From: Terriglobia bacterium | Lineage (GTDB): Bacteria > Acidobacteriota > Terriglobia > JAIQFV01 | Direction: 5' to 3' | Assembly (NCBI GenBank): GCA_020073085.1 | Contig: JAIQFV010000002.1 | Location: 376,875 to 440,874, forward strand | Length of the DNA stretch: 64,000 nt | Shown here: piece after piece, positions 1-64,000 of the stretch | Position numbering within the stretch: position 1 is the stretch's first letter | How the letters are laid out: each line of letters starts with the position of its first letter | Position numbers and translations under genes: made by a program | The notes under the pieces: generated by a model | Seen by the model: the letters and a program-made list of their open reading frames with translations, nothing else | Told to the model about the DNA's origin: nothing | The model's database searches: none

Positions 1-1
1 T

Positions 2-316
2 GGCGGTGCGCTTCTTGTCATTGCGTTGATTCTCCAAAGCCTGCTGCCTGGTCGTGAGAAAGTGGTCCAAATCACAGTATGGACTTTGGCCGTGCTGACA
101 ACGGCTATTTTGGGCAATTACGAGCATTTTCGAGAGAAATGGTTCTGGAAGGGACTTCTGCTTGGATCATTGGTGCACATCCTTGTTGTCTACAGCTATA
201 GATCTTCGCTGCCATTCTCAAGTTTGGGAATTGCAGGCTTGATGGGTTTTCTTGAGGCATTGGTCTGGCAGGTCATATTCCGAAGGCTATCGGCGACACC
301 AAGTGGCATGATGTAA
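2..316 (+). CDS. hypothetical membrane protein, 5' end probably outside the window
   Basis: Frame is open from the window edge to the stop at 316; first in-window start is TTG at 26; hydrophobic stretches (VWTLAVLTTAILG, LLLGSLVHILVV); no family recognised. Confidence 0.3.
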   Translation, partial: GGALLVIALILQSLLPGREKVVQITVWTLAVLTTAILGNYEHFREKWFWKGLLLGSLVHILVVYSYRSSLPFSSLGIAGLMGFLEALVWQVIFRRLSATPSGMM

Positions 317-450
317 ATCCAGTCTTTGGCAAAAAAGAATTTTTGAAATTTTAGGGTCACACATCTGTGCGCCAAGGAAGCTTGGCGTCAGCTAGCCGGG
401 TGAGAGTCCCGGCGGGGAAAGGCCTAGCCAGCCACCCGTAGAAAAGATGT

Positions 451-747
451 TTGGGATGTTTGGGGTCGGACCAAGGCAACTCACTGAAATCGACTGGGTG
501 GCGCACATATCGCGTTTCTTGCGATGTGTGCGGGGGAGAGTCGAATTGCACTTCACCCTCAGAAGGAGATCTCCTTCAGAAAATGCCGCACACATGCCAA
601 GAGCGCATGTGTGCGCCACCCGCCCATATTGTTCGGGATAGGGATTCCTTAAGGGCTTTTGAGGATTACATTCAGCAAAATCCAGTCCGAGCGGGATTGA
701 AACGAGGCTCGTATGTCCTGGGTCGAGGAAAAGCTCGGTTTGAATGA
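451..747 (+). pseudogene. decayed REP-associated tyrosine transposase (RAYT / IS200-like Y1 transposase) fragment
   Basis: C-terminal translation HIVRDRDSLRAFEDYIQQNPVRAGL matches the conserved C-terminal motif of RAYT/IS200 TnpA (HxIRxExD...YIxxNPVxxGL); the N-terminal HuH region is not recognisable; REP-like palindromes follow immediately. Confidence 0.45.
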
Positions 748-748
748 T

Positions 749-879
749 GTGGGGCAGACGTCCCGTCTGCCGCTGTGACTTTTGAGCAAAAAAGAGAAGA
801 CTGGATAGCGAGCTGTTCTGAATTTCCTTTATGTTTGTCCTCTTTATAAAATTGGGCAGACGGGACGTCTGCCCCACAG
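749..879. repeat. REP-like palindrome pair (GGCAGACG-N3-CGTCTGCC) in inverted orientation, about 85 bp apart
   Basis: tggggcagacgtcccgtctgcc at about 749-771 and its reverse complement ggcagacgggacgtctgcccca at about 855-878. Confidence 0.7.
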
Positions 880-907
880 CTAATCCACGTCTGATGCTGG
901 CGAGCAT

Positions 908-1486
908 TTACTGCTTCCACAGGGTGCCTACCGCAGTTCCACCCACCTGAAAATAAGGAAGTCCGGTTACCGGCTTTCCAAGCAAAGTAGCCCTCACCTG
1001 TTTGCAGTTGTCAAACAGTACCCCATAGATCACAAGCGGAAACTTTCCAAAGGGCGCGAGATCAATCACGCCGGAGACGGTAAGGGTTCCATCAGGGTTT
1101 ACTTGGTAAGTAGCCTGGAAGGAGTATTGGAATTGGGTCCCATTGTAAGTCTCAATGAGGGATCCGGTGAGGCCTCCCCTCCCGTCCGCGACCACCCTAC
1201 CGGTGGCACAGTAGGGCCCGTTCAACGCAGATAGAGGACTGCCGGCAGGGACGGGAAGATTGGTCGTTCCCGTCCATTGGGACGCAAAACTTCCATAAAA
1301 ATCTGCATTTTTGTAACCCTCTGCCAGATCCGACATGCATTGGCCTTTCCCATCCCAAGCGATTTCAGACCGGTCAATAGCACTCTTTGTGGTTTGAGCC
1401 ATCGCCAACGGTGGATTCACAAATTTAAAACCAACCCAGGCCAGGCCCAGCAAGACTAAAACAATGAGGAATGTTCTTTGACGCAT
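908..1486 (-). CDS. hypothetical secreted protein
   Basis: N-terminal signal-peptide-like segment (MRQRTFLIVLVLLGLAWVG...AMAQ); no family recognised. Confidence 0.5.
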   Translation of the reverse strand: MRQRTFLIVLVLLGLAWVGFKFVNPPLAMAQTTKSAIDRSEIAWDGKGQCMSDLAEGYKNADFYGSFASQWTGTTNLPVPAGSPLSALNGPYCATGRVVADGRGGLTGSLIETYNGTQFQYSFQATYQVNPDGTLTVSGVIDLAPFGKFPLVIYGVLFDNCKQVRATLLGKPVTGLPYFQVGGTAVGTLWKQ

Positions 1487-1889
1487 GATGTCTTCTCCTT
1501 TCCGAAATTGACGGTCGTTTCACTTTCGAGGTTCGGTTATAGTTTTGATGGAGGACAAAGTATCTATTGGAGTGGACTCCTGCAAATCAGATGAACGCTT
1601 CAACCCTCTACTCCAATTTCTAAAGAGACTTCGGATCATTTCGGCGAGATACGACAGGAAGTGTGGCTTCATCATTTCGCCTGGACCATTTCTCGACGGG
1701 GTAGGCGCCTCAAGATGAGATGGTTTCTGCATGATCTGGGTCCTTCGGTAATGAACAATCTCAATGGTCCGAGTTCGCTTCATGCTCCACCCGCTCGCAT
1801 CAACAGGCTCATAAGCGGTCTTTCAAATACTTGGACTCACACGCGGAACCGTATCAACTGGCCGGATGATTGTCTTGATGAAGGCGTGA

Positions 1890-1895
1890 TATAAT
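1890..1895 (+). promoter_or_regulatory. possible -10 box (TATAAT) for the regulator gene
   Basis: TATAAT about 35 nt upstream of the ATG at 1932; no good -35 at canonical spacing. Confidence 0.2.
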
Positions 1896-1931
1896 GCTGA
1901 TCAATCCGTGAGCCCCCTCGGGGCAGGCTTT

Positions 1932-4403
1932 ATGCTCAGTAAAATCACCAGTTATCAATTCTCCGAGTTCGTTTTAGACGTCGCAGAACGCTGTCTGAAA
2001 AAGGAAAGCCAGCAGATCTATCTGCCCCCGAAGACCTTTGCAACCCTCTTGTACTTAATTGAACGGCCTGGCCGCCTCGTCAAGAAAGAGGAACTTCTCG
2101 ACGACCTCTGGCCGGATGCCGAGGTGACCGAGAACGCGTTGACCCGATGTATCAAGGAAGTCCGCGAGGCGCTTCAGGATGATGTGCATGACCCCCGCTA
2201 CATCAAGACCGTCCCCCGGGTGGGATACAAGTTCATCGCTGAAGTGGAGCCGGTTCGAGAAGCCACTCCCGTCACGGTCGTCGAGGAGGAACTGACTGCG
2301 ATGAGGGTGAAGGTCACGGATGAAGTGAATGGGGAGTTGCCATCCCCTCCTGACACCCGGACGCTCCCTGCGGAATCGTCCATGCTCGCGCTACCTGCCG
2401 CACCCGAAGGCCGGCTGAATCGATCCCGTTGGAAGGGCGCCGTTGGCATTGCCTTGACAGTTTTCACGGTATTGGCAGGGGCCTGGTATTACACCCGCGG
2501 ACGCAAGGCCTCCTTGGGTTTTGCGGAACGCGACTGGGTCCTGATCGCGGACTTTGAGAATCTCACCGGGGAAAAGGTGTTTGACGCGGCACTGCGAACG
2601 GCGTTGGAACGTGAACTGAGCCGCTCTCGTTACGTAAACTACGTGCCTCAGGGAAGAGTCTTCGACACCCTCGCTCTGATGAAACGCAGTGCCGATACCC
2701 GGGTTAATGAATCCGTGGGCCGAGAAGTGTGCTTGCGAGACGGGAATATCCGGGCACTTCTGGTGGGTGCCATCCAGCAGATCGGTGGTATCTACGCCAT
2801 CAACTTGAAGGTGATCGATCCGAAAACAGGGGTAGCGGTGAACAGTCTGGCCGAAGAAGCGGCGAATTTACAGGGGGTTCTCCCCGCGATTCGCCGACTG
2901 GCGGTGACGCTGCGAGAGACACTGGGCGAATCACTGGCTTCCATTTCCAAATCGGATCAGCAACTGGAACGGGTGACCACGCCTTCACTGGAGGCGTTGG
3001 AGGCTTATTCGAAGGGATTGCGTTTGAACGAGCAAGTTCAGTGGCCACAGGCGCTGGTTTTTCTTGATCAGGCTGTTGAACGGGACCCCAACTTTGCCAT
3101 GGCTCACTGGGCTCGCGGCTGGACGCATCATTGGACGCGAAGGCCATTCGTGGCAGATTTCAATCGGGCCGCCGAGCTGGTGGGTGGGGTCACCGATCGG
3201 GAGAAGTACACCATTCTGGGAACGCAAGCGCTCTACTGTTTCGGCGATCTCCCTCGGGCCATTGAAATCCAGGAACGCCTTCTTCAGTTGTATCCCGACG
3301 ATTACCATGCGAACGAGACCGTCGGTCGGCTCTATCTGGCGTTGGGAGATATGTCGCGATGGAGAGAGTGCTCTAAAAAAAGCGAGCGCATCCGTCCCAA
3401 CTTTACAGGCAATCACTTTGAGAACGCCGTCGTCGCACTCTTTTCGGAGAGTGACGTCGAAAGGTATTATTCGGAATCCATGCAAGTTCTCGCCCTGAAC
3501 CCCAATTACCCCGGAGGAGGCCCGCACGTGGCGGACCCCGTTCGGGACTGGATGCGTGGTGACGTGGCTCAGGCGCAGGAGAAAATTTCCAAATTCCGTG
3601 CGGGGGAAATGGCTTCGGCCTTGGGCCCGGCCTTTCAAATAAGCGTCCGCCCCTTTCTGGCCCGCTTCTATCTCTTCATCGGAAAACCGGAGGTGGCACT
3701 CGAGCTGCTTGAAACGACCCGTGGAATGGCGCCGCTAAACGCGACCGTCGATTTTTCAAAATACTGGCAACTGGAAAGAGCACTCATCTATCGAGAGCAA
3801 GGCAATGTCCGTGAATTTGAGCGCTTGGCCGGTAGCGCCGCATCGGAAGGAGTGGGAATCTCCCGGGTGGAAGCCCTCGGATGGCTGGCCATTGCTTCGG
3901 CCCAATCAGGTCGCTCCAATCAGGCCCTTGCCTTTCAAAATGAGCTTCTGAAAGAAGACCGCCTCCCGCCCGTTGGTTTTTTTAGTCCGCCGTTGCCTCG
4001 GGAGTTGGAACGTGCCAAACGCGCCTTTAGCCTTCAGATCGAGGGAGAAGTCGCGCTGAAAGACGGAAACCTGGATCAGGCAATTTCTCGCTTCAAGGGA
4101 GTGATCGATCTGGTTCCGCCTCAAGGGGTGTTTTTCACGACCAACCTTCAACCGCAGTTGTTTTTCGTGGCAAATCAATCACTGGCCGAGGCATTCGAAA
4201 AGAGAGGCGAGTGGGGGGAGGCGGTCAAAGCCGACGAAGCGATTCTCGCACAAAAGACTCAGACTATCGGAGTTACTGGAGCAGCACAGATTTGGGTGAA
4301 GGCGTTGAACTCCGCGGGCGAGGCCCTTGAGAAGATGGGAGAGACGTCACGGGCGGCCGTCTACCACGAGCAGTATCGCCAATTGCGGCCGGGGAGCAGC
4401 TAA
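1932..4403 (+). CDS. membrane-anchored winged-helix transcriptional regulator (CadC/ToxR-like, OmpR/PhoB-type DNA-binding domain) with periplasmic TPR-like domain
   Basis: N-terminal sequence with conserved W and RVGYKF typical of trans_reg_C winged helix; single TM segment (AVGIALTVFTVLAGAWYY); long C-terminal region; alternative GTG start at 1908. Confidence 0.7.
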   Translation: MLSKITSYQFSEFVLDVAERCLKKESQQIYLPPKTFATLLYLIERPGRLVKKEELLDDLWPDAEVTENALTRCIKEVREALQDDVHDPRYIKTVPRVGYKFIAEVEPVREATPVTVVEEELTAMRVKVTDEVNGELPSPPDTRTLPAESSMLALPAAPEGRLNRSRWKGAVGIALTVFTVLAGAWYYTRGRKASLGFAERDWVLIADFENLTGEKVFDAALRTALERELSRSRYVNYVPQGRVFDTLALMKRSADTRVNESVGREVCLRDGNIRALLVGAIQQIGGIYAINLKVIDPKTGVAVNSLAEEAANLQGVLPAIRRLAVTLRETLGESLASISKSDQQLERVTTPSLEALEAYSKGLRLNEQVQWPQALVFLDQAVERDPNFAMAHWARGWTHHWTRRPFVADFNRAAELVGGVTDREKYTILGTQALYCFGDLPRAIEIQERLLQLYPDDYHANETVGRLYLALGDMSRWRECSKKSERIRPNFTGNHFENAVVALFSESDVERYYSESMQVLALNPNYPGGGPHVADPVRDWMRGDVAQAQEKISKFRAGEMASALGPAFQISVRPFLARFYLFIGKPEVALELLETTRGMAPLNATVDFSKYWQLERALIYREQGNVREFERLAGSAASEGVGISRVEALGWLAIASAQSGRSNQALAFQNELLKEDRLPPVGFFSPPLPRELERAKRAFSLQIEGEVALKDGNLDQAISRFKGVIDLVPPQGVFFTTNLQPQLFFVANQSLAEAFEKRGEWGEAVKADEAILAQKTQTIGVTGAAQIWVKALNSAGEALEKMGETSRAAVYHEQYRQLRPGSS

Positions 4404-4645
4404 GGTGTCAGGTATCAGGTGCCGGGTGTCAGAATGGAGCTATCAGCGATCAGCGCTCAGCTTTCAGCGGTCAGCTATCAGCTTGCAAGTTCAAAGCAGC
4501 CCTTGCAATGTCCAGCGGTTGGCTCCGGGACTGGAAGCCCGCTCTTCTAAAATATACCTCCCTAGTTTGTACAGGGGGCAGATGGCTGAGATCTGGTAGT
4601 GATCGCTGATAGCTGACGGCTGACCGCTGAAAGCTGACCGCTGCC
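4404..4645. repeat. bipartite intergenic element: inverted low-complexity arms (CAGCTATCAGC flavour) around a unique core
   Basis: Left arm about 4434-4482 (tatcagcgatcagcgctcagctttcagcggtcagctatcagc) pairs with right arm about 4597-4643 (gtagtgatcgctgatagctgacggctgaccgctgaaagctgaccgctg); fills the whole gap between convergent stops at 4403 and 4646. Confidence 0.75.
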
Positions 4646-5119
4646 TCACGGAATCCTACAATGTGCCAGCCCGCGCTTTTCGAGATACTGTTGATGGTAT
4701 TCTTCGGCCCGGTAAAATTTTGAGGCCGGGACGATTTGCGTGACGATGGGTCGGCGGAATCGTCCGCTTTCTTCCAGGCTCTGCTTCGAGGCAAGGGCCG
4801 CAGCCAATTGTTCCGGGGTGTGATAAAAAATCGCCGAGCGATATTGCTCGCCCACGTCCGGCCCCTGTCGATTGAGGGTCGTGGGGTCATGATTTTCCCA
4901 GAACACATTCAGTAATTCTCCATAGGAAACCTGGGCCGGATCATAGTCGATCTCAACGGTCTCCGCGTGGCCGGTGGTTCCTGAACAAACGACTTCGTAA
5001 GTAGGGTTGGGGTAGTCTCCCCCTTCATACCCAACCGCAGTTGAGACAACCCCCTTGACCTGGCGGAAAGCCGCTTCGACTCCCCAAAAACATCCGGCGG
5101 CAAAATTCGCTTTTTCCAT
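4646..5119 (-). CDS. msrA: peptide-methionine (S)-S-oxide reductase MsrA
   Basis: GCFWG active-site motif near the N-terminus; length and overall sequence typical of MsrA; GGAGG ribosome-binding site 8 nt upstream. Confidence 0.9.
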
Positions 5120-5171
5120 CTCGATCCTCCAAATGTTATTCGTGATTCAGCAAGGCTTCCGGAAAAGTGGC

Positions 5172-5672
5172 TCAGGATCCAACTTCGAGCCGGGCGTCAG
5201 GCGTCCTTGGAACCACCTGGACAACATAGCGGCCGTTAAAAGCCACGGCGACCTCTCCCGCCTGGCGTATCTCGGCGGAAAGAGCGATGCGGGCCTTCCC
5301 TTTCTTTTGCAGAGTGCTGAGCATCTTTTCCAAAGTGGCGGCGTCAGGCTTACAGCAGCACGCCTTGAAGTCCCTCGTCACGGGTTGCCGGTAGTGGATT
5401 CCACTGTCTTGGATGACAATGCCTGCCTCAATGTTGGCTTCCTTCAAGATCAGCCACACGAGGCTCCAACCCGCCAGGGTGAGAGTGGCGTTGAGACTTC
5501 CAGCGAAGGCTGTCCCCTGCTGGTTGATATTCTTTCCCAGGGGAACGCTTAGAGTGAGGCATCCGTTTTCGTACCGCTCAATGGTGAGCCCGATGACGCT
5601 GGAAATAGGTATCTCGGTCTTGAGTCTCTCGATGAGCTCCTTCAAAGGGCCTTTCATTCTGAATTGGTCCAC
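5172..5672 (-). CDS. hotdog-fold thioesterase-like protein (YiiD C-terminal / DUF4442-like)
   Basis: About 165 aa with composition and length resembling the YiiD C-terminal thioesterase family; GTG start with AAGGGGAG ribosome-binding site. Confidence 0.4.
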   Translation of the reverse strand: MDQFRMKGPLKELIERLKTEIPISSVIGLTIERYENGCLTLSVPLGKNINQQGTAFAGSLNATLTLAGWSLVWLILKEANIEAGIVIQDSGIHYRQPVTRDFKACCCKPDAATLEKMLSTLQKKGKARIALSAEIRQAGEVAVAFNGRYVVQVVPRTPDARLEVGS

Positions 5673-5799
5673 CGCTCCCCTTCATATAGCTTAGCATGCA
5701 GCCGACGATTCGTGATCGGAAGAGACTTCCGCAAAAAGTACTACAGGGGACTTTGAAGCTGTCGGCTCACTGGCGAGAAATTGCGGTCCTTCGGCCGAT

Positions 5800-6309
5800 C
5801 TACTTCTTCTCAGAATCTTTTTTCGTCCCCTCCGATGGCTCTGAGGCCATCTTCTGAATTTCAGGCATCAAGGCCATGACCCGTTTCTGGGTGACCTGCA
5901 TCGTCTTTGCAGTCAGATCCGGGGTTTTCTCGAGGAGCTTCTGTCCGATCGGTGATTTATAAAACGAGGTCAGCTCCTTCATTTCTGATTCCGTGAACAC
6001 CTCCATGTAAGCTTCGACAAAATCCGGTTTCAGAATGTCCCAGCTCATATTCTTATAAACAAAATCCATCACCTTCGATTGACGGGCTTCGACCTCAGAA
6101 GCCTGTTCTTTGGAGACGTTCGGCATCTGGAAGAACCCCCCGATCATCTTTCGCATGGATTCCATCTGCTTTGACATCATCTGTTTCGTCTGCATGGCTT
6201 CGAGAAGTTCTTCTGCCGCTGCGCGATGGGACGCTTCATCGGCATACAACACCCTGCTCAGGTGAGTGATCATGAGCAGGCAAAATACCCAGCATAATTT
6301 CCTTTTCAT
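5800..6309 (-). CDS. DUF2059-like periplasmic protein
   Basis: Signal peptide (MKRKLCWVFCLLMITHLSRVLYA) then a helical domain resembling DUF2059; GGAGG ribosome-binding site before the ATG at 6309. Confidence 0.5.
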   Translation of the reverse strand: MKRKLCWVFCLLMITHLSRVLYADEASHRAAAEELLEAMQTKQMMSKQMESMRKMIGGFFQMPNVSKEQASEVEARQSKVMDFVYKNMSWDILKPDFVEAYMEVFTESEMKELTSFYKSPIGQKLLEKTPDLTAKTMQVTQKRVMALMPEIQKMASEPSEGTKKDSEKK

Positions 6310-6343
6310 GGGCGGACCTCCAATTGAATGGTTGCAGTTCAGA

Positions 6344-6361
6344 GCAGACGGGGACGTCTGC
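6344..6361. repeat. REP-like palindrome GCAGACG-GGGA-CGTCTGC
   Basis: Perfect 7 bp inverted repeat in the roughly 60 bp gap between the amidase stop and the DUF2059 start; same GCAGACG core as the pair at 749-879. Confidence 0.6.
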
Positions 6362-6368
6362 TCCACGC

Positions 6369-8036
6369 TTACTTGGGCAGCTCCGCACTGGCACGGAATT
6401 GCGGTGGTCGCCGGTGCTTTGTGGCCTGCTCAAACGAGAAAGCCAGTTTGAGAAGTACGGGCTCGCTGTAGGGTCTTCCAAAGAAGGAAATACCGACGGG
6501 CAGGCCAAAAACATACCCAGCCGGAACCGTGATGTGGGGATATCCGGCCACCGCAGCCGGTGTCGAACTGCTCCCGAAGGAGGCATCCCCATTGACGAGG
6601 TCGGTAAAGGGGGGTGGTCCGGCAGTCGGCGTCACGATGGCATCCAGCTTATGCTTCTCCAGGGTGGCATCAATTCCTTTTTCCCGGGAAAATTCCAGAT
6701 CCTTGGCCAGCGCTTTCCGGTAATCCTCGCTATCGAGCGCCCCTTTTTTCTCCGCCATCAGGAGAATTTCCTGGCCGAAGAAGGGCATTTCCCGGGCGCT
6801 GTTGCGCTGATTAAATTCAATGATGTCCTTGATCGAGCGGACGGGCGCGTTGGGCCCAAGGCCCGCCAGGTATTTGTTGAGGTCCGCTTTGAACTCGTAC
6901 AGGAGAACCTCGAACTCGGAATCGTCAAACTGTCCGGCCGTCGCAATGTCGGCGGGGTCCACGATCACGGCTCCCTGCTGCTTCATCACATCGATGGCCG
7001 ACTCGATCAAATGAACGGTCGCCCCGTTGTAGTCGAAGAACTTCGAACGGGCGATACCGAGACGTGCCCCACGCAATCCATCCGGAACCAGAAATCTCGT
7101 ATAGTCGTTGAGGGCCTTGCCGGCGCTCTCATCCGTTGCTTCATCCAGCAGGTCGACGCCGGTCATGGCGCCCAGCAGGATGGCGGCATCGGTCACGGTG
7201 CGGGCCATGGGCCCTGCGGTGTCCTGGCTGTGGGCGATCGGAATGATGCCGGAGCGGCTGATGAGTCCGACCGTGGGTTTGATCCCGACGATGGAGCAGG
7301 CTGAGGAGGGTGAAACGACCGAGCCGTCTGTCTCTGTCCCCACGGCCACGGCGCAGAGGTTCGCGGCCACGGCCGCAGCGGAGCCTGAACTGGAGCCTGA
7401 AGGCGTGCGATCCAATGCGTAGGGATTACGGCACTGGCCTCCCCGCCCGCTCCATCCGCTGGAGGAATGCGTCGATCGGAAATTGGCCCATTCGCTCATG
7501 TTGGTCTTTCCCAGCAGGATCGCACCCGCATGCCGGAGCCGCGCCGCCACAAACGCATCCCGCGCAGGAATGGAACCCGCCAACGCAAGGGAGCCGGCGG
7601 TGGTAGTCATTTTATCTGCAGTGCCAATATTGTCTTTGAGCAGGATCGGGATGCCGTGAAGCGGCCCTCGGGGTCCTTTGGCCTTGCGTTCGGCATCCAG
7701 GGCGTCGGCCGCGGCAAAGGCTTCCGGGTTGATTTCAAGGACTTGATTGAGTACGGGCCCACGATGGTTCAAGGCATCGATCCTCGAAAGGTAGGCTTCG
7801 ACAATCTTGCGAGCCGTGTACTTTCCGGACTGCATACCATCCTGAAGACTCCGCAGGGTCGCTTCCTCCAGTTCAAAAGGAGCGAATGCTGATTTCTCTG
7901 CGGTCCTCTGAGCAAATTCCAGGTGCGGTAAGAAAGGTTCAGCGACAGCGAGGGCTCCTCCCAGCAGACCGGAATTGACAAACACCCTTCGAGTCATGTG
8001 ATGGCGAGCAGTGGCACGTTCTTCATCATGCGGCAT
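6369..8036 (-). CDS. amidase (amidase-signature family), probably Tat-exported
   Basis: GGSSGGS signature motif and conserved K/S/S catalytic context; N-terminal twin-arginine-like TRRVFVNSGLLGGALAV; AAGGAG ribosome-binding site before the ATG at 8036. Confidence 0.85.
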   Translation of the reverse strand: MPHDEERATARHHMTRRVFVNSGLLGGALAVAEPFLPHLEFAQRTAEKSAFAPFELEEATLRSLQDGMQSGKYTARKIVEAYLSRIDALNHRGPVLNQVLEINPEAFAAADALDAERKAKGPRGPLHGIPILLKDNIGTADKMTTTAGSLALAGSIPARDAFVAARLRHAGAILLGKTNMSEWANFRSTHSSSGWSGRGGQCRNPYALDRTPSGSSSGSAAAVAANLCAVAVGTETDGSVVSPSSACSIVGIKPTVGLISRSGIIPIAHSQDTAGPMARTVTDAAILLGAMTGVDLLDEATDESAGKALNDYTRFLVPDGLRGARLGIARSKFFDYNGATVHLIESAIDVMKQQGAVIVDPADIATAGQFDDSEFEVLLYEFKADLNKYLAGLGPNAPVRSIKDIIEFNQRNSAREMPFFGQEILLMAEKKGALDSEDYRKALAKDLEFSREKGIDATLEKHKLDAIVTPTAGPPPFTDLVNGDASFGSSSTPAAVAGYPHITVPAGYVFGLPVGISFFGRPYSEPVLLKLAFSFEQATKHRRPPQFRASAELPK

Positions 8037-8152
8037 TGTGATTCTCCTTGGTGTGCTTGCTTTTTCGACGACAAGCGATTGCATCGCAGCCCCCCGCTCA
8101 AGCGGAAGACGTTTCAAGATTTATTGCAGCGGGGAGTCTTTGCACAGATTTT

Positions 8153-8282
8153 CGATATTAATACAAACGTCTTTGAACATGTTACAAAATTGTGCATGAT
8201 TGAACGTGGGGGCGTCCGCAGCGGCGGACGCCCCTAATCCGAAAATTTCGCAATTACACCTTGTAACTCTATTTCCAACGTT
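8153..8282. repeat. about 130 bp repeat, copy 1 (contains an 11 bp-stem GC hairpin)
   Basis: About 80% identical over about 130 bp to 61073-61205, including ...aatac-aacgtc-ttgaa-atg-tacaaaat-gtgc...gattgaacgt, the hairpin GGGGCGTCCGC-agcg-GCGGACGCCCC and tgtaactcta. Confidence 0.7.
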
Positions 8283-8611
8283 TGGGCTAGCCGTAAACGG
8301 GGCCGTTTGCAAAACATTCAGTTCAGCCTCGATTGGGCCTGCTCCCACATGAGTGACCCGGTTGGATGACGCGCTGCAGCGGCGACCCATGATAATCACC
8401 TGAAACCGAGAGTTTGGCCGATCGTCAGTCGCCTCCGGCCCTGGCATGGTCCGGAATGCGGAAATCGGTCAAGCTTGTCCCTGGATTTTGCTCCTCCTTG
8501 CCTTCTTCGGTGAAAACCACGCGGATCTGAAGTAGAATGCCGAGGGAGCGTTCGTCCATTTGGACCTCGTGCTCCCTCCACAAACTAAAAATTAACACAG
8601 AGAGAATCACT

Positions 8612-9037
8612 ATGAATGATCATTCACAAAAGAAAACGATCTGGCGGCTTTTTTCACTGGCACTCTCATTCGTCATGATAACTGTACTGGCCGCAAGTTT
8701 ATCGCCGGCCCAGGGAAGGTACGGAGGAGAGAGGGAGAAGGACAAGAAGAAAGAAGAGGAGAAACCGCAGTTTCCTTTTCAGAGGTTTAAAGGCACGATC
8801 AACACCGTCAAGCTGGAAGAACGACGATTTCTGCTGGACACCAGTGAAGGGTTCACGGTGCTCGTCCAGGTCGACGATAAGACCAAGATCAAGCACCGGA
8901 AGGAAAAGAAAGGCGGACCCGGCGTGCTCTTTGCCGATTTGAAGAAGGGCGACATCGTGGAGGTCAGCGGGCAATTACCTCCAACCCGCATCCTGCAGGC
9001 GGAGAAAATCTTTCTTGAAGCGGCGGACAAAAAGTAA
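8612..9037 (+). CDS. hypothetical secreted protein
   Basis: Signal peptide (LFSLALSFVMITVLAASLSPAQG), Lys/Glu-rich linker, small C-terminal domain; start chosen at ATG 8612. Confidence 0.45.
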   Translation: MNDHSQKKTIWRLFSLALSFVMITVLAASLSPAQGRYGGEREKDKKKEEEKPQFPFQRFKGTINTVKLEERRFLLDTSEGFTVLVQVDDKTKIKHRKEKKGGPGVLFADLKKGDIVEVSGQLPPTRILQAEKIFLEAADKK

Positions 9038-9153
9038 TCTTCAGCGTGAATGGGTTTTCCCGGGGCACGAAAAGGCATCAGGGAACAGCATTCGCGGGTC
9101 TTGTGCATGCTTGTGACAGAGAACTTGGTGTTTCTTGTACACGGAGGGAGCTG

Positions 9154-10590
9154 ATGCGGAAATTCATTCTCGGGGTGATTTCGATATGCTTGTCTTTGCG
9201 TCTGATCGGTGCTCAGCCGGCCACTGCTTTATCTCCGGTCGTGAGGGCATTCGTGAGCGTCGATGCGCCGGTCTTCGCGTTGACGCATGTCCGGGTGATC
9301 GATGGGACCGGCGCAGCCGCCGTGGAAGATCAGACTGTTGTCGTTGAGAGCGGACGAATCAAGGCCATCGGAAGGTCGGCGGATATCAAGGTCCCCGAGA
9401 ACGCCAAGGTCCTCGACCTCAGTGGAAGCACCGTGATCCCCGGCATCGTTGGGATGCATGATCACATTTTCTATCCCTCGGGCGGGGGGAGTGCGCTCTA
9501 TAACGACTTGGCGTACAGCGCGCCACGGCTTTATCTGGCCGGCGGAGTGACAACCATCCGCACTACCGGCAGCCTGGAGCCTTACACGGACTTGAATCTG
9601 AAGAAGTCGATCGATGCCGGAAGAGTTCCGGGACCCAAAATGCACGTGACTGGCCCGTATCTCGAAGGTCCGGGGGCATTCACCCTGCAGATGCACGAGC
9701 TGACCAGTCCTGAGGATGCGCGGCGAATGGTCGAGTACTGGGCCGACCAGGGCGTGACCTCGTTTAAGGCGTACATGAACATCTCGCGCGCGGAGTTGGC
9801 AGCAGCCGTCGGGGCGGCGCATCAACGCGGATTCAAGGTCACCGGGCACCTGTGTTCGGTCGGATTTCGTGAGGCGGCCGGCTTGGGCATTGACGACCTG
9901 GAACACGGGTTATTGGTGGATGCCGAGTTTGTCGCCGGCAAGAAGCCCGACACATGTCCTCCGCCCCAGGAAGCCAGAGACAGCATTGCCAAGCTTGATC
10001 TGGAGAGCGCCCCGGTTCAGGAGATGATTCGCGACCTGGTCGAGCATCATGTGGCGATCACTTCAACGCTGCCGGTGTTCGAGATTTCCGTGCCCAATCG
10101 CCCGCCGTTGGACCAGCGTGTTCTTGATGCATTGTTGCCCGAAGCGCGGATAGATTACCTTTCCATACGCGCGCGGATCGGCCAGTCCCCTTTGCCGGGC
10201 CGAGAGGCGGCCTTCAGGAAAGAGCAGCAGTTCGAACGCGAATTTGTAAAGGCCGGAGGGATGTTGATTGCGGGGTTGGACCCGACCGGGTACGGAGGCG
10301 TGATCCCCGGATTTGGGGATCAACGCGAAATCGAATTGCTGGTTGAGGCAGGATTCACACCCCTTGAAGCGATCAAGATAGCAACGTCCAACGGAGCGCA
10401 GTTTCTGGGTGAATTGGATCATATCGGCACACTCGCGGCGGGGAAGCAGGCGGATCTGGTCGTGATCCAGGGGGATCCCTCTAAGAACATTTCCGACATC
10501 AAGAAAGTTACTCTTGTCTTCAAAGATGGCATCGGCTATGACTCGGGAAAGTTGATTGAATCGGTGCGGGGGATGGTGGGATTGCGGTGA
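9154..10590 (+). CDS. amidohydrolase family protein (metal-dependent hydrolase), secreted
   Basis: Amidohydrolase-like N-terminal segment ...VIPGIVGMHDHIFYP... with metal-binding HxH; signal peptide from MRKFILGVISICLSL; GGAGGGA ribosome-binding site. Confidence 0.8.
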   Translation: MRKFILGVISICLSLRLIGAQPATALSPVVRAFVSVDAPVFALTHVRVIDGTGAAAVEDQTVVVESGRIKAIGRSADIKVPENAKVLDLSGSTVIPGIVGMHDHIFYPSGGGSALYNDLAYSAPRLYLAGGVTTIRTTGSLEPYTDLNLKKSIDAGRVPGPKMHVTGPYLEGPGAFTLQMHELTSPEDARRMVEYWADQGVTSFKAYMNISRAELAAAVGAAHQRGFKVTGHLCSVGFREAAGLGIDDLEHGLLVDAEFVAGKKPDTCPPPQEARDSIAKLDLESAPVQEMIRDLVEHHVAITSTLPVFEISVPNRPPLDQRVLDALLPEARIDYLSIRARIGQSPLPGREAAFRKEQQFEREFVKAGGMLIAGLDPTGYGGVIPGFGDQREIELLVEAGFTPLEAIKIATSNGAQFLGELDHIGTLAAGKQADLVVIQGDPSKNISDIKKVTLVFKDGIGYDSGKLIESVRGMVGLR

Positions 10591-10795
10591 AACAGGTGCC
10601 AGTTGTCGGTGAAGAGCAGTCAGCATTCAGCTCTCAGCCATCAGAAAACCCTATTGGGGCGACTAACGGGGTCTATTTCGAATTCTAGGCTGATCAGTCT
10701 CCCATTCAGATTCTTGGTCTACTGGTGTCAACTGATCGCTGAGGGTTGAGAGCTACCCACGGGCAACTGACAACTGAGAACTGACAACTTTCTTC
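10591..10795. repeat. bipartite intergenic element (CAGTTGTCAG / TCAGC flavour)
   Basis: Left arm about 10591-10645, right arm about 10724-10795 (caactgacaactgagaactgacaactt); the right arm overlaps the last roughly 13 codons of the ORF ending at 10753. Confidence 0.65.
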
Positions 10796-11286
10796 AGAAT
10801 CTCTTCCCGCTCCGCAGCCGTTGTCACCCGGTCCAGGGTCGGGTACAGAATCTGCTTTTCGCGCTCGTCGTGATGTTCGATGAGCCAGCGAAACATCGCT
10901 TCCTGGTAAAGGATCTCGATTGCCTGACGGGTGGCTTTCTTCCCTTGAATTTTTCCTCGGGGGAGCAGCTTCTTGAGGCGGTCGATGAATTCCACGATGC
11001 GCTGGTGCTCACCCAGAAAGAGCTGGGGGTCGCCCCCCGGCACCTTTCCGGCCCTCGAATAAACGGGCATGAGCAACCCTTCCTCCTCCCGAATGTGACG
11101 CTTGATCTTCCGCTCGTAGCTCTTCAGCCTCCGCAACGCCAGAGGAAAATCCTGGCGGAGCAAGGCTTCCTGGTGCTCGAGAAACACCTCGAAAATGTCA
11201 TGATGCGTATTCAATAGATCAAGGAATGAAGCCGCTTGACCGGCGTCCCTTTCCCGATCCCTACCCTTTATGGTTTTTATGCGCAT
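10753..11286 (-). CDS. hemerythrin-like (HHE cation-binding) domain protein
   Basis: Multiple H/E-rich motifs (HHDIFEVFLEHQE, EHHDERE); GAGGAG ribosome-binding site before ATG 11286; C-terminal residues KKVVSSQLSVARG are encoded by the repeat arm. Confidence 0.4.
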   Translation of the reverse strand: MRIKTIKGRDRERDAGQAASFLDLLNTHHDIFEVFLEHQEALLRQDFPLALRRLKSYERKIKRHIREEEGLLMPVYSRAGKVPGGDPQLFLGEHQRIVEFIDRLKKLLPRGKIQGKKATRQAIEILYQEAMFRWLIEHHDEREKQILYPTLDRVTTAAEREEILKKVVSSQLSVARG

Positions 11287-11530
11287 TGATTCTCCTCGAG
11301 AGGTCAATCCAAGAAAGAAGTGTCATAAGAGAGAACGCCGGGTCCCTGCAACCTGCCGCCACCAAAATTCCCTCACCATTTCACCGGGATTCTGCTAGTA
11401 TTTTTGGCTCGCATTCACCTGAAATCAAGACTCAAAAGCAAAAAGTTATCACTGCCGTCTTGAAGCCGTCACCATCGGAAGCCGACCGCTGAATCTCATC
11501 CTGACCTGCGGGCCCGACAAGGGAGGAACA

Positions 11531-12517
11531 ATGGAGCGTATTCTGTCGCACGAGTTTCTTAGAGTTGTGGAGCAGGCGGCCATTGCCACGGCTCACACCA
11601 TGGGACAAGGGGACCGACATCTGTCCGACCAGGTCGCCGTCGAAGAGATGCGAAAGGTCATGGACACCCTCGAGATCGACGGAACCATTGTAATCGGAGA
11701 GGGAGAACGGGATGAAGCCCCCATGTTGTATGTGGGCGAGCGGGTGGGCCTGGGGGCGAAAAACGACGATCGAAACATGCCTCGAATTGACATTGCCGTC
11801 GACCCCCTGGAAGGAACGAACCTGTGCGCCATGGGTGCTCCCAACGCCATCGCAGTGCTGGCGGCCTCCGAAGGGGGGGGATTGCTCAATGCCCCCGATA
11901 CTTACATGGAAAAGATCATCGTGGGCCCCTCATGCAAGGGGGCGGTGGAACTCGATGCTCCCCCCAAGGACAATCTCAGAGCCATCGCGCGGCGGCTCGA
12001 CCGCGATGTGGAAGACCTCGTGGTCATCGTACTGGACCGCCCCCGCCATCAGAAACTCATCGACGCCATCCGAGAAGCGGGGGCCCGCATTCGCCTGATC
12101 GGGGATGGAGATCTCTCGGCCGGAATTTCGGCCGCGGTCGTCGGGACGGGCGTTCACGCCGTCATGGGGATAGGCGGCGCCCCCGAAGGGGTGCTGACCG
12201 CCGCGGCCTTGCGCTGCTTGAATGGGGAGATCCTGGGCCGCCTGGTGGTGGCCAAGGAGGGACAGCGCGAGCGGATGGAGGCGATGGGGATCAAGGATTT
12301 GACCAGGATTTACTCGACGGAAGACCTGGCCCCGGGAAAGAAAATCATCTTTGCGGCGTGCGGGGTCACGGACGGGAACCTCTTGAAGGGGGTCCGTTAC
12401 TTTGGCGAGGGCACACGTACTTCCTCCCTGGTCATGACCCTGGAGGATCACAAGGTACAGTTCATCGATACCGTGCACTTGGAAAAACGGCCGGATATTA
12501 AAGTGCGGTTCTTTTGA
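11531..12517 (+). CDS. glpX: fructose-1,6-bisphosphatase class II (GlpX)
   Basis: Conserved GlpX blocks ([30 protein letters not shown]); GGGAGG ribosome-binding site. Confidence 0.9.
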
Positions 12518-12752
12518 AAGAAGTTGTCAGTTCTCGGTTCTCAGTTGTCGGTAAGAGCTTTCAGCTATCAGCCACCAGCTTTTGGCGGGAGGCTTACTGG
12601 GGGTTGTAAGCATGGTTCGAAGCAGCAATTGACCGCTGATTGGAAATCAGGTCCTTGAACAAGAAGGCGATCCTCTGGTTCGGTTGCTGATAGCTGACCG
12701 CTGATAGCCATTACTGAGAACTGACAACTGAGAACTGACAACTTACTTCAGG
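12518..12752. repeat. bipartite intergenic element (CAGTTGTCAG flavour), best-preserved example
   Basis: Left arm 12518-12579 (aagttgtcagttctcggttctcagttgtcggtaagagctttcagctatcagcc) is the near reverse complement of right arm 12684-12752; unique core about 12580-12683. Confidence 0.8.
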
Positions 12753-12763
12753 ATTGAACCAGA

Positions 12764-13309
12764 ATGACCGAGCAACACAAAACCCAAACAGTTTACGGGA
12801 TCCTTCTCGCCGTCGCCATTCTCTGGAACCTGGCGTTCATTGCGGCGCCGTGGAGCTGGGCACAAGGGCATACGATTGTGGCTACAGGGTTGTACTTGAT
12901 GTTTTCTCCGGTGTGTCATCAGCGGGCGGACCGGTCTTTCTTTGCATTCGGTCACCATCTGGCGGTGTGCCATCGCTGCACCGGGATTTACCTGGGGGCG
13001 CTGGCAGGCCTCTTGTTGGTTCCGCTGCTGAGCCTGGCGCGGCCCGGGAAAAGGGAGGGACTGGTTCGAGTTCGAATTCAGAACCGGGCATTGTTGTTGC
13101 TCGCCCTGGCGCTGATGGCCGCGGATGTGGGAGGCGAACTTTTGGGAATACGCCACAGCACCCCGATGTCTCGATTTTTGACCGGTGCCTTTTGTGGTAT
13201 AGTGGCAACGTTCTATTTACTGCCAGCCATTTTCGATATCTTTATCAAGGTTTCCAAAGAGTCCAGACCCGCCGTCGCCACTGATGTTTCCGGAATCAAA
13301 ATATTCTGA
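12764..13309 (+). CDS. DUF2085-like membrane protein
   Basis: Multi-TM protein with conserved CHQR...CHRCTGIY cysteine/histidine motif. Confidence 0.55.
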   Translation: MTEQHKTQTVYGILLAVAILWNLAFIAAPWSWAQGHTIVATGLYLMFSPVCHQRADRSFFAFGHHLAVCHRCTGIYLGALAGLLLVPLLSLARPGKREGLVRVRIQNRALLLLALALMAADVGGELLGIRHSTPMSRFLTGAFCGIVATFYLLPAIFDIFIKVSKESRPAVATDVSGIKIF

Positions 13310-13437
13310 ATGCAACCACGGCATTGAAAGCAGGGAGTTGTCATTGGAGACTGGGAACCGAGTGAAAACGCTGAGTGGGAGCGGCTTCAAGGCGCCAGTC
13401 AGGGTTCACTGAGTAGCCAAGACCAAGGAGGATCTTT

Positions 13438-14196
13438 ATGGCTCTATTTTGCTCAAAGTGCGGGACCGCTATCGTCACGGGATCAAAATTCTGTCAGGCG
13501 TGCGGGGCGCCGGCGCCTCAACCGATGCAAGCTGCGCCGCCTCCCCCAGCCCAACCACAGCAGCAATGGGCCGCACCTCCGCCGGTTCCACCCCCTCAGC
13601 CACAACAGCAGTGGGCTCCACCGCCATATGCAGCCGGTCAGCCCGGACCTCCGACGAAGAAGACCGGAGGAGCCCTCAAAGTTATCTTGATCGTTCTTGG
13701 GGTCATCGTCATCCTCATCGTGGTGGCCGTCGTAGGCGTTAGCCTGTTTATCAAGAAGACCGTGCTCGATAACGTCTCGGTAAAAGAGGGGCCGGGAGGG
13801 AGAGCCGAGGTCTCCATCAACACCCCCAAGGGACAGATCAAACTTAACTCGAAGGCGGACATTTCTGAAGAAAAGCTGGGTGTCCCGATTTATCCGGGCG
13901 CCAGGGCCGAGGAAGGGTCAGGCTCTTTCAGCATCTCCGGGGGGGAAGGGGAGAAGGGCGGCACTTTGGGCGGCGCCACCTTCACCACAACCGACAGCAT
14001 CGACAAGGTGGTCGAGTTTTACAAGAGCCGGCTGGGTAACAAGGTCAGTGCCTTTGATTCCGCTTCCGGAGGAAAACACACGGTCGTCTTGAATGTGGCG
14101 ATCCAGAACGGCTGGAAGATGATCACGATCGAGGATGAAGGGACAGGCGTGACCAAGATTGCGGTCGCGAGCCTTTCCGGGAATTCGCCGCAGTAA
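13438..14196 (+). CDS. zinc-ribbon domain membrane protein with Pro/Gln-rich linker
   Basis: N-terminal CxxC-N12-CxxC zinc ribbon (FCSKCG...CQACG), PPPPAQPQQQW low-complexity linker, one TM helix, C-terminal globular domain; AAGGAGG ribosome-binding site. Confidence 0.55.
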   Translation: MALFCSKCGTAIVTGSKFCQACGAPAPQPMQAAPPPPAQPQQQWAAPPPVPPPQPQQQWAPPPYAAGQPGPPTKKTGGALKVILIVLGVIVILIVVAVVGVSLFIKKTVLDNVSVKEGPGGRAEVSINTPKGQIKLNSKADISEEKLGVPIYPGARAEEGSGSFSISGGEGEKGGTLGGATFTTTDSIDKVVEFYKSRLGNKVSAFDSASGGKHTVVLNVAIQNGWKMITIEDEGTGVTKIAVASLSGNSPQ

Positions 14197-14286
14197 TCTA
14201 TTCGGCGGAGTGTTCTAACTGGTGATGCAGATATGCATCGGGTTTCCAGAAACAGAGCGATAGACACTTAATCAAGGGAGAGTGAC

Positions 14287-15003
14287 ATGGCCGCTTTTTG
14301 CCCGAATTGTGGAAACACGATTGATGAAGGAGCGAGGTTTTGCCAGAAGTGTGGAGCCGCATCGCCGCAGCCTGCCGCAGCGGCCCCTCCGCCCCCACCG
14401 CCACCTCCTGCTCCGGAACCACAGTGGACTCCCCAACCCCCTCCTCCACCCCAAGGACAATGGACGCCACCTCCCTCGGGGTTTCCTGCGGCGCCTGCGG
14501 GCGCCCCTTCAAATAAGATGAAAGCAGCACTGTTGGGAGGGCTGGTGGGGGGCCTTTTGTCAGGTCTTCCGTTTATTAAGGCCGGCAACTGTTGCTTCTG
14601 CCTTTGGGTCATGCTCGGCGGGGTCATCGCTGTCTATATATACAGCAAACAGCTTTATGCAATGACGGGGGGCACGGCGGCTCTCCTGGGTATGCAGAGC
14701 GGAATGGTCTCGGCAGTGGTCTCCACGATTATTTCCATCCCTTTTCAGCTCATCATGACCCGTGTGGCGGGGGGATTCCAACGGGAGATGATCGAGAAGA
14801 TGATGGAACAAAATCCCGACTTCCCACCTCAGTTTCGGGACTTTATGCTCAGGATGTTTTCTCCGGAATTTGCTGTCGGATTGATTATTTTCGGTTTCAT
14901 CATCTCGCTGGTTGTTTTCTCACTCTTTGGCGCCCTTGGCGGGATCATTGGGAGGTCGCTATTCAAATCCCATATGGTCGGCGATGTGAAGAGACCGAGT
15001 TGA
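14287..15003 (+). CDS. zinc-ribbon domain multi-pass membrane protein (paralogue of the preceding gene)
   Basis: Same N-terminal zinc ribbon (FCPNCG...CQKCG) and Pro-rich linker, then several TM segments; AAGGGAG ribosome-binding site. Confidence 0.55.
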   Translation: MAAFCPNCGNTIDEGARFCQKCGAASPQPAAAAPPPPPPPPAPEPQWTPQPPPPPQGQWTPPPSGFPAAPAGAPSNKMKAALLGGLVGGLLSGLPFIKAGNCCFCLWVMLGGVIAVYIYSKQLYAMTGGTAALLGMQSGMVSAVVSTIISIPFQLIMTRVAGGFQREMIEKMMEQNPDFPPQFRDFMLRMFSPEFAVGLIIFGFIISLVVFSLFGALGGIIGRSLFKSHMVGDVKRPS

Positions 15004-15169
15004 ACTGACAAGGGCCTTCGAAGACCCGGCTGAAGCGGGTCATGACAAGGGTTCCGAGGGGTTCAAGCCTTGAATTGCTTTGGGAACTGATCCTTAGGGA
15101 AATTACTTTTTTAAGGACGGGCCTGAGAATTTTGAATCCCGGTTGTTTCTACTGGTCAACTCCAAGTGC

Positions 15170-16873
15170 ATGATGAGGAACTTGGACGCCGCGAGCTTTT
15201 GCGATCGATATTCAAGGGCGTTCGTTGTCCTCTTGCTGCTCCTTTTCTTCTTCCACGCCGTAACCCAGATTCCCCGGAAATCTCTGACCGTCGATGAGCC
15301 CGCCAACGTTGCGGTGGGCTATGCATTCCTGAAAACCGGCGATGTCAACCTGGGGGAAGACACTCCGCCGCTGGTGCGTGTGATCAGTGCCCTGCCGCTG
15401 CTGGCCCTGCACCCCCGGCTGCCGCTGGAAGATGCGAGCTGGCGCGACCGAATCCACTGGAAATTCGGAAACGTGTTTTTCGATTCCAACCCGCCCCCGC
15501 TCTACTTCCGGATGATTTTTTGGTCCCGGGTGCCTATGGTGCTTATTGCCTGTGCCCTGGGAGGATGGGTCTATTTTGTGGCGCGTCGTTTCTTCGGGAG
15601 CTGCGCCGCTTTGGTTGCGCTGTTTTTGTTTACCCTCGAGCCCAACATCCTCGCCAACGCGATGCTGGTCAAGAACGACCTCGCCTCGGCTCTCGTTTAC
15701 TTGTGGTTTTTCTATGCGGCATGGCTCTATCTGCTTTCTCCCGATCTGCGGAGAGCATTGCACGTGGCCGCGGTGCTGGCGATCGGGATGATGACAAAAT
15801 TCTCATTGTTGTTGCTTTTCGGCCTCGCAGGGATCGTTTTCATCACTGCATTTCTTCTCCATCGGGAGAGGAGATCCTCGAAACCCACCATCGCTCACCC
15901 CACTATTCTCAAGAACCACCTGATGCATGGCCTGGCAGGGGCGGTCCTGATTATCGGGATCGCGAACCTCGGATATGGGCTGGAGCTGTTCCGCCCGCAC
16001 CTTTCGCATGTACCGCTCCATTCCAGTGTATCTCGAGTTCTGGTGCATCTTCTTCCCATAACGCTGCTGGCAGGAATCGAGAGCGTGTTTCAAGTCACGG
16101 GTACGGGTTGGCCGGCCTTTCTGGCGGGGCACTATTCGAGTACCGGTTGGTGGTATTACTATCCGCTTGCCCTTGCCATCAAACTCCCGATCCCGATCCT
16201 TGTTTTTTTCATCTCCGGGTTTGTCTACGGTCTCTATGTGGTCGTCCGGGACAGGGATTGGCGGTGGTTTCTTCTTTTGCTCGCCGTAGTCATCTATCTC
16301 GTTCCCAGCCTGGGCAGCAAGGTGAACGCCGGCCTGCGCCATATTCTCCCGATCTTCCCGCCGATGTGCATCCTGGCGGGCGCGATGGTCGCACGGATCC
16401 TTGAGCGGGGTCGGAAACCCGTGAAGGTGGCGGTTGCAATCTTACTGGTGGCGCTGCCGATTTTGGTGTTGAGGACATATCCGGATTATCTGGCCTATTT
16501 CAACGAGATCATCGGAGGACCACGGAACGGATGGAAATACCTGAGCGATTCCAATTTGGACTGGGGGGAAGAACTCCCTCGCCTGGCTTCCTATGCTCGT
16601 GAGAATCAGATCGATGATCTCAAGCTGGCCTATCTGGGCGGGGGCAATCCGGAGTTTTATGGGATGCACGCTACGATGTTGGAGGTTCCTTACGCCTGGG
16701 AGCCGCACGATCTCCCTCCGAAAATGTCTCCCTCATCAGGAACTTATGCGATCAGCGTGACGCTTCTCCAGGGCACTGTCTTCGGAGATCGTCGTGACTA
16801 TTTTCAATATTTTCGGGATCGAGAGCCGATGGCTCGGCTGGGGGAGTCGATTTTTGTTTTTCAAGTGCATTAG
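15170..16873 (+). CDS. glycosyltransferase family 39 / ArnT-like membrane glycosyltransferase
   Basis: About 12 predicted TM helices with a conserved DEP motif in the first loop (LTVDEPANVAVGYAF), typical of ArnT/PMT-type enzymes. Confidence 0.7.
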   Translation: MMRNLDAASFCDRYSRAFVVLLLLLFFFHAVTQIPRKSLTVDEPANVAVGYAFLKTGDVNLGEDTPPLVRVISALPLLALHPRLPLEDASWRDRIHWKFGNVFFDSNPPPLYFRMIFWSRVPMVLIACALGGWVYFVARRFFGSCAALVALFLFTLEPNILANAMLVKNDLASALVYLWFFYAAWLYLLSPDLRRALHVAAVLAIGMMTKFSLLLLFGLAGIVFITAFLLHRERRSSKPTIAHPTILKNHLMHGLAGAVLIIGIANLGYGLELFRPHLSHVPLHSSVSRVLVHLLPITLLAGIESVFQVTGTGWPAFLAGHYSSTGWWYYYPLALAIKLPIPILVFFISGFVYGLYVVVRDRDWRWFLLLLAVVIYLVPSLGSKVNAGLRHILPIFPPMCILAGAMVARILERGRKPVKVAVAILLVALPILVLRTYPDYLAYFNEIIGGPRNGWKYLSDSNLDWGEELPRLASYARENQIDDLKLAYLGGGNPEFYGMHATMLEVPYAWEPHDLPPKMSPSSGTYAISVTLLQGTVFGDRRDYFQYFRDREPMARLGESIFVFQVH

Positions 16874-16904
16874 TGTATTTGACGGGAAATTGGAACGGCC
16901 GGAG

Positions 16905-17105
16905 AGTAGAGGTGATAGGTAATAGGTTATAGGAAGAAACAGGAAACCTGACGTTGGCTGTTTGAGGAATGAAGCGAGCGTCGTTGTCTGTTGCGGAGAG
17001 TTCAACTCCCGTACCGAGCTTCTAAGACCTCTCGCCGACCTCTGTCTTTGTAGTTCATTGGGTGAAACCTAACACCAAACACCTAATACCTATCACCTCT
17101 TTCCT
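16905..17105. repeat. bipartite intergenic element (GGTGATAGG / AATAGG flavour)
   Basis: Left arm gaggtgataggtaataggttataggaagaaacaggaaacc pairs with right arm ggtgaaacctaacaccaaacacctaatacctatcacctc. Confidence 0.7.
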
Positions 17106-17124
17106 CATTAGAAACCTATCTCTT

Positions 17125-17883
17125 ATGCAACAGCGACGTGGGGACACCACAAAAATTCCTGGAGACTATCAATACTGCGCATTGACTCGGGGGAATCCGG
17201 TCCAGCGGTTCTGGCATTACAGCAAACAGCTGGCGATAAAGAGATATCTCCCGCCTGGGTCCGGCGAACGCATCTTGGATGTTGGATGCGGCTCCGGCGT
17301 GATCACTTCTTTTCTGGGGGAATCCGGCGCATCGGTTCTGGGAATTGACAGCAGCGAAGACGCCATCGCATTTGCCTCTCAAGAATTCTCCGCCCCGAAT
17401 GTGAGGTTCGAGCGACTACTGGTTGACGACCTGGTCGGTCTGGATCACTTGTCGTTCGACAAGATTTATTGCCTGGAGCTCATTGAGCACATCTACCGGA
17501 ACCAAACCCGGGAGTTGTTCCAGCAATTCCGGACACTGGTCAAGCCCGGGGGAAAGGTTTTTGTCACCACGCCGAATTACCGATCTCTTTGGCCTCTGAT
17601 CGAATGGATCATGGATACGGCGCGGCTTGCGCCTCAGATGTCGGAGCATCAGCATGTGGAATTCTTTAATGCCCGGAAGCTGCAGGACACAGGCCTGGAG
17701 TGCGGATTTGAAATGGAGGAAAGTGTCTCCATGTGCTTTCTCGCCCCCTGGCTCGCCCCCCTGAGCTGGCGCCTGGCCGAAAAAGCGGACGTACTCGAAA
17801 GCCGTTTACCATTCCACATGGGATCGATTTTGATTGGAGTGTTCGCAAAAAAGGAAGCTGGACAGGGATTAGCTTCTGCTTGA
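17125..17883 (+). CDS. class I SAM-dependent methyltransferase
   Basis: SAM-binding motif I (ILDVGCGSGVITSFL) and downstream motifs; start placed after the repeat arm at ATG 17125. Confidence 0.75.
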   Translation: MQQRRGDTTKIPGDYQYCALTRGNPVQRFWHYSKQLAIKRYLPPGSGERILDVGCGSGVITSFLGESGASVLGIDSSEDAIAFASQEFSAPNVRFERLLVDDLVGLDHLSFDKIYCLELIEHIYRNQTRELFQQFRTLVKPGGKVFVTTPNYRSLWPLIEWIMDTARLAPQMSEHQHVEFFNARKLQDTGLECGFEMEESVSMCFLAPWLAPLSWRLAEKADVLESRLPFHMGSILIGVFAKKEAGQGLASA

Positions 17884-17983
17884 CTCGAATGCGATTGAAA
17901 TGACGGTAAAGGGCGCAGAGATGTTTGGCGGGGGCGCATCTTTGCTCCATTTGGCGGAAGCGCAGGCTTGATTCGTAGCCGTC

Positions 17984-18017
17984 CGCAGACATGGACGCTG
18001 GGGCGGTCATGTCTGCG
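17984..18017. repeat. REP-like hairpin CGCAGACATG-N14-CATGTCTGCG
   Basis: 10 bp perfect inverted repeat sharing the GCAGAC core with the palindromes at 749-879 and 6344-6361. Confidence 0.5.
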
Positions 18018-18069
18018 CCACCAGACGATTCAATCATCCGAAGGGCAGTTGCTGTCAGAAGAGAACGGA

Positions 18070-18106
18070 TCGCTATTGCTGACAACTGACAACTGACAAC
18101 CGGCAA
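18070..18106. repeat. single low-complexity arm (GACAACTGACAACTGACAAC), no clear partner
   Basis: CAGTTGTCAG-type motif directly downstream of the htpX stop. Confidence 0.5.
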
Positions 18107-18973
18107 CTATTCCAACCGCCTGCCCGTCAGGCGTTCAATGCGCTTGGCGATGGGAGGGTGGGTCGAAAAGAGATTTCCGATAGCGCTCATCAGGCCCCCG
18201 CCGGTGAAGGGTTGAATGATAAACAAGTGGGCCGTCGAGGGGGAAGCCACCATCGGAATCCGCTTCGAGTAGGCATCCAGCTTTTGAAGCGCGCTCGCCA
18301 GTCCCTCAGGGTTGTGCGTCATTTCAGCGCCACTGGCATCGGCCTGGTATTCGCGAGACCGTGAAATCGCCAGTTGGATCAAGAGGGCGGCAATCGGCGC
18401 TACGATAATCATCAACAGACCGGAAAGCACGCCGCCACCCCGTTCGTTGTCGCTGCTGCGTCCTCCAAAACCCCCAAACAACTCAGCCCAGTAAGCCATG
18501 CGTGCAATCATCGTTAACGCGCCGGCAATGGTCGCTGCCACGGCGCTGATCAGGATGTCGCGGTTCTTCACATGGCTGAGTTCATGGGCCAGCACACCCT
18601 CAAGTTCCCGCTCGTCCAGGATTTTCAAAATACCCTGGGTGACGGCAACTGAGGCATGGTCGGGATTCCGTCCCGTGGCAAAGGCGTTGGGTGAATCCGT
18701 CGGAATCATATAAATCTTCGGCATCGGCAGTTGATTGTTGGCCGCGAGCCGTTCGCAGATGCGATAGACCATGGGCGCTTCTTCGCGTGAAATGGGAACG
18801 GCGCCATTCATCGCGAGGGCGATCTTGTCGGACCAGAAATAACTTGCGAAATTCATCACAACGGCGAGTCCGAGGCCCAGCATCAAGCCGTTTTGACCGC
18901 CAACGGCCTCACCTACAAACAACAGCAAGCCTGTCAGCAAGCCCAACAGTAAAACCGTTTTCAGTCCATTCAT
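18107..18973 (-). CDS. htpX: zinc metalloprotease HtpX (M48 family)
   Basis: HELSH zinc-binding motif, several TM helices, conserved C-terminal region; ATG 18973 (MNGLKT). Confidence 0.85.
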
Positions 18974-19083
18974 AGTCGTGCGTGCCTTTCGTTCCTGCAA
19001 TGGATTGGATTTGTGCAGGTGGCCAGAGGTTGTCTCCAAGATGTTAATAGTAAGATTCAAAAGCGAATTGTCAATGAAGCGAA

Positions 19084-19270
19084 GGTATCAGGTGTCGGGC
19101 AAGCTGTCAGCTTTCAGCTCTCAGCCATCAGCAATCAGCTTCGGACTTATTGAATGGGTGTATCCAAAGATGAATAGGCTTCTAATTTCATGAAATCCCG
19201 TCTCATTAAGCAGCAGCTCCTCTTCCTTGTGTTATCTGACAGCTGATAGCTGATCGCTGAAAGCTGGTCT
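19084..19270. repeat. bipartite intergenic element (CAGCTATCAGC flavour)
   Basis: Left arm ggtatcaggtgtcgggcaagctgtcagctttcagctctcagccatcagcaatcagc pairs with right arm gttatctgacagctgatagctgatcgctgaaagctggtc. Confidence 0.7.
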
Positions 19271-20608
19271 TCAAAAACAATCCATAAATGCGCTGACTGA
19301 AAACACGGCCTTTCCAATTCCGGGCTCACCATAGCCGGGAGGAGGCGTCAGCTTGTACTTACGCAAAATGCGGTGGTAGGTTTCCAGCAAGCGCACGTGG
19401 TACTGAAGCGGTGCGCCCTGCGGGTTTGTTTTTCCCAGCACGCTCAACGGCTCCGGACACCACGTGGTGAACCGCGGTTTGATCCCCTGAGACATGAAAA
19501 ACTCCAGTCCCTCGGCCGTCGATGCCATGGCGTCTTCAACCTCAGTGAAGCCGTGAGGCTGCGCCATTTCGATGCCGGCAACGAAGTTCGGGATCACGTG
19601 GTCGGGACCAAACACCCGGGCGGCTTCCACAATCCGGCGGTGCCACTCCTCGCGTCCCACGTACCGGCCCTTTCCCGCACAGATGATTCCGAACAACCGG
19701 TCATCCCAGATTTCATAATTGGGATGATAAATTTGCACGCCGGCATCTTTGAAACGTTTCACGTCGTCCAGGGGCAGCGCCTGCACCACCAATTTAGAGA
19801 TCCAGCGGCGCGGAAATCTTTTCTCAATGGCGAGGGGATAGCGTTCGTAAAAGTCCGCCTCCGTTTGGCCACGGAGCTTGGAGGTGATCGATCCCCCCGT
19901 CACCGTGTAAGCCCTTGCTTCCTGGTCCGTCTCGGCGATGATCTCCAGCGCTTCAAGAATCTCCTCGGGGGTTTTAACAATCTGATACGGGCGCCCGGCG
20001 GATATCTGTTGGCGATAATTTTCGTTGATGTCGCAAAACTGGCACTCTTCTTCAAATCCGAAATACTGGCACTTCCGATAGACCGTCAAATAGAGCAGAT
20101 AACCCCACTCGATATTGGGTGCTACCTCGTCGAGCGGCCGTCCGCTGGAGAGAGCGCGGTCGTAATACCGTGGCCGGGGCCGGTATTGAACCTCACAGAG
20201 AACCTCCCGGCGCGAATCCGCCATTCCATCCTCGCGCTGTCCGGCTTGAATAGTAAGGGCAAGCTTGCCGTTCGTATCAATCTCGACGCGATAGGGGGAG
20301 TGTGGATTGAGCCGCACCGACACAATCGTCTTCCGAAATCCTCTGGGTCCTTCTGTCAGGCAAATCTCTTCGGGGGCGCTCAGATCCTCACGCCGCTCGC
20401 CCATCTCTTTGATGGGAATCATGTCAAATGAAAAAATGAAGTAGGACTTCGGCTGCATCCCCGCCGCCACGCGCAGGGCATCGTCGCTGAACGACACCCC
20501 CCCGCGCAGAAGGTCCTCTTTGACGATGGCCTCCGGCGGGATCGTGGGATGGTCAGCAATAAGCTGTTCGATGAGATCTATCCTGGGGGTCTCGACTGAC
20601 TTCGTCAT
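19271..20608 (-). CDS. uncharacterised Fe-S / radical-SAM-like protein with a non-canonical cysteine cluster
   Basis: CQYFGFEEECQFC (C-x8-C-x2-C) followed by a TGGS glycine-rich segment; not the canonical CxxxCxxC; family not recognised. Confidence 0.3.
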   Translation of the reverse strand: MTKSVETPRIDLIEQLIADHPTIPPEAIVKEDLLRGGVSFSDDALRVAAGMQPKSYFIFSFDMIPIKEMGERREDLSAPEEICLTEGPRGFRKTIVSVRLNPHSPYRVEIDTNGKLALTIQAGQREDGMADSRREVLCEVQYRPRPRYYDRALSSGRPLDEVAPNIEWGYLLYLTVYRKCQYFGFEEECQFCDINENYRQQISAGRPYQIVKTPEEILEALEIIAETDQEARAYTVTGGSITSKLRGQTEADFYERYPLAIEKRFPRRWISKLVVQALPLDDVKRFKDAGVQIYHPNYEIWDDRLFGIICAGKGRYVGREEWHRRIVEAARVFGPDHVIPNFVAGIEMAQPHGFTEVEDAMASTAEGLEFFMSQGIKPRFTTWCPEPLSVLGKTNPQGAPLQYHVRLLETYHRILRKYKLTPPPGYGEPGIGKAVFSVSAFMDCF

Positions 20609-20679
20609 GCAACCATGGTCCCTTCTCTGCTTCCTGGGATGCGGAGAGAACGGCAACTCGCTAGCATATCATTGGGATC

Positions 20680-20899
20680 AGGGGGAAGGGAATAGATGAT
20701 AGGGAATAGGGAATAGGTGGAGAAGCTGGCAGCAAATAGGCGATTAGGGTTAGATAATAAGTGCCATGACCTCGTGCACGAATTCTAGTGAGACGTGGTG
20801 CAGCAACGGTCAAACCATTTGAACTCCATACCTAAAACCCATTCTCACTCACCCGTCACCTACCTGCTATTTCCTATCACCTATCATCTATTCCCTCAC
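20680..20899. repeat. bipartite intergenic element (GGGAATAGG flavour)
   Basis: Left arm gggaagggaatagatgatagggaatagggaataggtg pairs with right arm cacctacctgctatttcctatcacctatcatctattccctc. Confidence 0.75.
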
Positions 20900-23574
20900 A
20901 CCGCTCGAGCTTTTTTCGACGAGACGTCCTTCTCCGACTGGGGTTGAAACAGCATGACACCCCTTTCGAGGTCGGCATCGACCTGCAGCATGTCTCCCGT
21001 ATGGACAATCCCTTCCAGCAGCTGCATCGACAACGGATTGACGATCAGGCGCTGGATGGCCCGTTTCATGGGACGGGCCCCATACTGCGGATCAAATCCC
21101 TCGCGCAACAGCAGCTCGCGGGCAGGGTCGGTGAGGGAGATCCCGATGTTGCGTTCCGTCAGCATCCGCTCGAGGTGGAAGATCTGGAGGTCGATGATCT
21201 TCTGGATTTCGTTCCGCCCCAGCGAATGGAAAATAATGATGTCATCCACGCGATTCAGGAACTCGGGCTTGAAGTTTTCCTGCATGATCTGCATCACCTG
21301 TTCCCTCAGGCGCGACTCGATGTCGCCTGCGGAGACTCCATGTTTCCGGTCCTCTTTGTGCGAGCTGCTGAACCGCGCCTGAAATTCCTGGATCATCGAG
21401 GAGGCGAGGTTCGAGGTCATGATCAGGACGGTGTTTCTGAAATCGATCGTCCGCCCTTTGCCGTCAGTTAGTCGGCCATCATCGAGGATTTGCAGCAGCA
21501 CGTTGAACACGTCGCTGTGCGCTTTCTCAATTTCATCAAACAAAACGACGGAGTACGGGCGGCGCTTGATCGCTTCCGTCAGCTGCCCCCCTTCCTCATA
21601 TCCCACGTAGCCGGGCGGCGCCCCGATCATGCGGGACACGGAATGTTTCTCCATGTACTCGCTCATGTCGAGGCGCACCATGGCATGTTCGTCGTCGAAG
21701 AGGAATTCCGCCAGGGCGCGGGCCAACTCCGTTTTTCCCACGCCGGTCGGCCCCAGAAAAATGAAGGACCCGATGGGACGCTTGCGGTCCTGCAGCCCCG
21801 CCCGACTCCGCCGGATGGAATTGGAAACCGCCACCAGGGCTTCTTCCTGTCCGATGACCCGGGCCCGGAGGCGATCCTCCATCTTGATCAGCTTGGCCAC
21901 CTCTCCTTCGAGCATCTTGGAGACCGGGATGCCGGTCCAGCGCGAGACGACCGCCGCAATATCCTCTTCGTCCACTTCCTCCTTGAGGAAACGCCCATTC
22001 TCAGACCGGGCCAGGAGTTCGGCGTTCTGTTTCTCCAGCTCTCTTTGAGCGCCCACCAGCGCGCCGTAGCGGATTTCTGCCACCCGCTGGTAATTCCCCT
22101 CGCGTTCCGCCTTCTGCTCTTCCAGCCTGAGGCCCTCGATCTGTTCTTTCAGCTGCCGAATCCGGGCGATGTGCTCCTTCTCGGACTGCCAGCGCAGCTT
22201 CATCTGGCTGGACTTTTCCCGGAGTTCGCTGAGCGAGAGCTCGATCTTCTGCAGCCGCTCTCTGGAGGCCGGATCGTCCTCACGCTTCAACGCCTGCTTT
22301 TCGATTTCGAGCTGCATGATATCGCGTTCGAGCTGATCGATCTCCGTCGGCATCGAATCAATCTGAATCCGCAGGGAGGATGCGGCTTCGTCGACCAGAT
22401 CGATGGCCTTGTCCGGCAGAAAACGGTCGCTGATATAGCGGTTCGACAGGGTAGCCGCCGCGATGATGGCGCTGTCCTTGATTTTCACGCCATGATGAAC
22501 CTCGTAACGCTCCTTCAGTCCCCGCAGAATCGAGATCGTATCCTCGACTGTGGGCTCTCCGATATAGACCTGCTGAAAACGCCGTTCGAGGGCGGCGTCT
22601 TTCTCAATGTATTTCTTGTATTCGTTAAGGGTGGTGGCGCCAATGCAGTGCAATTCGCCGCGTGCCAGGGCCGGCTTCAACATGTTGGAGGCATCGATGG
22701 CGCCCTCGGCGGCGCCCGCGCCGACCACGGTGTGGAGTTCGTCGATGAAGAGAATCACCTGGCCCTCGGCTTCATTGATCTCCTTCAAGACGGCCTTGAG
22801 CCGGTCTTCGAACTCGCCCCGGTACTTGGCGCCTGCCACGAGCGCCCCCATGTCGAGGGCCACGATCCGCTTGTTCTTGATCGTCTCCGGGACATCTCCC
22901 GCCACAATGCGGCGGGCGAGTCCCTCCACGATGGCGGTTTTTCCGACGCCCGGCTCGCCGATCAAAACGGGATTGTTTTTCGTGCGGCGCGACAGGACCT
23001 GGACCACGCGCCGGATCTCATCATCGCGGCCGATGACGGGGTCCAGCTTTCCCTTGCGTGCCAGTTCGGTCAGATCGCGGGCGTACCGCTCCAGGGCCTG
23101 GTATTTGTCCTCGGGATTCTGATCGGTCACCCGCTGTGAACCACGGATGGTTTGAAGCACCTTGAGAATCGCATCCCGGGTGACGCCGTGCCGCTGGAGG
23201 ATCTTCTGGGCGGCGTCGTTTTTCTGGTCAGCAATGGCCAGCAGCAAGTGTTCTGTGGAAACATACTCGTCCTTGAACTGATCGGCTTCCTTGAATGCCT
23301 TTTCAAACACCTGGTTGAGCGTGGGGGCGATGAATTGCTCGAAGCCGCTCGTGACCTTGGGCAGGCGCGACAGTTCGGTCTCCACCTCGCCCAGCACAGC
23401 GTTGGTCGAGACCCCGAGCTTCTGCAGCGCCGGCACCACCACGCCTTCGGGCTGCAGCAGAAGCGACATCAGCAGATGGATTGGCTCCAACTGCTGATGG
23501 CCTTGCTTGGAGGCCACGTCCTGCGCCGCCTGAACGGCTTCCTGACCTTTCAATGTGAATTTATCGAATCGCAT
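20896..23574 (-). CDS. clpB: ATP-dependent chaperone ClpB
   Basis: Two AAA+ modules with Walker A motifs ([16 protein letters not shown]), coiled-coil middle domain, Clp N-terminal domain. Confidence 0.95.
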
Positions 23575-23709
23575 AAGTAAATAGAGTCAACGAATAGTAT
23601 AGGAGAAAACTTGTGGCTTTCCCCTCTCCTTTTCATGCAAGATCAACTCGGCTCCCCGGAGGCGGGTGTCCCCGCCCGAGGGTCAATCCCGGGCCTGCTG
23701 GCCGGAGGA

Positions 23710-24159
23710 TCAGCTGATGTTCACCTTGATTTGTTTTGACTTGGTCTCCACCTTCTTCGGCAAAGTGATTTTCAAGACCCCATCTTTGTACTCGGCACTG
23801 ATTTTGTCTTGGTCGACCGAAGTGGGGAGAGTGAAGGATCGCGAAAAGGCCCCGTAGGCCCGCTCCACGCGATGGTAGTTTTCCTCCTGGGTTTCCTTTT
23901 CGAACTTGCGCTCCCCTTTCAGGGTCAGGGTGTTGTTCACCAGCCGGATGTCAAGGTCCTTCTCCTTCATTTCGGGCAGTTCCGCCTTCACCACGATGTC
24001 GTGGTCGGTTTCGTAAATGTCCACCGCCGGCGACCAGGCCCCCGAATCCATGGATTCATTCCCGGTCCGCAGCCGGCCAAACCGCTCATCCAACAATCGA
24101 TTCATACGGTCCTGCAACGTAATCAGGTCGCGAAACGGTTCACACCGGACGATTGCCAT
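23710..24159 (-). CDS. small heat-shock protein, Hsp20/alpha-crystallin family
   Basis: Alpha-crystallin domain (AVDIYETDHDIVVKAELPEM...GVLKITLPK); AAGGGAGG ribosome-binding site. Confidence 0.9.
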   Translation of the reverse strand: MAIVRCEPFRDLITLQDRMNRLLDERFGRLRTGNESMDSGAWSPAVDIYETDHDIVVKAELPEMKEKDLDIRLVNNTLTLKGERKFEKETQEENYHRVERAYGAFSRSFTLPTSVDQDKISAEYKDGVLKITLPKKVETKSKQIKVNIS

Positions 24160-24199
24160 GATGACCTCCCTTGTCGCCCAATACCTGCCGTGCAATCCG

Positions 24200-24228
24200 A
24201 TACTAAGATTCGGGTTTTGTGCTGTCAA
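24200..24228 (-). promoter_or_regulatory. sigma70-like promoter for the Hsp20 gene (TTGACA-N17-TAGTAT)
   Basis: On the minus strand, TTGACA at 24223-24228 and TAGTAT at 24200-24205 with a 17 nt spacer, about 40 nt upstream of the start codon. Confidence 0.4.
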
Positions 24229-24236
24229 GGGAAGCG

Positions 24237-24440
24237 AAGAGTTGTCAGTTCTCAGTTGTCGGTTCTCAGAATGCAGTAGCTAGTTCTAAGCCCTCATTTA
24301 CTGATCGGCGGGGAGAGTGAGGCACAATATCGCCAAGGTCAAGGGCTCATCGGTTACAACCAAATCTCTTGTCCTGGCCTTTGCTGACAACTGGGAACTG
24401 ACAACTGAGAACTGCTTTCCGGCAACTGAGGACTGACAAC
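24237..24440. repeat. bipartite intergenic element (CAGTTGTCAG flavour)
   Basis: Left arm gttgtcagttctcagttgtcggttctcag pairs with right arm ctgacaactgggaactgacaactgagaactg...gactgacaac; lies between the rlmI-like stop and the Hsp20 promoter. Confidence 0.75.
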
Positions 24441-24441
24441 T

Positions 24442-25626
24442 TCACTCCACCGCCTGCAGGACCACGCACTTGAGATACAGCGTTTCCGGCATGGACAGAA
24501 GAAACGGATGATCGCTGGACTGGGTTCGTTTTTCAATCACAGCAAAATGGCGGTGCGCGTCGGCGGCGGCTTCTGCGAGTAAGTTGAGGAAGTCAATTTC
24601 GGAAACATGTTGGGAGCAGGAGCAGGAAATGAGAATCCCGCCAGGGGCCAGCATTTTCATGGCGCGAAGGTTGATTTCTTTGTAACCGCGCCGCGCGTTT
24701 TCGAGATTCGTTCGCTTCTTTGCAAAGGCGGGGGGATCGAGGACAATCGTGTCAAATCTTGCCTTCATGGTATCGAGGGCCTTTAATTCGTCAAAGACAT
24801 TGGCTTCCTTGAATTGCACGTTCTTCACCTCGTTGAGCTGGGCGTTGCGCTCACCCAGGTCCACGGCGGAGGCCGAGCTGTCGATGGCCAGGACATGTTC
24901 TGAGCGAGCAGCGATGTTCAAGGCAAATCCGCCCGCGTAGGAAAAGCAGTCCAGGGCGACCCCGCGAGCATATCCCCTTGCCATCAGATGATTTTCACGC
25001 TGATCGAGAAAGGATCCGGTTTTCTGCCCCTCAAGAAGCCGGGCGATGAACCGGATGCCATTTTCCCGGTAAATGATCTCTTCGGGCACCTCTCCATCGA
25101 CGAGACCGCATTTCAGGTCCAGGCCTTCCAGTTCGCGAATGCCGGCGTCGTTGCGTTCCACGATCGCCCGGGGATGGAACTCTTCCTTCAGAATCCGGAT
25201 GATCCACGGCTTGACCTTGTCGGCACCCTGGCTGAGCGTCTGGAAGACCAGGATATCGACAAACCGATCAATGATGATTGAGGGCAGCCCATCGCCTTCC
25301 GCGTTCACCAGCCGGTAGGCTTCAGTCTCCTGCAAGGAGGATTCCCGGCGGTGCACTGCGGCCAGAATTCTCTTCCGGAAAAACGCCTCATCCACGACCT
25401 CGGTCTCGCGCGCCGTCAAGAGACGCAAGGCGATTTGTGATGTTGAGCTGTAAAAGGCACGACCTAAGAACCGGCCACGGAAGTCCCAGACTTCAACCGT
25501 CATCCCCGGTTCCACACTCTCCGGACGCTCGAGGTCGCTCTTGTAAATCCAGAGATGGCCCGCCTCGACGCGCGCCGCAGCCTTGTGGTTGACTCGGATG
25601 GTGGCCGATGGAGTGGTATTCGACAT
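24442..25626 (-). CDS. rlmI: 23S rRNA (cytosine-C5) methyltransferase, RlmI-like (PUA domain plus class I methyltransferase)
   Basis: N-terminal PUA-like region, SAM-binding motif (VLDCFSYAGGFAL) and conserved catalytic Cys region (ILISCSCSQH). Confidence 0.75.
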   Translation of the reverse strand: MSNTTPSATIRVNHKAAARVEAGHLWIYKSDLERPESVEPGMTVEVWDFRGRFLGRAFYSSTSQIALRLLTARETEVVDEAFFRKRILAAVHRRESSLQETEAYRLVNAEGDGLPSIIIDRFVDILVFQTLSQGADKVKPWIIRILKEEFHPRAIVERNDAGIRELEGLDLKCGLVDGEVPEEIIYRENGIRFIARLLEGQKTGSFLDQRENHLMARGYARGVALDCFSYAGGFALNIAARSEHVLAIDSSASAVDLGERNAQLNEVKNVQFKEANVFDELKALDTMKARFDTIVLDPPAFAKKRTNLENARRGYKEINLRAMKMLAPGGILISCSCSQHVSEIDFLNLLAEAAADAHRHFAVIEKRTQSSDHPFLLSMPETLYLKCVVLQAVE

Positions 25627-26275
25627 TTTTCCCTACTTTATCACACAACCGGGAAGTCTCCATGTCTCGCGGAGCATCGTTAGCGTCTCCGGTGTTTGTC
25701 GGTATCACTGAGGGCCTCGACGCGGTGGGTGCTCAAGCCTCCACTTCTCTCTGGGGCGCCTGCCGGTTTCATGGAGATGAAAGCATACCACGGTTTTCTC
25801 AGGTCTGGCCGGCAGGTGTGGGGCCGAAGCCGATCGGGTCATTGCACGGTCTGGTGGAAATAATCCTTAAATTTGGTTTTCACGGAAAGCGGTTGCGAAG
25901 AACTTCTGAAGTCACAGGGAATAAAAAAGCGCTCGCGTGGTCTTATAGATAGTGGCCGATCGAAGGGTTTAATAAAAAAAGTTTATTTGAAGGGAGTCTA
26001 ATAATCGTTCGGCGGCATCAAAGTATATGCTAGTATGAATCAAGATTAAGCGATGAATGCCAATTGTGGCAGAGTTCGTGGCTTGGGAGGGCCGGGAATA
26101 GCACGAGGATGAGCAGGGCAAATCTGCCCCGACGTTCCGTGCCACTTCATACATCCCGGGGATCCATTACGGTCCAGCTCCTGCATCTGATACTGGTTTT
26201 TTGCCCGCGATTCCAGACTAGCTTTCGAGTGCTTGCGCTGTCTATTTTGGTTTTGTTCGAAAGGGGGACCGAAAC

Positions 26276-26542
26276 ATGAACAAAAGGATGACGCAGCCGT
26301 TCTGGTATAAGACCTCGACGGGAAGGTATGTGGCGAGGGACAATCGGGCCCGCCTGGACGCCTCAACCGTAGCGCTTGTCCGGGACCTGTTGAAAGAAGA
26401 CCGGGAACTTGAACCCGCCCGGCCACCGGCGCAAAAAAGTGATCCGACCATTCCACTCGGAATTGCCGAATCGCCGCTTCCTTTTGAAGCCGTCCACCAG
26501 TGGGTGACCTGGGCAATCCGGGGAAATAATCACAGCCATTGA
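26276..26542 (+). CDS. hypothetical small protein
   Basis: 88-codon ORF with AAGGGGGA ribosome-binding site 8 nt upstream; no family recognised. Confidence 0.25.
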   Translation: MNKRMTQPFWYKTSTGRYVARDNRARLDASTVALVRDLLKEDRELEPARPPAQKSDPTIPLGIAESPLPFEAVHQWVTWAIRGNNHSH

Positions 26543-26917
26543 TCAACTGTAACCGTCGCACCTCATTCCGGGGCCGGACGACTCTCGGGTCATCGGGATG
26601 CCCGCGCTGGTATCGGGGTGTGGAAGAATTGAAGATGACCGTATCCACCCGGCACGCCATCAGCGGCAGAGGGATGACCCTGCCTGTTGGCTTGGCTTTC
26701 CCCGCCCAGAGTCCTTCCATCCTCGATTCATCTGTTGGCCCGGTGCCCCCTGACAGGGAGCGGACGGAAAAGAATTGGTAGAACGATGAAATCCTGCCCT
26801 TAGATCCCTCGCTTGATTTGCCTCATCGGAGAATGATAGATTAAATGGACTCTTCACCCAATCGAAGAATCTGTTTGGATTGACTCACCTCACTGCCAGA
26901 GAGCGTCCGGGTTTCCT

Positions 26918-27832
26918 ATGAAGAAGGAGGCTTCATCGCACCCACGGCCTATCGCTGATGGAGTTCCTTCCTCGAACCAGCAATTCAGACTGCGCGATGG
27001 AAGGGTGTTGGGATTTGCGGAGTTCGGCGACCCGCGGGGCAAGCCTGTTTTCTATTTTCATGGGTTCCCCGGCTCGCGTCTTGAAGCGCAGGTCGCTGCC
27101 GATCTTGCCTCCCGGCACATGGCACGCCTCATTGCGGTGGATCGCCCGGGGTACGGTCTTTCGGATTTCAAGCCCGATCGCTTGATCGGGGAGTGGCCGG
27201 CGGACGTCCTTGAATTCGCAGACTCGCTCCGGCTGGGCCGGTTTATCGTCCTCGGACTCTCGGGGGGAGGCCCTTACGCCGCGGCCTGTGCCTTGAAGAT
27301 CCCCGACCGCCTGATTTCTGTCGGCATCGTCAGCGGCATGGGGCCGCCCGAAGCCCTGGCGCAATCAGGCTCGATGACGTGGATGAATCGCGCCGCCCTC
27401 TTCCTCGCGCGGCGCATACCGGTTCTCGTGGATTGGGCTTGTGCAGGATTTGCAAGGTCCATCCGCCGCCGGCCCGACCGCGTGATCTCCCGTCTGAGGC
27501 GCCTGGTATCCCCGGTCGACAGGGAAGTCCTCAACCGAAAGGAATTTCAGGAGACCCTCTGCCGTTCATTTCGGGAGGCCGTGCGCCTTGACTCTCGAGG
27601 ACCCGCGAGGGATTTGTTTCTTTATGCGCGACCGTGGGATTTTCGACTTCAGGATATTAAGATGCCGGTGCATCTATGGCACGGTGAACTTGACAGGATC
27701 GTTCCGCCCTCCCTGGGCCGGTTCCAGCAGGGCGCAATCCCCAATTGCCGGGCAACCTATTACGGGCAGGAGGGACACTTTTCCCTGATTATGAATCACA
27801 TGAAAGATATTTTCGACACCCTGACCGCCTAA
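26918..27832 (+). CDS. alpha/beta-hydrolase fold protein
   Basis: HGFPGS oxyanion region and nucleophile-elbow-like GLSGGG motif. Confidence 0.75.
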   Translation: MKKEASSHPRPIADGVPSSNQQFRLRDGRVLGFAEFGDPRGKPVFYFHGFPGSRLEAQVAADLASRHMARLIAVDRPGYGLSDFKPDRLIGEWPADVLEFADSLRLGRFIVLGLSGGGPYAAACALKIPDRLISVGIVSGMGPPEALAQSGSMTWMNRAALFLARRIPVLVDWACAGFARSIRRRPDRVISRLRRLVSPVDREVLNRKEFQETLCRSFREAVRLDSRGPARDLFLYARPWDFRLQDIKMPVHLWHGELDRIVPPSLGRFQQGAIPNCRATYYGQEGHFSLIMNHMKDIFDTLTA

Positions 27833-27956
27833 TTGGACTCTGGGCGCGTTCGTGCTAAATAAGGTCGGCACGGGCGGAGGCACCCCAAAGCGGGGATCAT
27901 CCGTTTTCCAGTCTGCTTCCTGAATTCCACTCATACCGATACCGAGGAGAGGTCCG

Positions 27957-28499
27957 ATGGGTCTCACAAGTGAGTTTGTCGATTCGTTGAACAAAGCAAG
28001 CGGGGCAATCATCGCCATGGCCACGGCCACTTCAGCGGCGGCGACGGTCGCTCTGATCTACTGGACCATCAAATACGTTCGTTTGACTCGCCATCTGGTC
28101 GCCTCAACGGCCGAGCATGTGCAACACACGATTCGGGAGCAAAAGGAGAAGCTCGATGCCAACCGGCAGGGCCTGCATGAACTGACAAAGATCATTCTGA
28201 TTACGCTGAACAAATTGCCCACTTCCAGCGAGAGGGTGGTCGACATGATGGGGGTGACCCTGTGGACCGAAGGGGATCTGCTGGATATGAGGCATTTGGC
28301 CCGCGGTCTGAGTGGCAAGGTGATTGGAAATGTTTTCTGGGCGATCTACCACTTGAATGGCATTGGGGAATGGGTGCGTCAGGTCCAGCAGGATCATCCC
28401 GAAAAGGAGAAGGACCTGACCCGGTTTGCCTGGGAGGACTACGTCGGGACTCTCCAGCAGGCTAAGCAGGAATTGAGTCACCTGCTCGAACTGTTGTAG
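27957..28499 (+). CDS. hypothetical membrane-associated protein
   Basis: One N-terminal TM segment (AIIAMATATSAAATVALIYWTI); GAGGAG ribosome-binding site. Confidence 0.4.
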   Translation: MGLTSEFVDSLNKASGAIIAMATATSAAATVALIYWTIKYVRLTRHLVASTAEHVQHTIREQKEKLDANRQGLHELTKIILITLNKLPTSSERVVDMMGVTLWTEGDLLDMRHLARGLSGKVIGNVFWAIYHLNGIGEWVRQVQQDHPEKEKDLTRFAWEDYVGTLQQAKQELSHLLELL

Positions 28500-28513
28500 C
28501 GATTCTAATCAAG

Positions 28514-29581
28514 ATGAAAGTCGCCGATTTTGATTTCGAACTGCCCCAGGATCTGATCGCGCAATATCCGCTGCCGGAACGCGACCAGGCTCGGTTGATG
28601 GTGGTGGACCGCAAGAGCGGACAAATCTCCCACCACTATTTTCACGAATTGAGCGAGTTTGTTTCGGCGGGAGATCTCCTGGTATTGAACAACACCAAGG
28701 TGTTGCGGGCGCGATTGTTTGGCCATCGTTTGGGGACCACGGCAGACCCCCACACCCGCAAATCCAGCATCCGGTCGCCGATTGAAGTATTGCTGGTCAA
28801 AGAAATTCAACCCTTCCTTTGGGAAGTCCTGGTAAGACCGGGAAGAAAAATGCGGGTGGGCGAAGTTGCGGTGTTTGGAGATGGAGAACTACGGGGAGAA
28901 GTCGAATCCCGCAGTGAATTCGGGTTGAGATCGATGCGCTTTGAGTGCGCCGGGGATCTGATAGAGACCATTCAGTCTTTGGGACATGTCCCTCTCCCCC
29001 CGTACATCCGGCGAAAGGATGTTCCAGCTGATGCGGCTGACTATCAGACCGTCTATGCGCGTCAGGTCGGGGCGGTGGCCGCCCCTACAGCGGGATTGCA
29101 TTTTACGGAAAACCTGTTGAACCGGCTTCAGGCGAAGGGCGTTGGACGGTGTGAAATTACTCTTCACGTCGGCCTCGGAACGTTCCGGCCGATCCACGTG
29201 GAAGAGGTGGAACAGCACCTCATGCATAGCGAGCGCTATGAAATCCCCGCAGTCGCGGCCAAGAAGATCAGCAATGCCCGGCGAGATGGCGGTCGCATCG
29301 TTGCCGTGGGAACCACAGCGGTCCGTACCCTGGAACATGTGGCCCGCGAAGCGCGCGGAGACATTCCAGAGAGCCGCGGAGAGACCGATCTCTTCATCTA
29401 CCCGGGTTTTCGATTTGAGGTGATCAGCGCCCTGATCACCAATTTCCACTTGCCGCGCTCCACGTTGTTGATGCTTGTTGCCGCCTTTGCCGGGCAGGAT
29501 CTGATCTTGAAGTCGTATCGTTGTGCGATCCAGGAACGGTACCGGTTCTTCAGCTATGGCGACGCCATGCTGATCCTCTGA
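28514..29581 (+). CDS. queA: S-adenosylmethionine:tRNA ribosyltransferase-isomerase QueA
   Basis: Characteristic QueA N-terminus (FDFELPQDLIAQYPL) and overall length and conservation. Confidence 0.9.
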   Translation: MKVADFDFELPQDLIAQYPLPERDQARLMVVDRKSGQISHHYFHELSEFVSAGDLLVLNNTKVLRARLFGHRLGTTADPHTRKSSIRSPIEVLLVKEIQPFLWEVLVRPGRKMRVGEVAVFGDGELRGEVESRSEFGLRSMRFECAGDLIETIQSLGHVPLPPYIRRKDVPADAADYQTVYARQVGAVAAPTAGLHFTENLLNRLQAKGVGRCEITLHVGLGTFRPIHVEEVEQHLMHSERYEIPAVAAKKISNARRDGGRIVAVGTTAVRTLEHVAREARGDIPESRGETDLFIYPGFRFEVISALITNFHLPRSTLLMLVAAFAGQDLILKSYRCAIQERYRFFSYGDAMLIL

Positions 29582-29882
29582 AACGAAGGGATTCAAGTTA
29601 TATCAGCTGCAAATCGGCCGCGCCGGCGCCGAGATCAGACCTTACCCGGTCGCCAGGAAGCCGGAGGATGCGTCAGCGGGGAAAACTCCGCCGCGGCGGG
29701 ATCATCAGGTTCCCTTCGGAATGCGGGTTTGTAACTTCCTGTGTTCCTGGTCGCCTAATCCAGGGTTTGTCTTTGCCATGATCGGCACAAGTTTTGTTGA
29801 TACGGGGTTACTGGGAGACCTTTACACGGCCTTTGTGGCGAATTTGGAAGATGTTTCACAAGGGTACCGCGCCGTTTTTCCC

Positions 29883-29909
29883 TTGACAAGGCCCTCCACG
29901 GGGTATAAA
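29883..29909 (+). promoter_or_regulatory. sigma70-like promoter upstream of nrdJ (TTGACA-N15-TATAAA)
   Basis: TTGACA at 29883-29888, TATAAA at 29904-29909; the 15 nt spacer is shorter than optimal. Confidence 0.35.
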
Positions 29910-29943
29910 ACAACCCAGCATCTAGTGTTCCAGAGCGGCAAGC

Positions 29944-29983
29944 ATACAATATATTAACATTCCTGAAACAATATCTTAATATT
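29944..29983 (+). promoter_or_regulatory. two AT-rich direct repeats resembling NrdR boxes
   Basis: atacaatatattaacat and aacaatatcttaatatt, 23 bp apart, just downstream of the putative promoter in the nrdJ leader. Confidence 0.3.
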
Positions 29984-30165
29984 CACTTTCGCTGTAATCT
30001 GACATTCCCCGGGCCCCCTTGCCGCATTGATTCGTTGATTGAAGATGTGGAGTTGGTGTTGAGGCTTCCATTTCTTCGGCCAACTTTTTTCGTCTTCCTT
30101 CAGGGTTGATGATTTGAACCGACGAGATGATAAAAAAATAAACATGAAGAAATTCAGGAGGGTTC

Positions 30166-32547
30166 ATGGCTAGTACCGAGATCGAGCACAAGATTCAACC
30201 TTCGGAGATATTTCCGCTTTCATCCGTCCCGTTTGAGCCCAAACTTTCGGACAACGCGATCAAGGTCCTGGAACGCCGGTACCTTATCAAAGGGGCGGAC
30301 GGAAGGGTTGTAGAAACGCCGGCGGAAATGTTTCGAAGGGTGGCCATTAACCTATCCCAGGCGGAGTTGCTCTATGGCGCCACCGAGGAACAGCGCCAGG
30401 ACATCGAGAATCAGTTCTATGCCTCCATGGCCGCTTTGGACTTCATTCCCAATTCCCCCACGATGATGAATGCCGGGCGAGAGCTGCAACAGCTCTCCGC
30501 GTGCTTTGTGTTGCCGGTTCCGGATTCCATTGACGGGATTTTTGAGGCGGTTAAGCAGGCGGCCCTCATTCATAAGACCGGCGGAGGGACGGGCTTCGCC
30601 TTTTCGCGCATCCGGCCGGCCAACGACATCGTCATGACCACTCGTGGCGTGGCCAGCGGGCCCGTGAGTTTCATGAAGGTGTTTGACGCAGCCACCGAAA
30701 CCATCAAGCAGGGCTCCACGCGCCGCGGGGCCAACATGGGAATCCTGCGAGTGGATCATCCCGATATTCTGGAGTTCATCGCGATGAAGGCGGACATGAA
30801 GACGCTGACCAACTTCAATATCTCCGTGGCCATCACGGAGAGATTCATGGAGGCGGTGGAAAAGAATGAAGATTACGAACTCGTCAATCCCAAGACGAAG
30901 GAGTTGGAAGGGAAACTCAATGCGCGGGACGTGTTCAACCTGTTAGTCCGGAATGCGTGGAAGAACGGAGATCCGGGGATCATCTTCCTCGACCGCATCA
31001 ACCGCGCCCACACGACTCCGCACGTGATGCCGATTGAGTCCACGAACCCGTGCGGTGAGCAGCCGCTGATGCCGAACGAGAGCTGCAACCTGGGTTCGAT
31101 TAATCTCGGGAACATGTTGAACGAAAACAGCAGCCGCCTCGACTATGAACACCTGCGCCGGGTCATTCAGCTGTCCGTTCGCTTTCTCGACAACGTGGTG
31201 GACATGAACCGGTATCCGGTCGACGCCATCCGCGAGGTGACGCTGGGCTCCCGGAAGATCGGGTTGGGGGTCATGGGTTGGGCCGATATGCTCTATCGGA
31301 TGGAGATCCCCTATAACAGCGAAAAGGCCATTCAACTGGCGGAGACGGCGATGGCGTTCATTGAGGATGAGGGGCATCGCTGCTCTCAAATGCTGGCGGA
31401 GGAGCGGGGGGTCTTCCCCTACTGGAAGGGCTCCACTTACGAAAAGCGCGGAATCAAGATGCGCAACTCCACCGTCACGACGATTGCCCCCACTGGAACG
31501 ATTTCGATTATTGCCGGCTGCTCCGGTGGAATCGAGCCCCAGTTTGCATTGGTATTTTTCCGCAATGTCATGGACAACACCAAGCTTCCGGAGGTTCACG
31601 GGTACTTCAGGCAGGTGTTGGAACGCGAAGGCCTCTACTCGGAAGAACTGATGGAAAAGATCGCCGAGCACGGTTCGGTCCAGGACATGGAGGCCATCCC
31701 GGAAGCGCTCCGCCGGGTCTTCGTCACCTCGCATGACATCACGCCGGAATGGCACATTCGGATGCAGGCGGCGTTCCAGAAATACACCGACAACGCGGTT
31801 TCGAAGACCGTGAACTTCCCCTCCAGCGCCACCCCCGAAGAGGTGGAGCGGGTTTACATGCTGGCTTACGAGCTGGGCTGCAAGGGCGTCACGATCTACC
31901 GCGATGGAAGTCGCGACAATCAGGTCCTCAATGTGGGCCGGATGAAGGAAGGAAAGGTCGCCAAGGAGGCGGCCCAGCCCCCCGTTGCGGTCCAGGAACC
32001 GGCGACGAAAACGATCCCGTCCGGAGCGTTCGTCCGCCCGGACTCGATGGATGCCAGCCCGACGTTGAAACCGCGCCCGGATGTCGTCAATGGGAAAACC
32101 TATCGACAGCAAACCCCCCTGGGGACGGCGTTTGTCACGGTGAATTCGAACGGGCATTTGGAGCCCTTTGAGGTTTTTACGAATGTGGGCAAGGCGGGCA
32201 GCGATACCGCGGCGGTGGCCGAAGCCATCGGGAGGCTGGTGTCGCTCGTGCTCCGACTGCCATCCAGTCTTTCACCCACTGATCGGATGAAGGAAATTGT
32301 CAAACAGCTTTCCGGCATTGGTGGAAAACACTTCGTCGGGTATGGTCAGAAAAGCGTCCGGTCATTGCCGGATGCCGTGGCACAGGTGCTGGCACAGCAT
32401 CTCGGCCTGGTGGAGCCGGATCTGCCGGCGACGAATGGAACCATTTCCACGCGGATTGGTGATCTGTGTCCGGTATGCGGAAATGCGACGTTCGTCTATC
32501 AGGAAGGCTGCCAGAAGTGTTATTCCTGCTCTCATTCTGAGTGTTGA
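30166..32547 (+). CDS. nrdJ: adenosylcobalamin-dependent ribonucleoside-diphosphate reductase (class II, NrdJ)
   Basis: Class II RNR N-terminal region and active-site blocks (NPCGEQPL, CNLGSINL), C-terminal Cys-rich tail; CAGGAGGG ribosome-binding site. Confidence 0.9.
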   Translation: MASTEIEHKIQPSEIFPLSSVPFEPKLSDNAIKVLERRYLIKGADGRVVETPAEMFRRVAINLSQAELLYGATEEQRQDIENQFYASMAALDFIPNSPTMMNAGRELQQLSACFVLPVPDSIDGIFEAVKQAALIHKTGGGTGFAFSRIRPANDIVMTTRGVASGPVSFMKVFDAATETIKQGSTRRGANMGILRVDHPDILEFIAMKADMKTLTNFNISVAITERFMEAVEKNEDYELVNPKTKELEGKLNARDVFNLLVRNAWKNGDPGIIFLDRINRAHTTPHVMPIESTNPCGEQPLMPNESCNLGSINLGNMLNENSSRLDYEHLRRVIQLSVRFLDNVVDMNRYPVDAIREVTLGSRKIGLGVMGWADMLYRMEIPYNSEKAIQLAETAMAFIEDEGHRCSQMLAEERGVFPYWKGSTYEKRGIKMRNSTVTTIAPTGTISIIAGCSGGIEPQFALVFFRNVMDNTKLPEVHGYFRQVLEREGLYSEELMEKIAEHGSVQDMEAIPEALRRVFVTSHDITPEWHIRMQAAFQKYTDNAVSKTVNFPSSATPEEVERVYMLAYELGCKGVTIYRDGSRDNQVLNVGRMKEGKVAKEAAQPPVAVQEPATKTIPSGAFVRPDSMDASPTLKPRPDVVNGKTYRQQTPLGTAFVTVNSNGHLEPFEVFTNVGKAGSDTAAVAEAIGRLVSLVLRLPSSLSPTDRMKEIVKQLSGIGGKHFVGYGQKSVRSLPDAVAQVLAQHLGLVEPDLPATNGTISTRIGDLCPVCGNATFVYQEGCQKCYSCSHSEC

Positions 32548-32591
32548 TGTAGTGCCCCGATGTAGTGCCGATGTAGTGTCGATGTAGTGCC
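32546..32591. repeat. 4 x 11-12 bp tandem repeat (GATGTAGTGCC) overlapping the nrdJ stop codon
   Basis: gatgtagtgcccc gatgtagtgcc gatgtagtgtc gatgtagtgcc. Confidence 0.7.
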
Positions 32592-32604
32592 GACTTCAGT
32601 CGGC
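32589..32604 (+). terminator. short hairpin (GCCGAC-TTCA-GTCGGC) after nrdJ, possible terminator
   Basis: Perfect 6 bp stem with 4 nt loop followed by an AT-rich but not U-run sequence. Confidence 0.25.
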
Positions 32605-32831
32605 TATATAGGCCTCTAAATCAGACCGTCGGGAAGAACGGAACCACTCCCGCTTCCCAACCCTTCCTGTCTCGACACCGGCTACCCGCCTCTGCTGTGG
32701 TGGTCCGGTGTCATACCCCTCCTTCGATTTCTCCTGAACCCGGATTCTCTGTTCTGCGAAAACACTCAACTTGTCGTATCATAGCAAGAGGTTCGGGGCA
32801 GGAGGTTCATTTACCCCAGGAGGCCCACTCA

Positions 32832-34583
32832 ATGAGACTGTCACACGTCGTAATCTTTTTTATTGTTTTTTCTTTCATCGGAATCACCCCCGGCAAGGCA
32901 CAGAGTTCCGGCACTTGGTCACTCGACAAGGATGGTGAGAAATGGGTGGAGGCTACGCTGAAAACGCTCTCACGCGACGAGAAGATTGGCCAACTCCTCA
33001 TTCCGGTCACAACCGGGCAATTCACTGCCCTCGACAGTGATGCATTTGCGAAGATCAAGGAAAACATCCAAAAATACCATGTCGGGGGATACCACGTTTT
33101 TGGAAATGAACTGGTCAGCGGCGCGTTGCTGATCAACCGCATGCAGGACCTTGCACAAGTCCCTTTGATGATCACGGCGGATTTCGAAGGGGGAGTAGGG
33201 TACCAGTTCCGGGATGCGACACGGTTGCCGCGAGCCATGGCCATCGGGGCCACCGGGGATCCCAACTTTGCTTACCAGGCAGGCAAGACGGCCGCCGAGG
33301 AAGGGCGGGCATTGGGCGTGCTGGTGAATTTCTATCCGGTCGTGGATGTAAATAACAATCCCCGCAACCCCATCATCAATATCCGCTCATTCGGGGAGTC
33401 GGTCGACGCGGTAGAGAAGATGGCGGTGGCCTACATTCAGGGAACCCATGACGGCGGCATGATGGCAACCGCCAAGCATTTTCCCGGCCATGGAGACACC
33501 AGCGAGGACACGCACTTGATGTTGCCCACTTTGACGATCGACAAGGATCGGCTCGAAAAGGTGGAACTTCCCCCCTTCAAGGCCGCCATACACGCCGGGG
33601 TCGATGCCGTGATGAGCGCGCATATTTATTTTCCGGCCCTCGAACCGGAAAAGGGCGTTCCCGCGACCCTCTCAAAAAACATCCTCACCGGACTGCTGCG
33701 CGATGAGCTGAAATTTTCGAATCTGATTTTCACTGATGCGATGGATATGCATGGTGTGACGGCCTCGTTTTCCCGGGAGGAAGCCACGGTTCGCGCGGTC
33801 CAGGCGGGGGTTGATTTTGTCCTCTTTATTCCGGACGTTGCAACCTCCTTCAATGCGCTGAAAAAGGCATTGGAGACCGGGGTCCTCGACGAAGCCCGAA
33901 TCGACCAGTCCGTCCGGCGAATCCTCCGGGCCAAGGCGGCCATGGGCCTTCACAAGAACCGCTATACCGACATCACCCACCTGGATATGGCTATTTCTAC
34001 GAAGCCACACCTCAAGGTCGCACGCGACATCGCTGAGAATGCCACGACGCTCATCAAGGATGAGAAAAACGTCCTGCCGCTCCAACTGAAGCCCACGGAC
34101 CGGGTCCTGATCCTCAACGTTTACGACAGCGCCACAGGCTGGCGCGAGGGCAAGCCGGGAGGCGTCTTTGTGCGGGAATTTCAGACGCGGCATCCCGGCA
34201 GTTTGGTGATTGAACTTTCGGATTTGACGACGCTGCCGGAATTCGAATTAGTCCGCAAGGTGCTCCCGGATTTCAACATCATTCTGATCAACACCTTTGC
34301 CCGGGTCGCTGCCTACCGCGGCTCGATCAACCTGACCGAAAACGAAACTTTTTTCTTAAAGCAACTGGCCACTGTGAACAAACCCGTGATCACCACGGTG
34401 TTTGGTAACCCTTATATCCCGATGTCGGTTCCGGAGTTGCCGGCGTTTGTCCTGACATTTGAAATCTATCCCGACGCGGAGCTCGCGGCGGTCGAAGCCC
34501 TGACAGGCGAGATCCCGTTCCGGGGAAAACTCCCGATCAGTTTGCCGGGTATGTTTGAGTTGGGATGGGGGATGAAGAAGTAG
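32832..34583 (+). CDS. glycoside hydrolase family 3 protein (beta-N-acetylhexosaminidase / beta-glucosidase-like), secreted
   Basis: GH3 N-terminal domain motif KHFPGHGDTSEDTH; signal peptide from MRLSHVVIFFIVFSFIG; AGGAGG ribosome-binding site. Confidence 0.85.
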   Translation: MRLSHVVIFFIVFSFIGITPGKAQSSGTWSLDKDGEKWVEATLKTLSRDEKIGQLLIPVTTGQFTALDSDAFAKIKENIQKYHVGGYHVFGNELVSGALLINRMQDLAQVPLMITADFEGGVGYQFRDATRLPRAMAIGATGDPNFAYQAGKTAAEEGRALGVLVNFYPVVDVNNNPRNPIINIRSFGESVDAVEKMAVAYIQGTHDGGMMATAKHFPGHGDTSEDTHLMLPTLTIDKDRLEKVELPPFKAAIHAGVDAVMSAHIYFPALEPEKGVPATLSKNILTGLLRDELKFSNLIFTDAMDMHGVTASFSREEATVRAVQAGVDFVLFIPDVATSFNALKKALETGVLDEARIDQSVRRILRAKAAMGLHKNRYTDITHLDMAISTKPHLKVARDIAENATTLIKDEKNVLPLQLKPTDRVLILNVYDSATGWREGKPGGVFVREFQTRHPGSLVIELSDLTTLPEFELVRKVLPDFNIILINTFARVAAYRGSINLTENETFFLKQLATVNKPVITTVFGNPYIPMSVPELPAFVLTFEIYPDAELAAVEALTGEIPFRGKLPISLPGMFELGWGMKK

Positions 34584-34606
34584 GGAGGGTTTACGATTTC
34601 GTTGGA

Positions 34607-34632
34607 GGGGCGCCCGCCGCGGCGCGCGCCCC
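34607..34632. terminator. GC-rich hairpin between convergent genes, possible bidirectional terminator
   Basis: GGGGCGC...GCGCCCC stem followed by CTTT on the plus strand; lies between stops at 34583 and 34653. Confidence 0.35.
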
Positions 34633-34652
34633 CTTTGAATTCGAATAATCCC

Positions 34653-35852
34653 CTAACCCACCGTCGTAGGTTCCCGCCTCTCTACCAGTCTCGGTTCCAT
34701 CGAAGCAGACTCCTTAATGAGACTCCGGGCAATGACCAACCGCTGAATCTGATTGGTTCCTTCGTAGATCTGCGTGATCTTGGCGTCCCGCATATACTTT
34801 TCGATGGGATAGTCCTTGCAATATCCGTACCCCCCGAAGAGCTGCACCGCATCAGTGGTCACCCTCATCGCGGTGTCGGTGGCGAAGACCTTGGCCATGG
34901 CCGCCACTTTGGAGACGTTCTTGGCTCCCGTATCGAGCAATCGCGCGGAGTAATAGACCAGCTGACGGGCCGCTTCGACCTGCGTCGCCATGTCGGCCAG
35001 CATGAACTGGAGACCCTGAAAAGAAACGATGGGTTGCCCGAACTGCTCGCGGCCCCGTGCATACTCCAGCGCCAGATCGAGGGCGCCTTGCGCTAATCCC
35101 ACCGCCTGGGCCGCGACACCCGGCCGCGCATTATCGAGCGTCTGCATCGCCAGGGCGAAACCAATCCCTTCCTTGCCTCCCAGCAGATTCGCAGCCGGAA
35201 TGGAACAATCCCGAAAGTGCAGGTTATGAACGCTGACGCAGCGGATCCCCATGAGATCTTCCTTTCGGCCGATCACAAACCCGGGGGCGCCCTTCTCCGC
35301 CACGATGGCGCTGATGCCGCGCGTGCCTCGTTCCGGATCGGTGACGCAAAAGATGGTATAGATCTCCGCCGCCCCGCCGTTCGTGTTCCACTTCTTGTCT
35401 CCATTGAGGACATAGCCCTCCCCGCGTTTTTCAGCGCGAGTTTTCAAGCTGGCCGCATCACTGCCGGCCGTGGGTTCCGACAGCCCGAAGCTGATTAACC
35501 GCTTCCCGGTGGCGATATCCGGCAACCAGCGGCCTTTCTGTTCCTCGGTGCCTCCGAAAATAATGGGGAAGGATCCCAACGCGTTGACGGCATAAGCAAC
35601 CCCAACGCCGCCGCAGGCGCGCGAGAGCTCTTCAACAATCAGGCACAGATTCAAGACACCGCCCTGACCCCCGCCGTATTCCTTCGGGATCCACTCGCCC
35701 ATGAGTCCGTATTCCTTCAACTTTTCAATGATCTCCCAGGGATAGCGGGCCTCACGATCCAATTCTGCGGCAAGCGGGCGCACAAATTTCTCGGCTACCT
35801 CACGGGCGCGGGCACGGTAGTCAAGGTTTTCTGCGGTCAGCAGTTCATTCAT
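34653..35852 (-). CDS. acyl-CoA dehydrogenase
   Basis: Acyl-CoA dehydrogenase signatures in the middle and C-terminal domains (GLSEPTAGSD, QLFGGYGY) and a near-C-terminal catalytic Glu (IYEGT); GGAGGAGG ribosome-binding site. Confidence 0.9.
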   Translation of the reverse strand: MNELLTAENLDYRARAREVAEKFVRPLAAELDREARYPWEIIEKLKEYGLMGEWIPKEYGGGQGGVLNLCLIVEELSRACGGVGVAYAVNALGSFPIIFGGTEEQKGRWLPDIATGKRLISFGLSEPTAGSDAASLKTRAEKRGEGYVLNGDKKWNTNGGAAEIYTIFCVTDPERGTRGISAIVAEKGAPGFVIGRKEDLMGIRCVSVHNLHFRDCSIPAANLLGGKEGIGFALAMQTLDNARPGVAAQAVGLAQGALDLALEYARGREQFGQPIVSFQGLQFMLADMATQVEAARQLVYYSARLLDTGAKNVSKVAAMAKVFATDTAMRVTTDAVQLFGGYGYCKDYPIEKYMRDAKITQIYEGTNQIQRLVIARSLIKESASMEPRLVERREPTTVG

Positions 35853-36115
35853 AAACGCCTCCTCCACGGATTCGAAAGATGTGATGACGGGCTCAGAGCC
35901 TTTTCGGCAGTTCAAAAGTGGTCAAGCTCTTGGCGAGACGATCGATTCAAAAGGGGCAAAAGCGCCCTATGATAAGACCACAGTCGAGACCTTTTCAATG
36001 GGAATCTCTTGGGCCAGCAGCCCTGTTCATGGCCTTGGCGCCGGCGCACCTGGATTTGAAATAAAGAAATATATCTTGTGAATCTTGTGCATCCTTGTAG
36101 TTCCCGATGATGCCC

Positions 36116-36856
36116 CTATTCTGGAATCACCACCTTGGAAACGTTCTGCTTCTTATCCCGGACCAGTTTCACGACTCCCTTGCGCTGAGCCGCTTCCAGA
36201 AATTTACCGAAGGATTTGTAGCCCAGGGCGCTTTCATCGAAGGCGGGATTCTTGCGGAGTAGAACTTGTTTAACATGAGAGAAGTGTGGCTCGCTGATCC
36301 CCTCGCGGCCAAGGGCTTGGAGGGCGTCCCGGAGCAATTCGAAATCCGGTTCGATGGGGGCGGCCGCTCCACTCCGGGGGGCGGGTTTGCGCGAAGATTG
36401 GGCCCGCACCAGGGCATCATAAAAGATGAATTCGTCGCATTGATCGATCAAGAGCCGGTTTGTGGTCTTCTGATGCCCGAAGCCGATCACCGTCTTGTTG
36501 TATTCCCGCAGTTTGGACACCAGGGGCGTGAAATCGCTGTCTCCGGACACGATGGCGAAGATATCCACATAATCCCGCGCAAAGGCGGTCTCCAGCGCGT
36601 CGATCACAATCTTGATGTCAGCGGCGTTCTTCTGCTGGATGCCACGGGTGGGCATTTCGATCATCTCGACGCCATTTTCCTGAAGCTCCCGTTGGTATTT
36701 CTGAAATCGCGTCCAGTCCGAATAGGCGCGTTTCAGGAGAATTTTACCCTTCTCTTTGAGGCGATCCAGGATCAGAGAGAGGCGAAACGTCTCGTCCTCC
36801 CGCATGCTGAGCGCCATGTTGTCAAAGTCGATAAATACGGCAATGCGGCTGTCCAT
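36116..36856 (-). CDS. NYN-domain (LabA-like) protein with C-terminal OST-HTH/LOTUS-like domain
   Basis: N-terminal NYN/LabA motif (IAVFIDFDNM...DIFAIVSGDSDF); C-terminal helical domain. Confidence 0.6.
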   Translation of the reverse strand: MDSRIAVFIDFDNMALSMREDETFRLSLILDRLKEKGKILLKRAYSDWTRFQKYQRELQENGVEMIEMPTRGIQQKNAADIKIVIDALETAFARDYVDIFAIVSGDSDFTPLVSKLREYNKTVIGFGHQKTTNRLLIDQCDEFIFYDALVRAQSSRKPAPRSGAAAPIEPDFELLRDALQALGREGISEPHFSHVKQVLLRKNPAFDESALGYKSFGKFLEAAQRKGVVKLVRDKKQNVSKVVIPE

Positions 36857-37017
36857 AGGCCACCTTCTCTAGATGGAATTGGTCCTTGTTTTCACAATCT
36901 TAATCTGGTAGAGTCAGATTCGCAAGCGAGGAAGTTTCAGTCCCCCCACTTTATTACCCCCCTCAACGTGTTCGTCCCGCGACACCAGAGTCATGGCTGT
37001 CGCCCAAGGAGCGTGTC

Positions 37018-37413
37018 ATGAAAAAAATGGGGTCTCTCTTCGTAATTTTACTTCTCATCGTATTTCTCTCCGCTTCGACCAGTCCGGCCTTCTGGGGGAG
37101 CAGTCAAGGGCAAGATGAAGCCACAAAAACAACGGCAAAACGGGCTCAGGCTTCCTCCGGTCCCGCCTTGGATGATGCCGGCATTGCTTCCGTCATCAAA
37201 GGGAAGTTTGCCAAGTCCAACTTGACGAAAGATGCGGCGATTGAGGTGGACGTGAAAGATGGCGTGGTCACGTTAAAAGGGAAGGTGCAGCACGGCTATC
37301 AAAAGGGAGGCGCCACCCGGATGGCCAAGACCGTGCGCGGCGTCAAGAGCGTGAACAATCTGATTGAGGTCGAAAGCGCTTCCGGATCAGGATCCTCTTC
37401 AAAGGGCAAGTAG
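37018..37413 (+). CDS. BON-domain (OsmY-like) periplasmic protein
   Basis: Signal peptide and BON-like segment (DAGIASVIKGKFAKSNLTKDAAIEVDVKDGVVTLKGKV); AAGGAG ribosome-binding site. Confidence 0.6.
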   Translation: MKKMGSLFVILLLIVFLSASTSPAFWGSSQGQDEATKTTAKRAQASSGPALDDAGIASVIKGKFAKSNLTKDAAIEVDVKDGVVTLKGKVQHGYQKGGATRMAKTVRGVKSVNNLIEVESASGSGSSSKGK

Positions 37414-37694
37414 GAGAGGATCGCTTTGGCAATAAAACCGTGATGGCGTGGGAGAGAGAAGGCATGATCCGAAAACTGCTGGAAACCGCGTTCACAAAAG
37501 CCCTTTGCCTTTGCTCTCCCTCCGTCCTCTATGTTGCACCCGCCACATTCTCGTTACGTGCTTCCGCTTTTCAGAACAGGGAATGGGTCGCACCCAAAGC
37601 GTCTCCACAATCGGATTCCGGCTTCTGGCGTCCGGCTTCTGACCTCAATTACACAGCTTCAGGACCCCCGCTGTCGCTTCCCTCTTCCCAAACT

Positions 37695-38702
37695 TCAAAC
37701 GGATTTGATCTTCCTCAGCACCGCTTCCGTGAACTGCTGCGTATTGGCCGTTCCTCCCAGGTCCCGGGTGATCTGATTGCCTTCGGCGTAGACGCCCTCG
37801 ATGGCGGAACGCAGGCGGCGGCCGGCCTCGAGTTCGTTGAGATGTTCGAGCAGGAGGGCCGACGACAACATCACCGCCGTCGGGTTGGACACGCCTTTGC
37901 CCGCAATATCCGGAGCAGAACCATGGACCGCTTCAAAGATGGCCCCATCGACGCCGATGTTGGCTCCGGGAACCAGACCGAGTCCCCCGATCAATCCCGC
38001 GCCCAGGTCCGAGATAATATCGCCGTAAAGGTTTTCCAGCAGCAGCATATCGAATTGCTGCGGGTTGATCACGAGTTGCATACAGGTGTTATCGACGATG
38101 AGCTCCCGGTATTTGATTTCCGGATACTGGCTGGCGACGATGCGGACACAATTGAGAAAAAGGCCGTCGCTCATCTTCATGATATTGGCCTTGTGGACCG
38201 CGCACACTTCGTGGCGGCCATGCTTTCTAGCGTATTCGAACGCGAACCGCGCAATGCGGGTGGACGCGCGTTCGGTGATGATTTTCAAGCTCTCCACCAC
38301 GCCGGGGACCACTTCGTGTTCCAGGCCGGCGTAGAGATCCTCCGTGTTTTCCCGGACGACGATGAGATCAATGTCGCCGAACCGACAGGGAACATTCGGC
38401 ATGTTCTTAATGGGCCGGAAATTTGCGTAGAGGTCAAACATCTTCCGAAGGCGGACGTTCAGGCTGGGGAATCCTTCGGCCACCTGGGTGGTGATGGGAC
38501 CTTTGAGCGCCACCCGGTTTCGCTTGATCGATTCAATCAGCGCATCAGGTAGAAGGGTCCCGTATTGTTTGAGCGCTTCTCCTCCGGCGTTGATTTCTTC
38601 CCAGTGAATAGTAACGCCGGTCGCCTCGATGACGCGTCGCGCGGCGCTGATCACCTCGGGACCGATCCCATCGCCCGGAATCAGAGTGACATTGTGAATC
38701 AT
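37695..38702 (-). CDS. isocitrate / isopropylmalate dehydrogenase family protein (likely NAD-dependent isocitrate dehydrogenase)
   Basis: N-terminal GDGIGPEV motif and conserved metal and substrate-binding blocks of the beta-decarboxylating dehydrogenase family. Confidence 0.8.
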   Translation of the reverse strand: MIHNVTLIPGDGIGPEVISAARRVIEATGVTIHWEEINAGGEALKQYGTLLPDALIESIKRNRVALKGPITTQVAEGFPSLNVRLRKMFDLYANFRPIKNMPNVPCRFGDIDLIVVRENTEDLYAGLEHEVVPGVVESLKIITERASTRIARFAFEYARKHGRHEVCAVHKANIMKMSDGLFLNCVRIVASQYPEIKYRELIVDNTCMQLVINPQQFDMLLLENLYGDIISDLGAGLIGGLGLVPGANIGVDGAIFEAVHGSAPDIAGKGVSNPTAVMLSSALLLEHLNELEAGRRLRSAIEGVYAEGNQITRDLGGTANTQQFTEAVLRKIKSV

Positions 38703-38707
38703 GGTGT

Positions 38708-40123
38708 TCAGGCTCCTCGCGCTGGAAGAGCGCCCGTCAAGCTCTCCTGCAAGGGCTCGAAGCGCGCGGTGAAATGGCGCAAGAAGGGCGCCTGATAGGT
38801 CATCTTCAAGCCCCGGATGTCCTGGCGCCGCTCCCAGACCCCCAAGATCGCTTCCACGACATAATCGATGTGCGATTGTGTGTACACCCGCCGGGGGATG
38901 GCCAGCCGCACCAGTTCCATGGGGGAGGGGATCTCCTCGCCGGTTTTGGGGTCCGCCTTGCCGAACATCACGGAGCCGATTTCAACCGCGCGAATGCCCG
39001 CTTCCAGGTACAGCTCTGCGACCAGGGTCTGACCGGGGTATTGCGACCGGGGAATGTGGGGGAGGAAGGCTGCCGCGTCGATGTAAATCGCATGTCCACC
39101 CGGAGGCTGAACAATGGGCACCCCCTCACGGGCAATGTGGTCGCCCAGGTAGTGGGTCGAGACGATCCGATAATTCAGGTAGTCCTCATGAAGCACTTCA
39201 TTCAATCCTACGGCAATCGCTTCCAGATCGCGGCCCGCGAGCCCGCCATAAGTGGGGAAACCCTCCGTCAGGATCAACAGGTTCTTCTCCTGCTGCGCCA
39301 GGGCGTCATCTTGAGTCGCCAGGAACCCGCCAATATTCGCCAGACCGTCCTTCTTCGCGCTCATCGTGCATCCATCAGCAGATGAGAACATTTCGCGGGC
39401 AATCTCACGGGGAGACCGGCCGGCATAACCCTCCTCGCGGAGTTTGATGAAATAGGCGTTTTCGGCAAAACGGCAGGCGTCCAGATAGAGCGGAATTTTG
39501 AATTCATCACACACCCGGCGCACCGCGCGAATATTTGCCATGGAGACCGGTTGACCGCCGCCGGAATTATTCGTCAGGGTCAGCATGACCAACGGAACGC
39601 GCTCGCGCCCGGCGCGCTCGATGCACTGGCGCAAGGCGTTCACATCCATGTTCCCCTTGAACGGGTGCAGCGTGGCGGGTTGTCGCCCTTCGGGGATCAC
39701 CAGGTCCACGGCCTCTCCGCCCACATATTCAATGTTGGCGCGCGTCGTGTCAAAATGGGTGTTGTTCGGTACGACATCCCCTTTCTTCACCATGCAGGAG
39801 AACAAGATGCGCTCCGCGGCACGTCCCTGATGGGTGGGGATGACGTGCTTGAAGCCGAAAATATCTTGAACGGACGCCTTGAAACGGTTCCAACTCCGGC
39901 TGCCGGCATACGCCTCGTCGCCCTGGGCCAAGGCCGCCCACTGATCGGCGCTCATCGCGGCGGTCCCGCTGTCCGTCAGCAAGTCGATGATTACATTCTC
40001 CGCGTCGATGAGAAAAGGGTTGTATCCCGCCTCGGACAGGAAATGTTCCCGGTCCTCCCGGGTCGTCATTTTGATCTGTTCGACTACTTTGATCTTAAAG
40101 GGTTCAATGATGGACTTGATCAT
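38708..40123 (-). CDS. tryptophanase / tyrosine phenol-lyase family (beta-eliminating lyase)
   Basis: Overall match to PLP-dependent beta-eliminating lyases (conserved N-terminal FKIKVVE...EDRE region); start chosen at ATG (MIKSI). Confidence 0.8.
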   Translation of the reverse strand: MIKSIIEPFKIKVVEQIKMTTREDREHFLSEAGYNPFLIDAENVIIDLLTDSGTAAMSADQWAALAQGDEAYAGSRSWNRFKASVQDIFGFKHVIPTHQGRAAERILFSCMVKKGDVVPNNTHFDTTRANIEYVGGEAVDLVIPEGRQPATLHPFKGNMDVNALRQCIERAGRERVPLVMLTLTNNSGGGQPVSMANIRAVRRVCDEFKIPLYLDACRFAENAYFIKLREEGYAGRSPREIAREMFSSADGCTMSAKKDGLANIGGFLATQDDALAQQEKNLLILTEGFPTYGGLAGRDLEAIAVGLNEVLHEDYLNYRIVSTHYLGDHIAREGVPIVQPPGGHAIYIDAAAFLPHIPRSQYPGQTLVAELYLEAGIRAVEIGSVMFGKADPKTGEEIPSPMELVRLAIPRRVYTQSHIDYVVEAILGVWERRQDIRGLKMTYQAPFLRHFTARFEPLQESLTGALPARGA

Positions 40124-40409
40124 AGGGCCTCGGGGAGTCAGTGATTCGTCGGATCGACCTCTTTGCGGACACACGGCGCTTTGTTTGGAATCCAGCCTAA
40201 GGACGAGGAGTGGTTCTGACCGAAGTACTCTCAGACAGGCGCGCTGAGTTTGGATCGGGGGCTCGTCGCCCCGCAGACGGCCCGACGACAAGGTCCCATC
40301 ATGATGATATCGGAATCGGCTCGAATTTTCACCTGTTGAAATTCCTGAGCTTTACAATTGCATCAGACATGAGTTTGCGTTAGATTGATTCATTAGCTGT
40401 CCCCTACTT

Positions 40410-41162
40410 ATGCGCTACCTGATCATAACTGACGTGCACTCCAACCTGGATGCCCTGGACGCGGTGTTCCAGGCCGAGTCGGAGAACTACGAACAGGTCC
40501 TGTGTTGTGGCGACGTGGTGGGCTATGGGCCAAGCCCGAACGAGGTGATCGAGCGGTTGATTGCCTGTGAGGCGACGGTCATCCGCGGGAACCACGACAA
40601 GGTCGCTTGTGGCATTGATGATACGGCATGGTTTAACGAATCGGCAGAAAGGGCGATCCTTTGGACGCGCAGAGAGCTCACCCCGGACTACCAGAAGTTT
40701 CTTCTGGATTTGCCGGAAGGGCCCTGGATTTCATCGCACCACGGATTTCAACTCGTTCACGGCTCCCTCCTCGATGAAGACCAGTATCTTTATGACGAAG
40801 GCGATGCCTACGACGCCTTGAAAGCCACCACGGTGCCCATCACGTTCTTTGGCCATACGCATCTGCCTTGCTTCTTTGCCCTGAACAGCCGCGGGGACCT
40901 CATTTCCGAATTTATTGACGAGACCACCCCGCAAAGCAGAGCCACCATTCGACTGGATGAAAGCACTCATTATCTGATAAATCCCGGCTCCGTCGGACAG
41001 CCGCGTGACCGGGATCCCCGGGCAGGCTATGCGCTCTTTGACCCCGACAAAAGGACTGTGGAATTGAAGCGGGTTGAGTACGACATTGAAGCGGTGCAGG
41101 AGAAAATGGAGAAAAAGGGGTTGCCTGAATATCTTATTCAGCGTCTCGCGGTCGGAAGATGA
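40410..41162 (+). CDS. metallophosphoesterase (calcineurin-like)
   Basis: DVHSN, GDVVGYGP and GNHD metal-binding motifs. Confidence 0.75.
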   Translation: MRYLIITDVHSNLDALDAVFQAESENYEQVLCCGDVVGYGPSPNEVIERLIACEATVIRGNHDKVACGIDDTAWFNESAERAILWTRRELTPDYQKFLLDLPEGPWISSHHGFQLVHGSLLDEDQYLYDEGDAYDALKATTVPITFFGHTHLPCFFALNSRGDLISEFIDETTPQSRATIRLDESTHYLINPGSVGQPRDRDPRAGYALFDPDKRTVELKRVEYDIEAVQEKMEKKGLPEYLIQRLAVGR

Positions 41163-41226
41163 ATTTCCGGGGATGTCCGCCGCAACCGGCCGGGGCCGCT
41201 TCGGAGAGCTCCAAGGACGTCCAACT

Positions 41227-41751
41227 TCAGGGCCGGTAACCTTCCGGATAGCGCCGGGCGAGGTCCACGTAAATTTCCTTGAAACGCGTCCACTCCTGCT
41301 TGTAATTCTCATCGATGGTTTTTTCGAGCAGCTTTGCGGGAACCCCGACGGCGATGCGCTCCGGCGGAATTTCCATGCGTTGCCGCACGACCGCCCCTTC
41401 GGCCACCACCGCCCATCGACCTACCCGGGCCCAGTCACTCACGATCGCGCCCATCCCCACCACGACATAGTCGTCGATGAGGGCGACGTTATGGATGATG
41501 GACGCGTGACCCAGGGTCACCCAGTTGCCGAGGGTGGTCTGCTCTCCCGGGCGTGCATGGATCACGCAGTTGTCCTCGACACTGGTGAAATCACCAATGA
41601 CGATCCGCCCGTAATCGCCACGCAGCCGGGCGCCCGGCCCGATCCAACATTGTTTTCCGACCTGAACGTTTCCAAAAACATCCGCACTGGGGTGAATGTA
41701 AGTCCCCTCTCCGATGACGGGGACGTGCTCCTCAAACCGAAAGACAGCCAT
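41227..41751 (-). CDS. gamma-class carbonic anhydrase-like / hexapeptide-repeat protein
   Basis: Left-handed beta-helix hexapeptide repeats with conserved His residues; GGAGGG ribosome-binding site before ATG 41751. Confidence 0.8.
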   Translation of the reverse strand: MAVFRFEEHVPVIGEGTYIHPSADVFGNVQVGKQCWIGPGARLRGDYGRIVIGDFTSVEDNCVIHARPGEQTTLGNWVTLGHASIIHNVALIDDYVVVGMGAIVSDWARVGRWAVVAEGAVVRQRMEIPPERIAVGVPAKLLEKTIDENYKQEWTRFKEIYVDLARRYPEGYRP

Positions 41752-41904
41752 GGGATTCCCTCCGCGGTTCAGACGGGCCATCATACCAGAGGTGGGGGCG
41801 GGCGAGGGGAGGAAGCCCGGAAGCCGACATGGAAAAGGAGGCGAGGCAAGCACACTCAATAAGCGTCCTTGCCCCGCGATGAAGTCAATATGAAGAGCGT
41901 AGGA

Positions 41905-42246
41905 TCATTTGGCTGCTTCAATGGAAACGACGTCAATGGTCTTCCCATCCTTTTCGAGCGAACCCTTTACGACCACCGCTTCGCCCGCAAAGGCCTTGGG
42001 CTTTTGCTGGTCTGAAAGTGCGTAAACCTTCTTGTGGGTCTCATCCGCCAGGATGTACTTTGCACCCTTGCTGACGCAAGCTTCCGTACACTGCTTATCG
42101 GACAAGTCCGGCATCATGTGCTTGAGGCCGCACATGCTGTCGCCGATCTTTCCCGTGAAGGTCGCATCTTTGGCGAATACGGCGGTCGCAAGGGAAAGCG
42201 TGAAAGCCGCCACCACCACAAGGACAGTCAGAGTTTTTCTGTTCAT
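41905..42246 (-). CDS. hypothetical secreted protein
   Basis: Signal peptide (MNRKTLTVLVVVAAFTLSLATAVFA); AAAGGAG ribosome-binding site. Confidence 0.4.
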   Translation of the reverse strand: MNRKTLTVLVVVAAFTLSLATAVFAKDATFTGKIGDSMCGLKHMMPDLSDKQCTEACVSKGAKYILADETHKKVYALSDQQKPKAFAGEAVVVKGSLEKDGKTIDVVSIEAAK

Positions 42247-42318
42247 CTTTTTCTCCTTTTCGAATCTTATCGGAGAGGGACAACGTGCAAGCCCGCCCGT
42301 TACTTGCCCGAATCTCAT

Positions 42319-42338
42319 GGGTGTCAGGCCTGACACCC
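42319..42338. promoter_or_regulatory. perfect 20 bp palindrome GGGTGTCAGGCCTGACACCC (possible operator or terminator)
   Basis: Perfect dyad symmetry in the divergent promoter region between the genes starting at 42246 (minus) and 42603 (plus). Confidence 0.3.
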
Positions 42339-42602
42339 TCTCCAAATTGTGTTCGCTACAAGTAAAGCCTATCTCACTCCGGGCGGATATGACTGTGAGT
42401 ATTCTTACAGCCGATGCAAATTGATGTAACCGGCGTTTGCGAAAGGCGGGGTGGCATCAGCCGGGGGCGATCCTTCACTCGATGGCCCCGTGGGAGGACG
42501 GCAGAGGGGATCCGCGGTATCTTCCCCCTGTAACGGGTTGCATTTGAAATCTGTTTACGGACGATGTCATGATAGGAGATACTCTTTCGAAATTGGTGGA
42601 CT

Positions 42603-43484
42603 TTGATGAATGAGCGATTCGTTGTGAACCCCTGCCTTTCGCGAAAAGGGCACTCTGCGCCCCACCTGCAGCGTCGCACGAGTGCATCGGACCATGTCTC
42701 ATGCGCCTTGTGGTTGCTTTGTGCGTTGCTGCTGGGCACCATGCCGGGCCTCCCCGCCCAAACGGGGCCTTCCACTGAAAAACCTCTCCCTGACCTTCAG
42801 TCGATCTTGACAGGGATGGCGAAGCACAACCAATTTCGCGATCACACCCTCCAGACGTATTCTGTCGATCGGATTTACAAGGTCGAAAACAAACGATTTA
42901 ACAAATCGGCTGAAGTGGTCGCCAGGATGATCTTTGTCGCCCCCGGAGAGAAGCTCTTCGAAATTCATTCCACCGCGGGCACCGGGTTTATGCGCAAGGG
43001 TGTGATTAACCGCATCATCGAAACCGAGCAGAAAAATGCGGTGCCGGACCAACAGTCCAAATCCGCGATCAGTCCCGACAACTACACGTTTCAATTGCTG
43101 GGCCGAGAGGTGCGCAAGGGGCGTGAGCAGTATGTGCTGCATGCGAAGCCCCGGCGAAAGGATCTGCTGCTCTTCGATGCCAAAATCTGGGTGGACGCCG
43201 AGGATTTCGCAGTCACCCGGATCGAAGGGCGCCCCGCGAAAAACCCCTCCTTCTGGACCCGCAAGGTTGATTTCACTCACGAATATGAGAAGTTCGGACC
43301 CTATTGGATGCCAGTTCGAAACCGCTCCATGACCCAGGTGTTCATATTCGGACAGACCACCACCGAAATCGTTTATTCGAATTATCAAATCAACAAGCCG
43401 GAGCTAGCGGAGCGAGCCGCAGAGATCCGAAGACGAGGGGACAAGCTGGAAATACAGATTGATTCGAAAGATAAGAAACAGTAA
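42603..43484 (+). CDS. hypothetical secreted protein (possibly LolA-like fold)
   Basis: Signal peptide (ALWLLCALLLGTMPGLPAQ); no firm family assignment. Confidence 0.35.
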   Translation: MMNERFVVNPCLSRKGHSAPHLQRRTSASDHVSCALWLLCALLLGTMPGLPAQTGPSTEKPLPDLQSILTGMAKHNQFRDHTLQTYSVDRIYKVENKRFNKSAEVVARMIFVAPGEKLFEIHSTAGTGFMRKGVINRIIETEQKNAVPDQQSKSAISPDNYTFQLLGREVRKGREQYVLHAKPRRKDLLLFDAKIWVDAEDFAVTRIEGRPAKNPSFWTRKVDFTHEYEKFGPYWMPVRNRSMTQVFIFGQTTTEIVYSNYQINKPELAERAAEIRRRGDKLEIQIDSKDKKQ

Positions 43485-43489
43485 AAGCA

Positions 43490-43675
43490 AGTTGCCAGTT
43501 GCCAGTTTTCAGTTGTCAGTGGGAAGGTGCAAGAGTCGGCGGCCGGAAGACGGGAACCGGAAGCCAGAAGTCAGAGGTCAGAAACAAAAGGCGTGGAATT
43601 GTAGACTTTGAACTTTGAACCTGGAACTTTGAACCGGGGTTTCAGGACTTTGAACTTGAAACTTTGAACTGTTCT
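43490..43675. repeat. low-complexity intergenic block (GTTGCCAGTT, GGAAG/CCAGAAG and CTTTGAAC motif runs)
   Basis: Three different simple-motif runs fill the gap between convergent stops; arms are not clearly complementary. Confidence 0.6.
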
Positions 43676-43680
43676 TAATC

Positions 43681-45480
43681 TTAGGAAATTTGGACTACCT
43701 CATCCCCCACCAATCGTTCATCCCTTACGGCATGCCCAACTGAGAAGTGATAGACCACCTGGCCACGGTCCGGGGTGAGCTGAAGGAATTCATGGACGGC
43801 GTCATCATAGAAAGCCCCGATGCCGGTCGCATTGAATCCGAGCGCTTCAGCGGCCAGGTAGAGCTGTTGTCCGATGAACCCGGCTTCATTGTGGCAGTAC
43901 CGGTAGGCGCGATTGCCGAAGGCCTTCAGGGCTATGTCGAGATCGGCCACCATCGAAAACGTAACGCACGAATTTCCGGCGAGCGACTGCTCCAGACTCA
44001 GGTAGGCAGCGGCGTGTTGTATATTAGCCTTGGCGTATTGCTCCAGGGCGTGCTGCCGCGGATGGTAAAGATAGAGGCCCGCCTCCAGATCCCGGACCCG
44101 GTGCACATAAAGATAGAGACGGATCCAGTCACGACCCCGGATTGCTTCTTCCAGGACCGTATGATCCTTTGACGGCAGATTCATTTTCCAGTCCGCACAA
44201 AACCCCGCCTGCGCAGCCGACATTAACGCGGAGAATTGTTCGAAAGTGATGTCTCCTTTTTGCGGATCGTAATTCAGAGCGGAGCGGCGTCGCCTCACCA
44301 CGGTCCCGATAATCTCGCAGGGTAGGGCGACAGCCGGGAGATTGATCCGCGGATGTTCGAACTCCTCACCCGCTCTCTCGGGCTCCGGCGTCAGTGCTTG
44401 GGAAGGGAACTCATCAACATCAAGAAGCAGGGTCGATTGATGCACGGCGTCAATCAGGGGATACGGGACGACCTGGTCCGAAAGTGCATTCGGCGTTCCC
44501 ACGATCGGCGTGAGGCAGACGTCCTTGTCTGCCTCCATTTGCGAATTTCCGGAGACGCGCTCTCCGCGATCCGGCGAATTTCTTGCCGGAGGTCTTTCTA
44601 AATCCTCCCGCCGCGGCCAAAGTGGCAGGATTAACATTGGCCATTCGTCTGTCTGATCGATCCCCAGGATTTCTGCGACGGCTCCGTCAGGAAAATTGCC
44701 GACCAGGCATCCGTTGAAACCGAGCGCTCGGGCGGCCACGAGAATGGAGGCCGTTGCGTGACCCAGATCATGATTGCAATACCGGTAAGCGCGGCTGCGG
44801 TATTTCCAGGCCTCACGCCAGAAGATGGACGTGAGGACAACAATGATCGGGCATTGGGCGATCCAGGGCTTCTTGACCAAGCCCGCAAGGGGGGCCGACA
44901 GGCTGCCTTGCCGGCGGCATTCCAGCTCATGCTCGAGCACGAAATAGTGATAAATCCCGTCTCGTAAGCCCTGGCAGCCGTTCGTGATGAGATGGGCTTC
45001 GGTGGGATGCAAGTTTCCGGACGAAGGATTGACGCGCAGGGAATAGCGGATGTCTGTCCCCCGGATCTGCTTCCACGCGCTGATCGCCATGGAATGCCAC
45101 AACAGGTTGCCCAGCAGGACGTTCCCGTGGATCGGGCTACCGCCGCTGGTTGCATTCGCCTCTGGGAAGGAACGCGGGTTTCTCAATTGGGAATGGCTCA
45201 GCAAGATCGGCAGCGTCTCGATGACAGGCAACTTCGAATCACGCGGCAACCTGATGGTTTCCGCACCTCGGTAGGAGCGAAAGGGGTTGGGCTGATTTGC
45301 CCAATCGAGGTAATGTGCATGGGTTCGAACGGATTCATAAGTGTGTTTAGTGTTCTCGTGGTAAGAGAGCGCCCGAAGAATCTCTCCGTTTAGAGATTTC
45401 ACCCGGTTTCCCGGCGTTGAAATGGTCATAGAAGGATCCGCTGCAGCGACTTTCTTCGGCGCGACAGGGCGGTCAATCAA
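43681..45480 (-). CDS. SagB/ThcOx-type dehydrogenase (tandem nitroreductase-like domains)
   Basis: Two nitroreductase-fold halves with the conserved RxxxSxG...YRYxxH region typical of SagB-type dehydrogenases; start uncertain (TTG 45480 or ATG 45429). Confidence 0.6.
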   Translation of the reverse strand: MIDRPVAPKKVAAADPSMTISTPGNRVKSLNGEILRALSYHENTKHTYESVRTHAHYLDWANQPNPFRSYRGAETIRLPRDSKLPVIETLPILLSHSQLRNPRSFPEANATSGGSPIHGNVLLGNLLWHSMAISAWKQIRGTDIRYSLRVNPSSGNLHPTEAHLITNGCQGLRDGIYHYFVLEHELECRRQGSLSAPLAGLVKKPWIAQCPIIVVLTSIFWREAWKYRSRAYRYCNHDLGHATASILVAARALGFNGCLVGNFPDGAVAEILGIDQTDEWPMLILPLWPRREDLERPPARNSPDRGERVSGNSQMEADKDVCLTPIVGTPNALSDQVVPYPLIDAVHQSTLLLDVDEFPSQALTPEPERAGEEFEHPRINLPAVALPCEIIGTVVRRRRSALNYDPQKGDITFEQFSALMSAAQAGFCADWKMNLPSKDHTVLEEAIRGRDWIRLYLYVHRVRDLEAGLYLYHPRQHALEQYAKANIQHAAAYLSLEQSLAGNSCVTFSMVADLDIALKAFGNRAYRYCHNEAGFIGQQLYLAAEALGFNATGIGAFYDDAVHEFLQLTPDRGQVVYHFSVGHAVRDERLVGDEVVQIS

Positions 45481-45567
45481 ATTGGATAACGGTCCGTCAA
45501 GATTTTAACAGATGAGGGGGGCAACCCGATTGGATTCTTCCAGAAGGCCGTCAAGGACCGGTCCTTC

Positions 45568-48500
45568 TCATGCCTGTTTCTTCCGATGTCGGGTGAGTGG
45601 CAGCGGATTCGGCGGGCTGGGAGTGCCACTGTCCAGAATTTCGCGAACCTTGCGTACGAGAGTATCCGGCGTGAACGGCTTTTCAAGGAAGTGCGTGGAC
45701 GAATCGAGGATGGAATGGTGACCGATGACATCATCCGTGTAACCGGACATGAACAGCACTTTCAGGTCCGGACGGCGCGAGTGGAGGAGTTTGACTAGTT
45801 CAGGGCCATTCATCTCCGGCATGACCACATCGCTGAGGATCATTTGAATCGGGACCGGGCTTTGTTCACAGAGTTCAACGGCTTCCTTGGAGTTGCGGGC
45901 TTCCTGGACGGTATAACCATTCATCTCCAAGGTCTCACGCACCAGGGCACGGACCCCCACTTCGTCCTCAACCAGAAGGATGGTCTCGGAGCCCCGCCGC
46001 GGGAAGGCAAGGGATTCCTGTTTAAGGGTCTCTGAGAGCGCTTCTTCAACGCGTGGCAGATAAATCTTGATGGTCGTGCCGCGCCCCGGCTCGCTGTACA
46101 CACGCACATTGCCGGCACTTTGTTTGATGATTCCAAACACCGTGGAAAGTCCGAGGCCGGTCCCTTTCCCGCGCTCTTTGGTCGTAAAGAACGGCTCAAA
46201 GATGCGATCCTGTGTTTCCTTGTTCATTCCCGTCCCGGTATCACTCACCGCCAGCATCACGTAGGGGCCCGGATGGTAGGCCAGATGCCGGTGAGCAAAG
46301 CTCTCTTCAAGCTCGACGTTCCGGGTTTCGATGATTAACCTCCCGCCCTGGGGCATGGCGTCGCGCGCATTTACTACCAGGTTCATGATCACCTGTTCCA
46401 ACTGCCCGGCATCGGCCTTCACGCGGCCCAGGGCGGGGTCGAGGTGGGCGACCAACTTAATGTCCTCCCCGACCAGCCGATGCAGCATCCCTTTCATTCC
46501 CTCTGCGATCGCGTTCAAATCCAGGATGGTCGGCTTGAGAACCTGTTTCCGGCTGAAGGTGAGCAGTTGCCGCGTCAGGGCCGTGGCGCGGTCAGCGGCT
46601 TTCTTGATCTCATCCAGGCTTCGACGGTGAGGGTCTTCCTCGGGGAACTGCATCGCAAGCAGGTTGGAGTACCCTGCAATGGTCGTGAGGATATTGTTAA
46701 AGTCGTGGGCCAAGCCTCCGGCCAGTCTGCCCACCGCTTCCATCTTTTTCGAATGTTGAAGTTCCTCTTCGAGGGCGCGACGCTCGGTCACGTCGCGGGC
46801 GATGACCTGAACCCCGATGGTCTCTTTGCCGTGGTGAATGGGACGGCTGCTGATTTCCAGTTTGATCCGACGCCCGCCCTTCGCGATGACGTCCAGTTCC
46901 TGCGTGCGGGCGGAGCCCTCCGCGGATTCCTGTTCGAGGATGTGGCGGGCGACCTCCGCGCTTTCCGGATCGACCAACTGGGCAATGTTCAAGGTGCGAA
47001 GGGCCTCCTGCCGGGTGTATCCGAATATATTTTCACCGGCCTTGTTCAAGGAAATGAAGCGGCCCTTCAAATCGGCCGTGAAAATGATATCGTTGGCATT
47101 CTCAAATAGCTCACGGTAGCGAAGGGCGCTTTCGGTGAGCGCCTCTTCGGCCTGACGTCTCTTGCTGATGTCCTCCACCACGCTGATAAAGTGCCTGGGC
47201 TCCCCTGAGGAATCCCGCCGCAAGGAGACCGTCATATGCACCCAGATTGTGGAACCATCCTTGCGGCGATAGCGCTTTCCTGCGCTGTAGGACGGGATCT
47301 CCCTCATCAGGAGTTGCCGGCGGGCCGCAAGGTCGGCCTCAACCTCTTCGGGGTAAGAAATATCCTGGAACCGCATCGAGAGTATCTCATCCCGGGTATA
47401 CCCGAGGATGTCGCAGAGGCGTCGGTTCACCACCAGAAATTTGCCGTCCATCCCGGTATGGGTGATGCCGACCGGCGCTTCGTCGAAGGTCGCCAGGTAA
47501 AGTTCTTCGCTTTCACGCAGCGCTTCCTCCGCACGCTTGCGCTCGGTCACGTCTGCAAGCGTCCCGGAGACGCCGATGATCTTATTTGTTGGGTCGACCA
47601 TGGGCCGGGCATGAGTTTCGATCCACTTAAACGCTCCACCGCGAGTCAGGTATCGGACTTCACAACGGCAATCCTCCCCGGGATGTTCAAAGAGGGTCTG
47701 AAATTTCTCTGTAATGTAATTTCGGTCTCCGGGATGAACATAGTCCAGGAGATGCTTCCCCAGGCTCTCTTCCACCGTGAAACCGGTAATCTCCGCCCAT
47801 GCCGGATTCAAAATGACCCATCGACGACTGGGATCGACCTGGAAGATCACCTCTCTCACACTATCGACGAGCAGCCGATACCTTTGCTCGCTGTCCTGCA
47901 GGTCGCGGGAGGCGGTAGAGCGGGAGGCTTCGAAGTGTCGGTTCAGAGTCTCCAGTTCAGCCATCCGCGCTTCCAAGTCCTGGTTGAGTGTCTGGATTGT
48001 TTCATCGGCTCGCTTTCGCTCGGTCATATCCCGGGTCACTTTGGAGAACCCTCGCAACCTTCCCTGTCGGTCGCGCAAGGCGGTAATGACCACATCGGCC
48101 CAGAACTCCGATCCATCCTTCCTGACCCGCCATCCTTCGTCTTCGAGCCAGCCTTCCCGGGCGGCGGTTCGAAGCTGCAGCTGTGGCTTGCCGGCTCGAA
48201 CGTCTGCCTCGGTGTAAAAACACGAAAAGTTGCGCCCGATGATCTCTTCCGCCCCGTATCCCTTGATGTGCTCTGCGCCCGGGTTCCAGCTGGTGACATT
48301 CCCCGTTCGATCCAGCATGAAGATGGCATAATCCCTGACGCTCTCAACGAGCAAACGAAAACGCTCTTCGCTCGTCTGTAACGACCTGGTCTTGAGGGCC
48401 AGGCCAGAATCAGAACGGGGTTTACCCTGGGTTTGAAGATCACCCTGATACGCTCTCCTGCGGGATCTTCCTGTGCTTTTCCCGCCTTCCTTTCGCAGGA

Positions 48501-48927
48501 CTTCACGAACAGCGGAAGAGACCTTCTTCACACTGGATATAAGGGTCGCGTCAGGTACACCCGGGCCCTTCATCCTCCTGCGCGCTTCTTTGCGGTGGGG
48601 GTCGGTAATGAGGATCCAGGGGATATCGGTTTTCTCTGACGGGATAATTCGAGCAGCGTGGGCTGCTACGGACGGGGGTCTCTTCTCCATGGCCAGAATG
48701 ATGTTGGGGGCGAAGTCTTTGATATGCTTGGCGAAAGCCCGCTCACTTCTGACCCGCTTCGCCGTGAAATCGATCCGGGCGCGGCGCAGTTGGCGCTCGA
48801 TCAACTCCGCATCAGTCGGGCTGGTCCGAACCAGGAGAATCCGCGCTTCGTGGTTCATCGGCGAACCTTCCACTTTCCCCGTCATAGGCCGCGAAATGAC
48901 GGGTGTGCCCAGGACTTGCAGCGGCAA
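45568..48927 (-). CDS. hybrid sensor histidine kinase with multiple PAS domains and C-terminal receiver domain
   Basis: Repeated PAS modules, HisKA phosphoacceptor His (LAHDFNN), HATPase_c motifs, C-terminal receiver (LLVEDE...D...K); start uncertain (48927, 48885 or 48858). Confidence 0.85.
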   Translation of the reverse strand: MPLQVLGTPVISRPMTGKVEGSPMNHEARILLVRTSPTDAELIERQLRRARIDFTAKRVRSERAFAKHIKDFAPNIILAMEKRPPSVAAHAARIIPSEKTDIPWILITDPHRKEARRRMKGPGVPDATLISSVKKVSSAVREVLRKEGGKSTGRSRRRAYQGDLQTQGKPRSDSGLALKTRSLQTSEERFRLLVESVRDYAIFMLDRTGNVTSWNPGAEHIKGYGAEEIIGRNFSCFYTEADVRAGKPQLQLRTAAREGWLEDEGWRVRKDGSEFWADVVITALRDRQGRLRGFSKVTRDMTERKRADETIQTLNQDLEARMAELETLNRHFEASRSTASRDLQDSEQRYRLLVDSVREVIFQVDPSRRWVILNPAWAEITGFTVEESLGKHLLDYVHPGDRNYITEKFQTLFEHPGEDCRCEVRYLTRGGAFKWIETHARPMVDPTNKIIGVSGTLADVTERKRAEEALRESEELYLATFDEAPVGITHTGMDGKFLVVNRRLCDILGYTRDEILSMRFQDISYPEEVEADLAARRQLLMREIPSYSAGKRYRRKDGSTIWVHMTVSLRRDSSGEPRHFISVVEDISKRRQAEEALTESALRYRELFENANDIIFTADLKGRFISLNKAGENIFGYTRQEALRTLNIAQLVDPESAEVARHILEQESAEGSARTQELDVIAKGGRRIKLEISSRPIHHGKETIGVQVIARDVTERRALEEELQHSKKMEAVGRLAGGLAHDFNNILTTIAGYSNLLAMQFPEEDPHRRSLDEIKKAADRATALTRQLLTFSRKQVLKPTILDLNAIAEGMKGMLHRLVGEDIKLVAHLDPALGRVKADAGQLEQVIMNLVVNARDAMPQGGRLIIETRNVELEESFAHRHLAYHPGPYVMLAVSDTGTGMNKETQDRIFEPFFTTKERGKGTGLGLSTVFGIIKQSAGNVRVYSEPGRGTTIKIYLPRVEEALSETLKQESLAFPRRGSETILLVEDEVGVRALVRETLEMNGYTVQEARNSKEAVELCEQSPVPIQMILSDVVMPEMNGPELVKLLHSRRPDLKVLFMSGYTDDVIGHHSILDSSTHFLEKPFTPDTLVRKVREILDSGTPSPPNPLPLTRHRKKQA

Positions 48928-49273
48928 CGAGCACAGGGGCCATCAAAAATCATTCTCAACGGTGATCAGGGGGCGGGGGAGATTATAAGTGGGACGTTCA
49001 AAGGGTGCACGAAAGCCCACCGAAAAATATGATTTGGATTTCTGCGACGCAGACTCTATTCCCCAGAAGAGCCCATCGGCCGCTTTCGGGCAACGAAAAA
49101 TTGCCCTCTACCCCGGACAGTCACCATTGTTTGATGTCCTATTCTACACCTCTTCTTGAACTAAAGCCTGGAATGCTCAAGAGATAATTTTCACAAATGG
49201 GAAGAGTGAGTGCGGTGGGTGAGGCGAGGGCGCGGGCCACGGCTCAATCGCATGGAAGGGGAATGTAGATCCG

Positions 49274-50509
49274 TTAATCCAGGACCAGCACGGCCATCTT
49301 GCCGTCGGTGATGAGTTTGTCGCCCGTGGCGTTACTGCTCTCCTTGGGAACGGCCGGCCGATCAACCAGGAAGTAGCTCTTGGCCTTGCCGGAAAGAAGC
49401 AGATCGTACATCACCTTGGAGCGCTCGCGGTCAATTTGGGAATCGATCTTGTGGATGAAAGTTCTGTTTTCGGGTGAAAACTCGATGGCGATATCATGGG
49501 TGGCGGCACAAACCCAGACCCCTTTTCCTTCAAAAGTATCGGGACGCCTCCAGATGCGGAGATGGTGGCGTTTGGAGAAGGTGTTGTTTTGCTTTTGAAA
49601 GACCAGGTCGGGCTTATTTCCATCGAGCAAGAGGATGGACATCGGGGCTTCTTTGTACCCCCGGTTTTCGACGACCGCACGGACTGTTTCCAGACCCGAT
49701 TGGGAATTCAAAGCGGCGGCAGCGACCCACCCCGCCGCTGTGAAGGCTGCTTCGACTTGCTCCTGGGATCCCACGTACATCAGGTTCGTCATGTCCGAGG
49801 GTTTGGGCGGTTTTTCCGCGATCGTTTGAAACGGCTCAGCATTGACGAGCCTGGTGAGTTGAGGATCAGGGGAGCCGGAACCGTCCTTGTAGCCACCCGT
49901 TGCCCCTGCCAGACCGCTCAAATCCGGCTTGTCGAGGATCTGCAGCGTCATCTCTACGCCCGGTGAATAATCGATCTCCGGCTGCGGCTCCTTGATAATG
50001 GCTCCCTTTGCGGCAGTCAAGATATCGGCCAGTCCCGCCAATTTACCGCCCATCTTTCCCAAGCCTTCATCCATTCTTGAAGCCAGGGTTTCTGAGGCAA
50101 GAATGCCTACAATCCCTCCCTTGTCATCGACGGTCTCCCGGGCGTTATCCACGCCAACGACCTTAGTTGTCAGCTTAATCTTCTTGCCGCTCGACACTTC
50201 CAGTTGGTTGAAATCCAGGAGCAGGTATGCGCGTTGATCGGCTTTCCCGTCGGTCGACTTGACCTCTTTGATCTTTCCGTACAACTTCGTGCCCGGCGGG
50301 ATGACAGATTTGGTTCCCATCCGGACCGGGGCGAGAACGACCCCCTCGACGCTGTCTCCAGCCTTGGAGCTATTGCTGGCGACCTTCGAGGCGAGTCGAA
50401 TGTCCATTTCCGTCTTGGACGAAGGCTTGATAACGATGGGCAGTGTCAGGGTAGAAGACACCGCAAGAATGAACCCAGCGGCGAGAAGTCTTCGAATAAG
50501 CATAAGCAT
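49274..50509 (-). CDS. secreted protein with LssY-C-terminal-like domain
   Basis: Signal peptide; C-terminal region with conserved HH...W...HDI...HKID motifs reminiscent of the LssY C-terminal family. Confidence 0.35.
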   Translation of the reverse strand: MLMLIRRLLAAGFILAVSSTLTLPIVIKPSSKTEMDIRLASKVASNSSKAGDSVEGVVLAPVRMGTKSVIPPGTKLYGKIKEVKSTDGKADQRAYLLLDFNQLEVSSGKKIKLTTKVVGVDNARETVDDKGGIVGILASETLASRMDEGLGKMGGKLAGLADILTAAKGAIIKEPQPEIDYSPGVEMTLQILDKPDLSGLAGATGGYKDGSGSPDPQLTRLVNAEPFQTIAEKPPKPSDMTNLMYVGSQEQVEAAFTAAGWVAAAALNSQSGLETVRAVVENRGYKEAPMSILLLDGNKPDLVFQKQNNTFSKRHHLRIWRRPDTFEGKGVWVCAATHDIAIEFSPENRTFIHKIDSQIDRERSKVMYDLLLSGKAKSYFLVDRPAVPKESSNATGDKLITDGKMAVLVLD

Positions 50510-50556
50510 CCACTCTACTCGGAGTTCCGACTTTAACGATCAATAATCTTACCCAA

Positions 50557-50780
50557 CAAGTCTTAAAATCCAAAATCCAAATTCCAAAATCCAAACAAAA
50601 CCCAAAAAGAACAAATTCCAAGAGGCAGAAGACCGACAATCCAGTGAGGGCATTAACGGAAAAATGCCGCTTCACCTGTTGTCACGGTTTTGTGCTGTTC
50701 CGTCTAAGATTTGTTATTTGGGGTTTGAGAACTTGCTGGGCAATTAATACTTGTTTGGAATTTGGTATTTGGATTTTCCG
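50557..50780. repeat. bipartite intergenic element (AAATCCAAAATCC / TTTGGAATTTGG flavour)
   Basis: Left arm cttaaaatccaaaatccaaattccaaaatccaaac pairs with right arm ttgtttggaatttggtatttggattttcc. Confidence 0.7.
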
Positions 50781-50822
50781 AATCGACATATCGTCCCTGC
50801 TGACCCGGAGGCAGTCTGCTTT

Positions 50823-51662
50823 TCAAACGGTTTTTGCCGGTGCCGCCGGAATGTTCGGCAGCGGCTTTCCCTGGCCCGGCCCGTGCAATTTCTGGCACGG
50901 TTTTTTGCGGCGTGCGAGGTGAAGGTAATCCAGCACGAGCTGGCGCTTCAGATACTGAATGGCCTTGGCGGGATCGACTCCCTTGGGGCACGCGCGGGAG
51001 CACTCGCCGGCATAGTGACAGCGGAAGGCGCCGTGTGAGGTACCCGTGAACTCGTTGCGGTCGCGCCGGCCCTCATCGCGGGTATCCTTGTCGTATCGCT
51101 CTGCCGCAGCCAGAGGCATGGGTCCCAAATACCGCGCGTCGGTGGCGAGGGTGGGGCAGGCGGCCATGCAGCAGCCACACTTGATACAGTAGGCGAATTG
51201 AAGATAGGCCTCAAGCTCCTCGGGGGACTGGTAGAACTCCCCCTCCGCGGTATTGATCTCGGCTTCATCGGCGCGCACGATAAAAGGTTTTATGGAACGG
51301 TGTTTATCAAACATCGTCATCAGATCGGGGACCAGGTCGCGGATGATTTCGAAGTTGGGCAGGGGCCCCACGGTCAGATCCGTGTTGGCGATGTGCAGGA
51401 TCTGGGTGTTGCAGGCGAGCGTCGGCCGGCCGTTCAGAAGCATGCCACAGGAACCGCAGACCCCCATGCGGCACGAATAGCGCCAGGCCAGGGTGGGATC
51501 CACATTCTCCTTGATGTAGTGCAATCCGTCCAGCACCGTCATCCCTTCGCGGACCGGGATCCGGTACGACTTCACGTAGGGGGTTCGATCGGTTTCAGGA
51601 TTGAATCGCGTGACGTGGAAATTGATCTCTCTGGTGGTCTTGTTGTTTTCCGGCATGGTCAT
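50823..51662 (-). CDS. sdhB: succinate dehydrogenase / fumarate reductase iron-sulfur subunit
   Basis: 2Fe-2S (CRMGVCGSCG), 4Fe-4S (CIKCGCCMAACP) and 3Fe-4S (CHYAGECSRACP) cysteine clusters. Confidence 0.9.
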   Translation of the reverse strand: MTMPENNKTTREINFHVTRFNPETDRTPYVKSYRIPVREGMTVLDGLHYIKENVDPTLAWRYSCRMGVCGSCGMLLNGRPTLACNTQILHIANTDLTVGPLPNFEIIRDLVPDLMTMFDKHRSIKPFIVRADEAEINTAEGEFYQSPEELEAYLQFAYCIKCGCCMAACPTLATDARYLGPMPLAAAERYDKDTRDEGRRDRNEFTGTSHGAFRCHYAGECSRACPKGVDPAKAIQYLKRQLVLDYLHLARRKKPCQKLHGPGQGKPLPNIPAAPAKTV

Positions 51663-52042
51663 CCCCTTCCTCCCGCGATCGCGATGGCATGTGTTGCAAT
51701 GGCCGCCCAAGTGCCCAGGCCGAACAGTCCCAGCCCCACCACCAGAAGCACAAAGGTGATGGCCTTTTCGACGGCGGGCTTCAGCGTCAGCTCAAACAGG
51801 ATGGTCCGCAGCCCGTAAAGGCCATGGTAGAGCGCCACGCCGAGGAGAAGAATGTAAGTGACTGTAAAGAAGATCCGGCCGTCACGATAGAGGCTGTTTT
51901 CTTTGGAAATGGCCTCGCCGCTATTAGGAGCAAAGAGGTGAGTGATACCCCCCACGTGCATGATGAGCATGTGAAGGCCGAGCAGGAAAAGGATGACCAC
52001 TCCCGCCGTCATGTGCCAGGTCCAATATTTTGTTTCGTGCAT
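51659..52042 (-). CDS. sdhD: succinate dehydrogenase hydrophobic membrane anchor subunit (SdhD-like)
   Basis: Small three-TM protein with conserved His, between sdhC and sdhB; 4 nt overlap with the sdhB start. Confidence 0.55.
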   Translation of the reverse strand: MHETKYWTWHMTAGVVILFLLGLHMLIMHVGGITHLFAPNSGEAISKENSLYRDGRIFFTVTYILLLGVALYHGLYGLRTILFELTLKPAVEKAITFVLLVVGLGLFGLGTWAAIATHAIAIAGGRG

Positions 52043-52050
52043 TTCTCCTC

Positions 52051-52488
52051 CTACTTTCCCAATCCTAGGAATTCAGAGCCGCCCGCAGCGAGAAGAATCG
52101 CTGCCAGGATCATCATGACGATCAGCAGGGGCCGCTGGACGTTCAATGAGGTCTTGTAGGGATAAATCGGTTCGATAGGTTTGCCTACGGCAAATCCAAG
52201 TTCCACCAGCACCAGGCGGACACCGTTCAGGGCGTGATACGCAAAAGCGGCGAAAACCAGGAACTCCCCGAATTTGAAGATGGGCTGGTGGAAGAATCCC
52301 CCTTCGACCCAGAGGTACTGGCCGGTGGCGCGCAGGCTGGTCACTACAACGTGCATCAGAAAGTATAAGAGAATGGCCAGTCCGGTGAGGCGATGCAGGA
52401 TATAAGCGTAGCGCTCAATGCCCCAGCGCCCGCCCCCGAGCCATCCCCATACCCCGAGGCGATTGTCGTGTCTCTTGATTTCGGCCAT
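52051..52488 (-). CDS. sdhC: succinate dehydrogenase cytochrome b subunit (SdhC-like)
   Basis: Three TM helices with haem-ligand His context (HRLTG...H...NG); AGGAGG ribosome-binding site. Confidence 0.6.
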   Translation of the reverse strand: MAEIKRHDNRLGVWGWLGGGRWGIERYAYILHRLTGLAILLYFLMHVVVTSLRATGQYLWVEGGFFHQPIFKFGEFLVFAAFAYHALNGVRLVLVELGFAVGKPIEPIYPYKTSLNVQRPLLIVMMILAAILLAAGGSEFLGLGK

Positions 52489-52510
52489 GCCAGCCTCCTT
52501 GAGTCGAATT

Positions 52511-52735
52511 CAGGTAATAGGGGATAGGTTTTAGGTGATAGGGAACAGGTTCCAGGCAATAGGGAAACAAGACGAGCGATCAATCCTCGGGACCAATAAC
52601 TCAGCCCGAACGATCAGTCGACGGCACATCTCTTGCATCGTTCCCCCAAGCCACCCCTGCCACCGATCATCAATTACCTACTACCTATTCCCTACTACCT
52701 ACCACCTATTTCCTATCACCTACTACCCATCCCTA
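52511..52735. repeat. bipartite intergenic element (GGTAATAGG / AATAGG flavour) between sdhA and sdhC
   Basis: Left arm ggtaataggggataggttttaggtgatagggaacagg pairs with right arm cctactacctattccctactacctaccacctatttcctatcacc. Confidence 0.75.
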
Positions 52736-54448
52736 ATACTTCCTCTCCACCGGTTTCCAGTTGGTAATCGTCACGGGCTTGTATTCCAGCCGCGGCTTAC
52801 CACCGGTGCAATACACCATGGAATGTGCCAGGAACTTTTCATCATCACGCTTCGAGAAATCCGTCCGGGAATGGGCCCCGCGGGATTCCTGGCGTGCCTG
52901 ACCGGCGAAGAGCAGCACCTCCGCCAACTCGAGCATGTTTTCAGTTTCCAATGCCTGGATGAGGTTGGTGTTGTAGATGCGGGTCTTGTCCTGGATGGAA
53001 ATCTTTCGAAAGCGTTGCCTCAGATCGGCAATCTTGTCCAGGCCTTCCTTCATGGAGTCGCCGGTGCGGTAAACCCCGGCGTGCTTGTCCATCAGTGTCC
53101 GAAGTTCACGGCGGATGAGGGCCGGGTTCTCCGTTCCACTTTGTTTGAGCAGACCATCAAAAACGCGGCTCTCTTCTTCCCGGACTTTGGCCTCCGGCAT
53201 CGCACTCAGCGTGGTGCCTTTGGTCAGGAACTTTGATATTTCACCTCCGGTAATGCCGCCCCACACAAGGCATTCGGCCGTGGAATTGCATCCCAGACGG
53301 TTGGCGCCGTGCATGGAGTGGCACGCCACCTCCCCGGCCGCCCAGATGTTCTCCACCTTGGTCTGGCCGTTGATGTCGGCCTCGATCCCTCCCATGGCAT
53401 AGTGGGCCACGGGCCGGATCGGGATGGGCTGAGTGATGGGGTCGATTCCCAGAAATTTCATACACACTTCACGGATCAGCGGGAGGCGGTGGTTGATGCG
53501 GTCGGCGCCAAGGTGGGTCATATCGAGGTTAATATAATCGAGCCCCTCGGGTCCCGGAAAACCGCGTCCCTCGAGAATTTCCGTCATCTCCGATCGCGAC
53601 ACGATATCGCGGGGCGCCAGTTCCATCATCTTGGGCGCATACTTTTCCATAAACCGCTCACCCTTGTTGTTGCGCAGGTAGCCGCCTTCCCCGCGACACC
53701 CCTCCGTCATCAGGATGCCCGAGGGCACCAATCCGGTCGGGTGAAACTGCAGAAACTCCGGATCTTCCAGGGGCAGGCCGGCGCGGAAGGCGATGGCCTG
53801 TCCGTCACCCGTGACGGTTTGGGAATAGGTCGTGAACCCATAGAGGTTCCCCAGGCCTCCGGAAGCGAACAGGAGCGCCTTTCCGCGCAAAACGTAGAAC
53901 TCACCGGTCGGGGCATCGAAAAGCGTGAGGCCGGCAAACCGACCGCCCTCGAGGAGCATCGCCGTGACGAAACACTCGTCGTAGCGCTTGAAGTTGTTGT
54001 ACTTGACCAGGGTGTCATAGAGGGCCTGCATTTCCATGAAGCCGGTCTTGTCGGCGGCCATGCAAGCGCGCGGGAAAGAATGCCCGCCAAACGGACGCTG
54101 CATGATCCGCCCGTCGTCGCGGCGTGACCAGGGGACCCCCCAATGCTCCAGGCGCCGGATCTCATCCGGCGAAGTCCTGACAAACCGATCCACCGTGTCC
54201 TGGTCCGCCAGGAAATCGGCGCCTTTGACCGTGTCCCAGGCGTGCAGCTCGAGGCTGTCTCCTTCCTCGGGGCGCATCATCGCAGCGGTGCCCCCTTCGG
54301 CACACACCGAATGCGAGCGCATGATCTGGACCTTCGACACGATTCCGATGTCGGCTTTGCCCTGCGTTCGAATGCAGATTTCCACGGCGGCGCGCAGTCC
54401 GGCCAGCCCGGTGCCCAGGATTAGTACATCATGAGTTATTTGTTGCAT
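52733..54448 (-). CDS. sdhA: succinate dehydrogenase / fumarate reductase flavoprotein subunit
   Basis: FAD-binding GxGxxG ([14 protein letters not shown]), covalent-FAD His region ([10 protein letters not shown]), conserved catalytic blocks. Confidence 0.95.
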
Positions 54449-54597
54449 GCTCCATTGACTCCTTGGAATAGCGGAGGGAGGGTCCTTCAGGGTCTGCGGG
54501 TATGAAGTGAAGCCTCCTCGTTAATGCGCGATCTGCGTACGCAGTGCGCGCCCTCAATTGCCGGATATCATATCACAAGTTTTTGTTTTCGGAAGAG

Positions 54598-54815
54598 TCC
54601 AATAAAACAAATTCCAGAATCCAATATCCAAAGTCCAAATAAAAACCAAATTCCAATGCACAAACTCCAAGGGAAGCCGATTCGCAATGCTTATATTTCG
54701 GTTCCCTTAAGGGCTTCACAGATGGTGGCCGGTCGTACCCATTCCTTCGTTTTAAGTGTTTTGAATTTGGTCCTTGGAATTTATTTGGACTTTGGATATT
54801 GGATTTTGGAATTTC
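54598..54815. repeat. bipartite intergenic element (TCCAATATCCAAAG / TTTGGATATTGGA flavour)
   Basis: Left arm tccaataaaacaaattccagaatccaatatccaaagtccaaataaa pairs with right arm ttatttggactttggatattggattttggaatttcc; immediately followed by the tandem array. Confidence 0.75.
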
Positions 54816-55250
54816 CACCGATGGGATGTTCAAAATTCAGACTGAAGGTGGCGGGTTTGGAATTTGTTTATTGGGATTTGGTTCTTATTTGGGTTTTGGA
54901 GTTTGGAATTTGGATTTTCCGCCAATGGGATGTTCAAAATTCAGACTGAAGGTGGCGGGTTTGGAATTTGCTTATTGGGATTTGGTTCTTATTTGGATTT
55001 TGGAGTTTGGAATTTGGATTTTCCGCCGATGGGATGTTCAAAGTTTGGACTGAAGGTGGCGGGTTTGGAATTTGCTTGCTGGAATTTGGATTTTGGAGTT
55101 TGGAATTTGGATTTTCCGCCGATGGGATGTTCAAAATTCAGACTGAAGGTGGCGGGTTTGGAATTTGCTTGCTGGAATTTGGATTTTGGAGTTTGGAATT
55201 TGGATTTTCCGCCGATGGGATGTTCAAAATTCAGACTGAAGGTGGCGGGT
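54816..55250. repeat. tandem array: five copies of a 36 bp core at 93-104 bp spacing
   Basis: Core GATGGGATGTTCAAAATTCAGACTGAAGGTGGCGGG recurs at about 54820, 54924, 55028, 55121 and 55214; inter-core sequence is low-complexity TTTGGAATTTGG...GGATTTTCC and nearly identical between units. Confidence 0.85.
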
Positions 55251-55257
55251 AGGCGGC

Positions 55258-56031
55258 TCAGGGTAGCTGTTGCTTCAAGGCGGCAATGAAATCACCCAAC
55301 TCTTTAGGGTTGAGATCGGAGACTGCCCAGTAAGTCATTTTTGACTTCGCCCAGTGGACCACATGGTAACCCTTTTGTGAGAGGGCTGTTTCGGTCGCGT
55401 TCGCATCCTCGGGCGACGGCCAAATGAACAAATTGATAAAATGTTGCCGTCGCTGATAGATTAGGGCAGCCACCGGTTTTCCGCCGAGGTAGTCGATGCG
55501 GCCTCCGATGAGGCGAAATCCGTGGTCTGCCAGGTCGACGACGGTGGGTGAGAAATCAACCTTTCCGTTGAACCAGGGCTTCACCGTATGCTGATCGGAG
55601 GAGGGCACATCGGTCAAATGGCTGAGCATCAGCGAACGAACATGGCTGTCGATGATCTCCTGGGTCAGGATCTCGTCAGCGGACTGTCTGGAAAAGTGCG
55701 GCGCCACATTCCATGTGATTAATGCAACCAGCACGAGAGAGGCCGCCACACTCGCCCACCGCAGGGGCGACCACCCTCCCGACAGCCATACGCGGCGCCC
55801 TGAAGGCGATTTGCCACGGATTGTATCCTGAACGCGGTGATGCAGGGTGCCGGGTGCCTTGAAGTAAAGGGAATTGGAGCCGAGCACGGACCGCAATTCT
55901 TGCAGTTTCTGGTATTCGGTGGAACACGCCGAACACTCTTGAAGGTGCGCCTCGACCTCAACACTTCTGACGAGGTCAAGTTCGCCGTCAAGATAGCCCT
56001 CGAGGAGGGGTTGTACTTCCTTGCAGCTCAA
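55258..56031 (-). CDS. anti-sigma factor (zinc-finger type, transmembrane)
   Basis: N-terminal HxxxCxxC zinc-binding anti-sigma motif (VEVEAHLQECSACS), TM helix, periplasmic domain; directly follows the ECF sigma gene. Confidence 0.7.
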   Translation of the reverse strand: MSCKEVQPLLEGYLDGELDLVRSVEVEAHLQECSACSTEYQKLQELRSVLGSNSLYFKAPGTLHHRVQDTIRGKSPSGRRVWLSGGWSPLRWASVAASLVLVALITWNVAPHFSRQSADEILTQEIIDSHVRSLMLSHLTDVPSSDQHTVKPWFNGKVDFSPTVVDLADHGFRLIGGRIDYLGGKPVAALIYQRRQHFINLFIWPSPEDANATETALSQKGYHVVHWAKSKMTYWAVSDLNPKELGDFIAALKQQLP

Positions 56032-56032
56032 A

Positions 56033-56554
56033 TCACGACTCCTTCTTCATCGCTTTGAGGAGGTTTTGACGGAGCCGTTTGCGGGCCCGCGCCAGGCTTG
56101 ACATGACGGTCCCGATGGGAACTCCCGCTATATCGGAAATCTCCTTGTAGGACAATCCTTCCAACTCACGCAAAACCAGGATCTCTCGAAAGGTCACCGG
56201 CAATTCTTCCATCGCCTGCTGAAGCATCCGACCATCGGCATTCGCCAGGAGCGGCTTTTCCGGGCTGAAGACCTGAGCATCACTGGTGTGCACCTCTTCG
56301 TCAAAGACGGTTTCCAATTCCTGCCTCCGGTTCCTTTGCAGCCATGAATAGCAGGTATTCCGCACTATCGTGAGCAGCCAGGAACGGCTGTCCCCGCCCT
56401 TGAATCCCCCAAAAAACCGGAATGCACGTAGGTACGATTCCTGCACGAGGTCTTCCGCATCATGCCCGTTGCGGGTTAACCATCGGGCGAGGTTGTGAGC
56501 GGCATCCAGGTGCGGCAAAAACATCTGCTCAAACCGCGCACTTGCCTCGTCCAT
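56033..56554 (-). CDS. ECF-family RNA polymerase sigma factor (sigma-70 group 4)
   Basis: Region 2 (DLVQESYLRAFRFF) and region 4 helix-turn-helix (LSYKEISDIAGVPIGTVMSSLARAR). Confidence 0.9.
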   Translation of the reverse strand: MDEASARFEQMFLPHLDAAHNLARWLTRNGHDAEDLVQESYLRAFRFFGGFKGGDSRSWLLTIVRNTCYSWLQRNRRQELETVFDEEVHTSDAQVFSPEKPLLANADGRMLQQAMEELPVTFREILVLRELEGLSYKEISDIAGVPIGTVMSSLARARKRLRQNLLKAMKKES

Positions 56555-56725
56555 CGGCAGCGATTCGCTTTCCGTCTCCTACACCTTCGTAGGCTAAGAC
56601 TGGATTGGATGTGATTTTATTCCCACCTTCAGAATAACACGATTTATGGGAATATTCGTGGACTTCCAAGAGTTTAGGTCGCTGAAGAGAGCAAGAAAGG
56701 GATTTGAAGTTAAAAGGAGAAACCC

Positions 56726-57727
56726 ATGAAATCATCACTGAATCGACGATCCTTTATGAAAGTGGCCGGCGCCTCCTTAGGGGTGGGGGCGATGTACCGG
56801 ATCGTTCCGACGTGGGGAAAAGACAAAGAGGGACAAGAGATGGCCCGATTGCTGGGGAAGGCCAATGGTGAATCGGTCTCCCCCTTTTCTTTTGTTCAAC
56901 TGAGCGATACCCATGTCGGGTTCAGCGGGCCTCCGGACCCGCTGGGCACGAAGGCCTTCGAACTCGCCGTTGAGAAAGTCAACCAGTTGCCTGAAAAGCC
57001 GGAGCTGGTTCTTTTCACCGGTGATTTGACTCACGACAGTGAGAATCCGGAAGAGCATGCGAACCGGATGAGGCTCTTTCAAAAGATCTCCAGCCGGCTG
57101 AACGTGGCCAAGATCAAACATGTGCCGGGCGAACATGACGCCGGACTCGATGGCGGCAAACTCTTCCACGAGTTCTTTGGCGAGAGCTCTTATTCCTTCG
57201 ATCATCGCGGCATCCACTTCATCGCGCTCGACAATGTTTCTCGCGCCAGGCCTGAAGTCGGGGAAGAGCAGCGGGCCTGGCTCAAGAAGGATGTGGCACG
57301 CTTTTCAAAGTCCTCCCCCATGGTGGTATTCACGCACCGCCCGCTGTTTGATTTGAAGCCGGAGTGGGAATGGTTCACGAGCGATGGGGATGAAGTCATG
57401 AATGTGCTGGCCCCTTATGAAAATGTCACGGTGCTGTATGGGCACATTCACCGTCAGAACAGTCAGAAGCTGGGCAATGCTACTCATTATGCGGCCCGGT
57501 CACTCATTTTTGCATTTCCCGATCCTGAAAGCGGCGCGGAGAAGAAGCCGATCCCTTTCGATAAGGATCAACCGTTCAAGAACCTGGGAATCCGGCAGAT
57601 CACGGGAAAACAGGACCAGGTTCCATCATCGGTTTCACTTTCCATCAATGACGTCGAGTTGAGCGTGCGTGAGTTCGCCGGCACGGCGGGTATTCAACAA
57701 TTCTCAAAAAAAGGAGTAAGTCTATGA
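56726..57727 (+). CDS. Tat-secreted metallophosphoesterase
   Basis: Twin-arginine signal (NRRSFMKVAGASLGVGA); calcineurin-like GDLTHD and GEHD motifs; AAAGGAG ribosome-binding site. Confidence 0.75.
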   Translation: MKSSLNRRSFMKVAGASLGVGAMYRIVPTWGKDKEGQEMARLLGKANGESVSPFSFVQLSDTHVGFSGPPDPLGTKAFELAVEKVNQLPEKPELVLFTGDLTHDSENPEEHANRMRLFQKISSRLNVAKIKHVPGEHDAGLDGGKLFHEFFGESSYSFDHRGIHFIALDNVSRARPEVGEEQRAWLKKDVARFSKSSPMVVFTHRPLFDLKPEWEWFTSDGDEVMNVLAPYENVTVLYGHIHRQNSQKLGNATHYAARSLIFAFPDPESGAEKKPIPFDKDQPFKNLGIRQITGKQDQVPSSVSLSINDVELSVREFAGTAGIQQFSKKGVSL

Positions 57728-58089
57728 AAAGCTTTCTGAAGTCACCCTTGTCTTTATTGGTCGCGGCAGGAATGATCCTGTCAGGTACAGTCCGCACCCA
57801 GGCCACCGACACCCCGCGGGAGGTGGTCATCACAGCGAAACGGTTCGAGTTCTCACCCAAGCAAATTACGCTAAAAAAGGGCGAAACCGTGACCTTGAAG
57901 TTGACCAGCGAAGATGTCACCCACGGATTCTTTGTCAGGCCCCTGAAGATCGACACGGAGATTGTCCCCGGAAAAACCACAGAGGTCACCATCACGCCCC
58001 AGGCAACAGGCAAGTTCACAACCATTTGTGACCACTTTTGTGGAGTCGGTCACGGCAACATGATGATGACCATCGTCGTGGAGGAGTAA
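57724..58089 (+). CDS. cupredoxin-like copper-binding protein
   Basis: Signal peptide; type-1 copper ligands (H...CDHFCGVGHGNM); 4 nt overlap with the upstream gene. Confidence 0.7.
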   Translation: MKSFLKSPLSLLVAAGMILSGTVRTQATDTPREVVITAKRFEFSPKQITLKKGETVTLKLTSEDVTHGFFVRPLKIDTEIVPGKTTEVTITPQATGKFTTICDHFCGVGHGNMMMTIVVEE

Positions 58090-58280
58090 GAAGATGTTTC
58101 CCCCCAAGGAATTAAGGAGGCGTTGTTTTCAAAGAGGAACAAAGTGGCGGGGTGCCGCAGGCATGTCCACCGAGGCGGATGCCTGCGTCTGCCGTCCTGT
58201 AGACAATCGGTGGGCGTGGCCCTCAGGGCAATTTTCGGGCTCCCTCGGACAGAGAAGGAACGCGTGACGGACCAGTCTTC

Positions 58281-58310
58281 GCAGACATGCAAAAAACACA
58301 TGCGTGCGAC
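58281..58310. repeat. REP-like imperfect hairpin (GCAGACATGC...CATGCGTGCG)
   Basis: GCAGAC-core imperfect inverted repeat, same family as 17984-18017. Confidence 0.35.
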
Positions 58311-58325
58311 ACCCAGTATTTTCCT

Positions 58326-58440
58326 GGATTGGAAATTGGAAAGGTCTGACCCGAGAATTGGGATTGGAAATTGGAAAGGTCTGACCCGAGAATTCTTGCT
58401 GGATTGGAAATTGGAAAGGTCTGACCCGAGAATTCTTGTT
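58326..58440. repeat. 3 x about 40 bp tandem repeat (GGATTGGAAATTGGAAAGGTCTGACCCGAGAATTCTTGCT)
   Basis: Three near-identical units at about 58326, 58361 and 58401. Confidence 0.85.
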
Positions 58441-58575
58441 GTACATGCCTGCGTCTGGGTGGTGCGCGCCTTCGGGATACTCAATGACGACGAGATGTGG
58501 ACTATCGTCCATTACATCCGGCACCTTCCTGCGAAGGGCAGTCTCGGCGAGCCCAGAGTCTATAACTCGGCTTTT

Positions 58576-59823
58576 TCACTTGGTCGGCACCCAATTCTCC
58601 AGGAACCCTTTTCCTCCGGCTTTTTCCCGCTCTTCGACGAGAGCCTGAAAGATGGCGCGCAACTGGGCATAGGGCAGAGTTCCGATGATCATCCGGTTAT
58701 TGATGATCAGGGTAGGAGTGGAGCGGATGCCGTGTGCGTACTTTTCTGAGGTCTTTTCGTACTCGCTGCCGGTATTAGTAATCCGCTGGACGAGCTCCTT
58801 CGTCTTCGGGTCATTAAGTGCACCTTCGACCTGGTATCTCTTCGCCAGGGCAATTCGCCAGACCGGATCCTTGGCTTTTTCGAAATTCGCGAAGATCTCA
58901 TCATGGATTTGCGTAAACTTGGCCGGGTCGTAGGCCGCCAGGTAGGCGAGATCGCAGGCCCCCGGATGCTTGTCCTTCTCGACCACCTGGTTACACCGGG
59001 CCTCCAGCGGGAAGAACTGGTAGGCGACATTGATCTTCCCCTTGAATTCCTCCTTGAGCTTCCCCATCTGCTGCGTCAGAAAAAGACAGTCCGGGCAGAG
59101 AAAATCGGCGTACTCGATGATCTGGATGGGGGCGTCCTCAAACTTATCGGTCGACCGGATGGTTCGGTACGGTGAAATCAGGCTGGGGGACTTCACCACG
59201 GCCAGATTGTAGTATTGAGTCACCACCCGCGCGGCCACACCACCGGATTGCGCATCCCGCCGGGCATGATGAAAAAGAACCATCCCGTAAGCGCCGAGCA
59301 GCGTGACAATGGCAAACGTCGCCAGATGCTTCAGGGAGGGGCTGACATATCTCGAGATCCATCCTGGGCTCTCACGGTCGATTCCGTATCTCCAAAAAAG
59401 GGCGAAGCTGGCGATGGAGAAAAGATAGTAGCCGGTACACAGAAGACACAAGCTCTTGAGATAAAGGACCGAGAAGAGAAACAGCCCGGCCACACCTGCA
59501 AAATTGGCGATCGAAAGCGTCCTGTTGGTTCGTTCCAGATCGGCCGAGGGGAATACTGCTCCCAGGGAGACCAGGGCCCCGACGAGAAGACCAAAGTATC
59601 CCAGCGGGACGCCTCGCACTTGAGAGATGACTGAAAATGCGGAACTTTCGCAGTTAAAGAAGGAATTGATGTCACAAAACGAACCGGCATAGATGGAGGT
59701 CGGGTAGTTTGCCAGGAAGAAATGCCGGATCGTCAGGACAGAGAAAACCATCATTCCCAATCCGAAGAGAAAGCTTAGCATTCGAGACCAGGCCTTGCCA
59801 TTCAGGGTTAAGGATTCTTGCAT
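58576..59823 (-). CDS. vitamin K epoxide reductase (VKOR) family protein fused to a DsbA-like thioredoxin domain
   Basis: N-terminal multi-TM VKOR-like region with Cys pairs (CDINSFFNC, CLLC); C-terminal thioredoxin fold with CPDC active site. Confidence 0.7.
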   Translation of the reverse strand: MQESLTLNGKAWSRMLSFLFGLGMMVFSVLTIRHFFLANYPTSIYAGSFCDINSFFNCESSAFSVISQVRGVPLGYFGLLVGALVSLGAVFPSADLERTNRTLSIANFAGVAGLFLFSVLYLKSLCLLCTGYYLFSIASFALFWRYGIDRESPGWISRYVSPSLKHLATFAIVTLLGAYGMVLFHHARRDAQSGGVAARVVTQYYNLAVVKSPSLISPYRTIRSTDKFEDAPIQIIEYADFLCPDCLFLTQQMGKLKEEFKGKINVAYQFFPLEARCNQVVEKDKHPGACDLAYLAAYDPAKFTQIHDEIFANFEKAKDPVWRIALAKRYQVEGALNDPKTKELVQRITNTGSEYEKTSEKYAHGIRSTPTLIINNRMIIGTLPYAQLRAIFQALVEEREKAGGKGFLENWVPTK

Positions 59824-59961
59824 GTGGACCTGCCTGATGATGTTGGATTGGAACAACTTGGCAATGCCGAAGAGGCTTAGGAGAGGAGTTCCTAGATTCG
59901 TCCGGACCGCCGCGCTCGCTTACTGCGTTCAATCAGAAGATTGAATTTCATACACCCCCAT

Positions 59962-60475
59962 CAGGCCCGAAGGGCTGTCAGACTGTAGCCCCACCTGAAG
60001 CTCCGTCCCGCGTTCTTTGCGGGGCGGAGCGAGGGTGGGGTGCCAGTCTCCCCAATGATATCCGAGCCCCGCTGGCGGGGCGAAAGAATCTACCGAATGG
60101 TTCTTCGGACAACCCTACAATAATCCCCTGGCATGTTCCTCTCCGCACTGCTTTCTCTACCCCACGTTACCCTTACTCGTTTCACGAATTAGTGGACCCC
60201 AATTTCACCAGTCGAATTCTCGCAACGATATCGGAACAGTCGAGTTCTTCCTGGCAGCGGGAGCGCCCTCGGAAGATCTTGTTTCAGTGAGAGTGGCGTC
60301 CTCATTCCGAGTGCATGGAATCGAATATGTCATTCGGTGTACTTCGACCTGACGACATTGTTTCGCCCCGCAAGCGGGGCTCTCACATTTTCTCACCTCG
60401 GTACCCCACCCTCGCTCTCCGCCTACGGCGGACGGAGCTTCAGGTGGGGCTACAATCTGACAGCCCTTCGGGCCT
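59962..60475. mobile_element. about 515 bp non-coding element bounded by about 85 bp near-perfect terminal inverted repeats (MITE-like or structured RNA)
   Basis: Left end ggcccgaagggctgtcagactgtagccccacctgaagctccgtcc...cggagcgagggtggggtgcc is the reverse complement of the right end (60400-60475) apart from a few mismatches and one indel; each end also folds locally; sub-terminal hairpins GCCCCGC-tgg-CGGGGC and GCCCCGC-aa-GCGGGGC; no credible ORF. Confidence 0.5.
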
Positions 60476-60658
60476 AAAGGGCCAAAAGGGTTACTCGAGA
60501 AGCATCCACTAATGGGAATCGAATCTTCCTCCGACATTGATCGTGGCCTTCAACTTTGGAATTCGGGTCAACAGCGTTTCACCTCTTTGCTCGATCCCGT
60601 TCAGGGCGACCAGGCTGGTCGCCCTACCGCAGGGGTTCCAGCAACCGCTTGTGTCCCC

Positions 60659-61048
60659 TTATTTTTCCCGGTGATTTGAGTCCTTCCCCTCCGATTCCTT
60701 TGCTGAATCCAGCTTCCAGCCCTCCCGGATCGTGGTGCCCCCGCAGTAGGTCTTCGGGCAGCGGACATCATTCAGGCATTGCAGGATGGGGTTGCACGCA
60801 TCTTCCGCCGACTCGTCTTCCTTCATCGGGGCAGACTCTTTGCACGCGCCTGAATAGGCCGGATTGGTGAAAGTGCACATCGCCGTGGTGGCATTCGTAC
60901 TCAAACGCGGCAAAGGGACAGGACAAGAGCCGCCAAACAACGGGGTGGCGGCCACAATCAGGACCAGACAAGCCGCCATCGTGATAAGGAATGGGGATGT
61001 GTTGATAGATTTTGAGTCAACTGAAAGAGAATGACAAACACGCTTCAT
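60659..61048 (-). CDS. hypothetical Cys-rich secreted protein
   Basis: Signal peptide (MKRVCHSLSVDSKSINTSPFLITMAACLVLIVAA), ten or more Cys in the mature part; AAGGAGGAACC ribosome-binding site. Confidence 0.4.
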   Translation of the reverse strand: MKRVCHSLSVDSKSINTSPFLITMAACLVLIVAATPLFGGSCPVPLPRLSTNATTAMCTFTNPAYSGACKESAPMKEDESAEDACNPILQCLNDVRCPKTYCGGTTIREGWKLDSAKESEGKDSNHREK

Positions 61049-61072
61049 GGTTCCTCCTTTGAATCCCGGTCC

Positions 61073-61205
61073 TCGACTAATACGAACGTCGTTGAAAATG
61101 TACAAAATCGTGCGCGATTCAACGTAGGGGCGCATAGTCCGCCGCGGCGGACGCCCCTACAGCGAAGATTCCACAACTACCCCATGTAACTCTAATTCTA
61201 ACGTG
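61073..61205. repeat. about 130 bp repeat, copy 2 (GC hairpin with 5 nt bulge)
   Basis: Aligns with 8153-8282; hairpin GGGGCG-catag-TCCGCCGC/GCGGCGGACGCCCC and shared tgtaactcta; begins about 25 bp upstream of the start codon of the 60659-61048 gene. Confidence 0.7.
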
Positions 61206-61337
61206 TGTATTAAAAGGCCAGTAAAATCTCACAGGATACACGTGAATGAATGGCCATAATCAAATTGTTCCTGGAGGGACACCTCATCGACCAACCATGA
61301 AGAAGACCGCTCATTCAGCGTGACCGCATTCAAGGAT

Positions 61338-62933
61338 TCAACTTATCGCATCCCTTGAAAAAGTCCCGTCGACCATCCGTGAGATCCCCAGCGGGTTATT
61401 GTCCTTGAGTTCGTCGGGCAGGGCCGTCTCCGGAAAGGATTGATAGCACACGGGCCTTACAAAGCGATAGATGGCTCGAGCACCGACGGAAGTTGTACGT
61501 CCATCTGAGGTTGCGGGATAGGGTCCCCCGTGCACCATGGCGTTCGAGACCTCGACGCCCGTGGGGAAGCCATTGAAGATCAGCCGGCCCACCCTGGTTT
61601 CCAGGATCGCCAGGAGGTCCCTGAACTCTTCGAGATCCTTCTCGGTCCCATGGAGCGTCGCTGTGAGTTGTCCCTCCATCGTCCGCGCTACGTCCAGCAA
61701 TTGCTCCCGGTTTGAATGCATAACCAGCAGTGTCGTGGGACCGAAGATTTCTGCGCTCAGTTCGGGATGAGAGAGGTACGATGCTGCGTCGACAAGAAAA
61801 AGAGCCGGGCCGGCCTGGCAGCCCCCAGGTGCAGTGCGGATCGTATGCCCGACGACAGTCTTGACGCCACGGCGTTCCGACCGGGCTGACACTGCGGCAT
61901 GATACGCGGAGGAGATGCCCGGCGTGAGCATGGTGAACTCCCCGAAATTTCCCATCAGGGCCCGCATTTTTTCCACAAAAGCATCCCCCTCCGCGTCCTT
62001 CGCCATCACTACCAATCCTGGATTCGTGCAGAACTGGCCCGCGCCCAGTGTCACCGAACTGCTCAATCCTGCCGCGATTTGATCCCGTTTTTCCCGCATC
62101 GCGCCGGGAAGAATGAAAACAGGGTTGACGCTGCTCATTTCGGCGAAGAACGGAATGGGAACGGGTCGGGATGAAACCGCACCCATCAATGCAAGGCCAC
62201 CGGAGCGCGATCCCGTAAAGGCGGCAGCCCTTACCAACGGATGTTTGACGAGCGCTGTCCCGATTTCAAATCCGGCATCGTACAGAAGCGAGAAGACACC
62301 TTCGGGGAGGTGGCAGTCGCGCACGGCATCCTGGACTGCCCGTCCCACCAGTTCGGAGGTTCCGGGATGGGCGGGGTGTGCCTTCACGATGACGGGATTC
62401 CCCGCTGCCAGCGCCGAAGCGGTATCGCCGCCCGCTACCGAAAATGCCAGAGGGAAATTGCTCGAACCAAACACGGCCACCGGACCCAGGGGCCTAAACA
62501 GGGACCGGACATCCGGCCGGCGTTGAGGCTCGCGGTGGGGGTCGCCTCGATCGATCCGGGCATCAATCCACGAGCCCTCTTCAACCAGATCAGCAAAGAG
62601 CCGCAGCTGATGGCAGGTGCGACCGATCTCGGTTTGAATCCGAGCCGCCGGCAAGCCGGTCTCCTGGGGAGTGCGCACGAGAAGAAGTTCTCTAAGGCCG
62701 TCAACACGATCTGCAACCATGCGGAGAAACACTGCTTTCTCTCGGCCTGAAGCGTGGCTGTAAACCGCGAATGCTCGAGCTGCCAGCTCCACGGCTTCGC
62801 CGACTTCCTCCAGACTGGCGGAATAATAGGCCGGGGGGATCTGTTCACCGGTCGCTGGATTAATGCCATACAGGACCTTGCCTTGAAATGTCCCAGGGTG
62901 AAATCCGATGATCGACCTGCCAGTGAGTTCCAC
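61338..62933 (-). CDS. NAD(P)-dependent aldehyde dehydrogenase (alpha-ketoglutarate-semialdehyde dehydrogenase-like)
   Basis: Aldehyde dehydrogenase family with catalytic Cys region (GAGQFCTNPG) and Glu region (FAEMSSVNP); GTG start with AAGGAGGG ribosome-binding site overlapping the upstream stop. Confidence 0.85.
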   Translation of the reverse strand: MELTGRSIIGFHPGTFQGKVLYGINPATGEQIPPAYYSASLEEVGEAVELAARAFAVYSHASGREKAVFLRMVADRVDGLRELLLVRTPQETGLPAARIQTEIGRTCHQLRLFADLVEEGSWIDARIDRGDPHREPQRRPDVRSLFRPLGPVAVFGSSNFPLAFSVAGGDTASALAAGNPVIVKAHPAHPGTSELVGRAVQDAVRDCHLPEGVFSLLYDAGFEIGTALVKHPLVRAAAFTGSRSGGLALMGAVSSRPVPIPFFAEMSSVNPVFILPGAMREKRDQIAAGLSSSVTLGAGQFCTNPGLVVMAKDAEGDAFVEKMRALMGNFGEFTMLTPGISSAYHAAVSARSERRGVKTVVGHTIRTAPGGCQAGPALFLVDAASYLSHPELSAEIFGPTTLLVMHSNREQLLDVARTMEGQLTATLHGTEKDLEEFRDLLAILETRVGRLIFNGFPTGVEVSNAMVHGGPYPATSDGRTTSVGARAIYRFVRPVCYQSFPETALPDELKDNNPLGISRMVDGTFSRDAIS

Positions 62934-62947
62934 GAGGTTCGCCCTCC

Positions 62948-63847
62948 TTAAATCACGGGCCGATTGTTGAGCGTTTCGTGAATAACTGCCAAGACCGCTT
63001 CCCGCTCCTCGCCCACTAGCTCCAGACGGGGCGGCCGCACGCGTGCATTGCCCATGCCAACCTCCTGCTGCACCAGCTTGATCAATTGAACGAACTTCGG
63101 GACGGTGTCCATTCGGAGCAGAGGCAGGAACCAGTGATATAACGGGTCCGCTTTCGGGCGATCGCCTTTCATGGTGTGGTTGAACAGATCCACGGACTCC
63201 TTGGGCAACGCGTTCGCAAGGCCTGCGATCCATCCCGCCGCACCCATGGTAATGCCTTCGACAATGGCATCATCGACACCCACAAAAATGGCCAGACGAT
63301 CACCGGTCAACGCCCGGATAGCGGTCACACGCCGGATATCGGTGCTGGATTCCTTGACGGCGTCAAGGTTTCCGTGCTCTGAAGCCAGTTCGTGAATATG
63401 TTCCGGCAAGAAATCGGTACCGTACGCGACCGGATTGTTGTAAAGCATGCAGGAAAGCCGGGTGGCGGAGAGAATGGAGGAGACATAAGCCTTCATTTCG
63501 CGCCAGTCACCTCGATAGACATAAGGAGGCAACACCATCAATCCGCGGCAACCCTGGTCCGCAGCGAGCCGGGCCATCGTCATACCTTCAGCGGTGCTCA
63601 ACGCCGAAATTGCTGCAACGACCGGCACGCGATCTCCCACGGCCCGCACGCAGGTGCGCCAGAGGTCGCCTTTCTCGCTGCCGGTCAGCGTGGCCCCTTC
63701 GCCCAGCGACCCGGGCGTTACCATGCCCGTGCAACCGTGTTCGACCAGCCATTGACAATGACGGGCGACAAACCCGTGGTCCACACTCAGATCTTCCTTG
63801 AAGTTGGTCGTGATAGCAGGCATCACGCCTTTCCATTGCAGAGTCAT
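62948..63847 (-). CDS. dihydrodipicolinate synthase family aldolase/dehydratase (DapA-like)
   Basis: DapA/NAL-family TIM barrel; GxxGE-type motif (TPGSLGEG) and conserved Lys/Tyr region. Confidence 0.85.
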   Translation of the reverse strand: MTLQWKGVMPAITTNFKEDLSVDHGFVARHCQWLVEHGCTGMVTPGSLGEGATLTGSEKGDLWRTCVRAVGDRVPVVAAISALSTAEGMTMARLAADQGCRGLMVLPPYVYRGDWREMKAYVSSILSATRLSCMLYNNPVAYGTDFLPEHIHELASEHGNLDAVKESSTDIRRVTAIRALTGDRLAIFVGVDDAIVEGITMGAAGWIAGLANALPKESVDLFNHTMKGDRPKADPLYHWFLPLLRMDTVPKFVQLIKLVQQEVGMGNARVRPPRLELVGEEREAVLAVIHETLNNRPVI

Positions 63848-64000
63848 AATTCACCCTCGACAGACGACGCCTTTCGACTTTCGGGGACACCGGACGTCGA
63901 CGCCAGACTGTCCAATCGGACAGGAAAGATTGGAGGCCGAACCGACTTCGGAATCCAATGAAACAGGAACTCAACCGCCGATCCGCAGATCCGTCCCTGG

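Follow-up and report, generated by a model that had tools for sequence, protein, structure and literature searches.

Extragenic Palindromic Cassettes with Heptanucleotide-Array Arms at Gene Boundaries of an Acidobacterial Genome

A number of gaps between genes in the DNA analysed here, a stretch of 64,000 nucleotides from a Terriglobia bacterium (in the following called the window), are filled by palindromic elements in which the arms consist of heptanucleotides repeated in tandem. Their most probable interpretation, with a probability of about 0.5, is that of extragenic palindromic cassettes similar to REP/BIME sequences, and of an acidobacterial counterpart of the heptamer pairs described from Xanthomonas and Geobacter. 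The window belongs to the genome of an uncultured soil acidobacterium (Acidobacteriia/Terriglobia); a cyanobacterial origin, which the heptamers had first suggested, was rejected because the relatives of GlpX are named Acidobacteriia/Terriglobia. About a dozen gaps in the window contain such non-coding cassettes.

Results

Architecture of the Cassettes

A preliminary description of the window had proposed a family of bipartite elements with inverted arms at gene boundaries, and this family is real; the features described were found at every listed locus. Ten of the twelve loci listed there showed significant arm-arm complementarity (z = 6.1 to 24, compared with 100 dinucleotide shuffles); the other two are degenerate, with z values of about 1 and non-significant inverted repeats (Table 1). 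The arms had been described as short reiterated motifs. Tandem Repeats Finder identified them as tandem arrays with a period of 7, and our own lag scan of the window yielded 33 arrays at lag 7, compared with 3, 0, 1, 0 and 1 at lags 6, 8, 9, 10 and 11, respectively. Thus, the motifs are heptanucleotide tandem arrays.

A cassette can be written as 5'-(NAG-N4)n, core, (N4-CTN)n-3', and two or three flavours are often nested in it. Both arms of one cassette share the flavour group and carry their layers in mirrored order. More than ten heptamer flavours were found overall, including TCCAAAW, which is without AG; the NAG position (mostly CAG) is conserved, and the remaining four positions drift between flavours. 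By complementarity they sort into three groups, namely a CAG-type group (CAGTTGT/CAGGTGT plus CAGCNNT), a TAGG/AGG-type group and a TCCAAAW-type group. The number of units in an arm varies from one side to the other and among relatives, and perfect arrays reach 13 units. Cassette length ranged from 67 to 413 nt (median 165) among 80 elements, and from 187 to 246 nt in the window.

Table 1. Cassettes and related arrays in the window. Strands are given in parentheses; arm z, arm-arm complementarity.
Element	Genetic context	Arms and arrays	Core	Arm z
4400..4645	convergent gap: BTAD-TPR regulator (+), MsrA/PMSR (-)	4400-4428 (CAGGTGT type); 4437-4484 (CAGCNNT); 4600-4643	4485-4599	15
10591..10795	convergent gap: amidohydrolase (+), hemerythrin (-)	left 10594-10645; right 10735-10792	10646-10734	6.1
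12518..12752 (focal element)	between glpX (stop 12517) and DUF2085 gene (start 12764)	left outer 12521-12552 (CAGTTGT/CAGTTCT units); left inner 12556-12579 (CAGCNNT units); right inner 12684-12708; right outer 12710-12747	12580-12683 (104 nt)	24
16905..17105	between PMT_2 glycosyltransferase and methyltransferase (both +)	16907-16935 (TAGGTNA units); 17063-17098	16936-17062	7.8
18043..18108 (degenerate mini-element)	M48 peptidase gene 3' end	two-unit left arm GGGCAGTTGCTGTCAG; four-unit right arm 18075-18108 (CTGACAA)	18 nt	1.0 (inverted repeat non-significant)
19084..19270	between M48 peptidase and radical-SAM gene (both -)	left 19084-19141 (CAGGTGT remnant + CAGCNNT); right 19233-19266	19142-19232	9.8
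20680..20899	between radical-SAM gene and ClpB (both -)	20687-20720 (GGGAATA/TAGGGAA units); 20856-20896	20721-20855	12.5
24237..24441	between HSP20 and PUA-methyltransferase (both -)	24239-24269; 24384-24441 (CAGTTGT/CAGTTCT units)	24270-24383	11.5
43485..43675 (degenerate)	convergent gap: LolA-like (+), nitroreductase (-)	43485-43523 (CAGTTGC); 43555-43583 (CAGAAGY); 43600-43670 (ACTTTGA)		0.7 (not significant)
50557..50780	between LssY_C gene and sdhB (both -)	50563-50597 (TCCAAAW units); 50752-50777	between the arms	7.5
52511..52735	succinate dehydrogenase cluster, between Sdh_cyt gene and sdhA (both -)	52512-52566; 52673-52735 (TAGGTNN/TAGGGAA units)	52567-52672	20
54598-54815		54608-54670; 54760-54815 (TCCAAAW units)		22
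54885-55250 (93-bp tandem module)	3' of element 54598-54815	3.8 copies (Tandem Repeats Finder, 91% matches)

In the focal element the left arms read GTTGTCA GTTCTCG GTTCTCA GTTGTCG (outer) and TTCAGCT ATCAGCC ACCAGC (inner), and the right arms GCTGATA GCTGACC GCTGATA (inner) and ACTGAGA ACTGACA ACTGAGA ACTGACA AC (outer). These arms of 65 nt are 80% complementary at a spacing of 106 nt, and the folding energy was -107/-103 kcal/mol (z -8.8/-10.7). Inverted repeats of 33 nt (91%), 30 nt (90%), 27 nt (93%) and 48 nt (88%) were found in the elements beginning at 4400, 20680, 50557 and 54598, respectively; the last of these is followed by a tandem module, each copy of which consists of a TTTGGAW array of the right-arm type and a hairpin of about 40 nt. 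Plus-strand folding of the ten main loci gave z values of -1.8 to -9.0. Read as RNA, the elements are predicted to form a long stem with a large loop, and on this point RNA folding agrees with the preliminary description.

The complementarity of an arm to its own partner was no higher than that to arms of the same flavour elsewhere; locus-specific co-evolution of the two arms is therefore unsupported. G-quadruplexes do not provide the common principle either, since a G3 tract occurs only in the GGGAATA and CAGTGGG flavours and is missing from CAGTTGT, CAGCTAT and TCCAAAW; most flavours thus cannot form such structures. A logic of stop codons (5' arms free of stops, 3' arms with TGA) holds for the CAG flavours, but is reversed for the TAGG flavours and was dropped.

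The polarity of the arrays is fixed, with the CAG-type arm at the 5' side and its complement at the 3' side. Neighbouring array pairs not more than 300 nt apart were counted in 975 kb, comprising the window, its relatives and a second acidobacterial genome; 114 pairs faced each other ("><") and 3 pointed away from each other ("<>"; p = 3e-30). Polarity can be altered neither by slippage nor by arm-arm inversion. Descent of the copies from common ancestors would therefore be expected to leave a single polarity, and the ratio of 114:3 rules out independent slippage as its explanation.

Cores

In the window the cores are unrelated to each other by sequence comparison, as had been noted before. 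They are not always locus-specific, since the same core was found at two loci in related genomes: among 80 cores there were just chance-like matches of 23-34 nt, except for one core pair in the relative L015 and one in the relative L011, each between neighbouring cassettes. A metagenome scan for further copies of a shared core family gave no matches. The earlier suggestion of a structured small RNA in the core found no support. Core folding in the window had z values within about +/-1.4 for 9 of 10 cores (about 0 overall), the cores evolve near the rate of third codon positions, and enrichment of promoters or terminators in the cores was not found. We also considered whether the palindrome continues in hidden form through the core, a hint being the minus-strand fold of the element at 52511 (-108 vs -72 kcal/mol); this was rejected, since only one of ten cores is self-complementary and core folding has a z value of about 0.

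Two cores are conserved between species at the same gap, and both are inverted. The core of 10591..10795 is homologous to the L137 core on the opposite strand (74-77% over 73-90 nt), and that of 19084..19270 to the L011 core, with z = 26 in inverted and 0.8 in direct orientation.

Occurrence in Relatives and Other Genomes

An assembly artefact can be excluded, because ten assemblies obtained independently from different samples contain the focal element in a form identical base for base. Further arms are present in the rest of the genome, in relatives and, at 110 loci or more, in another acidobacterial genome, so that the grounds for refutation named in the preliminary description do not apply; several contigs terminate within arms, as would be expected of a genome-wide repeat. 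Distant relatives are without the elements.

Cassettes, together with their cores, are inherited across 6-20% genome divergence and are kept at orthologous gaps across a third-position divergence of about 36%. Between L011 and L137, cassettes were replaced in 4 of 5 gaps with flanks that are 97.7-99.1% identical. SNPs cluster beside the swapped cassettes, and the replaced tracts reach into both genes, like ordinary recombination imports. Unrelated cassettes at one gap in near-identical genomes place these gaps among the fastest-changing parts of the genome. L015 contains two cassettes 3.5 kb apart which are 90% identical, core included, and two cassettes of L011 have related cores. One site that is filled in the window and in L011 corresponds to an empty 31-nt site in L015; about 60 nt of native sequence are replaced there, which is no clean insertion. 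An extra AAGC layer at two L015 loci had suggested growth of the arms from the centre, but the two cassettes are copies of each other, and this inference is thereby undermined.

Gene Context and RNA-Level Properties

A cassette occupies almost the whole gap, beginning at the stop codon of the upstream gene and ending just short of the next one; in co-directional gaps the median distance is 3 nt from stop to arm and 7 nt from arm to start. Promoter-like sites of the next gene sit outside the cassette. Examples are a sigma-70-like promoter at 19074-19047 (-), just outside element 19084..19270, and a site at 24228-24200 (-) beside element 24237..24441. The right arm of element 10591..10795 encodes the final 13 codons of the hemerythrin ORF. 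In L011 an in-frame cassette, the one such case, provides an insert of 85 residues in the gene for the CCA-adding enzyme; being in frame within a coding region, it cannot act as a terminator there.

None of 8 divergent gaps in the window holds a cassette, compared with 12 of 31 other gaps (p = 0.036). With crude gene calls, PL23a_bin.88 had cassettes in 12 of 67 divergent gaps vs 29 of 271 others. An association with gene 3' ends was thus not accepted as a general rule, since its significance is limited to the window. Searches of the whole window gave no match to Rfam 15 at the gathering score and no tRNA or tmRNA. No U-tracts were found at the elements, and terminator-like sites numbered 21 where 21.4 were expected in 20 kb. 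An excess of G-U pairs on the sense strand (65 vs 36 antisense in the window) appeared promising as a sign of RNA-level selection. It was rejected with 37 co-directional elements, in which sense and antisense strands folded equally well (17 vs 20 elements) and G-U pairs numbered 200 vs 210.

Discussion

Likeness to Known Systems

With heptanucleotide tandem arrays as arms, the elements join a class that has been described as SSR pairs in Xanthomonas and as paired sites in Geobacter. Xanthomonas genomes contain 70-75 convergent pairs of GGGAATC heptamers each, with one array per strand; the arrays are scarce between divergent ORFs and mostly transcribed, the sense strand carries the G-rich array, which overlaps the stop codon or lies no more than 50 bp from it, and the complement precedes the next ORF; related species keep the type of pair but differ in array length (Rehm et al. 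2015, PMC4692102). Units of 7 nt, convergent arrays, a purine- or G-rich sense-strand array at the stop and its complement before the next ORF are common to both systems, and window element 20680 uses GGGAATA. Xanthomonas has essentially one flavour, interpreted as forming G-quadruplexes, whereas more than ten occur here and most are not capable of this. Layers nested in mirror order, inversion of cores, allelic cassettes and copies in frame were found here and are not reported for Xanthomonas, and the phylum is different.

In Geobacter metallireducens, "global regulator sites" (classes 1-3) occur as pairs on opposite strands at variable distance; each site has 3-5 short units in tandem, among them the heptamer MTYCTGA, but also units of 8 and 9 nt; the sites lie between operon genes, e.g., proBA, are missing from the sister species, and have members of two IS families inserted at a constant distance (Aklujkar et al. 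2009, PMC2700814). For these paired 7-, 8- and 9-nt arrays the authors proposed binding of a global regulator or of IHF/HU (PMC2700814). MTYCTGA has CTGA in common with the 3' arms of the window, a likeness at the level of the published unit. Direct repeats of TAACTGA are found just upstream of start codons in Beggiatoaceae, Cyanobacteria and Bacteroidetes; the arrays are mostly single and direct, with one indirect repeat among 170 sets in BOGUAY (MacGregor 2015, PMC4679880). TAACTGA is a complement-strand relative of CAGTTAT, and its position before start codons resembles that of the 3' arms in the window. We found the CAGTTST flavour also in Anaerolineae and Marinifilum genomes, where the arrays that were retrieved are mostly unpaired. 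The STRR heptamers of heterocystous cyanobacteria are CCCCAGT, TTGGTCA and CAACAGT. Mazel reportedly described them in 1990 as intergenic tandem heptanucleotides; with an acidobacterial host and different units, our elements have the unit length alone in common with them.

REP, BIME and REPIN sequences are extragenic palindromes of high copy number that lie at the 3' ends of genes and between genes transcribed together, and their RNA hairpins can stabilise the upstream mRNA. REPs consist of conserved units of 20-40 bp with a GTAG/CGTC tag and are mobilised by RAYT. The cassettes resemble this group in being extragenic, palindromic and assembly-breaking, but their arms are heptamer arrays of many flavours without the tag or a shared palindromic unit. 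The sole RAYT-like gene that we found, a Y1_Tnp gene in L013 (4e-20), has three small, GC-rich hairpins beside it instead of heptamer arrays; this transposase belongs to a separate, REP-like hairpin family, and a RAYT link was rejected. Contiguous 7-mers, inverted arms and a single core also differ from a CRISPR array with its direct repeats of 24-48 nt and unique spacers, and intrinsic terminators differ by their short GC-rich stem and U-tract. The earlier view that REP, CRISPR, attC and ordinary terminators do not apply is thus upheld by the missing U-tracts, terminator-like enrichment and Rfam family. The closest architectural match are the FB foldback transposons of Drosophila, which are eukaryotic and have arms of tandem sub-repeats with heterogeneous loops. 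Palindromic elements of Rickettsia (RPE) occur in frame within protein genes and have a conserved consensus without heptamer arrays; tolerance of an in-frame palindrome is shared by the CCA-adding enzyme of L011, although the cassettes are built of heptamer arrays.

Proposed Behaviour and Function

For cassettes of the REP/BIME-like kind, the behaviour at the DNA level is largely demonstrated. Arrays grow, shrink and homogenise by slippage, recombination between arms flips the core, and occasionally a cassette is copied over another one by gene conversion or duplication. Close relatives exchange whole cassettes with a few hundred bases of flank, which leaves unrelated alleles in the same gap. 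In the cell, a transcribed cassette is expected to form an imperfect stem of 30-65 bp at the end of the upstream message, with the core as an unconstrained loop; this could act like REP/BIME as a 3'-end barrier, as a stabiliser or as an insulator between neighbouring genes. Roles of REP/BIME in mRNA stabilisation are established, and a role as insulator or terminator module, as suggested in the preliminary description, is plausible. The rapid wholesale replacement argues that the exact cassette sequence is of little importance. Counted against this explanation were the lack of a sense-strand RNA signature, arm pairing that is not partner-specific and the missing U-tract, as well as the 12 of 67 divergent gaps with cassettes in PL23a_bin.88, the in-frame copy and the lack of a target-site duplication or transposase.

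Alternative Explanations

The heptads could perhaps be sites, lined up in arrays, to which a dedicated protein binds; two facing arrays would then form a regulated barrier in both directions or anchor a loop. On DNA this might be cooperative binding to 7-bp heptads of the ribbon-helix-helix type, or IHF/HU; on RNA, a HutP-like reader of NAG-N4, or a cold-shock protein with a site of about 7 nt. Omega, HutP and Csp are precedents for proteins which read heptads or repeats. The strict period of 7 nt and the conserved NAG beside four drifting positions would suit such a reader, fixed polarity would be natural for an oriented filament or a motif required on the arm transcribed first, a Nostoc study infers a heptamer-binding partner, and there is the IHF/HU or global-regulator proposal for the Geobacter arrays (PMC2700814). 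Yet more than ten flavours, including TCCAAAW without AG, would demand many specificities or a very loose reader, and the latter leaves the same-flavour arms within a cassette unexplained, so that protein binding appears unlikely as the basis of the family. Transposable elements of the MITE or foldback type, moved by an enzyme encoded elsewhere and without host function, are an improbable explanation as well. MITEs, e.g., Correia elements, are non-coding, 100-400 bp long and have inverted ends. The cassettes agree with them in inverted arms, a size of 100-400 bp and occasional paralogous copies, which is the part of the original MITE-like proposal that stood. Founder inheritance would predict the fixed polarity, and the L015 pair, the related L011 cores, the in-frame copy, the filled and empty sites, the absence from distant relatives and the assembly breaks at arms are all as expected of mobile elements. 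The rest of the proposal did not hold: target-site duplications were no longer than in controls (the longest direct match between own flanks averaged 3.9 nt vs 4.0 nt across loci, with fuzzy boundaries), the 80 cores have no internal sequence in common beyond the short matches mentioned, and in 975 kb no cognate autonomous element was found and no transposase lay between paired arms separated by more than 300 nt, the nearby Y1 gene being flanked by different hairpins. Moreover, the paralogous copies are all near neighbours, which gene conversion fits equally, and native sequence was lost at the filled site. Classical transposition thus does not fit.

It is quite improbable, too, that the cassettes are a functionless by-product of mutation, that is, arrays born by slippage in non-coding gaps whose two sides are kept alike by template switching at quasi-palindromes. 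Heptanucleotide SSRs are the most over-represented class of long SSRs in many bacteria (Mrazek 2007, summarised in PMC4679880). Here they fill gaps right up to the coding boundaries with unequal arm copy numbers, the cores evolve roughly like third codon positions, and strand-specific selection was not seen, all of which would be in line with a by-product. Independent origins, however, predict both polarities instead of 114 to 3, and persistence at orthologous gaps despite the bacterial deletion bias, as well as the bias against divergent gaps in the window, also speak against it. A far more speculative scheme is that palindromes break, that heptamers are added to both 3' ends by a telomerase-like or rolling-circle activity, and that filler DNA is joined as the core. 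On geometry alone, this would accommodate the orientation of the units, which on both strands run 5'-3' towards the core, as well as the mirrored layers, the lack of target-site duplications, the native sequence lost at the filled site, and unrelated cassettes with adjoining SNP clusters in near-identical genomes. But cassettes are inherited with their cores, and seemingly new alleles need therefore not arise anew; the replaced tracts resemble ordinary recombination imports, there is no candidate enzyme, and the L015 cassettes with an extra inner layer are copies of each other. We consider this break-and-rebuild mechanism highly improbable. Very unlikely, too, is the bolder claim that each gap holds alternative, unrelated palindromic alleles which are actively remade by breakage, heptamer addition and capture of filler. 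If true, it would explain polarity, mirrored layers, absence of target-site duplications, loss of native sequence and SNP clusters together, and would represent a telomerase-like activity for the healing of ends in bacteria.

Conclusions

Paired heptanucleotide arrays have been noticed before in Geobacter (2009), Xanthomonas (2015), cyanobacteria and Beggiatoaceae, and the acidobacterial clade studied here offers a far richer example. It adds the flips of cores between species, the copying of cassettes onto cassettes and the presence of unrelated cassettes at the same gap. In practice, the elements break up metagenome assemblies, and they lengthen or replace the ends of genes, as in the hemerythrin tail and the insert of the CCA-adding enzyme, which matters for the annotation of such genomes.

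Focal element and the listed loci

The focal element lies between glpX and a DUF2085 gene (window 12518–12752). Its left arm starts straight after the glpX stop codon with GTTGTCA GTTCTCG GTTCTCA GTTGTCG G, followed by TTCAGCT ATCAGCC ACCAGC; after a core of 104 nt, the right arm reads GCTGATA GCTGACC GCTGATA, then ACTGAGA ACTGACA ACTGAGA ACTGACA AC, and stops 16 nt short of the following start codon. The preliminary description had proposed inverted arms of short reiterated motifs around locus-specific cores at twelve gene gaps. This layout was found at 12 of 12 loci, and the motifs proved to be tandem heptanucleotides: Tandem Repeats Finder assigned each arm a period of 7 (or its multiples 14 or 21), and a lag scan of the window gave 33 arrays at period 7, compared with 3, 0, 1, 0 and 1 at periods 6, 8, 9, 10 and 11, respectively. 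The arms in the window measured 24–65 nt, were 72–93% complementary and had 89–152 nt between them (repeat finder). Against dinucleotide shuffles, arm-arm complementarity reached z = 6.1–24 at the ten main loci, which stand as inverted-arm elements; at the two loci called degenerate (18043–18108 and 43485–43675) z was about 1, and these do not. The focal sequence was identical across ten independent assemblies, and contig ends fell inside arms in several; the element is therefore real, not an assembly artefact, and is repeated elsewhere in the genome.

GlpX and its nearest database relatives carry MAG names of Acidobacteriia/Terriglobia. Ordinary housekeeping genes (glpX, msrA, clpB, hsp20, the sdh cluster and others) flank the cassettes, i.e., the facing arms with their core, and Rfam and tRNA scans of the window gave no match. 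Of the window's convergent or co-directional gaps that measure 60 nt or more, 12 of 31 contained a cassette, as against 0 of 8 divergent gaps (one-sided p = 0.036). Cassettes fill their gaps, the preceding stop codon and the following start lying at median distances of 3 nt and 7 nt, respectively, gap positions in Acidobacteria bacterium PL23a_bin.88 resting on crude codon-usage gene calls. In the window, two strong promoter-like sites lie directly past cassettes, towards the next gene, and terminator-like sites were not enriched.

Arrangement of arms and cores

Three CAGTTST units were scanned against species-representative genomes, which yielded at least 110 loci in one unrelated MAG, PL23a_bin.88, and, among the matches listed, a few in an Anaerolineae and a Marinifilum MAG, where the arrays fetched were mostly without partner. 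The sample of 975 kb (64-kb window, three relatives, scan loci) contained 457 period-7 arrays. Neighbouring arrays not more than 300 nt apart were AG-type followed by CT-type in 114 cases and of opposite order in 3 (p = 3e-30). The layout is unchanged by reverse complementation; whichever strand is read, the 5' arm therefore consists of NAG-N4 units, CAG in most cases. The measure is inapplicable to the TCCAAAW flavour (repeat-unit type), which is consistent within itself, the C-rich arm being 5' at both window loci. Both arms of a cassette share a flavour group, as shown by a block-diagonal matrix; arms paired with their own partner no better than with same-group arms from other loci. Cassettes of several flavours are mirrored (A-B-core-B'-A', in L015, a related genome, also A-B-C-core-C'-B'-A'), copy numbers differ between the two sides, and perfect arrays reach 13 units.

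Core length was 4–253 nt (median 65; in the window 89–154 nt). No sequence kinship was found among the cores of 80 elements, as had been proposed, although two loci in L015 share a core, and likewise in L011. Window cores had neither self-complementarity nor structure, which gives no support to the suggested structured small RNA. The long stem expected upon transcription was borne out by folding: the two strands of the focal element gave –107 and –103 kcal/mol (z = –8.8 and –10.7). An impression from the window alone, that the sense strand folds better and with more G-U pairs, was lost in 37 co-directional elements, where the sense strand had the stronger fold in 17 and the antisense strand in 20, with 200 versus 210 G-U pairs; thus there is no evidence of pairing tuned to the transcript, and as DNA the palindromes are symmetrical.

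Comparison with related genomes

Coding identity to the window at syntenic loci was 76–86% for L011 and L012 and 70–82% for L013 and L015. The glpX gap holds a cassette in all four lineages, so that arms do occur in relatives; flavours differ and cores are unalignable. Acidobacteria with GlpX 77–79% identical had no heptamer arrays in 21 kb, and their gaps downstream of glpX measured 43–73 nt. The amidohydrolase/hemerythrin gap contains a cassette in the window and L011 and an empty 31-nt spacer in L015. At the M48/radical-SAM gap the cores of window and L011 were 77% identical across 83 nt when one was inverted (z = 26; 0.8 in direct orientation), and at the amidohydrolase gap those of window and L137 were 74–77% identical, also inverted. 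Cores are heritable, as these alignments show, and their inversion is the expected product of recombination between inverted arms, which leaves polarity unaffected. Third-codon-position identity between the core-sharing genomes was 0.63–0.65, so that the cores evolve nearly neutrally once the inflation of identity by local alignment is taken into account. Within L015, two cassettes separated by 3.5 kb were about 90% identical across arms and core, and two adjacent L011 cassettes have a common core family; cassettes are thus copied.

The closest pair, L137 (GCA_041494885.1) and L011 (GCA_041490505.1), was 97.7–99.1% identical across 17 kb of genes, and the alignment was interrupted at 4 of 5 cassettes by unrelated ones, e.g., [CAGGTGT][CAGCNNT] versus [TAGGTAA]. 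The swapped tract extends a few bases into the genes on both sides; mismatches numbered 3–8 per 100 nt within 100–500 nt of it and 0–1 further off. At the amidohydrolase gap L137 has the window-type allele, and a different allele is common to L011 and L138 (93.8% identical, differing by unit-size indels); the alleles therefore predate these genomes and move by recombination.

Arrays also enter coding sequence. A cassette [CAGTGGG]x4 [CAGAAGY]-core-mirror adds 85 residues to an L011 enzyme, between MDETK and YPxxILAW. An arm replaces the last ~11 hemerythrin codons in the window. Every frame of the CAG-type 5' arms is free of stop codons, ORFs therefore continue into them, and gene callers lengthen hemerythrin to 203 aa in L011 (177 aa in the window).

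Positions of coding-sequence features and of other repeats
Feature	Position	Remarks
Mismatch clusters in coding sequence beside swapped cassettes	L137 6207–6700, 5700–6020 (examples)	versus L011; identity otherwise 99–100%
In-frame two-armed cassette	L011 1800–2030, inside gene 987–2591	CCA-adding enzyme / PolyA_pol
One-armed array, same site in ortholog	L013 4460–4530	32-residue insert
Hemerythrin ORF end in cassette arm	window 10753–10795; L011 9004–9120	
Y1_Tnp (IS200-like, RAYT-like) gene between mirrored sets of three small GC-rich hairpins	L013 16880–17640	AGTCCCCCTTGGGGGACT, CCCGCCGGTTCACCGGCGGG, GAGCCCCGTTCACGGGGCTC; gap holds GGGAATA cassette in window
Similar hairpins, 26-nt inverted pair	window 60064–60089, 60357–60382	GAGCCCCGC...GCGGGGC
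Perfect 24-nt inverted repeat	window 748–771, 855–878	TGTGGGGCAGACGTCCCGTCTGCC; 83 nt between arms; inside or adjoining unannotated 171-aa ORF without Pfam match
93-bp module, 3.8 copies, 91% matches	window 54885–55250	right-arm-type TTTGGAW heptamer array and ~40-nt hairpin (CCGCCGATGGG...GGTGGCGGG)
35–40-bp unit, three copies	window 58324–58438	ATTGGAAATTGGAAA in each; 486-nt convergent gap before VKOR-DsbA gene
11-nt unit, 4.2 copies	window 32546–32593	GATGTAGTGCC; from stop codon of 793-aa ORF
79% identity over 131 nt	window 8159–8284, 61078–61207	not heptamer arrays
Hexamer-like repeat and duplicated sequence	L013 15200–15440	GATCCCGATCCCGACCCCGACGCCGAT, duplicated CTCGGGGCTACCACTA; M48/radical-SAM gap, cassette in relatives

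Among the other repeats, the hairpins flanking Y1_Tnp are a REP-like family separate from the cassettes, the 93-bp modules are a higher-order duplication adjoining the 54598 cassette, and the pair of 131 nt may be paralogues of a small gene or members of a further repeat family.

Identity, origin and possible function

In Xanthomonas, GGGAATC arrays are mostly transcribed, form 70–75 convergent pairs per genome and seldom occur between divergent ORFs; G-rich arrays are placed either on the sense strand, overlapping a stop codon or no more than 50 bp from it, or on the antisense strand upstream of ORFs (Rehm et al., PMC4692102). The geometry is the same as here. Geobacter metallireducens has paired opposite-strand sites of 3–5 tandem 7-, 8- or 9-nt units, including MTYCTGA (Aklujkar et al., PMC2700814). 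TAACTGA direct repeats were described ahead of start codons (MacGregor, PMC4679880), where Mrazek is cited for heptanucleotides being the most over-represented long SSR, and a 2022 Nostoc preprint still called the role of heptamer repeats unknown. A literature search for Acidobacteria found no report of such repeats. The paired class is thus known but unexplained; new are the many flavours, which exclude G-quadruplexes as common principle, mirrored layering, quantified polarity, core inversion, cassette copying, cassette allelism and the in-frame copy. The probability that the elements are paired heptamer-array palindromes like those of Xanthomonas and Geobacter is put at about 0.85.

Four processes are shown or directly implied: slippage, by unequal and perfect arrays and by unit indels; recombination between arms, by inverted cores; copying of one cassette onto another; and exchange of alleles between genomes. 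Polarity can be changed by neither slippage nor inversion, and is best explained by common founders or functional constraint, rather than independent origins. Copying would also suit a true foldback or MITE-like transposon; no target-site duplication was found in cassette flanks, a test weakened by fuzzy array boundaries, and no transposase between arm pairs in 975 kb, and the transposon is unlikely. A dedicated heptad-binding protein seems equally doubtful; IHF/HU binding was guessed for the Geobacter sites (PMC2700814). Slightly less probable still is a mutational by-product without function, with near-neutral cores on one side and the single polarity on the other. The mismatch clusters may stem from recombination imports, from linked old polymorphism or from error-prone repair beside breaks; breakage and rebuilding with templated heptamer addition is very improbable.

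Once transcribed, the arms would pair into a long stem where the upstream message ends. It may behave like REP/BIME hairpins, as barrier, stabiliser or insulator, a tentative assignment by analogy; for identity and function combined the chances appear about even.

Follow-up and report, generated by a model that had tools for sequence, protein, structure and literature searches.

Two adjacent genes of an acidobacterium encode unrelated inner-membrane proteins with similar zinc-ribbon heads and Pro-rich tethers

Genes of the locus and architecture of their products

The DNA originates from an uncultured soil acidobacterium. In the analyzed 64-kb stretch, hereinafter the window, two open reading frames lie side by side on the forward strand, at exactly the coordinates given in the original prediction: gene A (13438..14196) encodes a protein of 252 amino acids, and gene B (14287..15003) a protein of 238 amino acids. 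The strong ribosome-binding sites expected before both genes were read from the sequence, namely AAGGAGG (13425..13431, + strand), located 6 nt 5' of the ATG of gene A, and the Shine-Dalgarno-like AAGGGAGAG (14274..14282, + strand), located 4 nt 5' of the ATG of gene B. Orthologues retain the latter site but not the remaining part of the A-B spacer, and their comparison gave no sign of a regulatory element in this spacer. The flanking genes were also identified correctly. Upstream lies a gene for a DUF2085 membrane protein of 181 amino acids (12764..13309, + strand; PF09858, 79.9 bits at a cut-off of 25), which carries the motif C51-H52-Q53 ... C69-x-R71-C72 conserved in 21 of 23 sequences, and downstream a gene for a PMT_2-type GT-C glycosyltransferase (31.1 bits).

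As predicted, both products combine a CxxC...CxxC zinc ribbon, a Pro-rich linker and membrane segments, according to Pfam searches, composition and hydropathy. The Zn_Ribbon_1 head (PF13240) occupies residues 4-25 in both A (13447..13512, + strand; 29.9 bits) and B (14296..14361, + strand; 35.6 bits); both scores are above the gathering cut-off of 25 bits, and each head has two CxxC knuckles with the same spacing, C5-x2-C8 ... C19-x2-C22 in A. Across 64 homologues of A, no variation was seen at C19 and C22, and conservation reached at least 90% at C5 and C8; all four cysteines of the B head are kept in 7/7 orthologues of the clade described below. The pN/pS values against orthologues were 0.06-0.24 for the head of A and 0.21-0.41 for that of B, and the purifying selection reflected by this range (0.06-0.41) indicates that both heads are functional.

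The head of A is followed by a disordered Pro/Gln/Ala tether (aa 26-78; 13513..13671, + strand), recognized by composition and pLDDT and containing two QQQW(A)APPP motifs. Of the 55 residues at positions 26-80, 20 are Pro, 11 Gln and 10 Ala; the tether has a pLDDT of 44-58 in the AlphaFold model, and its W motif is retained among orthologues. The single strong hydrophobic segment (KD maximum 3.6) forms the transmembrane helix (13672..13770, + strand), modelled at residues 79-111 with a hydrophobic core at approximately residues 80-105; K81, L84 and I85 are conserved in this region. The remaining part (aa 113-248; 13774..14181, + strand) is a beta-rich domain with one helix, which contains the conserved motifs LGVPIYPGA and T.DS...V..FYK and has a predicted Mog1/PsbP/DcrB-like fold. 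The mean pLDDT of the model is 79.8, and it is confident outside the linker. Neither a signal peptide nor a lipobox was found in A, whose cytoplasmic N-terminal part of 78 residues leads into the transmembrane helix. A is a bitopic inner-membrane protein composed of a zinc-ribbon head, a Pro/Gln tether, one transmembrane helix and a C-terminal domain, the latter probably facing the periplasm.

In B, the disordered Pro-rich tether (aa 26-74; 14362..14508, + strand), delimited in the same way, has two QW-T-P(P) motifs conserved in orthologues and a pLDDT of 51-65; Pro and Ala account for 24 and 10 of the 55 residues at positions 26-80. It is followed by a membrane domain of the MJ1491 type (PF27404) with four transmembrane helices (14509..14982, + strand), assigned from the model and precomputed Pfam matches. 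The model (mean pLDDT 80.7, confident outside the linker) contains helices at residues 75-93, 104-122, 128-175, 181-190 and 193-232, all hydrophobic except 181-190, and both termini of B are probably cytoplasmic. The precomputed PF27404 match is unmarked for the orthologue P0122 and "weak" for P0121, which is identical to residues 78-238 of B; the family is listed for most B homologues, and B orthologues carry both PF13240 and PF27404. The match of B to DUF5518 (PF17647) was below the cut-off of 27 (14.1 bits, E 0.051), and DUF4870, suggested in the original prediction, had no Pfam match in A or B. The structure prediction that had been proposed as a check thus yielded confident models of both proteins with disordered linkers. 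The expected difference of the C-terminal parts, one transmembrane helix plus a globular domain in A versus a multi-pass part in B, agreed with BLASTP, which aligned only residues 1-32 of the two proteins (56% identity, E 1e-5).

The public gene call on an identical contig (L004) lists a 161-residue product starting at Met78 of B and an out-of-frame ORF of 65 residues. The call would be correct if B truly started at Met78 and the upstream zinc ribbon were not translated, which is hardly credible: the frame is open from the ATG at 14287, which is preceded by the conserved Shine-Dalgarno sequence, and the upstream part has the Zn_Ribbon_1 score, the four retained cysteines and the pN/pS values given above. 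Since the head is under purifying selection, it is translated despite the public call, and the truncated gene call for B is corrected here.

Gene neighborhood and families

The A-B pair, with DUF2085 directly upstream of A, was kept in all syntenic relatives, that is, in 6 of 6 related loci from five species-level genomes and one metagenome contig, with A proteins 50-86% identical. In this layout, A lies inside a DUF2085-B cassette. This conservation does not extend beyond a single narrow clade of Terriglobia, whose members share synteny over the entire glpX...htpX neighborhood, and therefore by itself it says little about function.

An ArnT-like glycosyltransferase had been included in the putative envelope module. 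Such an envelope glycosylation module would unite DUF2085, A and B with the PMT_2 protein and a methyltransferase; in the window these five genes share one strand and are separated by short gaps, and they have the same order in loci L001 and L013. A scan from DUF2085 to PMT_2 found neither a sigma-70-like promoter nor a convincing terminator. Yet the last two genes vary independently among syntenic relatives: both are present in L001 and L013; L015 has PMT_2 alone and L018 the methyltransferase alone, and L017 lacks both, with htpX coming directly after B. Moreover, none of the A- or B-family loci outside the clade has PMT_2 or the methyltransferase nearby. This makes the glycosylation module very improbable, and the spurious link to the glycosyltransferase is removed.

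The gene A family belongs to the Acidobacteriota. All of its 279 homologues for which an affiliation is named were assigned to Terriglobia or Acidobacteriota, and 54 of the 55 family loci found in genomes are labelled Acidobacteriota. A precomputed match to PF27226 (AF_1845) is present in a minority of distant homologues, "faint" where graded, with none recorded for close orthologues. Conservation of the neighborhood, which had been proposed as a check, holds inside the clade and ends there: B and DUF2085 are missing within 6 kb in 49/49 distant genome loci of the A family, which lie in other contexts such as beside the cox operon or between PHO4 and scpB. In 19 of the 37 loci outside the clade, the A-type gene is directly preceded by a gene for a zinc-ribbon protein with three transmembrane segments, similar to DUF4870 (21-22 bits, which does not reach the cut-off of 25). 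Since this gene precedes A so often, A appears to travel recurrently with a second membrane protein bearing a zinc-ribbon head.

These distributions bear on whether A and B are merely accidental neighbors, functionally independent of each other, with the head being a generic promiscuous module and A having landed between DUF2085 and B in a single ancestor. We consider this a substantial possibility. It agrees with the restriction of A-B adjacency to one clade with synteny of the whole neighborhood, with the distant loci devoid of B and DUF2085, and with the unrelated contexts of distant A genes. On the contrary, the presence of an A-type gene together with a zinc-ribbon-headed membrane protein in 19/37 loci outside the clade and in all clade loci is hard to obtain by chance.

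The membrane domain of B belongs to a large family, with 2,818 representatives in a profile search. Among the best 150 of them, the domain begins at residue 1-10 in nearly every case, and only 1 of 83 metagenomic loci had a zinc ribbon on the B-family gene, this one being a member of the clade. B is a four-helix membrane protein, probably of the MJ1491 type, and its family is normally headless. Zinc-ribbon heads were independently fused to B-type domains in other lineages (P0184, P0252, P0154 and P0284), as could be expected for a promiscuous module; against accidental neighborhood, the B head was gained only in the lineage in which B became a neighbor of A. In 21/21 occurrences among the 83 divergent loci, DUF2085 was directly upstream of the B-family gene on the same strand, and adjacency of DUF2085 and a B-type gene was found in 18 of the 51 loci whose upstream sequence was long enough. 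Two linkages recur across lineages, DUF2085 followed by a B-type gene and zinc-ribbon-DUF4870 followed by an A-type gene, neither of which was visible to the original prediction.

Similarity of the heads and a possible docking role

A and B are unrelated inner-membrane proteins whose common part is the zinc-ribbon head and the disordered Pro/Gln tether with W motifs. The term "paralogous," used in the original prediction, could apply at most to the first ~75 residues, where the head identity is 0.58 against a background of 0.44-0.53 among unrelated Zn_Ribbon_1 heads of the same genomes, and not to the membrane and C-terminal parts, which belong to unrelated families. The B head was 0.58-0.59 identical to A-type heads and 0.44-0.52 identical to other groups of heads, a likeness that rests on ~15 informative positions plus the low-complexity linker and exceeds the generic background by ~5-15 percentage points. 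This modest excess fits accidental neighbors as well. The tethers are each ~50 residues long with two QW.PPP-like motifs, and QW.PPP motifs in both tethers occur in this clade only. Directly after the ribbon the residues are nearly alike, PAPQPMQAAPPPP in A and PAPEPMQAAPPPP in B of locus L001.

The B head could alternatively derive from the DUF4870-type partner, to whose head it is 0.51 identical on the ribbon core; the core alone is compatible with this origin, and the proximal linker favors A. Recent gene conversion between the A and B heads was rejected: their identity was equal within and between genomes (0.42 and 0.41, respectively). No long identical DNA tracts were found between the two heads. 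Judging from sequence comparison, B probably acquired long ago a head and tether most similar to those of A, and no gene conversion is under way.

We tentatively propose that the heads and tethers are docking modules joining A and the DUF2085/B unit in an envelope-associated complex, B having acquired a head and tether most like those of A. Although rated below an even chance, this is the most probable of the readings considered. By analogy with the zinc ribbon and linker of GltJ, the heads and tethers would act as cytoplasmic modules for protein-protein docking. Heads of the same type could bring the periplasm-facing A and the membrane unit of DUF2085 and B to one cytoplasmic partner; alternatively, A and B may contact each other through the head of one protein and the tether motif of its counterpart. 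The outcome would be a small envelope-associated complex from which the neighboring glycosyltransferase is excluded. In this clade, B would play the role of the second zinc-ribbon partner, which elsewhere could be played by zinc-ribbon-DUF4870 proteins since their genes directly precede A-type genes.

Several points argue against docking. The adjacency of A and B arose once, in one narrow syntenic clade, and may be an accident of insertion. The heads resemble each other only slightly more than the generic Zn_Ribbon_1 background, by the margin given above, and the operon is not defined by a promoter or a terminator. The GYF domain of GltJ is missing from A and B. Mutational or compositional drift, instead of a shared ligand, could account for the linker composition seen across the lineage; on the other hand, the tether motifs of A vary from lineage to lineage together with those of its partner, which is not expected for accidental neighbors.

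The heads could also serve in transmembrane signaling or sequestration. Membrane-bound anti-sigma factors have a small cytoplasmic metal-binding head, one transmembrane helix and an extracytoplasmic globular domain, and the bitopic layout of A matches this scheme. The DcrB-like domain of A would sense the periplasm and the zinc-ribbon head would hold or release a cytoplasmic regulator, with B being a second sensor or accessory protein. The binding of the regulator MglB by the zinc ribbon of GltJ (PMC11135422) speaks for such a function. However, the ZAS motif H-x3-C-x2-C is absent from both heads, which are CxxC...CxxC ribbons, neither the window nor any relative has an adjacent gene for a sigma factor or transcription factor, and distant family members are found among housekeeping genes. 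We therefore consider signaling improbable.

The docking proposal can be extended to a system operating throughout the Acidobacteriota, although this seems rather unlikely. Zinc-ribbon heads on Pro-rich tethers containing Trp or Tyr would then form a modular docking system assembling unrelated inner-membrane proteins into one complex, and heads would be copied onto neighboring genes to recruit their products, as for B. The contacts could involve a common cytoplasmic partner or the binding of a head to a tether, making the system a GYF-less relative of the GltJ switch. Candidate members are the A-type DcrB-like protein, the DUF4870-type protein and, in this lineage, the DUF2085/MJ1491-type pair.

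If docking is true, the common and ignored combination of an N-terminal zinc-ribbon head and a low-complexity tether would be an assembly tag of bacterial membrane proteins, and the DUF2085, MJ1491/PF27404, DUF4870-like and A families would gain testable partners. As it stands, the locus is a lineage-specific arrangement of uncharacterized envelope proteins that would not surprise a specialist. The two recurrent gene pairs documented here, DUF2085 with MJ1491-type and zinc-ribbon-DUF4870 with A-type genes, can guide experiments in cultivable Acidobacteria.

Comparison with known systems

TcaA of Staphylococcus aureus has an N-terminal zinc ribbon, one transmembrane helix and a large extracellular domain, and is associated with envelope-related phenotypes. 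It is encoded in the tcaRAB operon and annotated as a zinc ribbon domain-containing protein (PMC10611510). This Firmicute protein is 454 residues long with an unrelated extracellular domain, so the likeness is architectural only, and TcaA was absent among the homologues of A and B. A PDB sequence search with profiles of both families returned nothing beyond generic zinc-ribbon matches to ribosomal proteins. PADLOC reported no defense match for the A, B and DUF2085 proteins, apart from one 15.8-bit match over the low-complexity linker and transmembrane region of A. A literature search on zinc ribbon plus DUF4870, DUF2085 and N-terminal zinc-ribbon Pro-rich membrane proteins found nothing functional.

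GltJ of the Agl-Glt gliding machinery of Myxococcus xanthus is a membrane protein with an N-terminal cytoplasmic zinc ribbon, a flexible linker and a GYF domain; experiments have shown that the zinc ribbon acts as a switch and binds both MglB and the flexible linker of GltJ itself (PMC11135422). A and B resemble it in having a cytoplasmic four-Cys zinc ribbon at the very N terminus and a long disordered linker, as well as in the general plan of a transmembrane protein with a periplasmic part. Unlike GltJ, A and B contain neither GYF nor GYF_2 (Pfam), and their linkers run straight into a transmembrane helix. Their tethers are ~50 residues long versus 95 in the GltJ linker, an Mgl/Agl context is missing, and the periplasmic and membrane parts of GltJ are unrelated to those of A and B. 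Only sub-threshold low-complexity matches were obtained in NCBIfam, to GltJ (14.8 bits versus a cut-off of 450) and to a 4-Cys prefix domain.

The periplasmic domain of A is predicted to have the same Mog1p/PsbP-like fold as DcrB (DUF1795, PDB 6e8a) and the N-terminal domain of PA1624 (PDB 6td9). Identity to the domain of A is only 10-14%, with no relationship at the sequence level, and A had no match to Pfam DUF1795 at E <= 0.1. DcrB is an inner-membrane lipoprotein anchored through its lipobox Cys, whereas A is anchored by a transmembrane helix and carries a cytoplasmic head. Residues 75-232 of B probably belong to the MJ1491 family (PF27404, precomputed Pfam) of small multi-pass membrane proteins. 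Typical members are stand-alone proteins of 150-210 residues starting at the membrane domain, some with C-terminal Pro-rich tails; unlike them, B has an N-terminal head and tether, a combination restricted to its own clade and the few independent fusions.

The same head-tether-membrane layout as in A and B is present in the zinc-ribbon proteins of Acidobacteriota with a DUF4870-like (MamF_MmsF-like) domain and three transmembrane segments, none of which is encoded in the 64-kb window. These proteins differ in the membrane domain and are encoded upstream of A, whereas B is encoded downstream.

Architecture of the two zinc-ribbon proteins

Two adjacent plus-strand ORFs, A (13438..14196, 252 aa) and B (14287..15003, 238 aa), start with ATG and are preceded by ribosome-binding sites, AAGGAGG 6 nt ahead of the ATG of A and AAGGGAGAG 4 nt ahead of that of B. 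Apart from the latter site, the A-B spacer is not conserved in relatives. The flanking genes were also as originally predicted: DUF2085 precedes the pair (79.9 bits, Pfam), and behind it come a PMT_2-type GT-C glycosyltransferase (31.1 bits), a methyltransferase, and convergent htpX. Minus-strand ORFs of 110 and 119 aa at 14198-14627 are Gly-rich shadows of the coding of B's Pro-rich linker, not genes. At 11308-11530 the window has just a short intergenic gap, where relatives have a PSCyt2/PSD1 and DUF1501 pair between a hemerythrin gene and glpX (1497-4909 in locus L001, 1473-4905 in L002).

Zn_Ribbon_1 (PF13240) matched residues 4-25 of both proteins, with 29.9 bits for A and 35.6 bits for B, above the Pfam gathering threshold of 25 bits. 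The following 55 residues (26-80) include 20 Pro, 11 Gln, and 10 Ala in A and 24 Pro and 10 Ala in B, and each linker has two copies of a Q-W-x-P-P-P-like motif. One very hydrophobic segment was found in A and four in B. These features agree with the predicted combination of a zinc ribbon, Pro-rich linker, and membrane segments, and the C-terminal parts indeed differ, since the BLASTP alignment of A and B was confined to the first 32 residues (56% identity, E 1e-5).

The predicted model of A (mean pLDDT 79.8) comprises a small N-terminal ribbon, a disordered tether (pLDDT 44-58), a single long helix (residues 79-111), and, at residues 113-248, a beta-rich domain that includes one helix and is confidently modelled (pLDDT mostly 88-97). 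Residues C19, C22, G148, Y152, P153, A155, D186, and Y195 are invariant in the family alignment, with invariant residues falling within the motifs LGVPIYPGA and T.DS...V..FYK. Since zinc ribbons require the reducing cytoplasm and no signal peptide was found in A, we infer an N-in, C-out topology, so that the DcrB-like domain would lie in the periplasm. The model of B (mean pLDDT 80.7) has a head and tether of the same kind and helices at 75-93, 104-122, 128-175, 181-190, and 193-232; its sequence suggests an N-in, C-in topology with four transmembrane helices, which the positively charged C-terminal tail fits.

Start site of B and origin of its head

The region 12764-15003 is byte-identical to the Logan metagenome contig L004, where B occupies positions 1573-2289. 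In the public gene call on this contig, B begins only at Met78 (161 aa), and a 65-aa ORF in another frame is called as well (corresponding miscall region, window 14287-14520). This start is wrong and the 65-aa ORF is spurious, because the head matches Zn_Ribbon_1 significantly, its four cysteines are retained in 7/7 orthologues of B, and the pN/pS of codons 1-26 (0.21-0.41 for B, 0.06-0.24 for A) indicates purifying selection on the heads. Close "headless" homologues of B of 157-163 aa (P0126-P0128) may be miscalls of the same type caused by the Pro-rich linker.

An indexed search yielded 279 matches to the A family, and the zinc-ribbon head was present in every aligned member. Named homologues are Terriglobia/Acidobacteriota MAG proteins titled "zinc ribbon domain-containing protein," and 54 of the 55 A-family genome loci have Acidobacteriota-type titles, L051 being titled just "bacterium." An exhaustive profile search with the membrane domain of B (MJ1491-type, probably PF27404) identified 2,818 representatives with E <= 1e-3, 250 of them with E <= 1e-30. 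Among the best 150 of the 2,818, the domain nearly always starts within residues 1-10, which makes headless proteins the norm. Just about seven carry extra N-terminal sequence, which in four cases (P0184, P0252, P0154, and P0284) is a zinc-ribbon-like head of independent origin. These four belong to other lineages, and short or Pro-rich linkers join their heads to the MJ1491-type domain. Many other members have C-terminal Pro-rich tails instead (P0129, P0131, P0136, and P0139). A ribbon in frame upstream of a B-type gene was found in 1 of 83 metagenomic B-family loci, a clade member at 65% identity.

Ribbon cores were compared in gapped alignments (an ungapped version was also computed). The head of B showed identities of 0.58 to clade A heads, 0.59 to sister-clade A heads, 0.51 to sister-clade DUF4870-partner heads, and 0.44-0.50 to distant groups, while unrelated head groups were 0.42-0.53 identical to each other. 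The residues right after the ribbon are nearly identical in A (PAPQPMQAAPPPP) and in B of L001 (PAPEPMQAAPPPP). QW.PPP motifs occur in both tethers in this clade only; both tethers are Tyr/Gln-rich in the sister clade and short and Ala/Pro/Val-rich in Acidobacteriaceae. The best reading of these comparisons is that B's head would be of A-type origin, the margin over background being modest and the evidence partly low-complexity sequence. Head copying, if any, would have occurred long ago, since A-B head identity is the same within (0.42) and between (0.41) genomes and long identical DNA tracts between A and B heads were absent. The term "paralogous" would at most suit roughly the first 75 residues, where head similarity is modestly above background; the membrane and C-terminal parts come from families that are unrelated. 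A small evolutionary twist is that a normally headless family gained a head after A became B's neighbour.

Neighbourhood conservation and recurrent gene linkages

Window proteins were compared with 67 loci by tblastn. The order glpX-DUF2085-A-B-...-htpX was found in L001, L013, L014, L015, L017 (one contig with L002), and L018, with A 50-86% identical, in none of 49 more distant A-family genome loci, and in none of four more distant contexts. Conservation of the pair and its neighbourhood holds for the six clade loci but not for the 49 distant ones. Distant A genes adjoin a cox operon or lie between PHO4 and scpB. The A-B adjacency arose a single time in evolution, and it is possible, if somewhat doubtful, that the two genes are neighbours by chance.

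Both the glycosyltransferase and the methyltransferase are present in L001 and L013, the former alone in L015, the latter alone in L018, and neither in L017. Because their presence varies within the clade, they lie outside any module with A and B; the proposed membership of the ArnT-like glycosyltransferase was not borne out, and a glycosylation module is very improbable. At 15143-17883, between B and htpX, the PMT_2 glycosyltransferase and SAM methyltransferase genes behave like inserts that vary independently among syntenic relatives.

DUF2085 was found in 21 of 83 B-family loci (33-66% identity); among the 51 loci whose upstream sequence spans 500 bp or more, the number is 18. Since DUF2085 lay directly upstream on the same strand in 21/21, with gaps mostly of 4-84 bp, DUF2085 and the MJ1491-type gene form a recurrent two-gene cassette, and in the window clade gene A is inside it. 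P0133, a headless protein distantly homologous to B, is encoded 29 bp downstream from a DUF2085 gene, and the surrounding gene context is unrelated. Cassettes with headless MJ1491-type genes (L068, 3448-4543; also L074, L119, L120, L124, L133, L134, L137, L140, L144, and others) come from diverse metagenomic contigs with unrelated flanks, the genes being a few to tens of bases apart. B-linked DUF2085 proteins (window gene 12764-13309) share the motif C51-H52-Q53 ... C69-x-R71-C72, which is conserved in 21 of 23 sequences and may be a metal site; Cys-rich motifs are therefore present in all three genes of the DUF2085-A-B trio.

Outside the clade, 37 Acidobacteriota A loci extend 700 bp or more upstream, and in 19 of them A is directly preceded, on the same strand, by a gene for a different 3-TM zinc-ribbon protein (L012, 320-868; L016, 5369-5917; L021, 5360-5845; and 16 further loci). 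It is DUF4870-like at 21-22 bits (cut-off 25) and annotated as MamF_MmsF in L012. The tether composition of this partner tracks that of the neighbouring A gene, lineage by lineage.

Possible role of the heads and comparison with known systems

The N-terminal zinc ribbon (ZnR) of GltJ, a Myxococcus xanthus gliding-machinery protein, binds its own flexible linker and, once released, recruits MglB; the authors of that study also note how widespread ZnR-linker modules are on membrane receptors (PMC11135422). By analogy with GltJ, the best precedent, the heads and tethers of A and B could quite possibly be cytoplasmic docking modules. With matching heads, A's DcrB-like domain in the periplasm and the membrane unit of DUF2085 and B would be drawn to a common partner or to one another. 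The single origin of the A-B adjacency and the moderate fold evidence count against docking. A sensor or sequestration device is improbable, given the absence of a ZAS motif and of an adjacent regulator.

Known defence systems were excluded by PADLOC, and no functional literature on DUF2085 or the A and B families was found. The A-B observation is genuine and neat, and it points to partnerships that can be tested; it is unsurprising and does not touch on any long-standing question. GltJ differs from A and B in having a GYF domain, missing from both in Pfam, which counts against the docking analogy. Membrane proteins with a zinc-ribbon head are common and already known, TcaA being an example.

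Follow-up and report, generated by a model that had tools for sequence, protein, structure and literature searches.

The gene called X here, located in a 64-kb stretch of acidobacterial DNA (the window), encodes a variant radical SAM protein that most likely acts in early menaquinone head-group synthesis, because its orthologues are embedded in menaquinone operons of the futalosine pathway. The linkage was observed for the orthologues, and the role is extended from them to the organism of the window. Taken alone, X would be one more radical SAM protein with no assigned role, from a family cataloged by NCBI and RadicalSAM.org. The added value comes from the finding that its orthologues are linked to mqnA and mqnC across phyla, which yields a specific and cheaply testable menaquinone hypothesis for abundant soil phyla (Acidobacteriota, Actinomycetota, Chloroflexota, Planctomycetota, and Gemmatimonadota). 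What is new here is the identity of the orthologues across phyla, with a gap to the other subfamilies, and the repeated neighborhood of futalosine genes. Our literature search found no paper tying the X family to menaquinone, nor one tying the futalosine pathway to a new radical SAM enzyme.

The gene and its start region are as follows:

19271..20608, minus strand: variant radical SAM gene X, complete, 445 amino acids, ATG start (list of open reading frames and translation)
19271-19273, minus strand: stop codon of X
20619..20625, minus strand: GAAGGGA, likely ribosome-binding site, 10 nt upstream of the ATG (Shine-Dalgarno-like, by sequence inspection)

A TTG codon at 20656 is an alternative start that would give a protein of 461 amino acids. 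The ATG at 20608 was favored because of the GAAGGGA box and because the homologues begin at the position of this ATG in the N-terminal alignment. The first-pass annotation had listed a 445-aa protein at 19271-20608 without stating the strand; the open reading frame holds, on the minus strand. Searches found at least 2748 homologues of X, the best of which is 91% identical and has 445 amino acids.

The same annotation had proposed a divergent radical SAM enzyme with atypical cysteine spacing, and both profile searches and structure prediction supported this proposal. The NCBIfam model NF045502 'variant_rSAM' (product name 'radical SAM protein') matched residues 29-417 with 166.7 bits (cut-off 125) over profile positions 7-357 of 357, and X is a member of this family with no family-level difference. 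The match to Pfam PF04055 was marginal (29.8 bits, cut-off 29.5, residues 189-328). The AF2 model (pLDDT 86.4) shows the (beta/alpha) TIM-like barrel of the radical SAM superfamily, with the TVTGGS, YHPNYE, and NFVAGIE motifs on its strands. The profile searches gave no confident match to a family outside radical SAM, and a PDB sequence search with X returned noise only (E above 1). Homology thus supports X as a radical SAM enzyme of a cataloged family with no assigned function. That X is another kind of Fe-S or zinc protein with a mere resemblance to radical SAM enzymes is very improbable; its non-canonical spacing, a Pfam score just 0.3 bits over the threshold, and a cluster loop modeled less confidently (residues 181-210, pLDDT 63-77) are the points in favor of such a protein.

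The domains and motifs of the protein map to these positions:

20099..20608, minus strand: N-terminal domain, residues 1-170, of no known fold; contains three helices and a beta sheet of five strands besides the invariant K-[AS]-YFIFSFD segment
20033..20071, minus strand: C180-x8-C189-x2-C192 (CQYFGFEEECQFC), predicted ligands of the SAM-binding [4Fe-4S] cluster
19889..19906, minus strand: TVTGGS, residues 235-240, strand beta2; occupies the place of the 'GGE' motif that binds the amino and carboxylate groups of SAM
19712..19729, minus strand: YHPNYE, residues 294-299, strand beta4
19667..19681, minus strand: C310-A-G-K313 with downstream G318, conserved C-[AP]-G-K loop
19568..19588, minus strand: NFVAGIE, residues 341-347, GxIxGxxE-like motif, late barrel strand

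The translation of X around the cysteine motif reads RKCQYFGFEEECQFCDINENYRQQ (C180-x8-C189-x2-C192), and the aromatic F191 directly precedes the last cysteine. In the model, strand 171-177 immediately precedes the three cysteines. The cysteine columns of the alignment are 100% conserved in 35 of 35 close homologues, and the three residues are invariant in all 69 full-length superfamily representatives, down to 28% identity. Nearly all of these 69 also share the x8 spacing; the three exceptions have x6 or x7. Judged by this conservation, the C-x8-C-x2-C motif that had been read from the DNA is no chance pattern, and radical SAM homology predicts C180, C189, and C192 as the cluster ligands. The spacing differs from the canonical CX3CX2C. 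CX8CX2C is a variant accepted within the radical SAM superfamily and is cataloged at RadicalSAM.org for Megaclusters 4-6-1, -3, -5, and -6, clades that share the cysteine spacing of X (PMC9477430); the atypical spacing is, therefore, not new to the field. A literature search on CX8CX2C or variant radical SAM proteins found no functional study.

A glycine-rich TGGS segment had also been described as following the cysteine motif. TVTGGS is present (...AYTVTGGSITS...), 42 residues past the last cysteine rather than directly after it. It forms a strand in the model (residues 233-238), G238 and G239 are conserved in 91% and 99% of the superfamily, and likeness to BioB, HydE, and LipA suggests a role in SAM binding. 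The YHPNYE segment (model strand 293-297) is invariant among close homologues, and 94% of the superfamily retain E299; we take the segment to resemble the YNHNLD/FNHNLE ribose-binding motif of BioB and LipA. In NFVAGIE (model strand 341-344), for which we likewise infer a role, G345 and E347 are 99% and 97% conserved superfamily-wide. The C-[AP]-G-K loop is a candidate contact for the substrate or the SAM carboxylate: position 311 is proline in 96% of the superfamily (alanine in X), and conservation reaches 96% for G312, 97% for K313, 99% for G318, and 75% for C310.

The only cysteines invariant superfamily-wide are the three of the motif. The Pfam search found no SPASM/twitch domain in X, and no conserved auxiliary cysteine was present (C310 75%, C384 19%). 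A further conserved cysteine set such as the auxiliary cluster ligands of BioB or LipA was likewise absent, and the bioB and lipA equivalog models were not among the matches. Homology and fold show X as a single-cluster radical SAM enzyme. BioB, LipA/LIAS, HydE, HydG, PylB, and ThiH, all full-barrel radical SAM enzymes, are 10-15% identical to X, which differs from them in lacking auxiliary-cluster cysteines, in the length of its cluster loop, and in its N-terminal domain. The sole other NCBIfam radical SAM model matching X was that of the MSMEG_0568 family of the Nit1C nitrilase cluster (TIGR04043; residues 128-346). Kinship with this family was rejected, since the score of 38.1 bits is far below the cut-off (303.7) and the loci examined contain no nitrilase-cluster genes near X. 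The 'noncanonical radical SAM' protein ArsL was also discarded as a lead; it has CxxxCxxC and an RCCLKC tail.

A scan of 185,579 species genomes found X in at least 519. Orthologues from different phyla are 55-66% identical, while the next subfamilies reach at most 42%, and the 79 alignable members, including the protein of the window, share at least 55-58% mutual identity. By these values X and its orthologues are one tight orthologous group. Paralogous CX8CX2C radical SAM proteins have the same architecture (N-terminal domain plus motif) at 28-42% identity and belong to separate subfamilies. Unlike the X orthologues, they are found outside mqn operons in a catabolic-looking context, sometimes as tandem pairs. 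The operons of distant paralogues include GntR, UbiD, PrpD, CoA ligases, and ABC or aromatic-acid-type transporters, and because of the UbiD, CoA ligase, and transporter genes this context fits a superfamily acting on aromatic or unsaturated carboxylic acids like the product of MqnA. The longer relatives, as possible fusions, were uninformative: P0131 is a GntR-FCD fusion, the C-terminal extensions of P0199, P0253, P0267, and P0268 had no Pfam match, and P0011 is internally duplicated, probably as an assembly artefact.

All-against-all clustering of the neighbors in 83 genome-derived loci revealed no universal neighbor, the maximum being 14 loci, and the menaquinone signal emerged only through Pfam enrichment of the immediate neighbors. 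With 80 metagenome loci included (163 loci in all), MqnC adjoins X in 73, and MqnA, the chorismate dehydratase, is found close by in 42. In the genome-derived loci, MqnC lies immediately downstream of X in 20 and MqnA is nearby in 13; the metagenome counts are 53 for adjacent MqnC and 29 for MqnA, together with polyprenyl synthase (13), UbiX (5), amidohydrolase (4), UbiD (3), and PNPOx (3). Where X is directly upstream of MqnC, the stop and start codons often overlap. The 14 CofH-like neighbors classified all scored best as MqnC (TIGR03699, 268-454 bits, six above the cut-off of 428), with MqnE scores of 174-316 bits where listed. Five VitK2_biosynth neighbors from four lineages all matched structures of MqnA chorismate dehydratase (E 1e-27 to 1e-38), not MqnD, and the amidohydrolase neighbors scored best against the aminofutalosine deaminase family NF006269 (190-200 bits).

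Several layouts were found: TetR-MqnA-X-(PNPOx)-MqnC-amidohydrolase, UbiD..UbiX-polyprenyl synthase-MqnA-X-MqnC, MqnA-X-amidohydrolase, and X-MqnA. In locus L031 the order is UbiD, Rieske/cytochrome b, UbiX, polyprenyl synthase, MqnA, X, and MqnC, with 4-bp overlaps between the last three. The mqn-embedded orthologues belong to Actinomycetota (Gaiellales and other Thermoleophilia), Chloroflexota (Ktedonobacterales), Acidobacteriota, and MAGs labeled Pseudomonadota. Gaiella occulta is flagged 'inconsistent' in Table S2 of Chobert et al. 2026, a label of ambiguous meaning.

A second CofH-family (MqnE-like) gene was absent from every X locus, genome-derived or metagenome. Canonical organisms have mqnEAC operons (PMC4746308), so X occupies the place of mqnE elsewhere. 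Since the operons hold enzymes of the preceding step (MqnA) and of later steps (a deaminase-like hydrolase and MqnC) but never the canonical MqnE, the most likely specific role for X is that of an alternative aminofutalosine synthase between MqnA and MqnC, an assignment that follows operon position and to which we give somewhat less than an even chance. The relation to MqnE proposed here is one of functional analogy only, suggested by operon position in the orthologues. Neither MqnE model (TIGR03700 or NF006276; PDB 6xi9) matches X at E up to 1, MqnE has CX3CX2C where X has CX8CX2C, and X carries an extra N-terminal domain of 170 amino acids and lacks the CofH_C domain (no PF19288 match).

In the reaction that we propose, the [4Fe-4S] cluster would be bound by C180, C189, and C192, which sit on an exceptionally long loop following barrel strand beta1, and TVTGGS, YHPNYE, and NFVAGIE would bind SAM. 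The reduced cluster is predicted to cleave SAM to the 5'-deoxyadenosyl radical. The substrate, 3-[(1-carboxyvinyl)oxy]benzoate, would take up this radical at its enol-pyruvyl double bond, and the adduct would rearrange and lose its carboxyl group to yield aminofutalosine. The 170-residue N-terminal domain, which includes the invariant KxYFIFSFD segment, probably covers the barrel as a cap and gives the substrate pocket its shape. Streptomyces species possess canonical MqnE, and X therefore cannot be a simple MqnE replacement everywhere. More broadly, the chances are about even that X is an unrecognized enzyme of the futalosine pathway, either an aminofutalosine synthase of another radical SAM clade or a radical nucleoside lyase producing dehypoxanthinyl futalosine. 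Such an enzyme would have a new N-terminal fold and would complete the menaquinone pathway in Gaiellales, Ktedonobacterales, and other soil lineages. If this is true, the futalosine pathway, an antibiotic target pathway, gains a new enzyme, quinone prediction from genomes improves, and the CX8CX2C clade acquires its first function and substrate, together with an account of what its long cluster loop and its new N-terminal domain do.

The gene order agrees equally well with a step directly preceding MqnC, because adjacency of X and MqnC is commoner than that of MqnA and X. As a radical SAM 'lyase', X would release the purine base of futalosine or aminofutalosine, leaving dehypoxanthinyl futalosine for MqnC to use as its substrate, and so replace MqnB or MTAN. 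This role is improbable, even if the position immediately upstream of MqnC is the tightest and commonest linkage and the same operons contain an aminofutalosine-deaminase-like gene, which would make futalosine, and no PNP_UDP_1-type MqnB. A radical SAM queuine lyase is on record (PDB 6p78), which we take to cleave an N-glycosidic bond and to be a precedent. Among the 33 futalosine-type genomes sampled in the portion of Table S1 of Chobert et al. 2026 (PMC13386864) that was available, MqnB and MtnN are both missing in 15 and MqnE in one, so the common gap in annotation is base removal and not MqnE, a point that weighs against the synthase role as well. Four X-carrying assemblies looked up in that portion are absent from it. 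However, a gene found in so few species genomes is far too rare to fill a gap in ~45% of those futalosine genomes. Furthermore, four loci from several lineages (L060, L065, L067, and L160) pair X with MqnA alone, with MqnC out of reach, the operons would remain without MqnE, and ordinary nucleosidases perform such hydrolysis, making radical chemistry needless.

X could instead catalyze another radical step linked to menaquinone or to a chorismate-derived aromatic acid. It might modify the head group or the side chain, or open a branch from the product of MqnA, perhaps together with a PNPOx-like flavoprotein. We consider this unlikely. PNPOx / Pyridox_ox_2 genes adjoin X in Streptomyces (L038 and L073) and in Chloroflexota-type operons (L043, L088, L091, and L096), and the GntR-regulated operons of the paralogues, with UbiD, PrpD, CoA ligases, and some tandem pairs, point in the same direction. 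Streptomyces retains X despite having the full canonical pathway. Several rare quinones have a biosynthesis described as unknown (PMC13386864). Against such a decorating step, the cross-phylum identity of 55-66% and the translational coupling amid core early-pathway genes argue for a core step, and no candidate product is known.

The window itself contains no homologue of MqnA, MqnC, or the deaminase, and X adjoins no mqn gene there; most X loci of Acidobacteriota, Planctomycetota, and Streptomyces also have no mqn neighbors. An Rfam search of the window returned nothing. X lies between clpB and htpX in the order hsp20-clpB-X-htpX. This context was set aside as a functional clue, being limited to the window and its 91%-identical relative (L001) among the 83 loci and missing from the other 81. 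A stand-alone radical SAM enzyme tied to stress genes and unrelated to menaquinone, for instance a macromolecule modifier, is quite unlikely in the window acidobacterium. All four genes share one strand, the arrangement is kept in L001, X is very highly conserved in sequence, and most Acidobacteriota loci have no conserved neighbor, a pattern typical of enzymes that modify RNA or protein. However, the heat-shock context recurs in a single close relative, and the intergenic gaps flanking X (about 210 and 290 nt), along with a promoter-like site belonging to htpX, suggest that the genes are transcribed as separate units. Moreover, X belongs to a tight orthologous group in which orthologues 58-61% identical to it are located inside mqn operons.

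The first-pass annotation had proposed an iron-sulfur protein with a C-x8-C-x2-C motif, perhaps a divergent radical SAM enzyme, at 19271-20608. The translation confirmed that the protein (hereafter X) is real: a minus-strand open reading frame carries C180-QYFGFEEE-C189-QF-C192. The TGGS segment said to follow the cysteines is also present, as TVTGGS (residues 235-240), at a distance of 42 residues from the motif. The gene and its neighbors are:

18107-19060, minus strand, HtpX-like M48 protease, downstream of X
19271..20608, minus strand, X, 445 amino acids, ATG start
20896-23574, minus strand, clpB, upstream of X
23710-24228, minus strand, hsp20, upstream of X, beyond clpB

The open reading frame listing includes an alternative TTG further upstream, at 20656, that would give 461 amino acids. 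The N-termini of the homologues align to the ATG position, which is preceded by a GAAGGGA box at a distance of 10 nt. Because all 35 close homologues and all 69 full-length representatives of the superfamily (X and its distant relatives, identity down to 28%) retain the three cysteines, the motif is, judging from the alignments, no chance arrangement. Nearly all of the 69 representatives keep the x8 spacing.

The "divergent radical SAM" reading was supported by NCBIfam NF045502 "variant_rSAM" (166.7 bits against a curated cut-off of 125, residues 29-417) and, marginally, by Pfam Radical_SAM (29.8 bits, threshold 29.5). The sole other radical SAM model detected, TIGR04043 (MSMEG_0568 family), scored 38 bits (cut-off 303.7); therefore, X lies outside that family. 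No sequence relatives were found among solved structures. AlphaFold2, run with an alignment of 35 sequences, gave a confident model (pLDDT 86.4, pTM 0.88), and X is of the "biotin/thiazole synthase-like" structural class. This class is Megacluster-4 of RadicalSAM.org, where CX8CX2C was reported for sub-clusters 4-6-1, -3, -5 and -6 (PMC9477430); the variant motif was already known to the field. Since C180, C189 and C192 are the only cysteines invariant across the superfamily (C310 occurs in 75% of its members, C384 in 19%), X is predicted to be a single-cluster enzyme, without a SPASM, twitch or BioB/LipA-type auxiliary cluster. Other near-universal positions are G238 and G239 in TVTGGS (the "GGE" equivalent), E299 in YHPNYE on beta4, the C-[AP]-G-K313 loop with G318, and G345 and E347 in NFVAGIE. 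YHPNYE appears to resemble the ribose-binding YNHNLD/FNHNLE of BioB and LipA. Homology and fold show that X has the radical SAM barrel, a single Cys3 site and equivalents of the SAM motifs. As it belongs to the radical SAM superfamily and to NF045502 but not to MqnE, the MSMEG_0568 family, or the SPASM/twitch and BioB/LipA-type groups, X represents a catalogued family without characterized function.

A word-indexed protein search returned more than 2748 matches, led by a Terriglobia MAG protein (91% identity), after which identities level off at about 63-67%. Among 50%-identity representatives, an exhaustive search recovered 707 clusters (E up to 1e-3). With one genome sampled per species, close relatives were counted in at least 519 species. 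The best 80 of these share 57-66% identity with X and come from Acidobacteriota, Planctomycetota, Actinomycetota (Streptomyces, Actinoplanes, Catenulispora, Gaiellales), Chloroflexota (Ktedonobacterales), Gemmatimonadota, Eiseniibacteriota and others. The 79 alignable members are mutually at least 55-58% identical, and the next subfamilies reach at most 42%. By these identities X and its closest relatives form one tight orthologous group, which probably has a common function.

Clustering of the neighbors revealed no universal partner gene. A Pfam scan of 144 immediate neighbors placed PF02621 (VitK2_biosynth) at the top, with CofH_C and Radical_SAM high.

Genes near X in 83 genome-derived and 80 metagenome loci (X homologue plus neighboring genes; metagenome counts are lower bounds because many contigs are just 2-5 kb)
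CofH-family radical SAM gene, adjoining X: 20/83; 53/80
VitK2_biosynth gene: 13/83; 29/80
Amidohydrolase: 4/83; 4/80
Polyprenyl synthase: seen in L031; 13/80
UbiX: seen in L031; 5/80
UbiD: seen in L031; 3/80
PNPOx-like gene: seen in L038, L043 and L073; 3/80

All 14 classified CofH-like neighbors were best matched by MqnC (TIGR03699, 268-454 bits, six over the cut-off of 428), with MqnE scores of 174-316 bits where listed. The five VitK2_biosynth neighbors tested, from four lineages, all matched structures of the chorismate dehydratase MqnA (SCO4506, 7ahr; E 1e-27 to 1e-38) and none matched MqnD. For the amidohydrolases the best match was NF006269, the aminofutalosine deaminase family, with scores of 190-200 bits, under its cut-off of 320. 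A second CofH-family gene, which would be the canonical MqnE, was absent at every one of the 83 genome-derived and 80 metagenome loci.

Gene orders around X
Ktedonobacterales-type loci: TetR-MqnA-X-(PNPOx)-MqnC-(small ORF)-amidohydrolase-AI-2E transporter
L031 and L130: UbiD, Rieske/cytochrome b, UbiX, polyprenyl synthase, MqnA, X, MqnC, with 4-bp overlaps between the last three
Gaiellales-type loci: X-MqnC; MqnA, polyprenyl synthase, UbiX and UbiD on the opposite strand
L065: MqnA-X-amidohydrolase
L067 (acidobacterial): Rieske-X-MqnA

These orders differ between phyla, which argues for selection on co-location and not inherited synteny. Most loci from Acidobacteriota, Planctomycetota and Streptomyces have X standing alone among unrelated neighbors.

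From the gene context, we hypothesized that X acts in early menaquinone synthesis by the futalosine pathway. Reductive cleavage of SAM would yield a 5′-deoxyadenosyl radical, and its addition to 3-[(1-carboxyvinyl)oxy]benzoate, at the enol-pyruvyl double bond, would give aminofutalosine, so that X would supply the MqnE step in mqn operons; canonical organisms have mqnEAC operons (PMC4746308). Because the operons with X hold the first enzyme, MqnA, a deaminase-like hydrolase that acts on the MqnE product, and the later radical SAM enzyme MqnC, but never MqnE, this assignment is the simplest reading and a serious candidate, to which we give somewhat less than an even chance. Confidence is held down because Streptomyces species possess canonical MqnE, yet some retain X. 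Chobert et al. 2026 (PMC13386864) list futalosine-type genomes in their Table S1; of the 33 consulted, 32 have MqnE, the exception being GCA_016700335.1, and 15 lack both MqnB and MtnN. The rows consulted do not include the four X-carrying assemblies identified. Gaiella occulta, with MK-7 measured, is flagged in that study as "inconsistent" with the genomic prediction. Since the usual gap in those genomes is thus base removal, X could instead be a radical lyase that acts on futalosine or aminofutalosine and feeds MqnC, and X-MqnC is its commonest adjacency. Radical SAM enzymes include a queuine lyase (PDB 6p78). Its chemistry acts on a glycosidic bond. However, X is far too rare to account for a gap this frequent, and in several lineages X is paired only with MqnA. 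The literature search found no paper tying the X clade to menaquinone and, to our knowledge, neither the mqnA/mqnC link nor the fold-less N-terminal domain of X is described in it. The link provides a concrete, testable prediction on menaquinone biosynthesis in major soil phyla.

In Streptomyces, X is preceded by a flavoprotein gene of the Pyridox_ox_2 type (L038 7271-7933, L073 7050-7931), and in Chloroflexota-type mqn operons it is accompanied by a PNPOx or Pyridox_ox_2-type one. Such genes were located at L043 1628-2095, L088 1859-2317, L091 9302-9757, L096 4344-4934 and L095 3913-5052, the last encoding a fusion of PNPOx and nitroreductase that lies some genes upstream of X and does not adjoin it. 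The flavoprotein may be a dedicated redox partner, and the two could possibly carry out another menaquinone-linked or aromatic-acid reaction jointly. Action of the superfamily on aromatic or unsaturated carboxylic acids fits the operons of distant CX8CX2C paralogues (28-42% identical), which contain UbiD, CoA ligases, PrpD and aromatic-acid-type transporters. Some paralogues occur as adjacent or nearby pairs (L083 4126-5433 and 5547-6854; L086 2007-3308 and 4296-5633; L084; L085) in GntR-regulated operons that also encode UbiD-family decarboxylases, MmgE/PrpD, CoA ligases, acyl-CoA dehydrogenase and ABC transporters, suggesting an uncharacterized anaerobic carboxylic- or aromatic-acid pathway.

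Homologues of MqnA, MqnC and the deaminase were not found within the whole 64-kb window. The hsp20-clpB-X-htpX order (18107-24228) is common only to L001, the locus of the 91% identical relative, and absent from 81 other loci; therefore, the stress-gene neighborhood was given little weight. Gaps of about 290 and 210 nt flank X, and htpX is preceded by a sigma-70-like site. Both gaps carry a repeat pair of a kind seen in many intergenic regions, in which inverted arms of about 31 nt, made up of about 4.4 tandem heptads each, lie 100-150 nt apart:

4438-4643; 12523-12743; 16910-17098; 19102-19266; 20687-20896; 24240-24414; 52512-52739; also 43490-43670 and 58324-58438, heptad-array pairs

The heptad varies by region (CAGCTNT, AGGGAAT, GTTCTCA, TACCTAC and others), and Rfam gave no match. 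The corresponding gaps of L001 keep the architecture with changed heptads, one arm being longer by four. A 93-nt unit repeated 3.8 times (54885-55250, 91% match), made of TTTGGAT/TGGAATT heptads, may be related.

Two adjacent paralogous proteins on the plus strand (13438-14196 and 14287-15003) begin with zinc-ribbon-like CxxC...CxxC segments (MALFCSKCG...FCQACG and MAAFCPNCG...FCQKCG) and go on to a long linker rich in Pro and Gln and to hydrophobic segments. In the X homologue P0011 (550 amino acids, JGI), an internal duplication of about 105 residues, with AEAEFYGRYAQAIEERFPGRW...MARPFGFE present twice, is most likely an assembly artefact.

Follow-up and report, generated by a model that had tools for sequence, protein, structure and literature searches.

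On the minus strand of the 64,000-nt stretch of Terriglobia DNA that we analysed (hereafter the window), a hybrid sensor histidine kinase gene is followed by a gene for a tandem SagB-type (3EO7-like) protein, a putative FMN oxidoreductase of 582 aa (43681..45429). In what we consider the likely reading, it is a flavoenzyme of the 3EO7 type that acts on its own and would carry out a YcaO-independent dehydrogenation at a composite FMN site; its gene would be expressed from its own promoter, and the adjacency to the kinase would be an inherited gene order. The gene adds a further member to a family for which databases already use the label "SagB/ThcOx family dehydrogenase".

Gene models and family assignment

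The two intact minus-strand ORFs of the original prediction were recovered at 43681..45480 (SagB-like protein) and 45568..48927 (kinase). The sizes it had given, 599 aa and 1119 aa with an 87-bp gap, hold only when each ORF is read in its longest form from the first TTG (45480 and 48927, respectively). Database gene calls and homologues favour an ATG in both cases: ATG 45429 for the SagB-like gene, yielding 582 aa (the database protein P0001 is 100% identical), and ATG 48858 for the kinase gene (45568..48858), yielding 1096 aa, the length of its orthologues, as in the related loci L001 and L003. With these two starts, the spacer between the kinase gene and the SagB-like gene (45430..45567, minus strand) amounts to 138 nt. 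The next gene upstream of the kinase (49274..50509, minus strand) encodes a 411-aa LssY_C-domain protein (Pfam LssY_C, 8e-49). Downstream of the SagB-like gene lies a convergent plus-strand gene (42603..43484) encoding a LolA_like/TP_0789-like protein of the lipoprotein-sorting fold (Pfam LolA_like, 1.6e-7), which is also present in L001 and L003 and beyond which no transcription unit of the SagB-like gene could extend.

We searched the SagB-like protein against profile databases, and its identification as a SagB/ThcOx-type tandem protein was borne out: the NCBIfam profile TIGR03605 ("SagB family peptide dehydrogenase") scored 212.3 bits (cut-off, 78.4) over two stretches that correspond to the two domains, which is a SagB-type match and not one to an ordinary nitroreductase family. 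The Pfam Nitroreductase profile likewise matched in two stretches (1.2e-29). The only other NCBIfam match was to TIGR04511 (RiPP-linked, putative peptide maturation dehydrogenase), below its cut-off (129.9 bits vs 240), and there was no match to the Acg/Rv3131-type tandem nitroreductase-like family.

The protein begins with an N-terminal extension carrying YHExTKH/LDWxNQPxPFR, followed by domain A (approximately residues 100-275, with PSSGNLHP and W208-K209-Y210), a linker (approximately residues 275-360) modelled with low confidence, and domain B (approximately residues 375-575, with R379-R381-R382-S383); the two domains are 30% identical to each other. We obtained an AF2 model with a pTM of 0.82, and the best full-length Foldseek match was 3eo7 (E 5e-34, TMt 0.77, 570 columns), followed by BmdC, ThcOx and McbC. 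A phmmer comparison with 3eo7 (E 2e-45) aligned both halves, residues 20-271 to 10-238 and residues 434-565 to 378-508. By sequence and model, the protein is assigned to the 3EO7-type tandem SagB-like family, which has no curated name, and its two diverged nitroreductase-fold domains are predicted to pack as an intramolecular pseudo-dimer.

The structure 3EO7 was determined by structural genomics (JCSG) for Ava_2154, a putative nitroreductase of 511 aa from Anabaena variabilis. It resembles the window protein in its two-domain tandem SagB-like architecture, both halves of which align, and in the N-terminal YHExTK...LDWxxQPxPF segment common to both, but it is only approximately 24% identical in the Foldseek alignment, it has R-Y where the window protein has K-Y, and its linker is shorter than that of the window protein (approximately 85 residues, a low-confidence prediction). 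The Arabidopsis "nitroreductase family protein" At1g02020 is reported to model onto 3EO7 with an rmsd of 0.73 Å (PMC7538488) and therefore belongs to the same tandem family; it differs in being eukaryotic and organelle-targeted, and its likeness to the window protein is through 3EO7 rather than by direct comparison. Our literature search turned up no work on the function of 3EO7-type proteins.

Putative FMN site and the tandem family

In 18 homologues with identities down to 45%, W208-K209-Y210, PSSGNLHP, RRRS and other motifs were invariant. K209-Y210 of domain A aligns to K201-Y202 of McbC, the catalytic Lys-Tyr pair of that enzyme (PMC6395948). Domain B has no Lys-Tyr pair (the equivalent position reads K-A-F / G-N) and keeps the RRRRS flavin-phosphate motif, whereas domain A has no RRS motif. 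The RRRRS motif of domain B and the fold point to FMN as the probable cofactor. Since each domain has lost what the other keeps, we propose one composite FMN site per chain, to which domain B would contribute RRRRS and domain A the PSSGxxxP loop and Lys209-Tyr210, and the pseudo-dimer within one chain would mimic the homodimer of ordinary nitroreductases, McbC or ThcOx. McbC (microcin B17), ThcOx/CyaGox (cyanobactins), BmdC (bacillamide) and SagB share with the window protein the SagB-type domain, the PSxGxxxP loop and the Lys-Tyr pair, but they are homodimers with a single catalytic domain per chain, where the window protein has two fused domains.

From these motifs and by analogy with McbC, we infer a YcaO-independent dehydrogenation at the composite site: Lys209 would activate Tyr210 for abstraction of an acidic alpha-proton, with hydride transfer to N5 of FMN, for a net alpha,beta-dehydrogenation of a substrate other than a YcaO-made azoline in a RiPP. 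Arg233 of McbC, proposed to stabilise FMN N1, is not conserved in the window protein, where a Cys of domain A takes its place in the alignment, so that the chemistry may differ from that of McbC. NAD(P)H-driven reductase chemistry, in the reverse direction, is a possible alternative.

The family to which the protein belongs is large, with more than 7800 matches at E<=1e-10 among 8000 candidates scored, and clustering at 50% identity yielded 769 clusters (E<=1e-30), 4181 (1e-10) or 11190 (1e-3). Most of its members come from Acidobacteriota, and their gene neighbourhoods vary: the 135 neighbours located within two genes in 35 diverse loci matched 126 different Pfam families, the commonest of which occurred 4 times. 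Across 86 loci, the only recurrent neighbour was an ORF of 96 aa, located 7 nt downstream of the SagB-like gene in 52 of them. Neither the window as a whole nor the clade of the window protein has this 96-aa gene; the protein that the gene encodes had no match in Pfam or NCBIfam, and its AF2 model was poor (pLDDT 57). The LssY_C and LolA-like genes were considered as conserved partners and discarded, both being limited to the collinear clade described below. Fusions gave no consistent signal as to function, with rare C-terminal aldo/keto-reductase-like domains and one double PCMT methyltransferase.

We tentatively propose, as a possibility rather than an expectation, that tandem SagB-like proteins are widespread YcaO-independent flavin dehydrogenases with a dedicated substrate (a protein, a peptide or a small heterocycle), which in most Acidobacteriota would act with the translationally coupled 96-aa partner. 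The clade of the window would have lost this partner and may be under different control, conceivably that of the neighbouring PAS kinase. An unlikely alternative, in our estimate, is that the enzyme lacks a dedicated substrate and serves in detoxification or under redox stress as a general NAD(P)H-dependent reductase of nitro compounds or quinones. The nitroreductase fold would fit such a role, as would a stand-alone SagB-subgroup enzyme from soil DNA that reduced metronidazole and niclosamide (PMC10055417), but the latter has 187 aa and a single domain, and is not tandem. The K-Y pair, YHExTKH/LDWxNQPxPFR and many other positions are moreover strongly conserved across members that are 45% identical, and the 96-aa gene is tightly coupled in most other lineages, both of which point to a specific reaction. 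The tandem family, with hundreds of clusters at 50% identity, plant homologues and a structure already solved (3EO7), is a reasonable target for function discovery, and experiments could start from the Lys-Tyr pair, which it retains, and from the 96-aa partner to which it is tightly coupled in other lineages.

The neighbouring kinase and the spacer

The kinase is a multi-PAS hybrid histidine kinase, as originally described: Pfam profiles detected four PAS domains, HisKA (3.9e-11), HATPase_c (6e-22) and Response_reg (5.6e-22) in the ORF. The order is a degenerate N-terminal receiver-like domain, the four PAS domains, HisKA, HATPase_c and a C-terminal receiver. As read from the translation, the H-box is HDFNNIL and the Asp of the C-terminal receiver is intact (ILSDVVMP). 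The N-terminal 153 aa match the receiver region of LvrB (1.4e-9) and, read in the same way, have neither the acidic pocket nor the phospho-Asp. The protein resembles CckA-like and LvrB-like PAS-rich hybrid kinases in having HisKA, HATPase_c, a C-terminal receiver and several PAS domains, and it shares with LvrB the N-terminal receiver-like domain. It missed every equivalog cut-off in NCBIfam, and its best match, to a CckA-like profile, was far below threshold (511 bits vs 1000). Inspected by eye, PAS1 reads GRNFSCFY and not GRNCRFLQ, the motif of LOV-type photosensing, so that a LOV-type role was set aside.

Co-expression of the two genes, as first proposed, or a functional link between them was not supported by comparison with relatives. 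The kinase adjoins the SagB-like gene only in L001, L002, L007, L003, L008 and L088, six loci that represent four distinct relatives (SagB identity 71-82%); adjacency is thus confined to relatives at least 71% identical, and in these the two genes lie within a collinear segment of more than 20 kb that runs from the sdh genes as far as an acyl-CoA dehydrogenase gene. Because the whole segment is collinear in the same genomes, the adjacency of the kinase carries no specific information. In L087, whose SagB-like protein is 64% identical, the gene immediately before the SagB-like gene is the LssY_C orthologue, and no kinase gene intervenes (the upstream ORF is 83% identical to window positions 49277-49834), and no adjacent kinase was found in approximately 75 more distant loci (40-48% identity). 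For the window itself the finding is of minor importance, and the proposed tie to the kinase is not borne out.

The spacer contains an extended -10-like block, TCTGTTAAAAT, at 45512-45502. Its pattern TCTGnTAnnAT was invariant in the five relatives compared, and its conservation even in the kinase-less L087 suggests that the SagB-like gene has its own promoter. A consensus scan detected neither a terminator nor a sigma-70-type site in the spacer, and the one promoter-like site that it reported is on the plus strand, at 42544-42573. With both genes on the same strand and no terminator detected, read-through co-transcription could also take place. A 14-nt palindrome, AAGGACCGGTCCTT, at 45566-45553, just past the kinase stop codon, was considered as a terminator or operator and rejected, as it is not conserved in L001 and has no T-run.

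We accordingly give a low probability to the idea of a co-transcribed functional module, in which the enzyme would make or remove a redox-active ligand of the PAS domains, or act as a signalling output. PAS domains often bind flavin or haem, the two genes are on the same strand in an order kept in all six loci, and the spacer, 138-266 nt long across the kinase-adjacent relatives, has no predicted terminator. Yet a module of this kind is opposed by the collinearity of the adjacent genomes, by L087 and the more distant loci, by the length and variability of the spacer and its conserved -10-like element, and by the lack of a cognate Hpt protein or response regulator nearby, and we regard it as quite improbable. 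Under our preferred reading of a stand-alone flavoenzyme, the SagB-like gene would be read from its own promoter, and its place behind the PAS hybrid kinase would reflect a gene order inherited in one narrow Terriglobia lineage rather than a functional module.

YcaO and precursor peptides

The SagB-like protein stands alone in the window, as the original prediction had it, with no YcaO or precursor nearby. Pfam scans of 42 ORFs detected no YcaO in the 64 kb; these were all ORFs of approximately 290 aa or more, minus three that were recognised by eye only (ClpB-like, 20896-23574; ribonucleotide-reductase-like, 30166-32547; glycoside-hydrolase-3-like, 32697-34583). The small ORFs of the flanking intergenic regions have no Cys/Ser/Thr-rich core, none makes a convincing precursor, and no transporter was found in the window. 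McbC, ThcOx, BmdC and SagB have a YcaO/E1-like cyclodehydratase or an NRPS module as their partner and often carry RRE or docking domains, whereas no YcaO, precursor or NRPS was found near the window protein or in related loci.

The absence of a cyclodehydratase had been presented as unusual, which is not supported for this type of protein: the tandem proteins make up a very large family of their own, whose members had no YcaO neighbour in any of the sampled loci, and YcaO was not recurrent among the 135 neighbours of the 35 diverse loci, nor in the neighbour clusters from the 86 loci. To be "missing its cyclodehydratase" is therefore the norm of the family. It is highly improbable that the protein is instead an orphan RiPP azoline dehydrogenase acting in trans with a YcaO cyclodehydratase and a precursor encoded elsewhere in the genome, since, for all that TIGR03605 is above its cut-off, that the Lys-Tyr pair of McbC, ThcOx and BcerB-type enzymes is kept and that our YcaO survey spans 64 kb of the genome, the characterised azoline dehydrogenases are single-domain homodimers and not fused 3EO7-type pseudo-dimers, TIGR04511 reached only 130 bits of 240, YcaO does not recur near the sampled members, and the family is too abundant and housekeeping-like, with two copies on one contig in the case of L051 and L054. 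For annotation and genome mining, it follows that a tandem SagB-type match with no YcaO should not be taken as the sign of a thiazole/oxazole peptide cluster that is broken or cryptic.

Gene starts, fold and putative active site of the SagB-like protein

Both minus-strand ORFs of the original prediction were found, the SagB-like ORF at 43681..45480 and the kinase ORF at 45568..48927, each with a TTG start included. The original figures of 1119 aa for the kinase and 87 bp for the gap, like a length of 599 aa for the SagB-like protein, depend on using the first TTG codons as starts. The database protein P0001, 100% identical to the window's SagB-like protein, starts at the ATG at 45429 and has 582 aa, and kinase orthologues have 1096 aa, their alignment beginning at residue 24 of the window kinase. 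Going by these starts, the two genes are likely separated by 138 nt.

The profile search agreed with the proposed SagB-type family: two separate stretches of the ORF matched NCBIfam TIGR03605 ("SagB family peptide dehydrogenase"), at 212.3 bits against a cut-off of 78.4, and Pfam Nitroreductase also matched in two stretches (1.2e-29). The closest solved structure was PDB 3EO7 from Anabaena variabilis (511 aa, labelled "putative nitroreductase"), and each half of the window protein aligned to the matching half of 3EO7 (E 2e-45). We then built an AlphaFold2 model using 18 homologues as input (pTM 0.82, mean pLDDT 73), in which segments with pLDDT below 50 included residues 83-98, 128-141 and 275-303 and low confidence persisted over the linker between the domains, as far as about residue 360. 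The sole full-length match of this model in the PDB was again 3EO7 (E 5e-34, TMt 0.77), while the next structural matches, BmdC, ThcOx and McbC, each corresponded to one domain. Domains A and B are homologous (30% identity over 113 residues), and the window protein belongs both to the TIGR03605 domain family and to the 3EO7-type tandem group. We found no study on the function of this group in the literature, and likewise no functional characterisation of its plant homologue At1g02020.

An alignment of homologues with identities down to 45% comprised more than 120 invariant columns. These include Y23-H24...T27-K28-H29 and L41-D42-W43...Q46-P47...P49-F50-R51 in the N-terminal extension, R132-V-N-P-S-S-G-N-L-H-P-T-E144, W208-K209-Y210 and R213-A-Y-R-Y217 in domain A, and R379, R381-R382-S383 and G505-N-R507...Y509-R-Y511 in domain B. 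When the protein is aligned with McbC (positions counted from the alignment), K209-Y210 falls exactly on K201-Y202, a pair described as catalytic, in which the Lys activates the Tyr, the Tyr takes up the azoline alpha-proton and a hydride passes to FMN N5 (PMC6395948). At the same position domain B has K-A-F in the window protein and G-N across the family, and domain A has no equivalent of the RRRRS motif. Because motif decay in the two domains is complementary, we infer that they would share a single composite FMN site at their interface. On our main reading the protein would be a pseudo-dimeric, single-site FMN dehydrogenase using a Lys-Tyr base as azoline oxidases do, on some compound not made by a YcaO protein, and with an incidental kinase neighbour; we consider this reading probable. 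A generic nitro/quinone reductase, for which the reduction of metronidazole by a SagB-subgroup enzyme recovered from soil DNA, with a single domain and 187 aa, could speak (PMC10055417), appears unlikely.

Rare larger proteins also carry the tandem unit: P0361 (1200 aa) fuses it to two PCMT-type (protein isoaspartate) methyltransferase domains, and among three proteins of about 1030 aa, P0273 and P0290 have a weak aldo/keto-reductase-like match at the C-terminus and P0287 matches Nitroreductase only. As clues to function, these aldo/keto-reductase-like and PCMT partners gave nothing consistent.

The adjacent kinase gene and a candidate promoter

The kinase ORF encodes four PAS domains, HisKA, HATPase_c and a C-terminal receiver, and reached no NCBIfam equivalog cut-off (top, CckA-like, 511 bits vs 1000). 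Its first ~150 residues (window 48400-48858, minus strand) are similar to the receiver at the N-terminus of LvrB (1.4e-9); the translation has other residues in place of the acidic pocket and of the phospho-acceptor Asp, so this N-terminus is a pseudo-receiver, a degenerate receiver domain.

The kinase does lie directly upstream of the SagB-like gene on the same strand, but the coupling proposed from this was not supported. Among related loci, the arrangement was present only in L001, L002 and L007 (SagB identity 82%), L003 and L008 (72%) and L088 (71%; kinase 74% identical to the window kinase). In all of them the window's gene order is kept throughout the region, running zf-HC2, sdhA, sdh cytochrome subunit, sdhB, LssY_C, kinase, SagB-like gene, LolA-like, metallophosphoesterase, beta-eliminating lyase, isocitrate/isopropylmalate dehydrogenase-type, BON, acyl-CoA dehydrogenase and GH3, so the adjacency shows only recent common ancestry. 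In the related locus L087 (SagB-like protein 64% identical), an LssY_C orthologue (L087:3-587 vs window 49277-49834, 83% identity) lies directly upstream of the SagB-like gene with no kinase in the 224-bp spacer; one lineage therefore acquired the 3.4-kb kinase gene by insertion or the other lost it by deletion. None of ~75 loci at 40-48% SagB identity had an adjacent kinase, and in 4 of them a histidine kinase of some kind lay at a distance of six to ten genes.

Between the kinase and the SagB-like gene lie 138 nt in the window, compared with 163 nt in L001 and 266 nt in L003. A block TCTGnTAnnAT (TCTGTTAAAAT in the window, 45512-45502, minus strand) upstream of the SagB-like gene is invariant in 5/5 relatives aligned, including the kinase-less L087, and is followed by a conserved GGnAC...CCAnT stretch. 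This extended -10-like block is a candidate promoter or operator, and on the simplest reading the SagB-like gene has a promoter of its own that travels with it regardless of the upstream neighbour. A consensus scan of the spacer detected no terminator, so transcription may read through from the kinase; given the restricted adjacency and the block conserved in L087, it seems quite improbable that kinase and enzyme form one module.

Genomic neighbourhoods and a recurrent 96-aa gene

We ran Pfam on 42 ORFs over the 64-kb window, comprising every ORF of at least ~290 aa apart from three that were identified only by eye (ClpB-like, ribonucleotide-reductase-like and glycoside-hydrolase-3-like). The ORFs scanned were ordinary chromosomal genes (e.g. 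amidase, amidohydrolase, GlpX, QueA, an SdhA/SdhB pair, an ECF sigma/anti-sigma pair, beta-eliminating lyase, acyl-CoA dehydrogenase and aldehyde dehydrogenase). As originally noted, none of the 42 was a YcaO and no precursor peptide was evident, the intergenic regions adjoining the SagB-like gene and the kinase containing no Cys/Ser/Thr-rich small ORF. The SagB-like protein also fell short of the TIGR04511 cut-off, and because of these three results it is not part of a thiazole/oxazole RiPP system; that it acts as a RiPP dehydrogenase in trans is very improbable indeed.

A word-indexed protein search yielded at least 7812 proteins at E<=1e-10; among the matches listed, source names were "SagB/ThcOx family dehydrogenase" or "SagB-type dehydrogenase family enzyme", and those named were mostly from Acidobacteriota/Terriglobia. 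An exhaustive search of 50%-identity representatives resulted in 769 clusters at E<=1e-30, 4181 at 1e-10 and 11190 at 1e-3, the best 150 representatives being mostly 500-620 aa and aligned over their full length. For 86 loci, we called ORFs up to 10 kb on each side and clustered all neighbours, and ran Pfam on the 135 genes at most two positions from the SagB-like gene in 35 diverse loci. These matched 126 different families, the most frequent being aldehyde dehydrogenase (4 times), with no recurrent YcaO. The tandem proteins are therefore a stand-alone family in which the absence of a cyclodehydratase is the normal state. Some Acidobacteriota genomes carry two paralogous tandem genes, such as L051 and L054 (~32 kb apart on contig CAVPUS010000014) and L069 and L082 (same MAG).

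The sole recurrent neighbour was a 96-aa ORF starting 7 nt past the SagB-like stop codon in 52 of the 86 loci (e.g. L016:11778-12068 (+), L017:8409-8699 and L029:11690-11980, all outside the window), with the pattern MxGILVxGxNHFIVRGPxPxRxTALALAxHWSxIQI...STREFRENLxWAVxVPGDGE...QLLxELxxRGI. It had no Pfam or NCBIfam match and 1554 homologues, those named by their source all being "hypothetical", with at least 70% identity among the best 120 of the 1554; its predicted structure was of low confidence (pLDDT 57). In a neighbour-joining tree it was present in both major clades and absent from the window's clade, a separate long branch; tblastn against the whole window found no similar sequence. 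Its product is probably a partner or subunit of the tandem SagB-like enzyme family, and this family-wide gene is a more interesting lead than the window locus, though it lies outside the window.

Elsewhere in the window, a 461-aa protein (19271-20656, minus strand) had only a marginal Radical_SAM match (29.8 bits vs cut-off 29.5). Judging from the translations only, two adjoining genes at 13438-15003 (plus strand) specify proteins that combine a zinc-ribbon-like CxxC...CxxC motif at the N-terminus (MALFCSKCG..., MAAFCPNCG...) with a proline-rich stretch and a membrane segment. A succinate dehydrogenase/fumarate reductase set (50823-54448, minus strand) comprises a flavoprotein (52733-54448), two small membrane subunits (51659-52488) and an iron-sulfur subunit (50823-51710), with an ECF sigma factor and zf-HC2 anti-sigma pair upstream (55258-56554). 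At 58576-59856 (minus strand), a VKOR (vitamin K epoxide reductase) domain is fused to a DsbA/thioredoxin-like domain.
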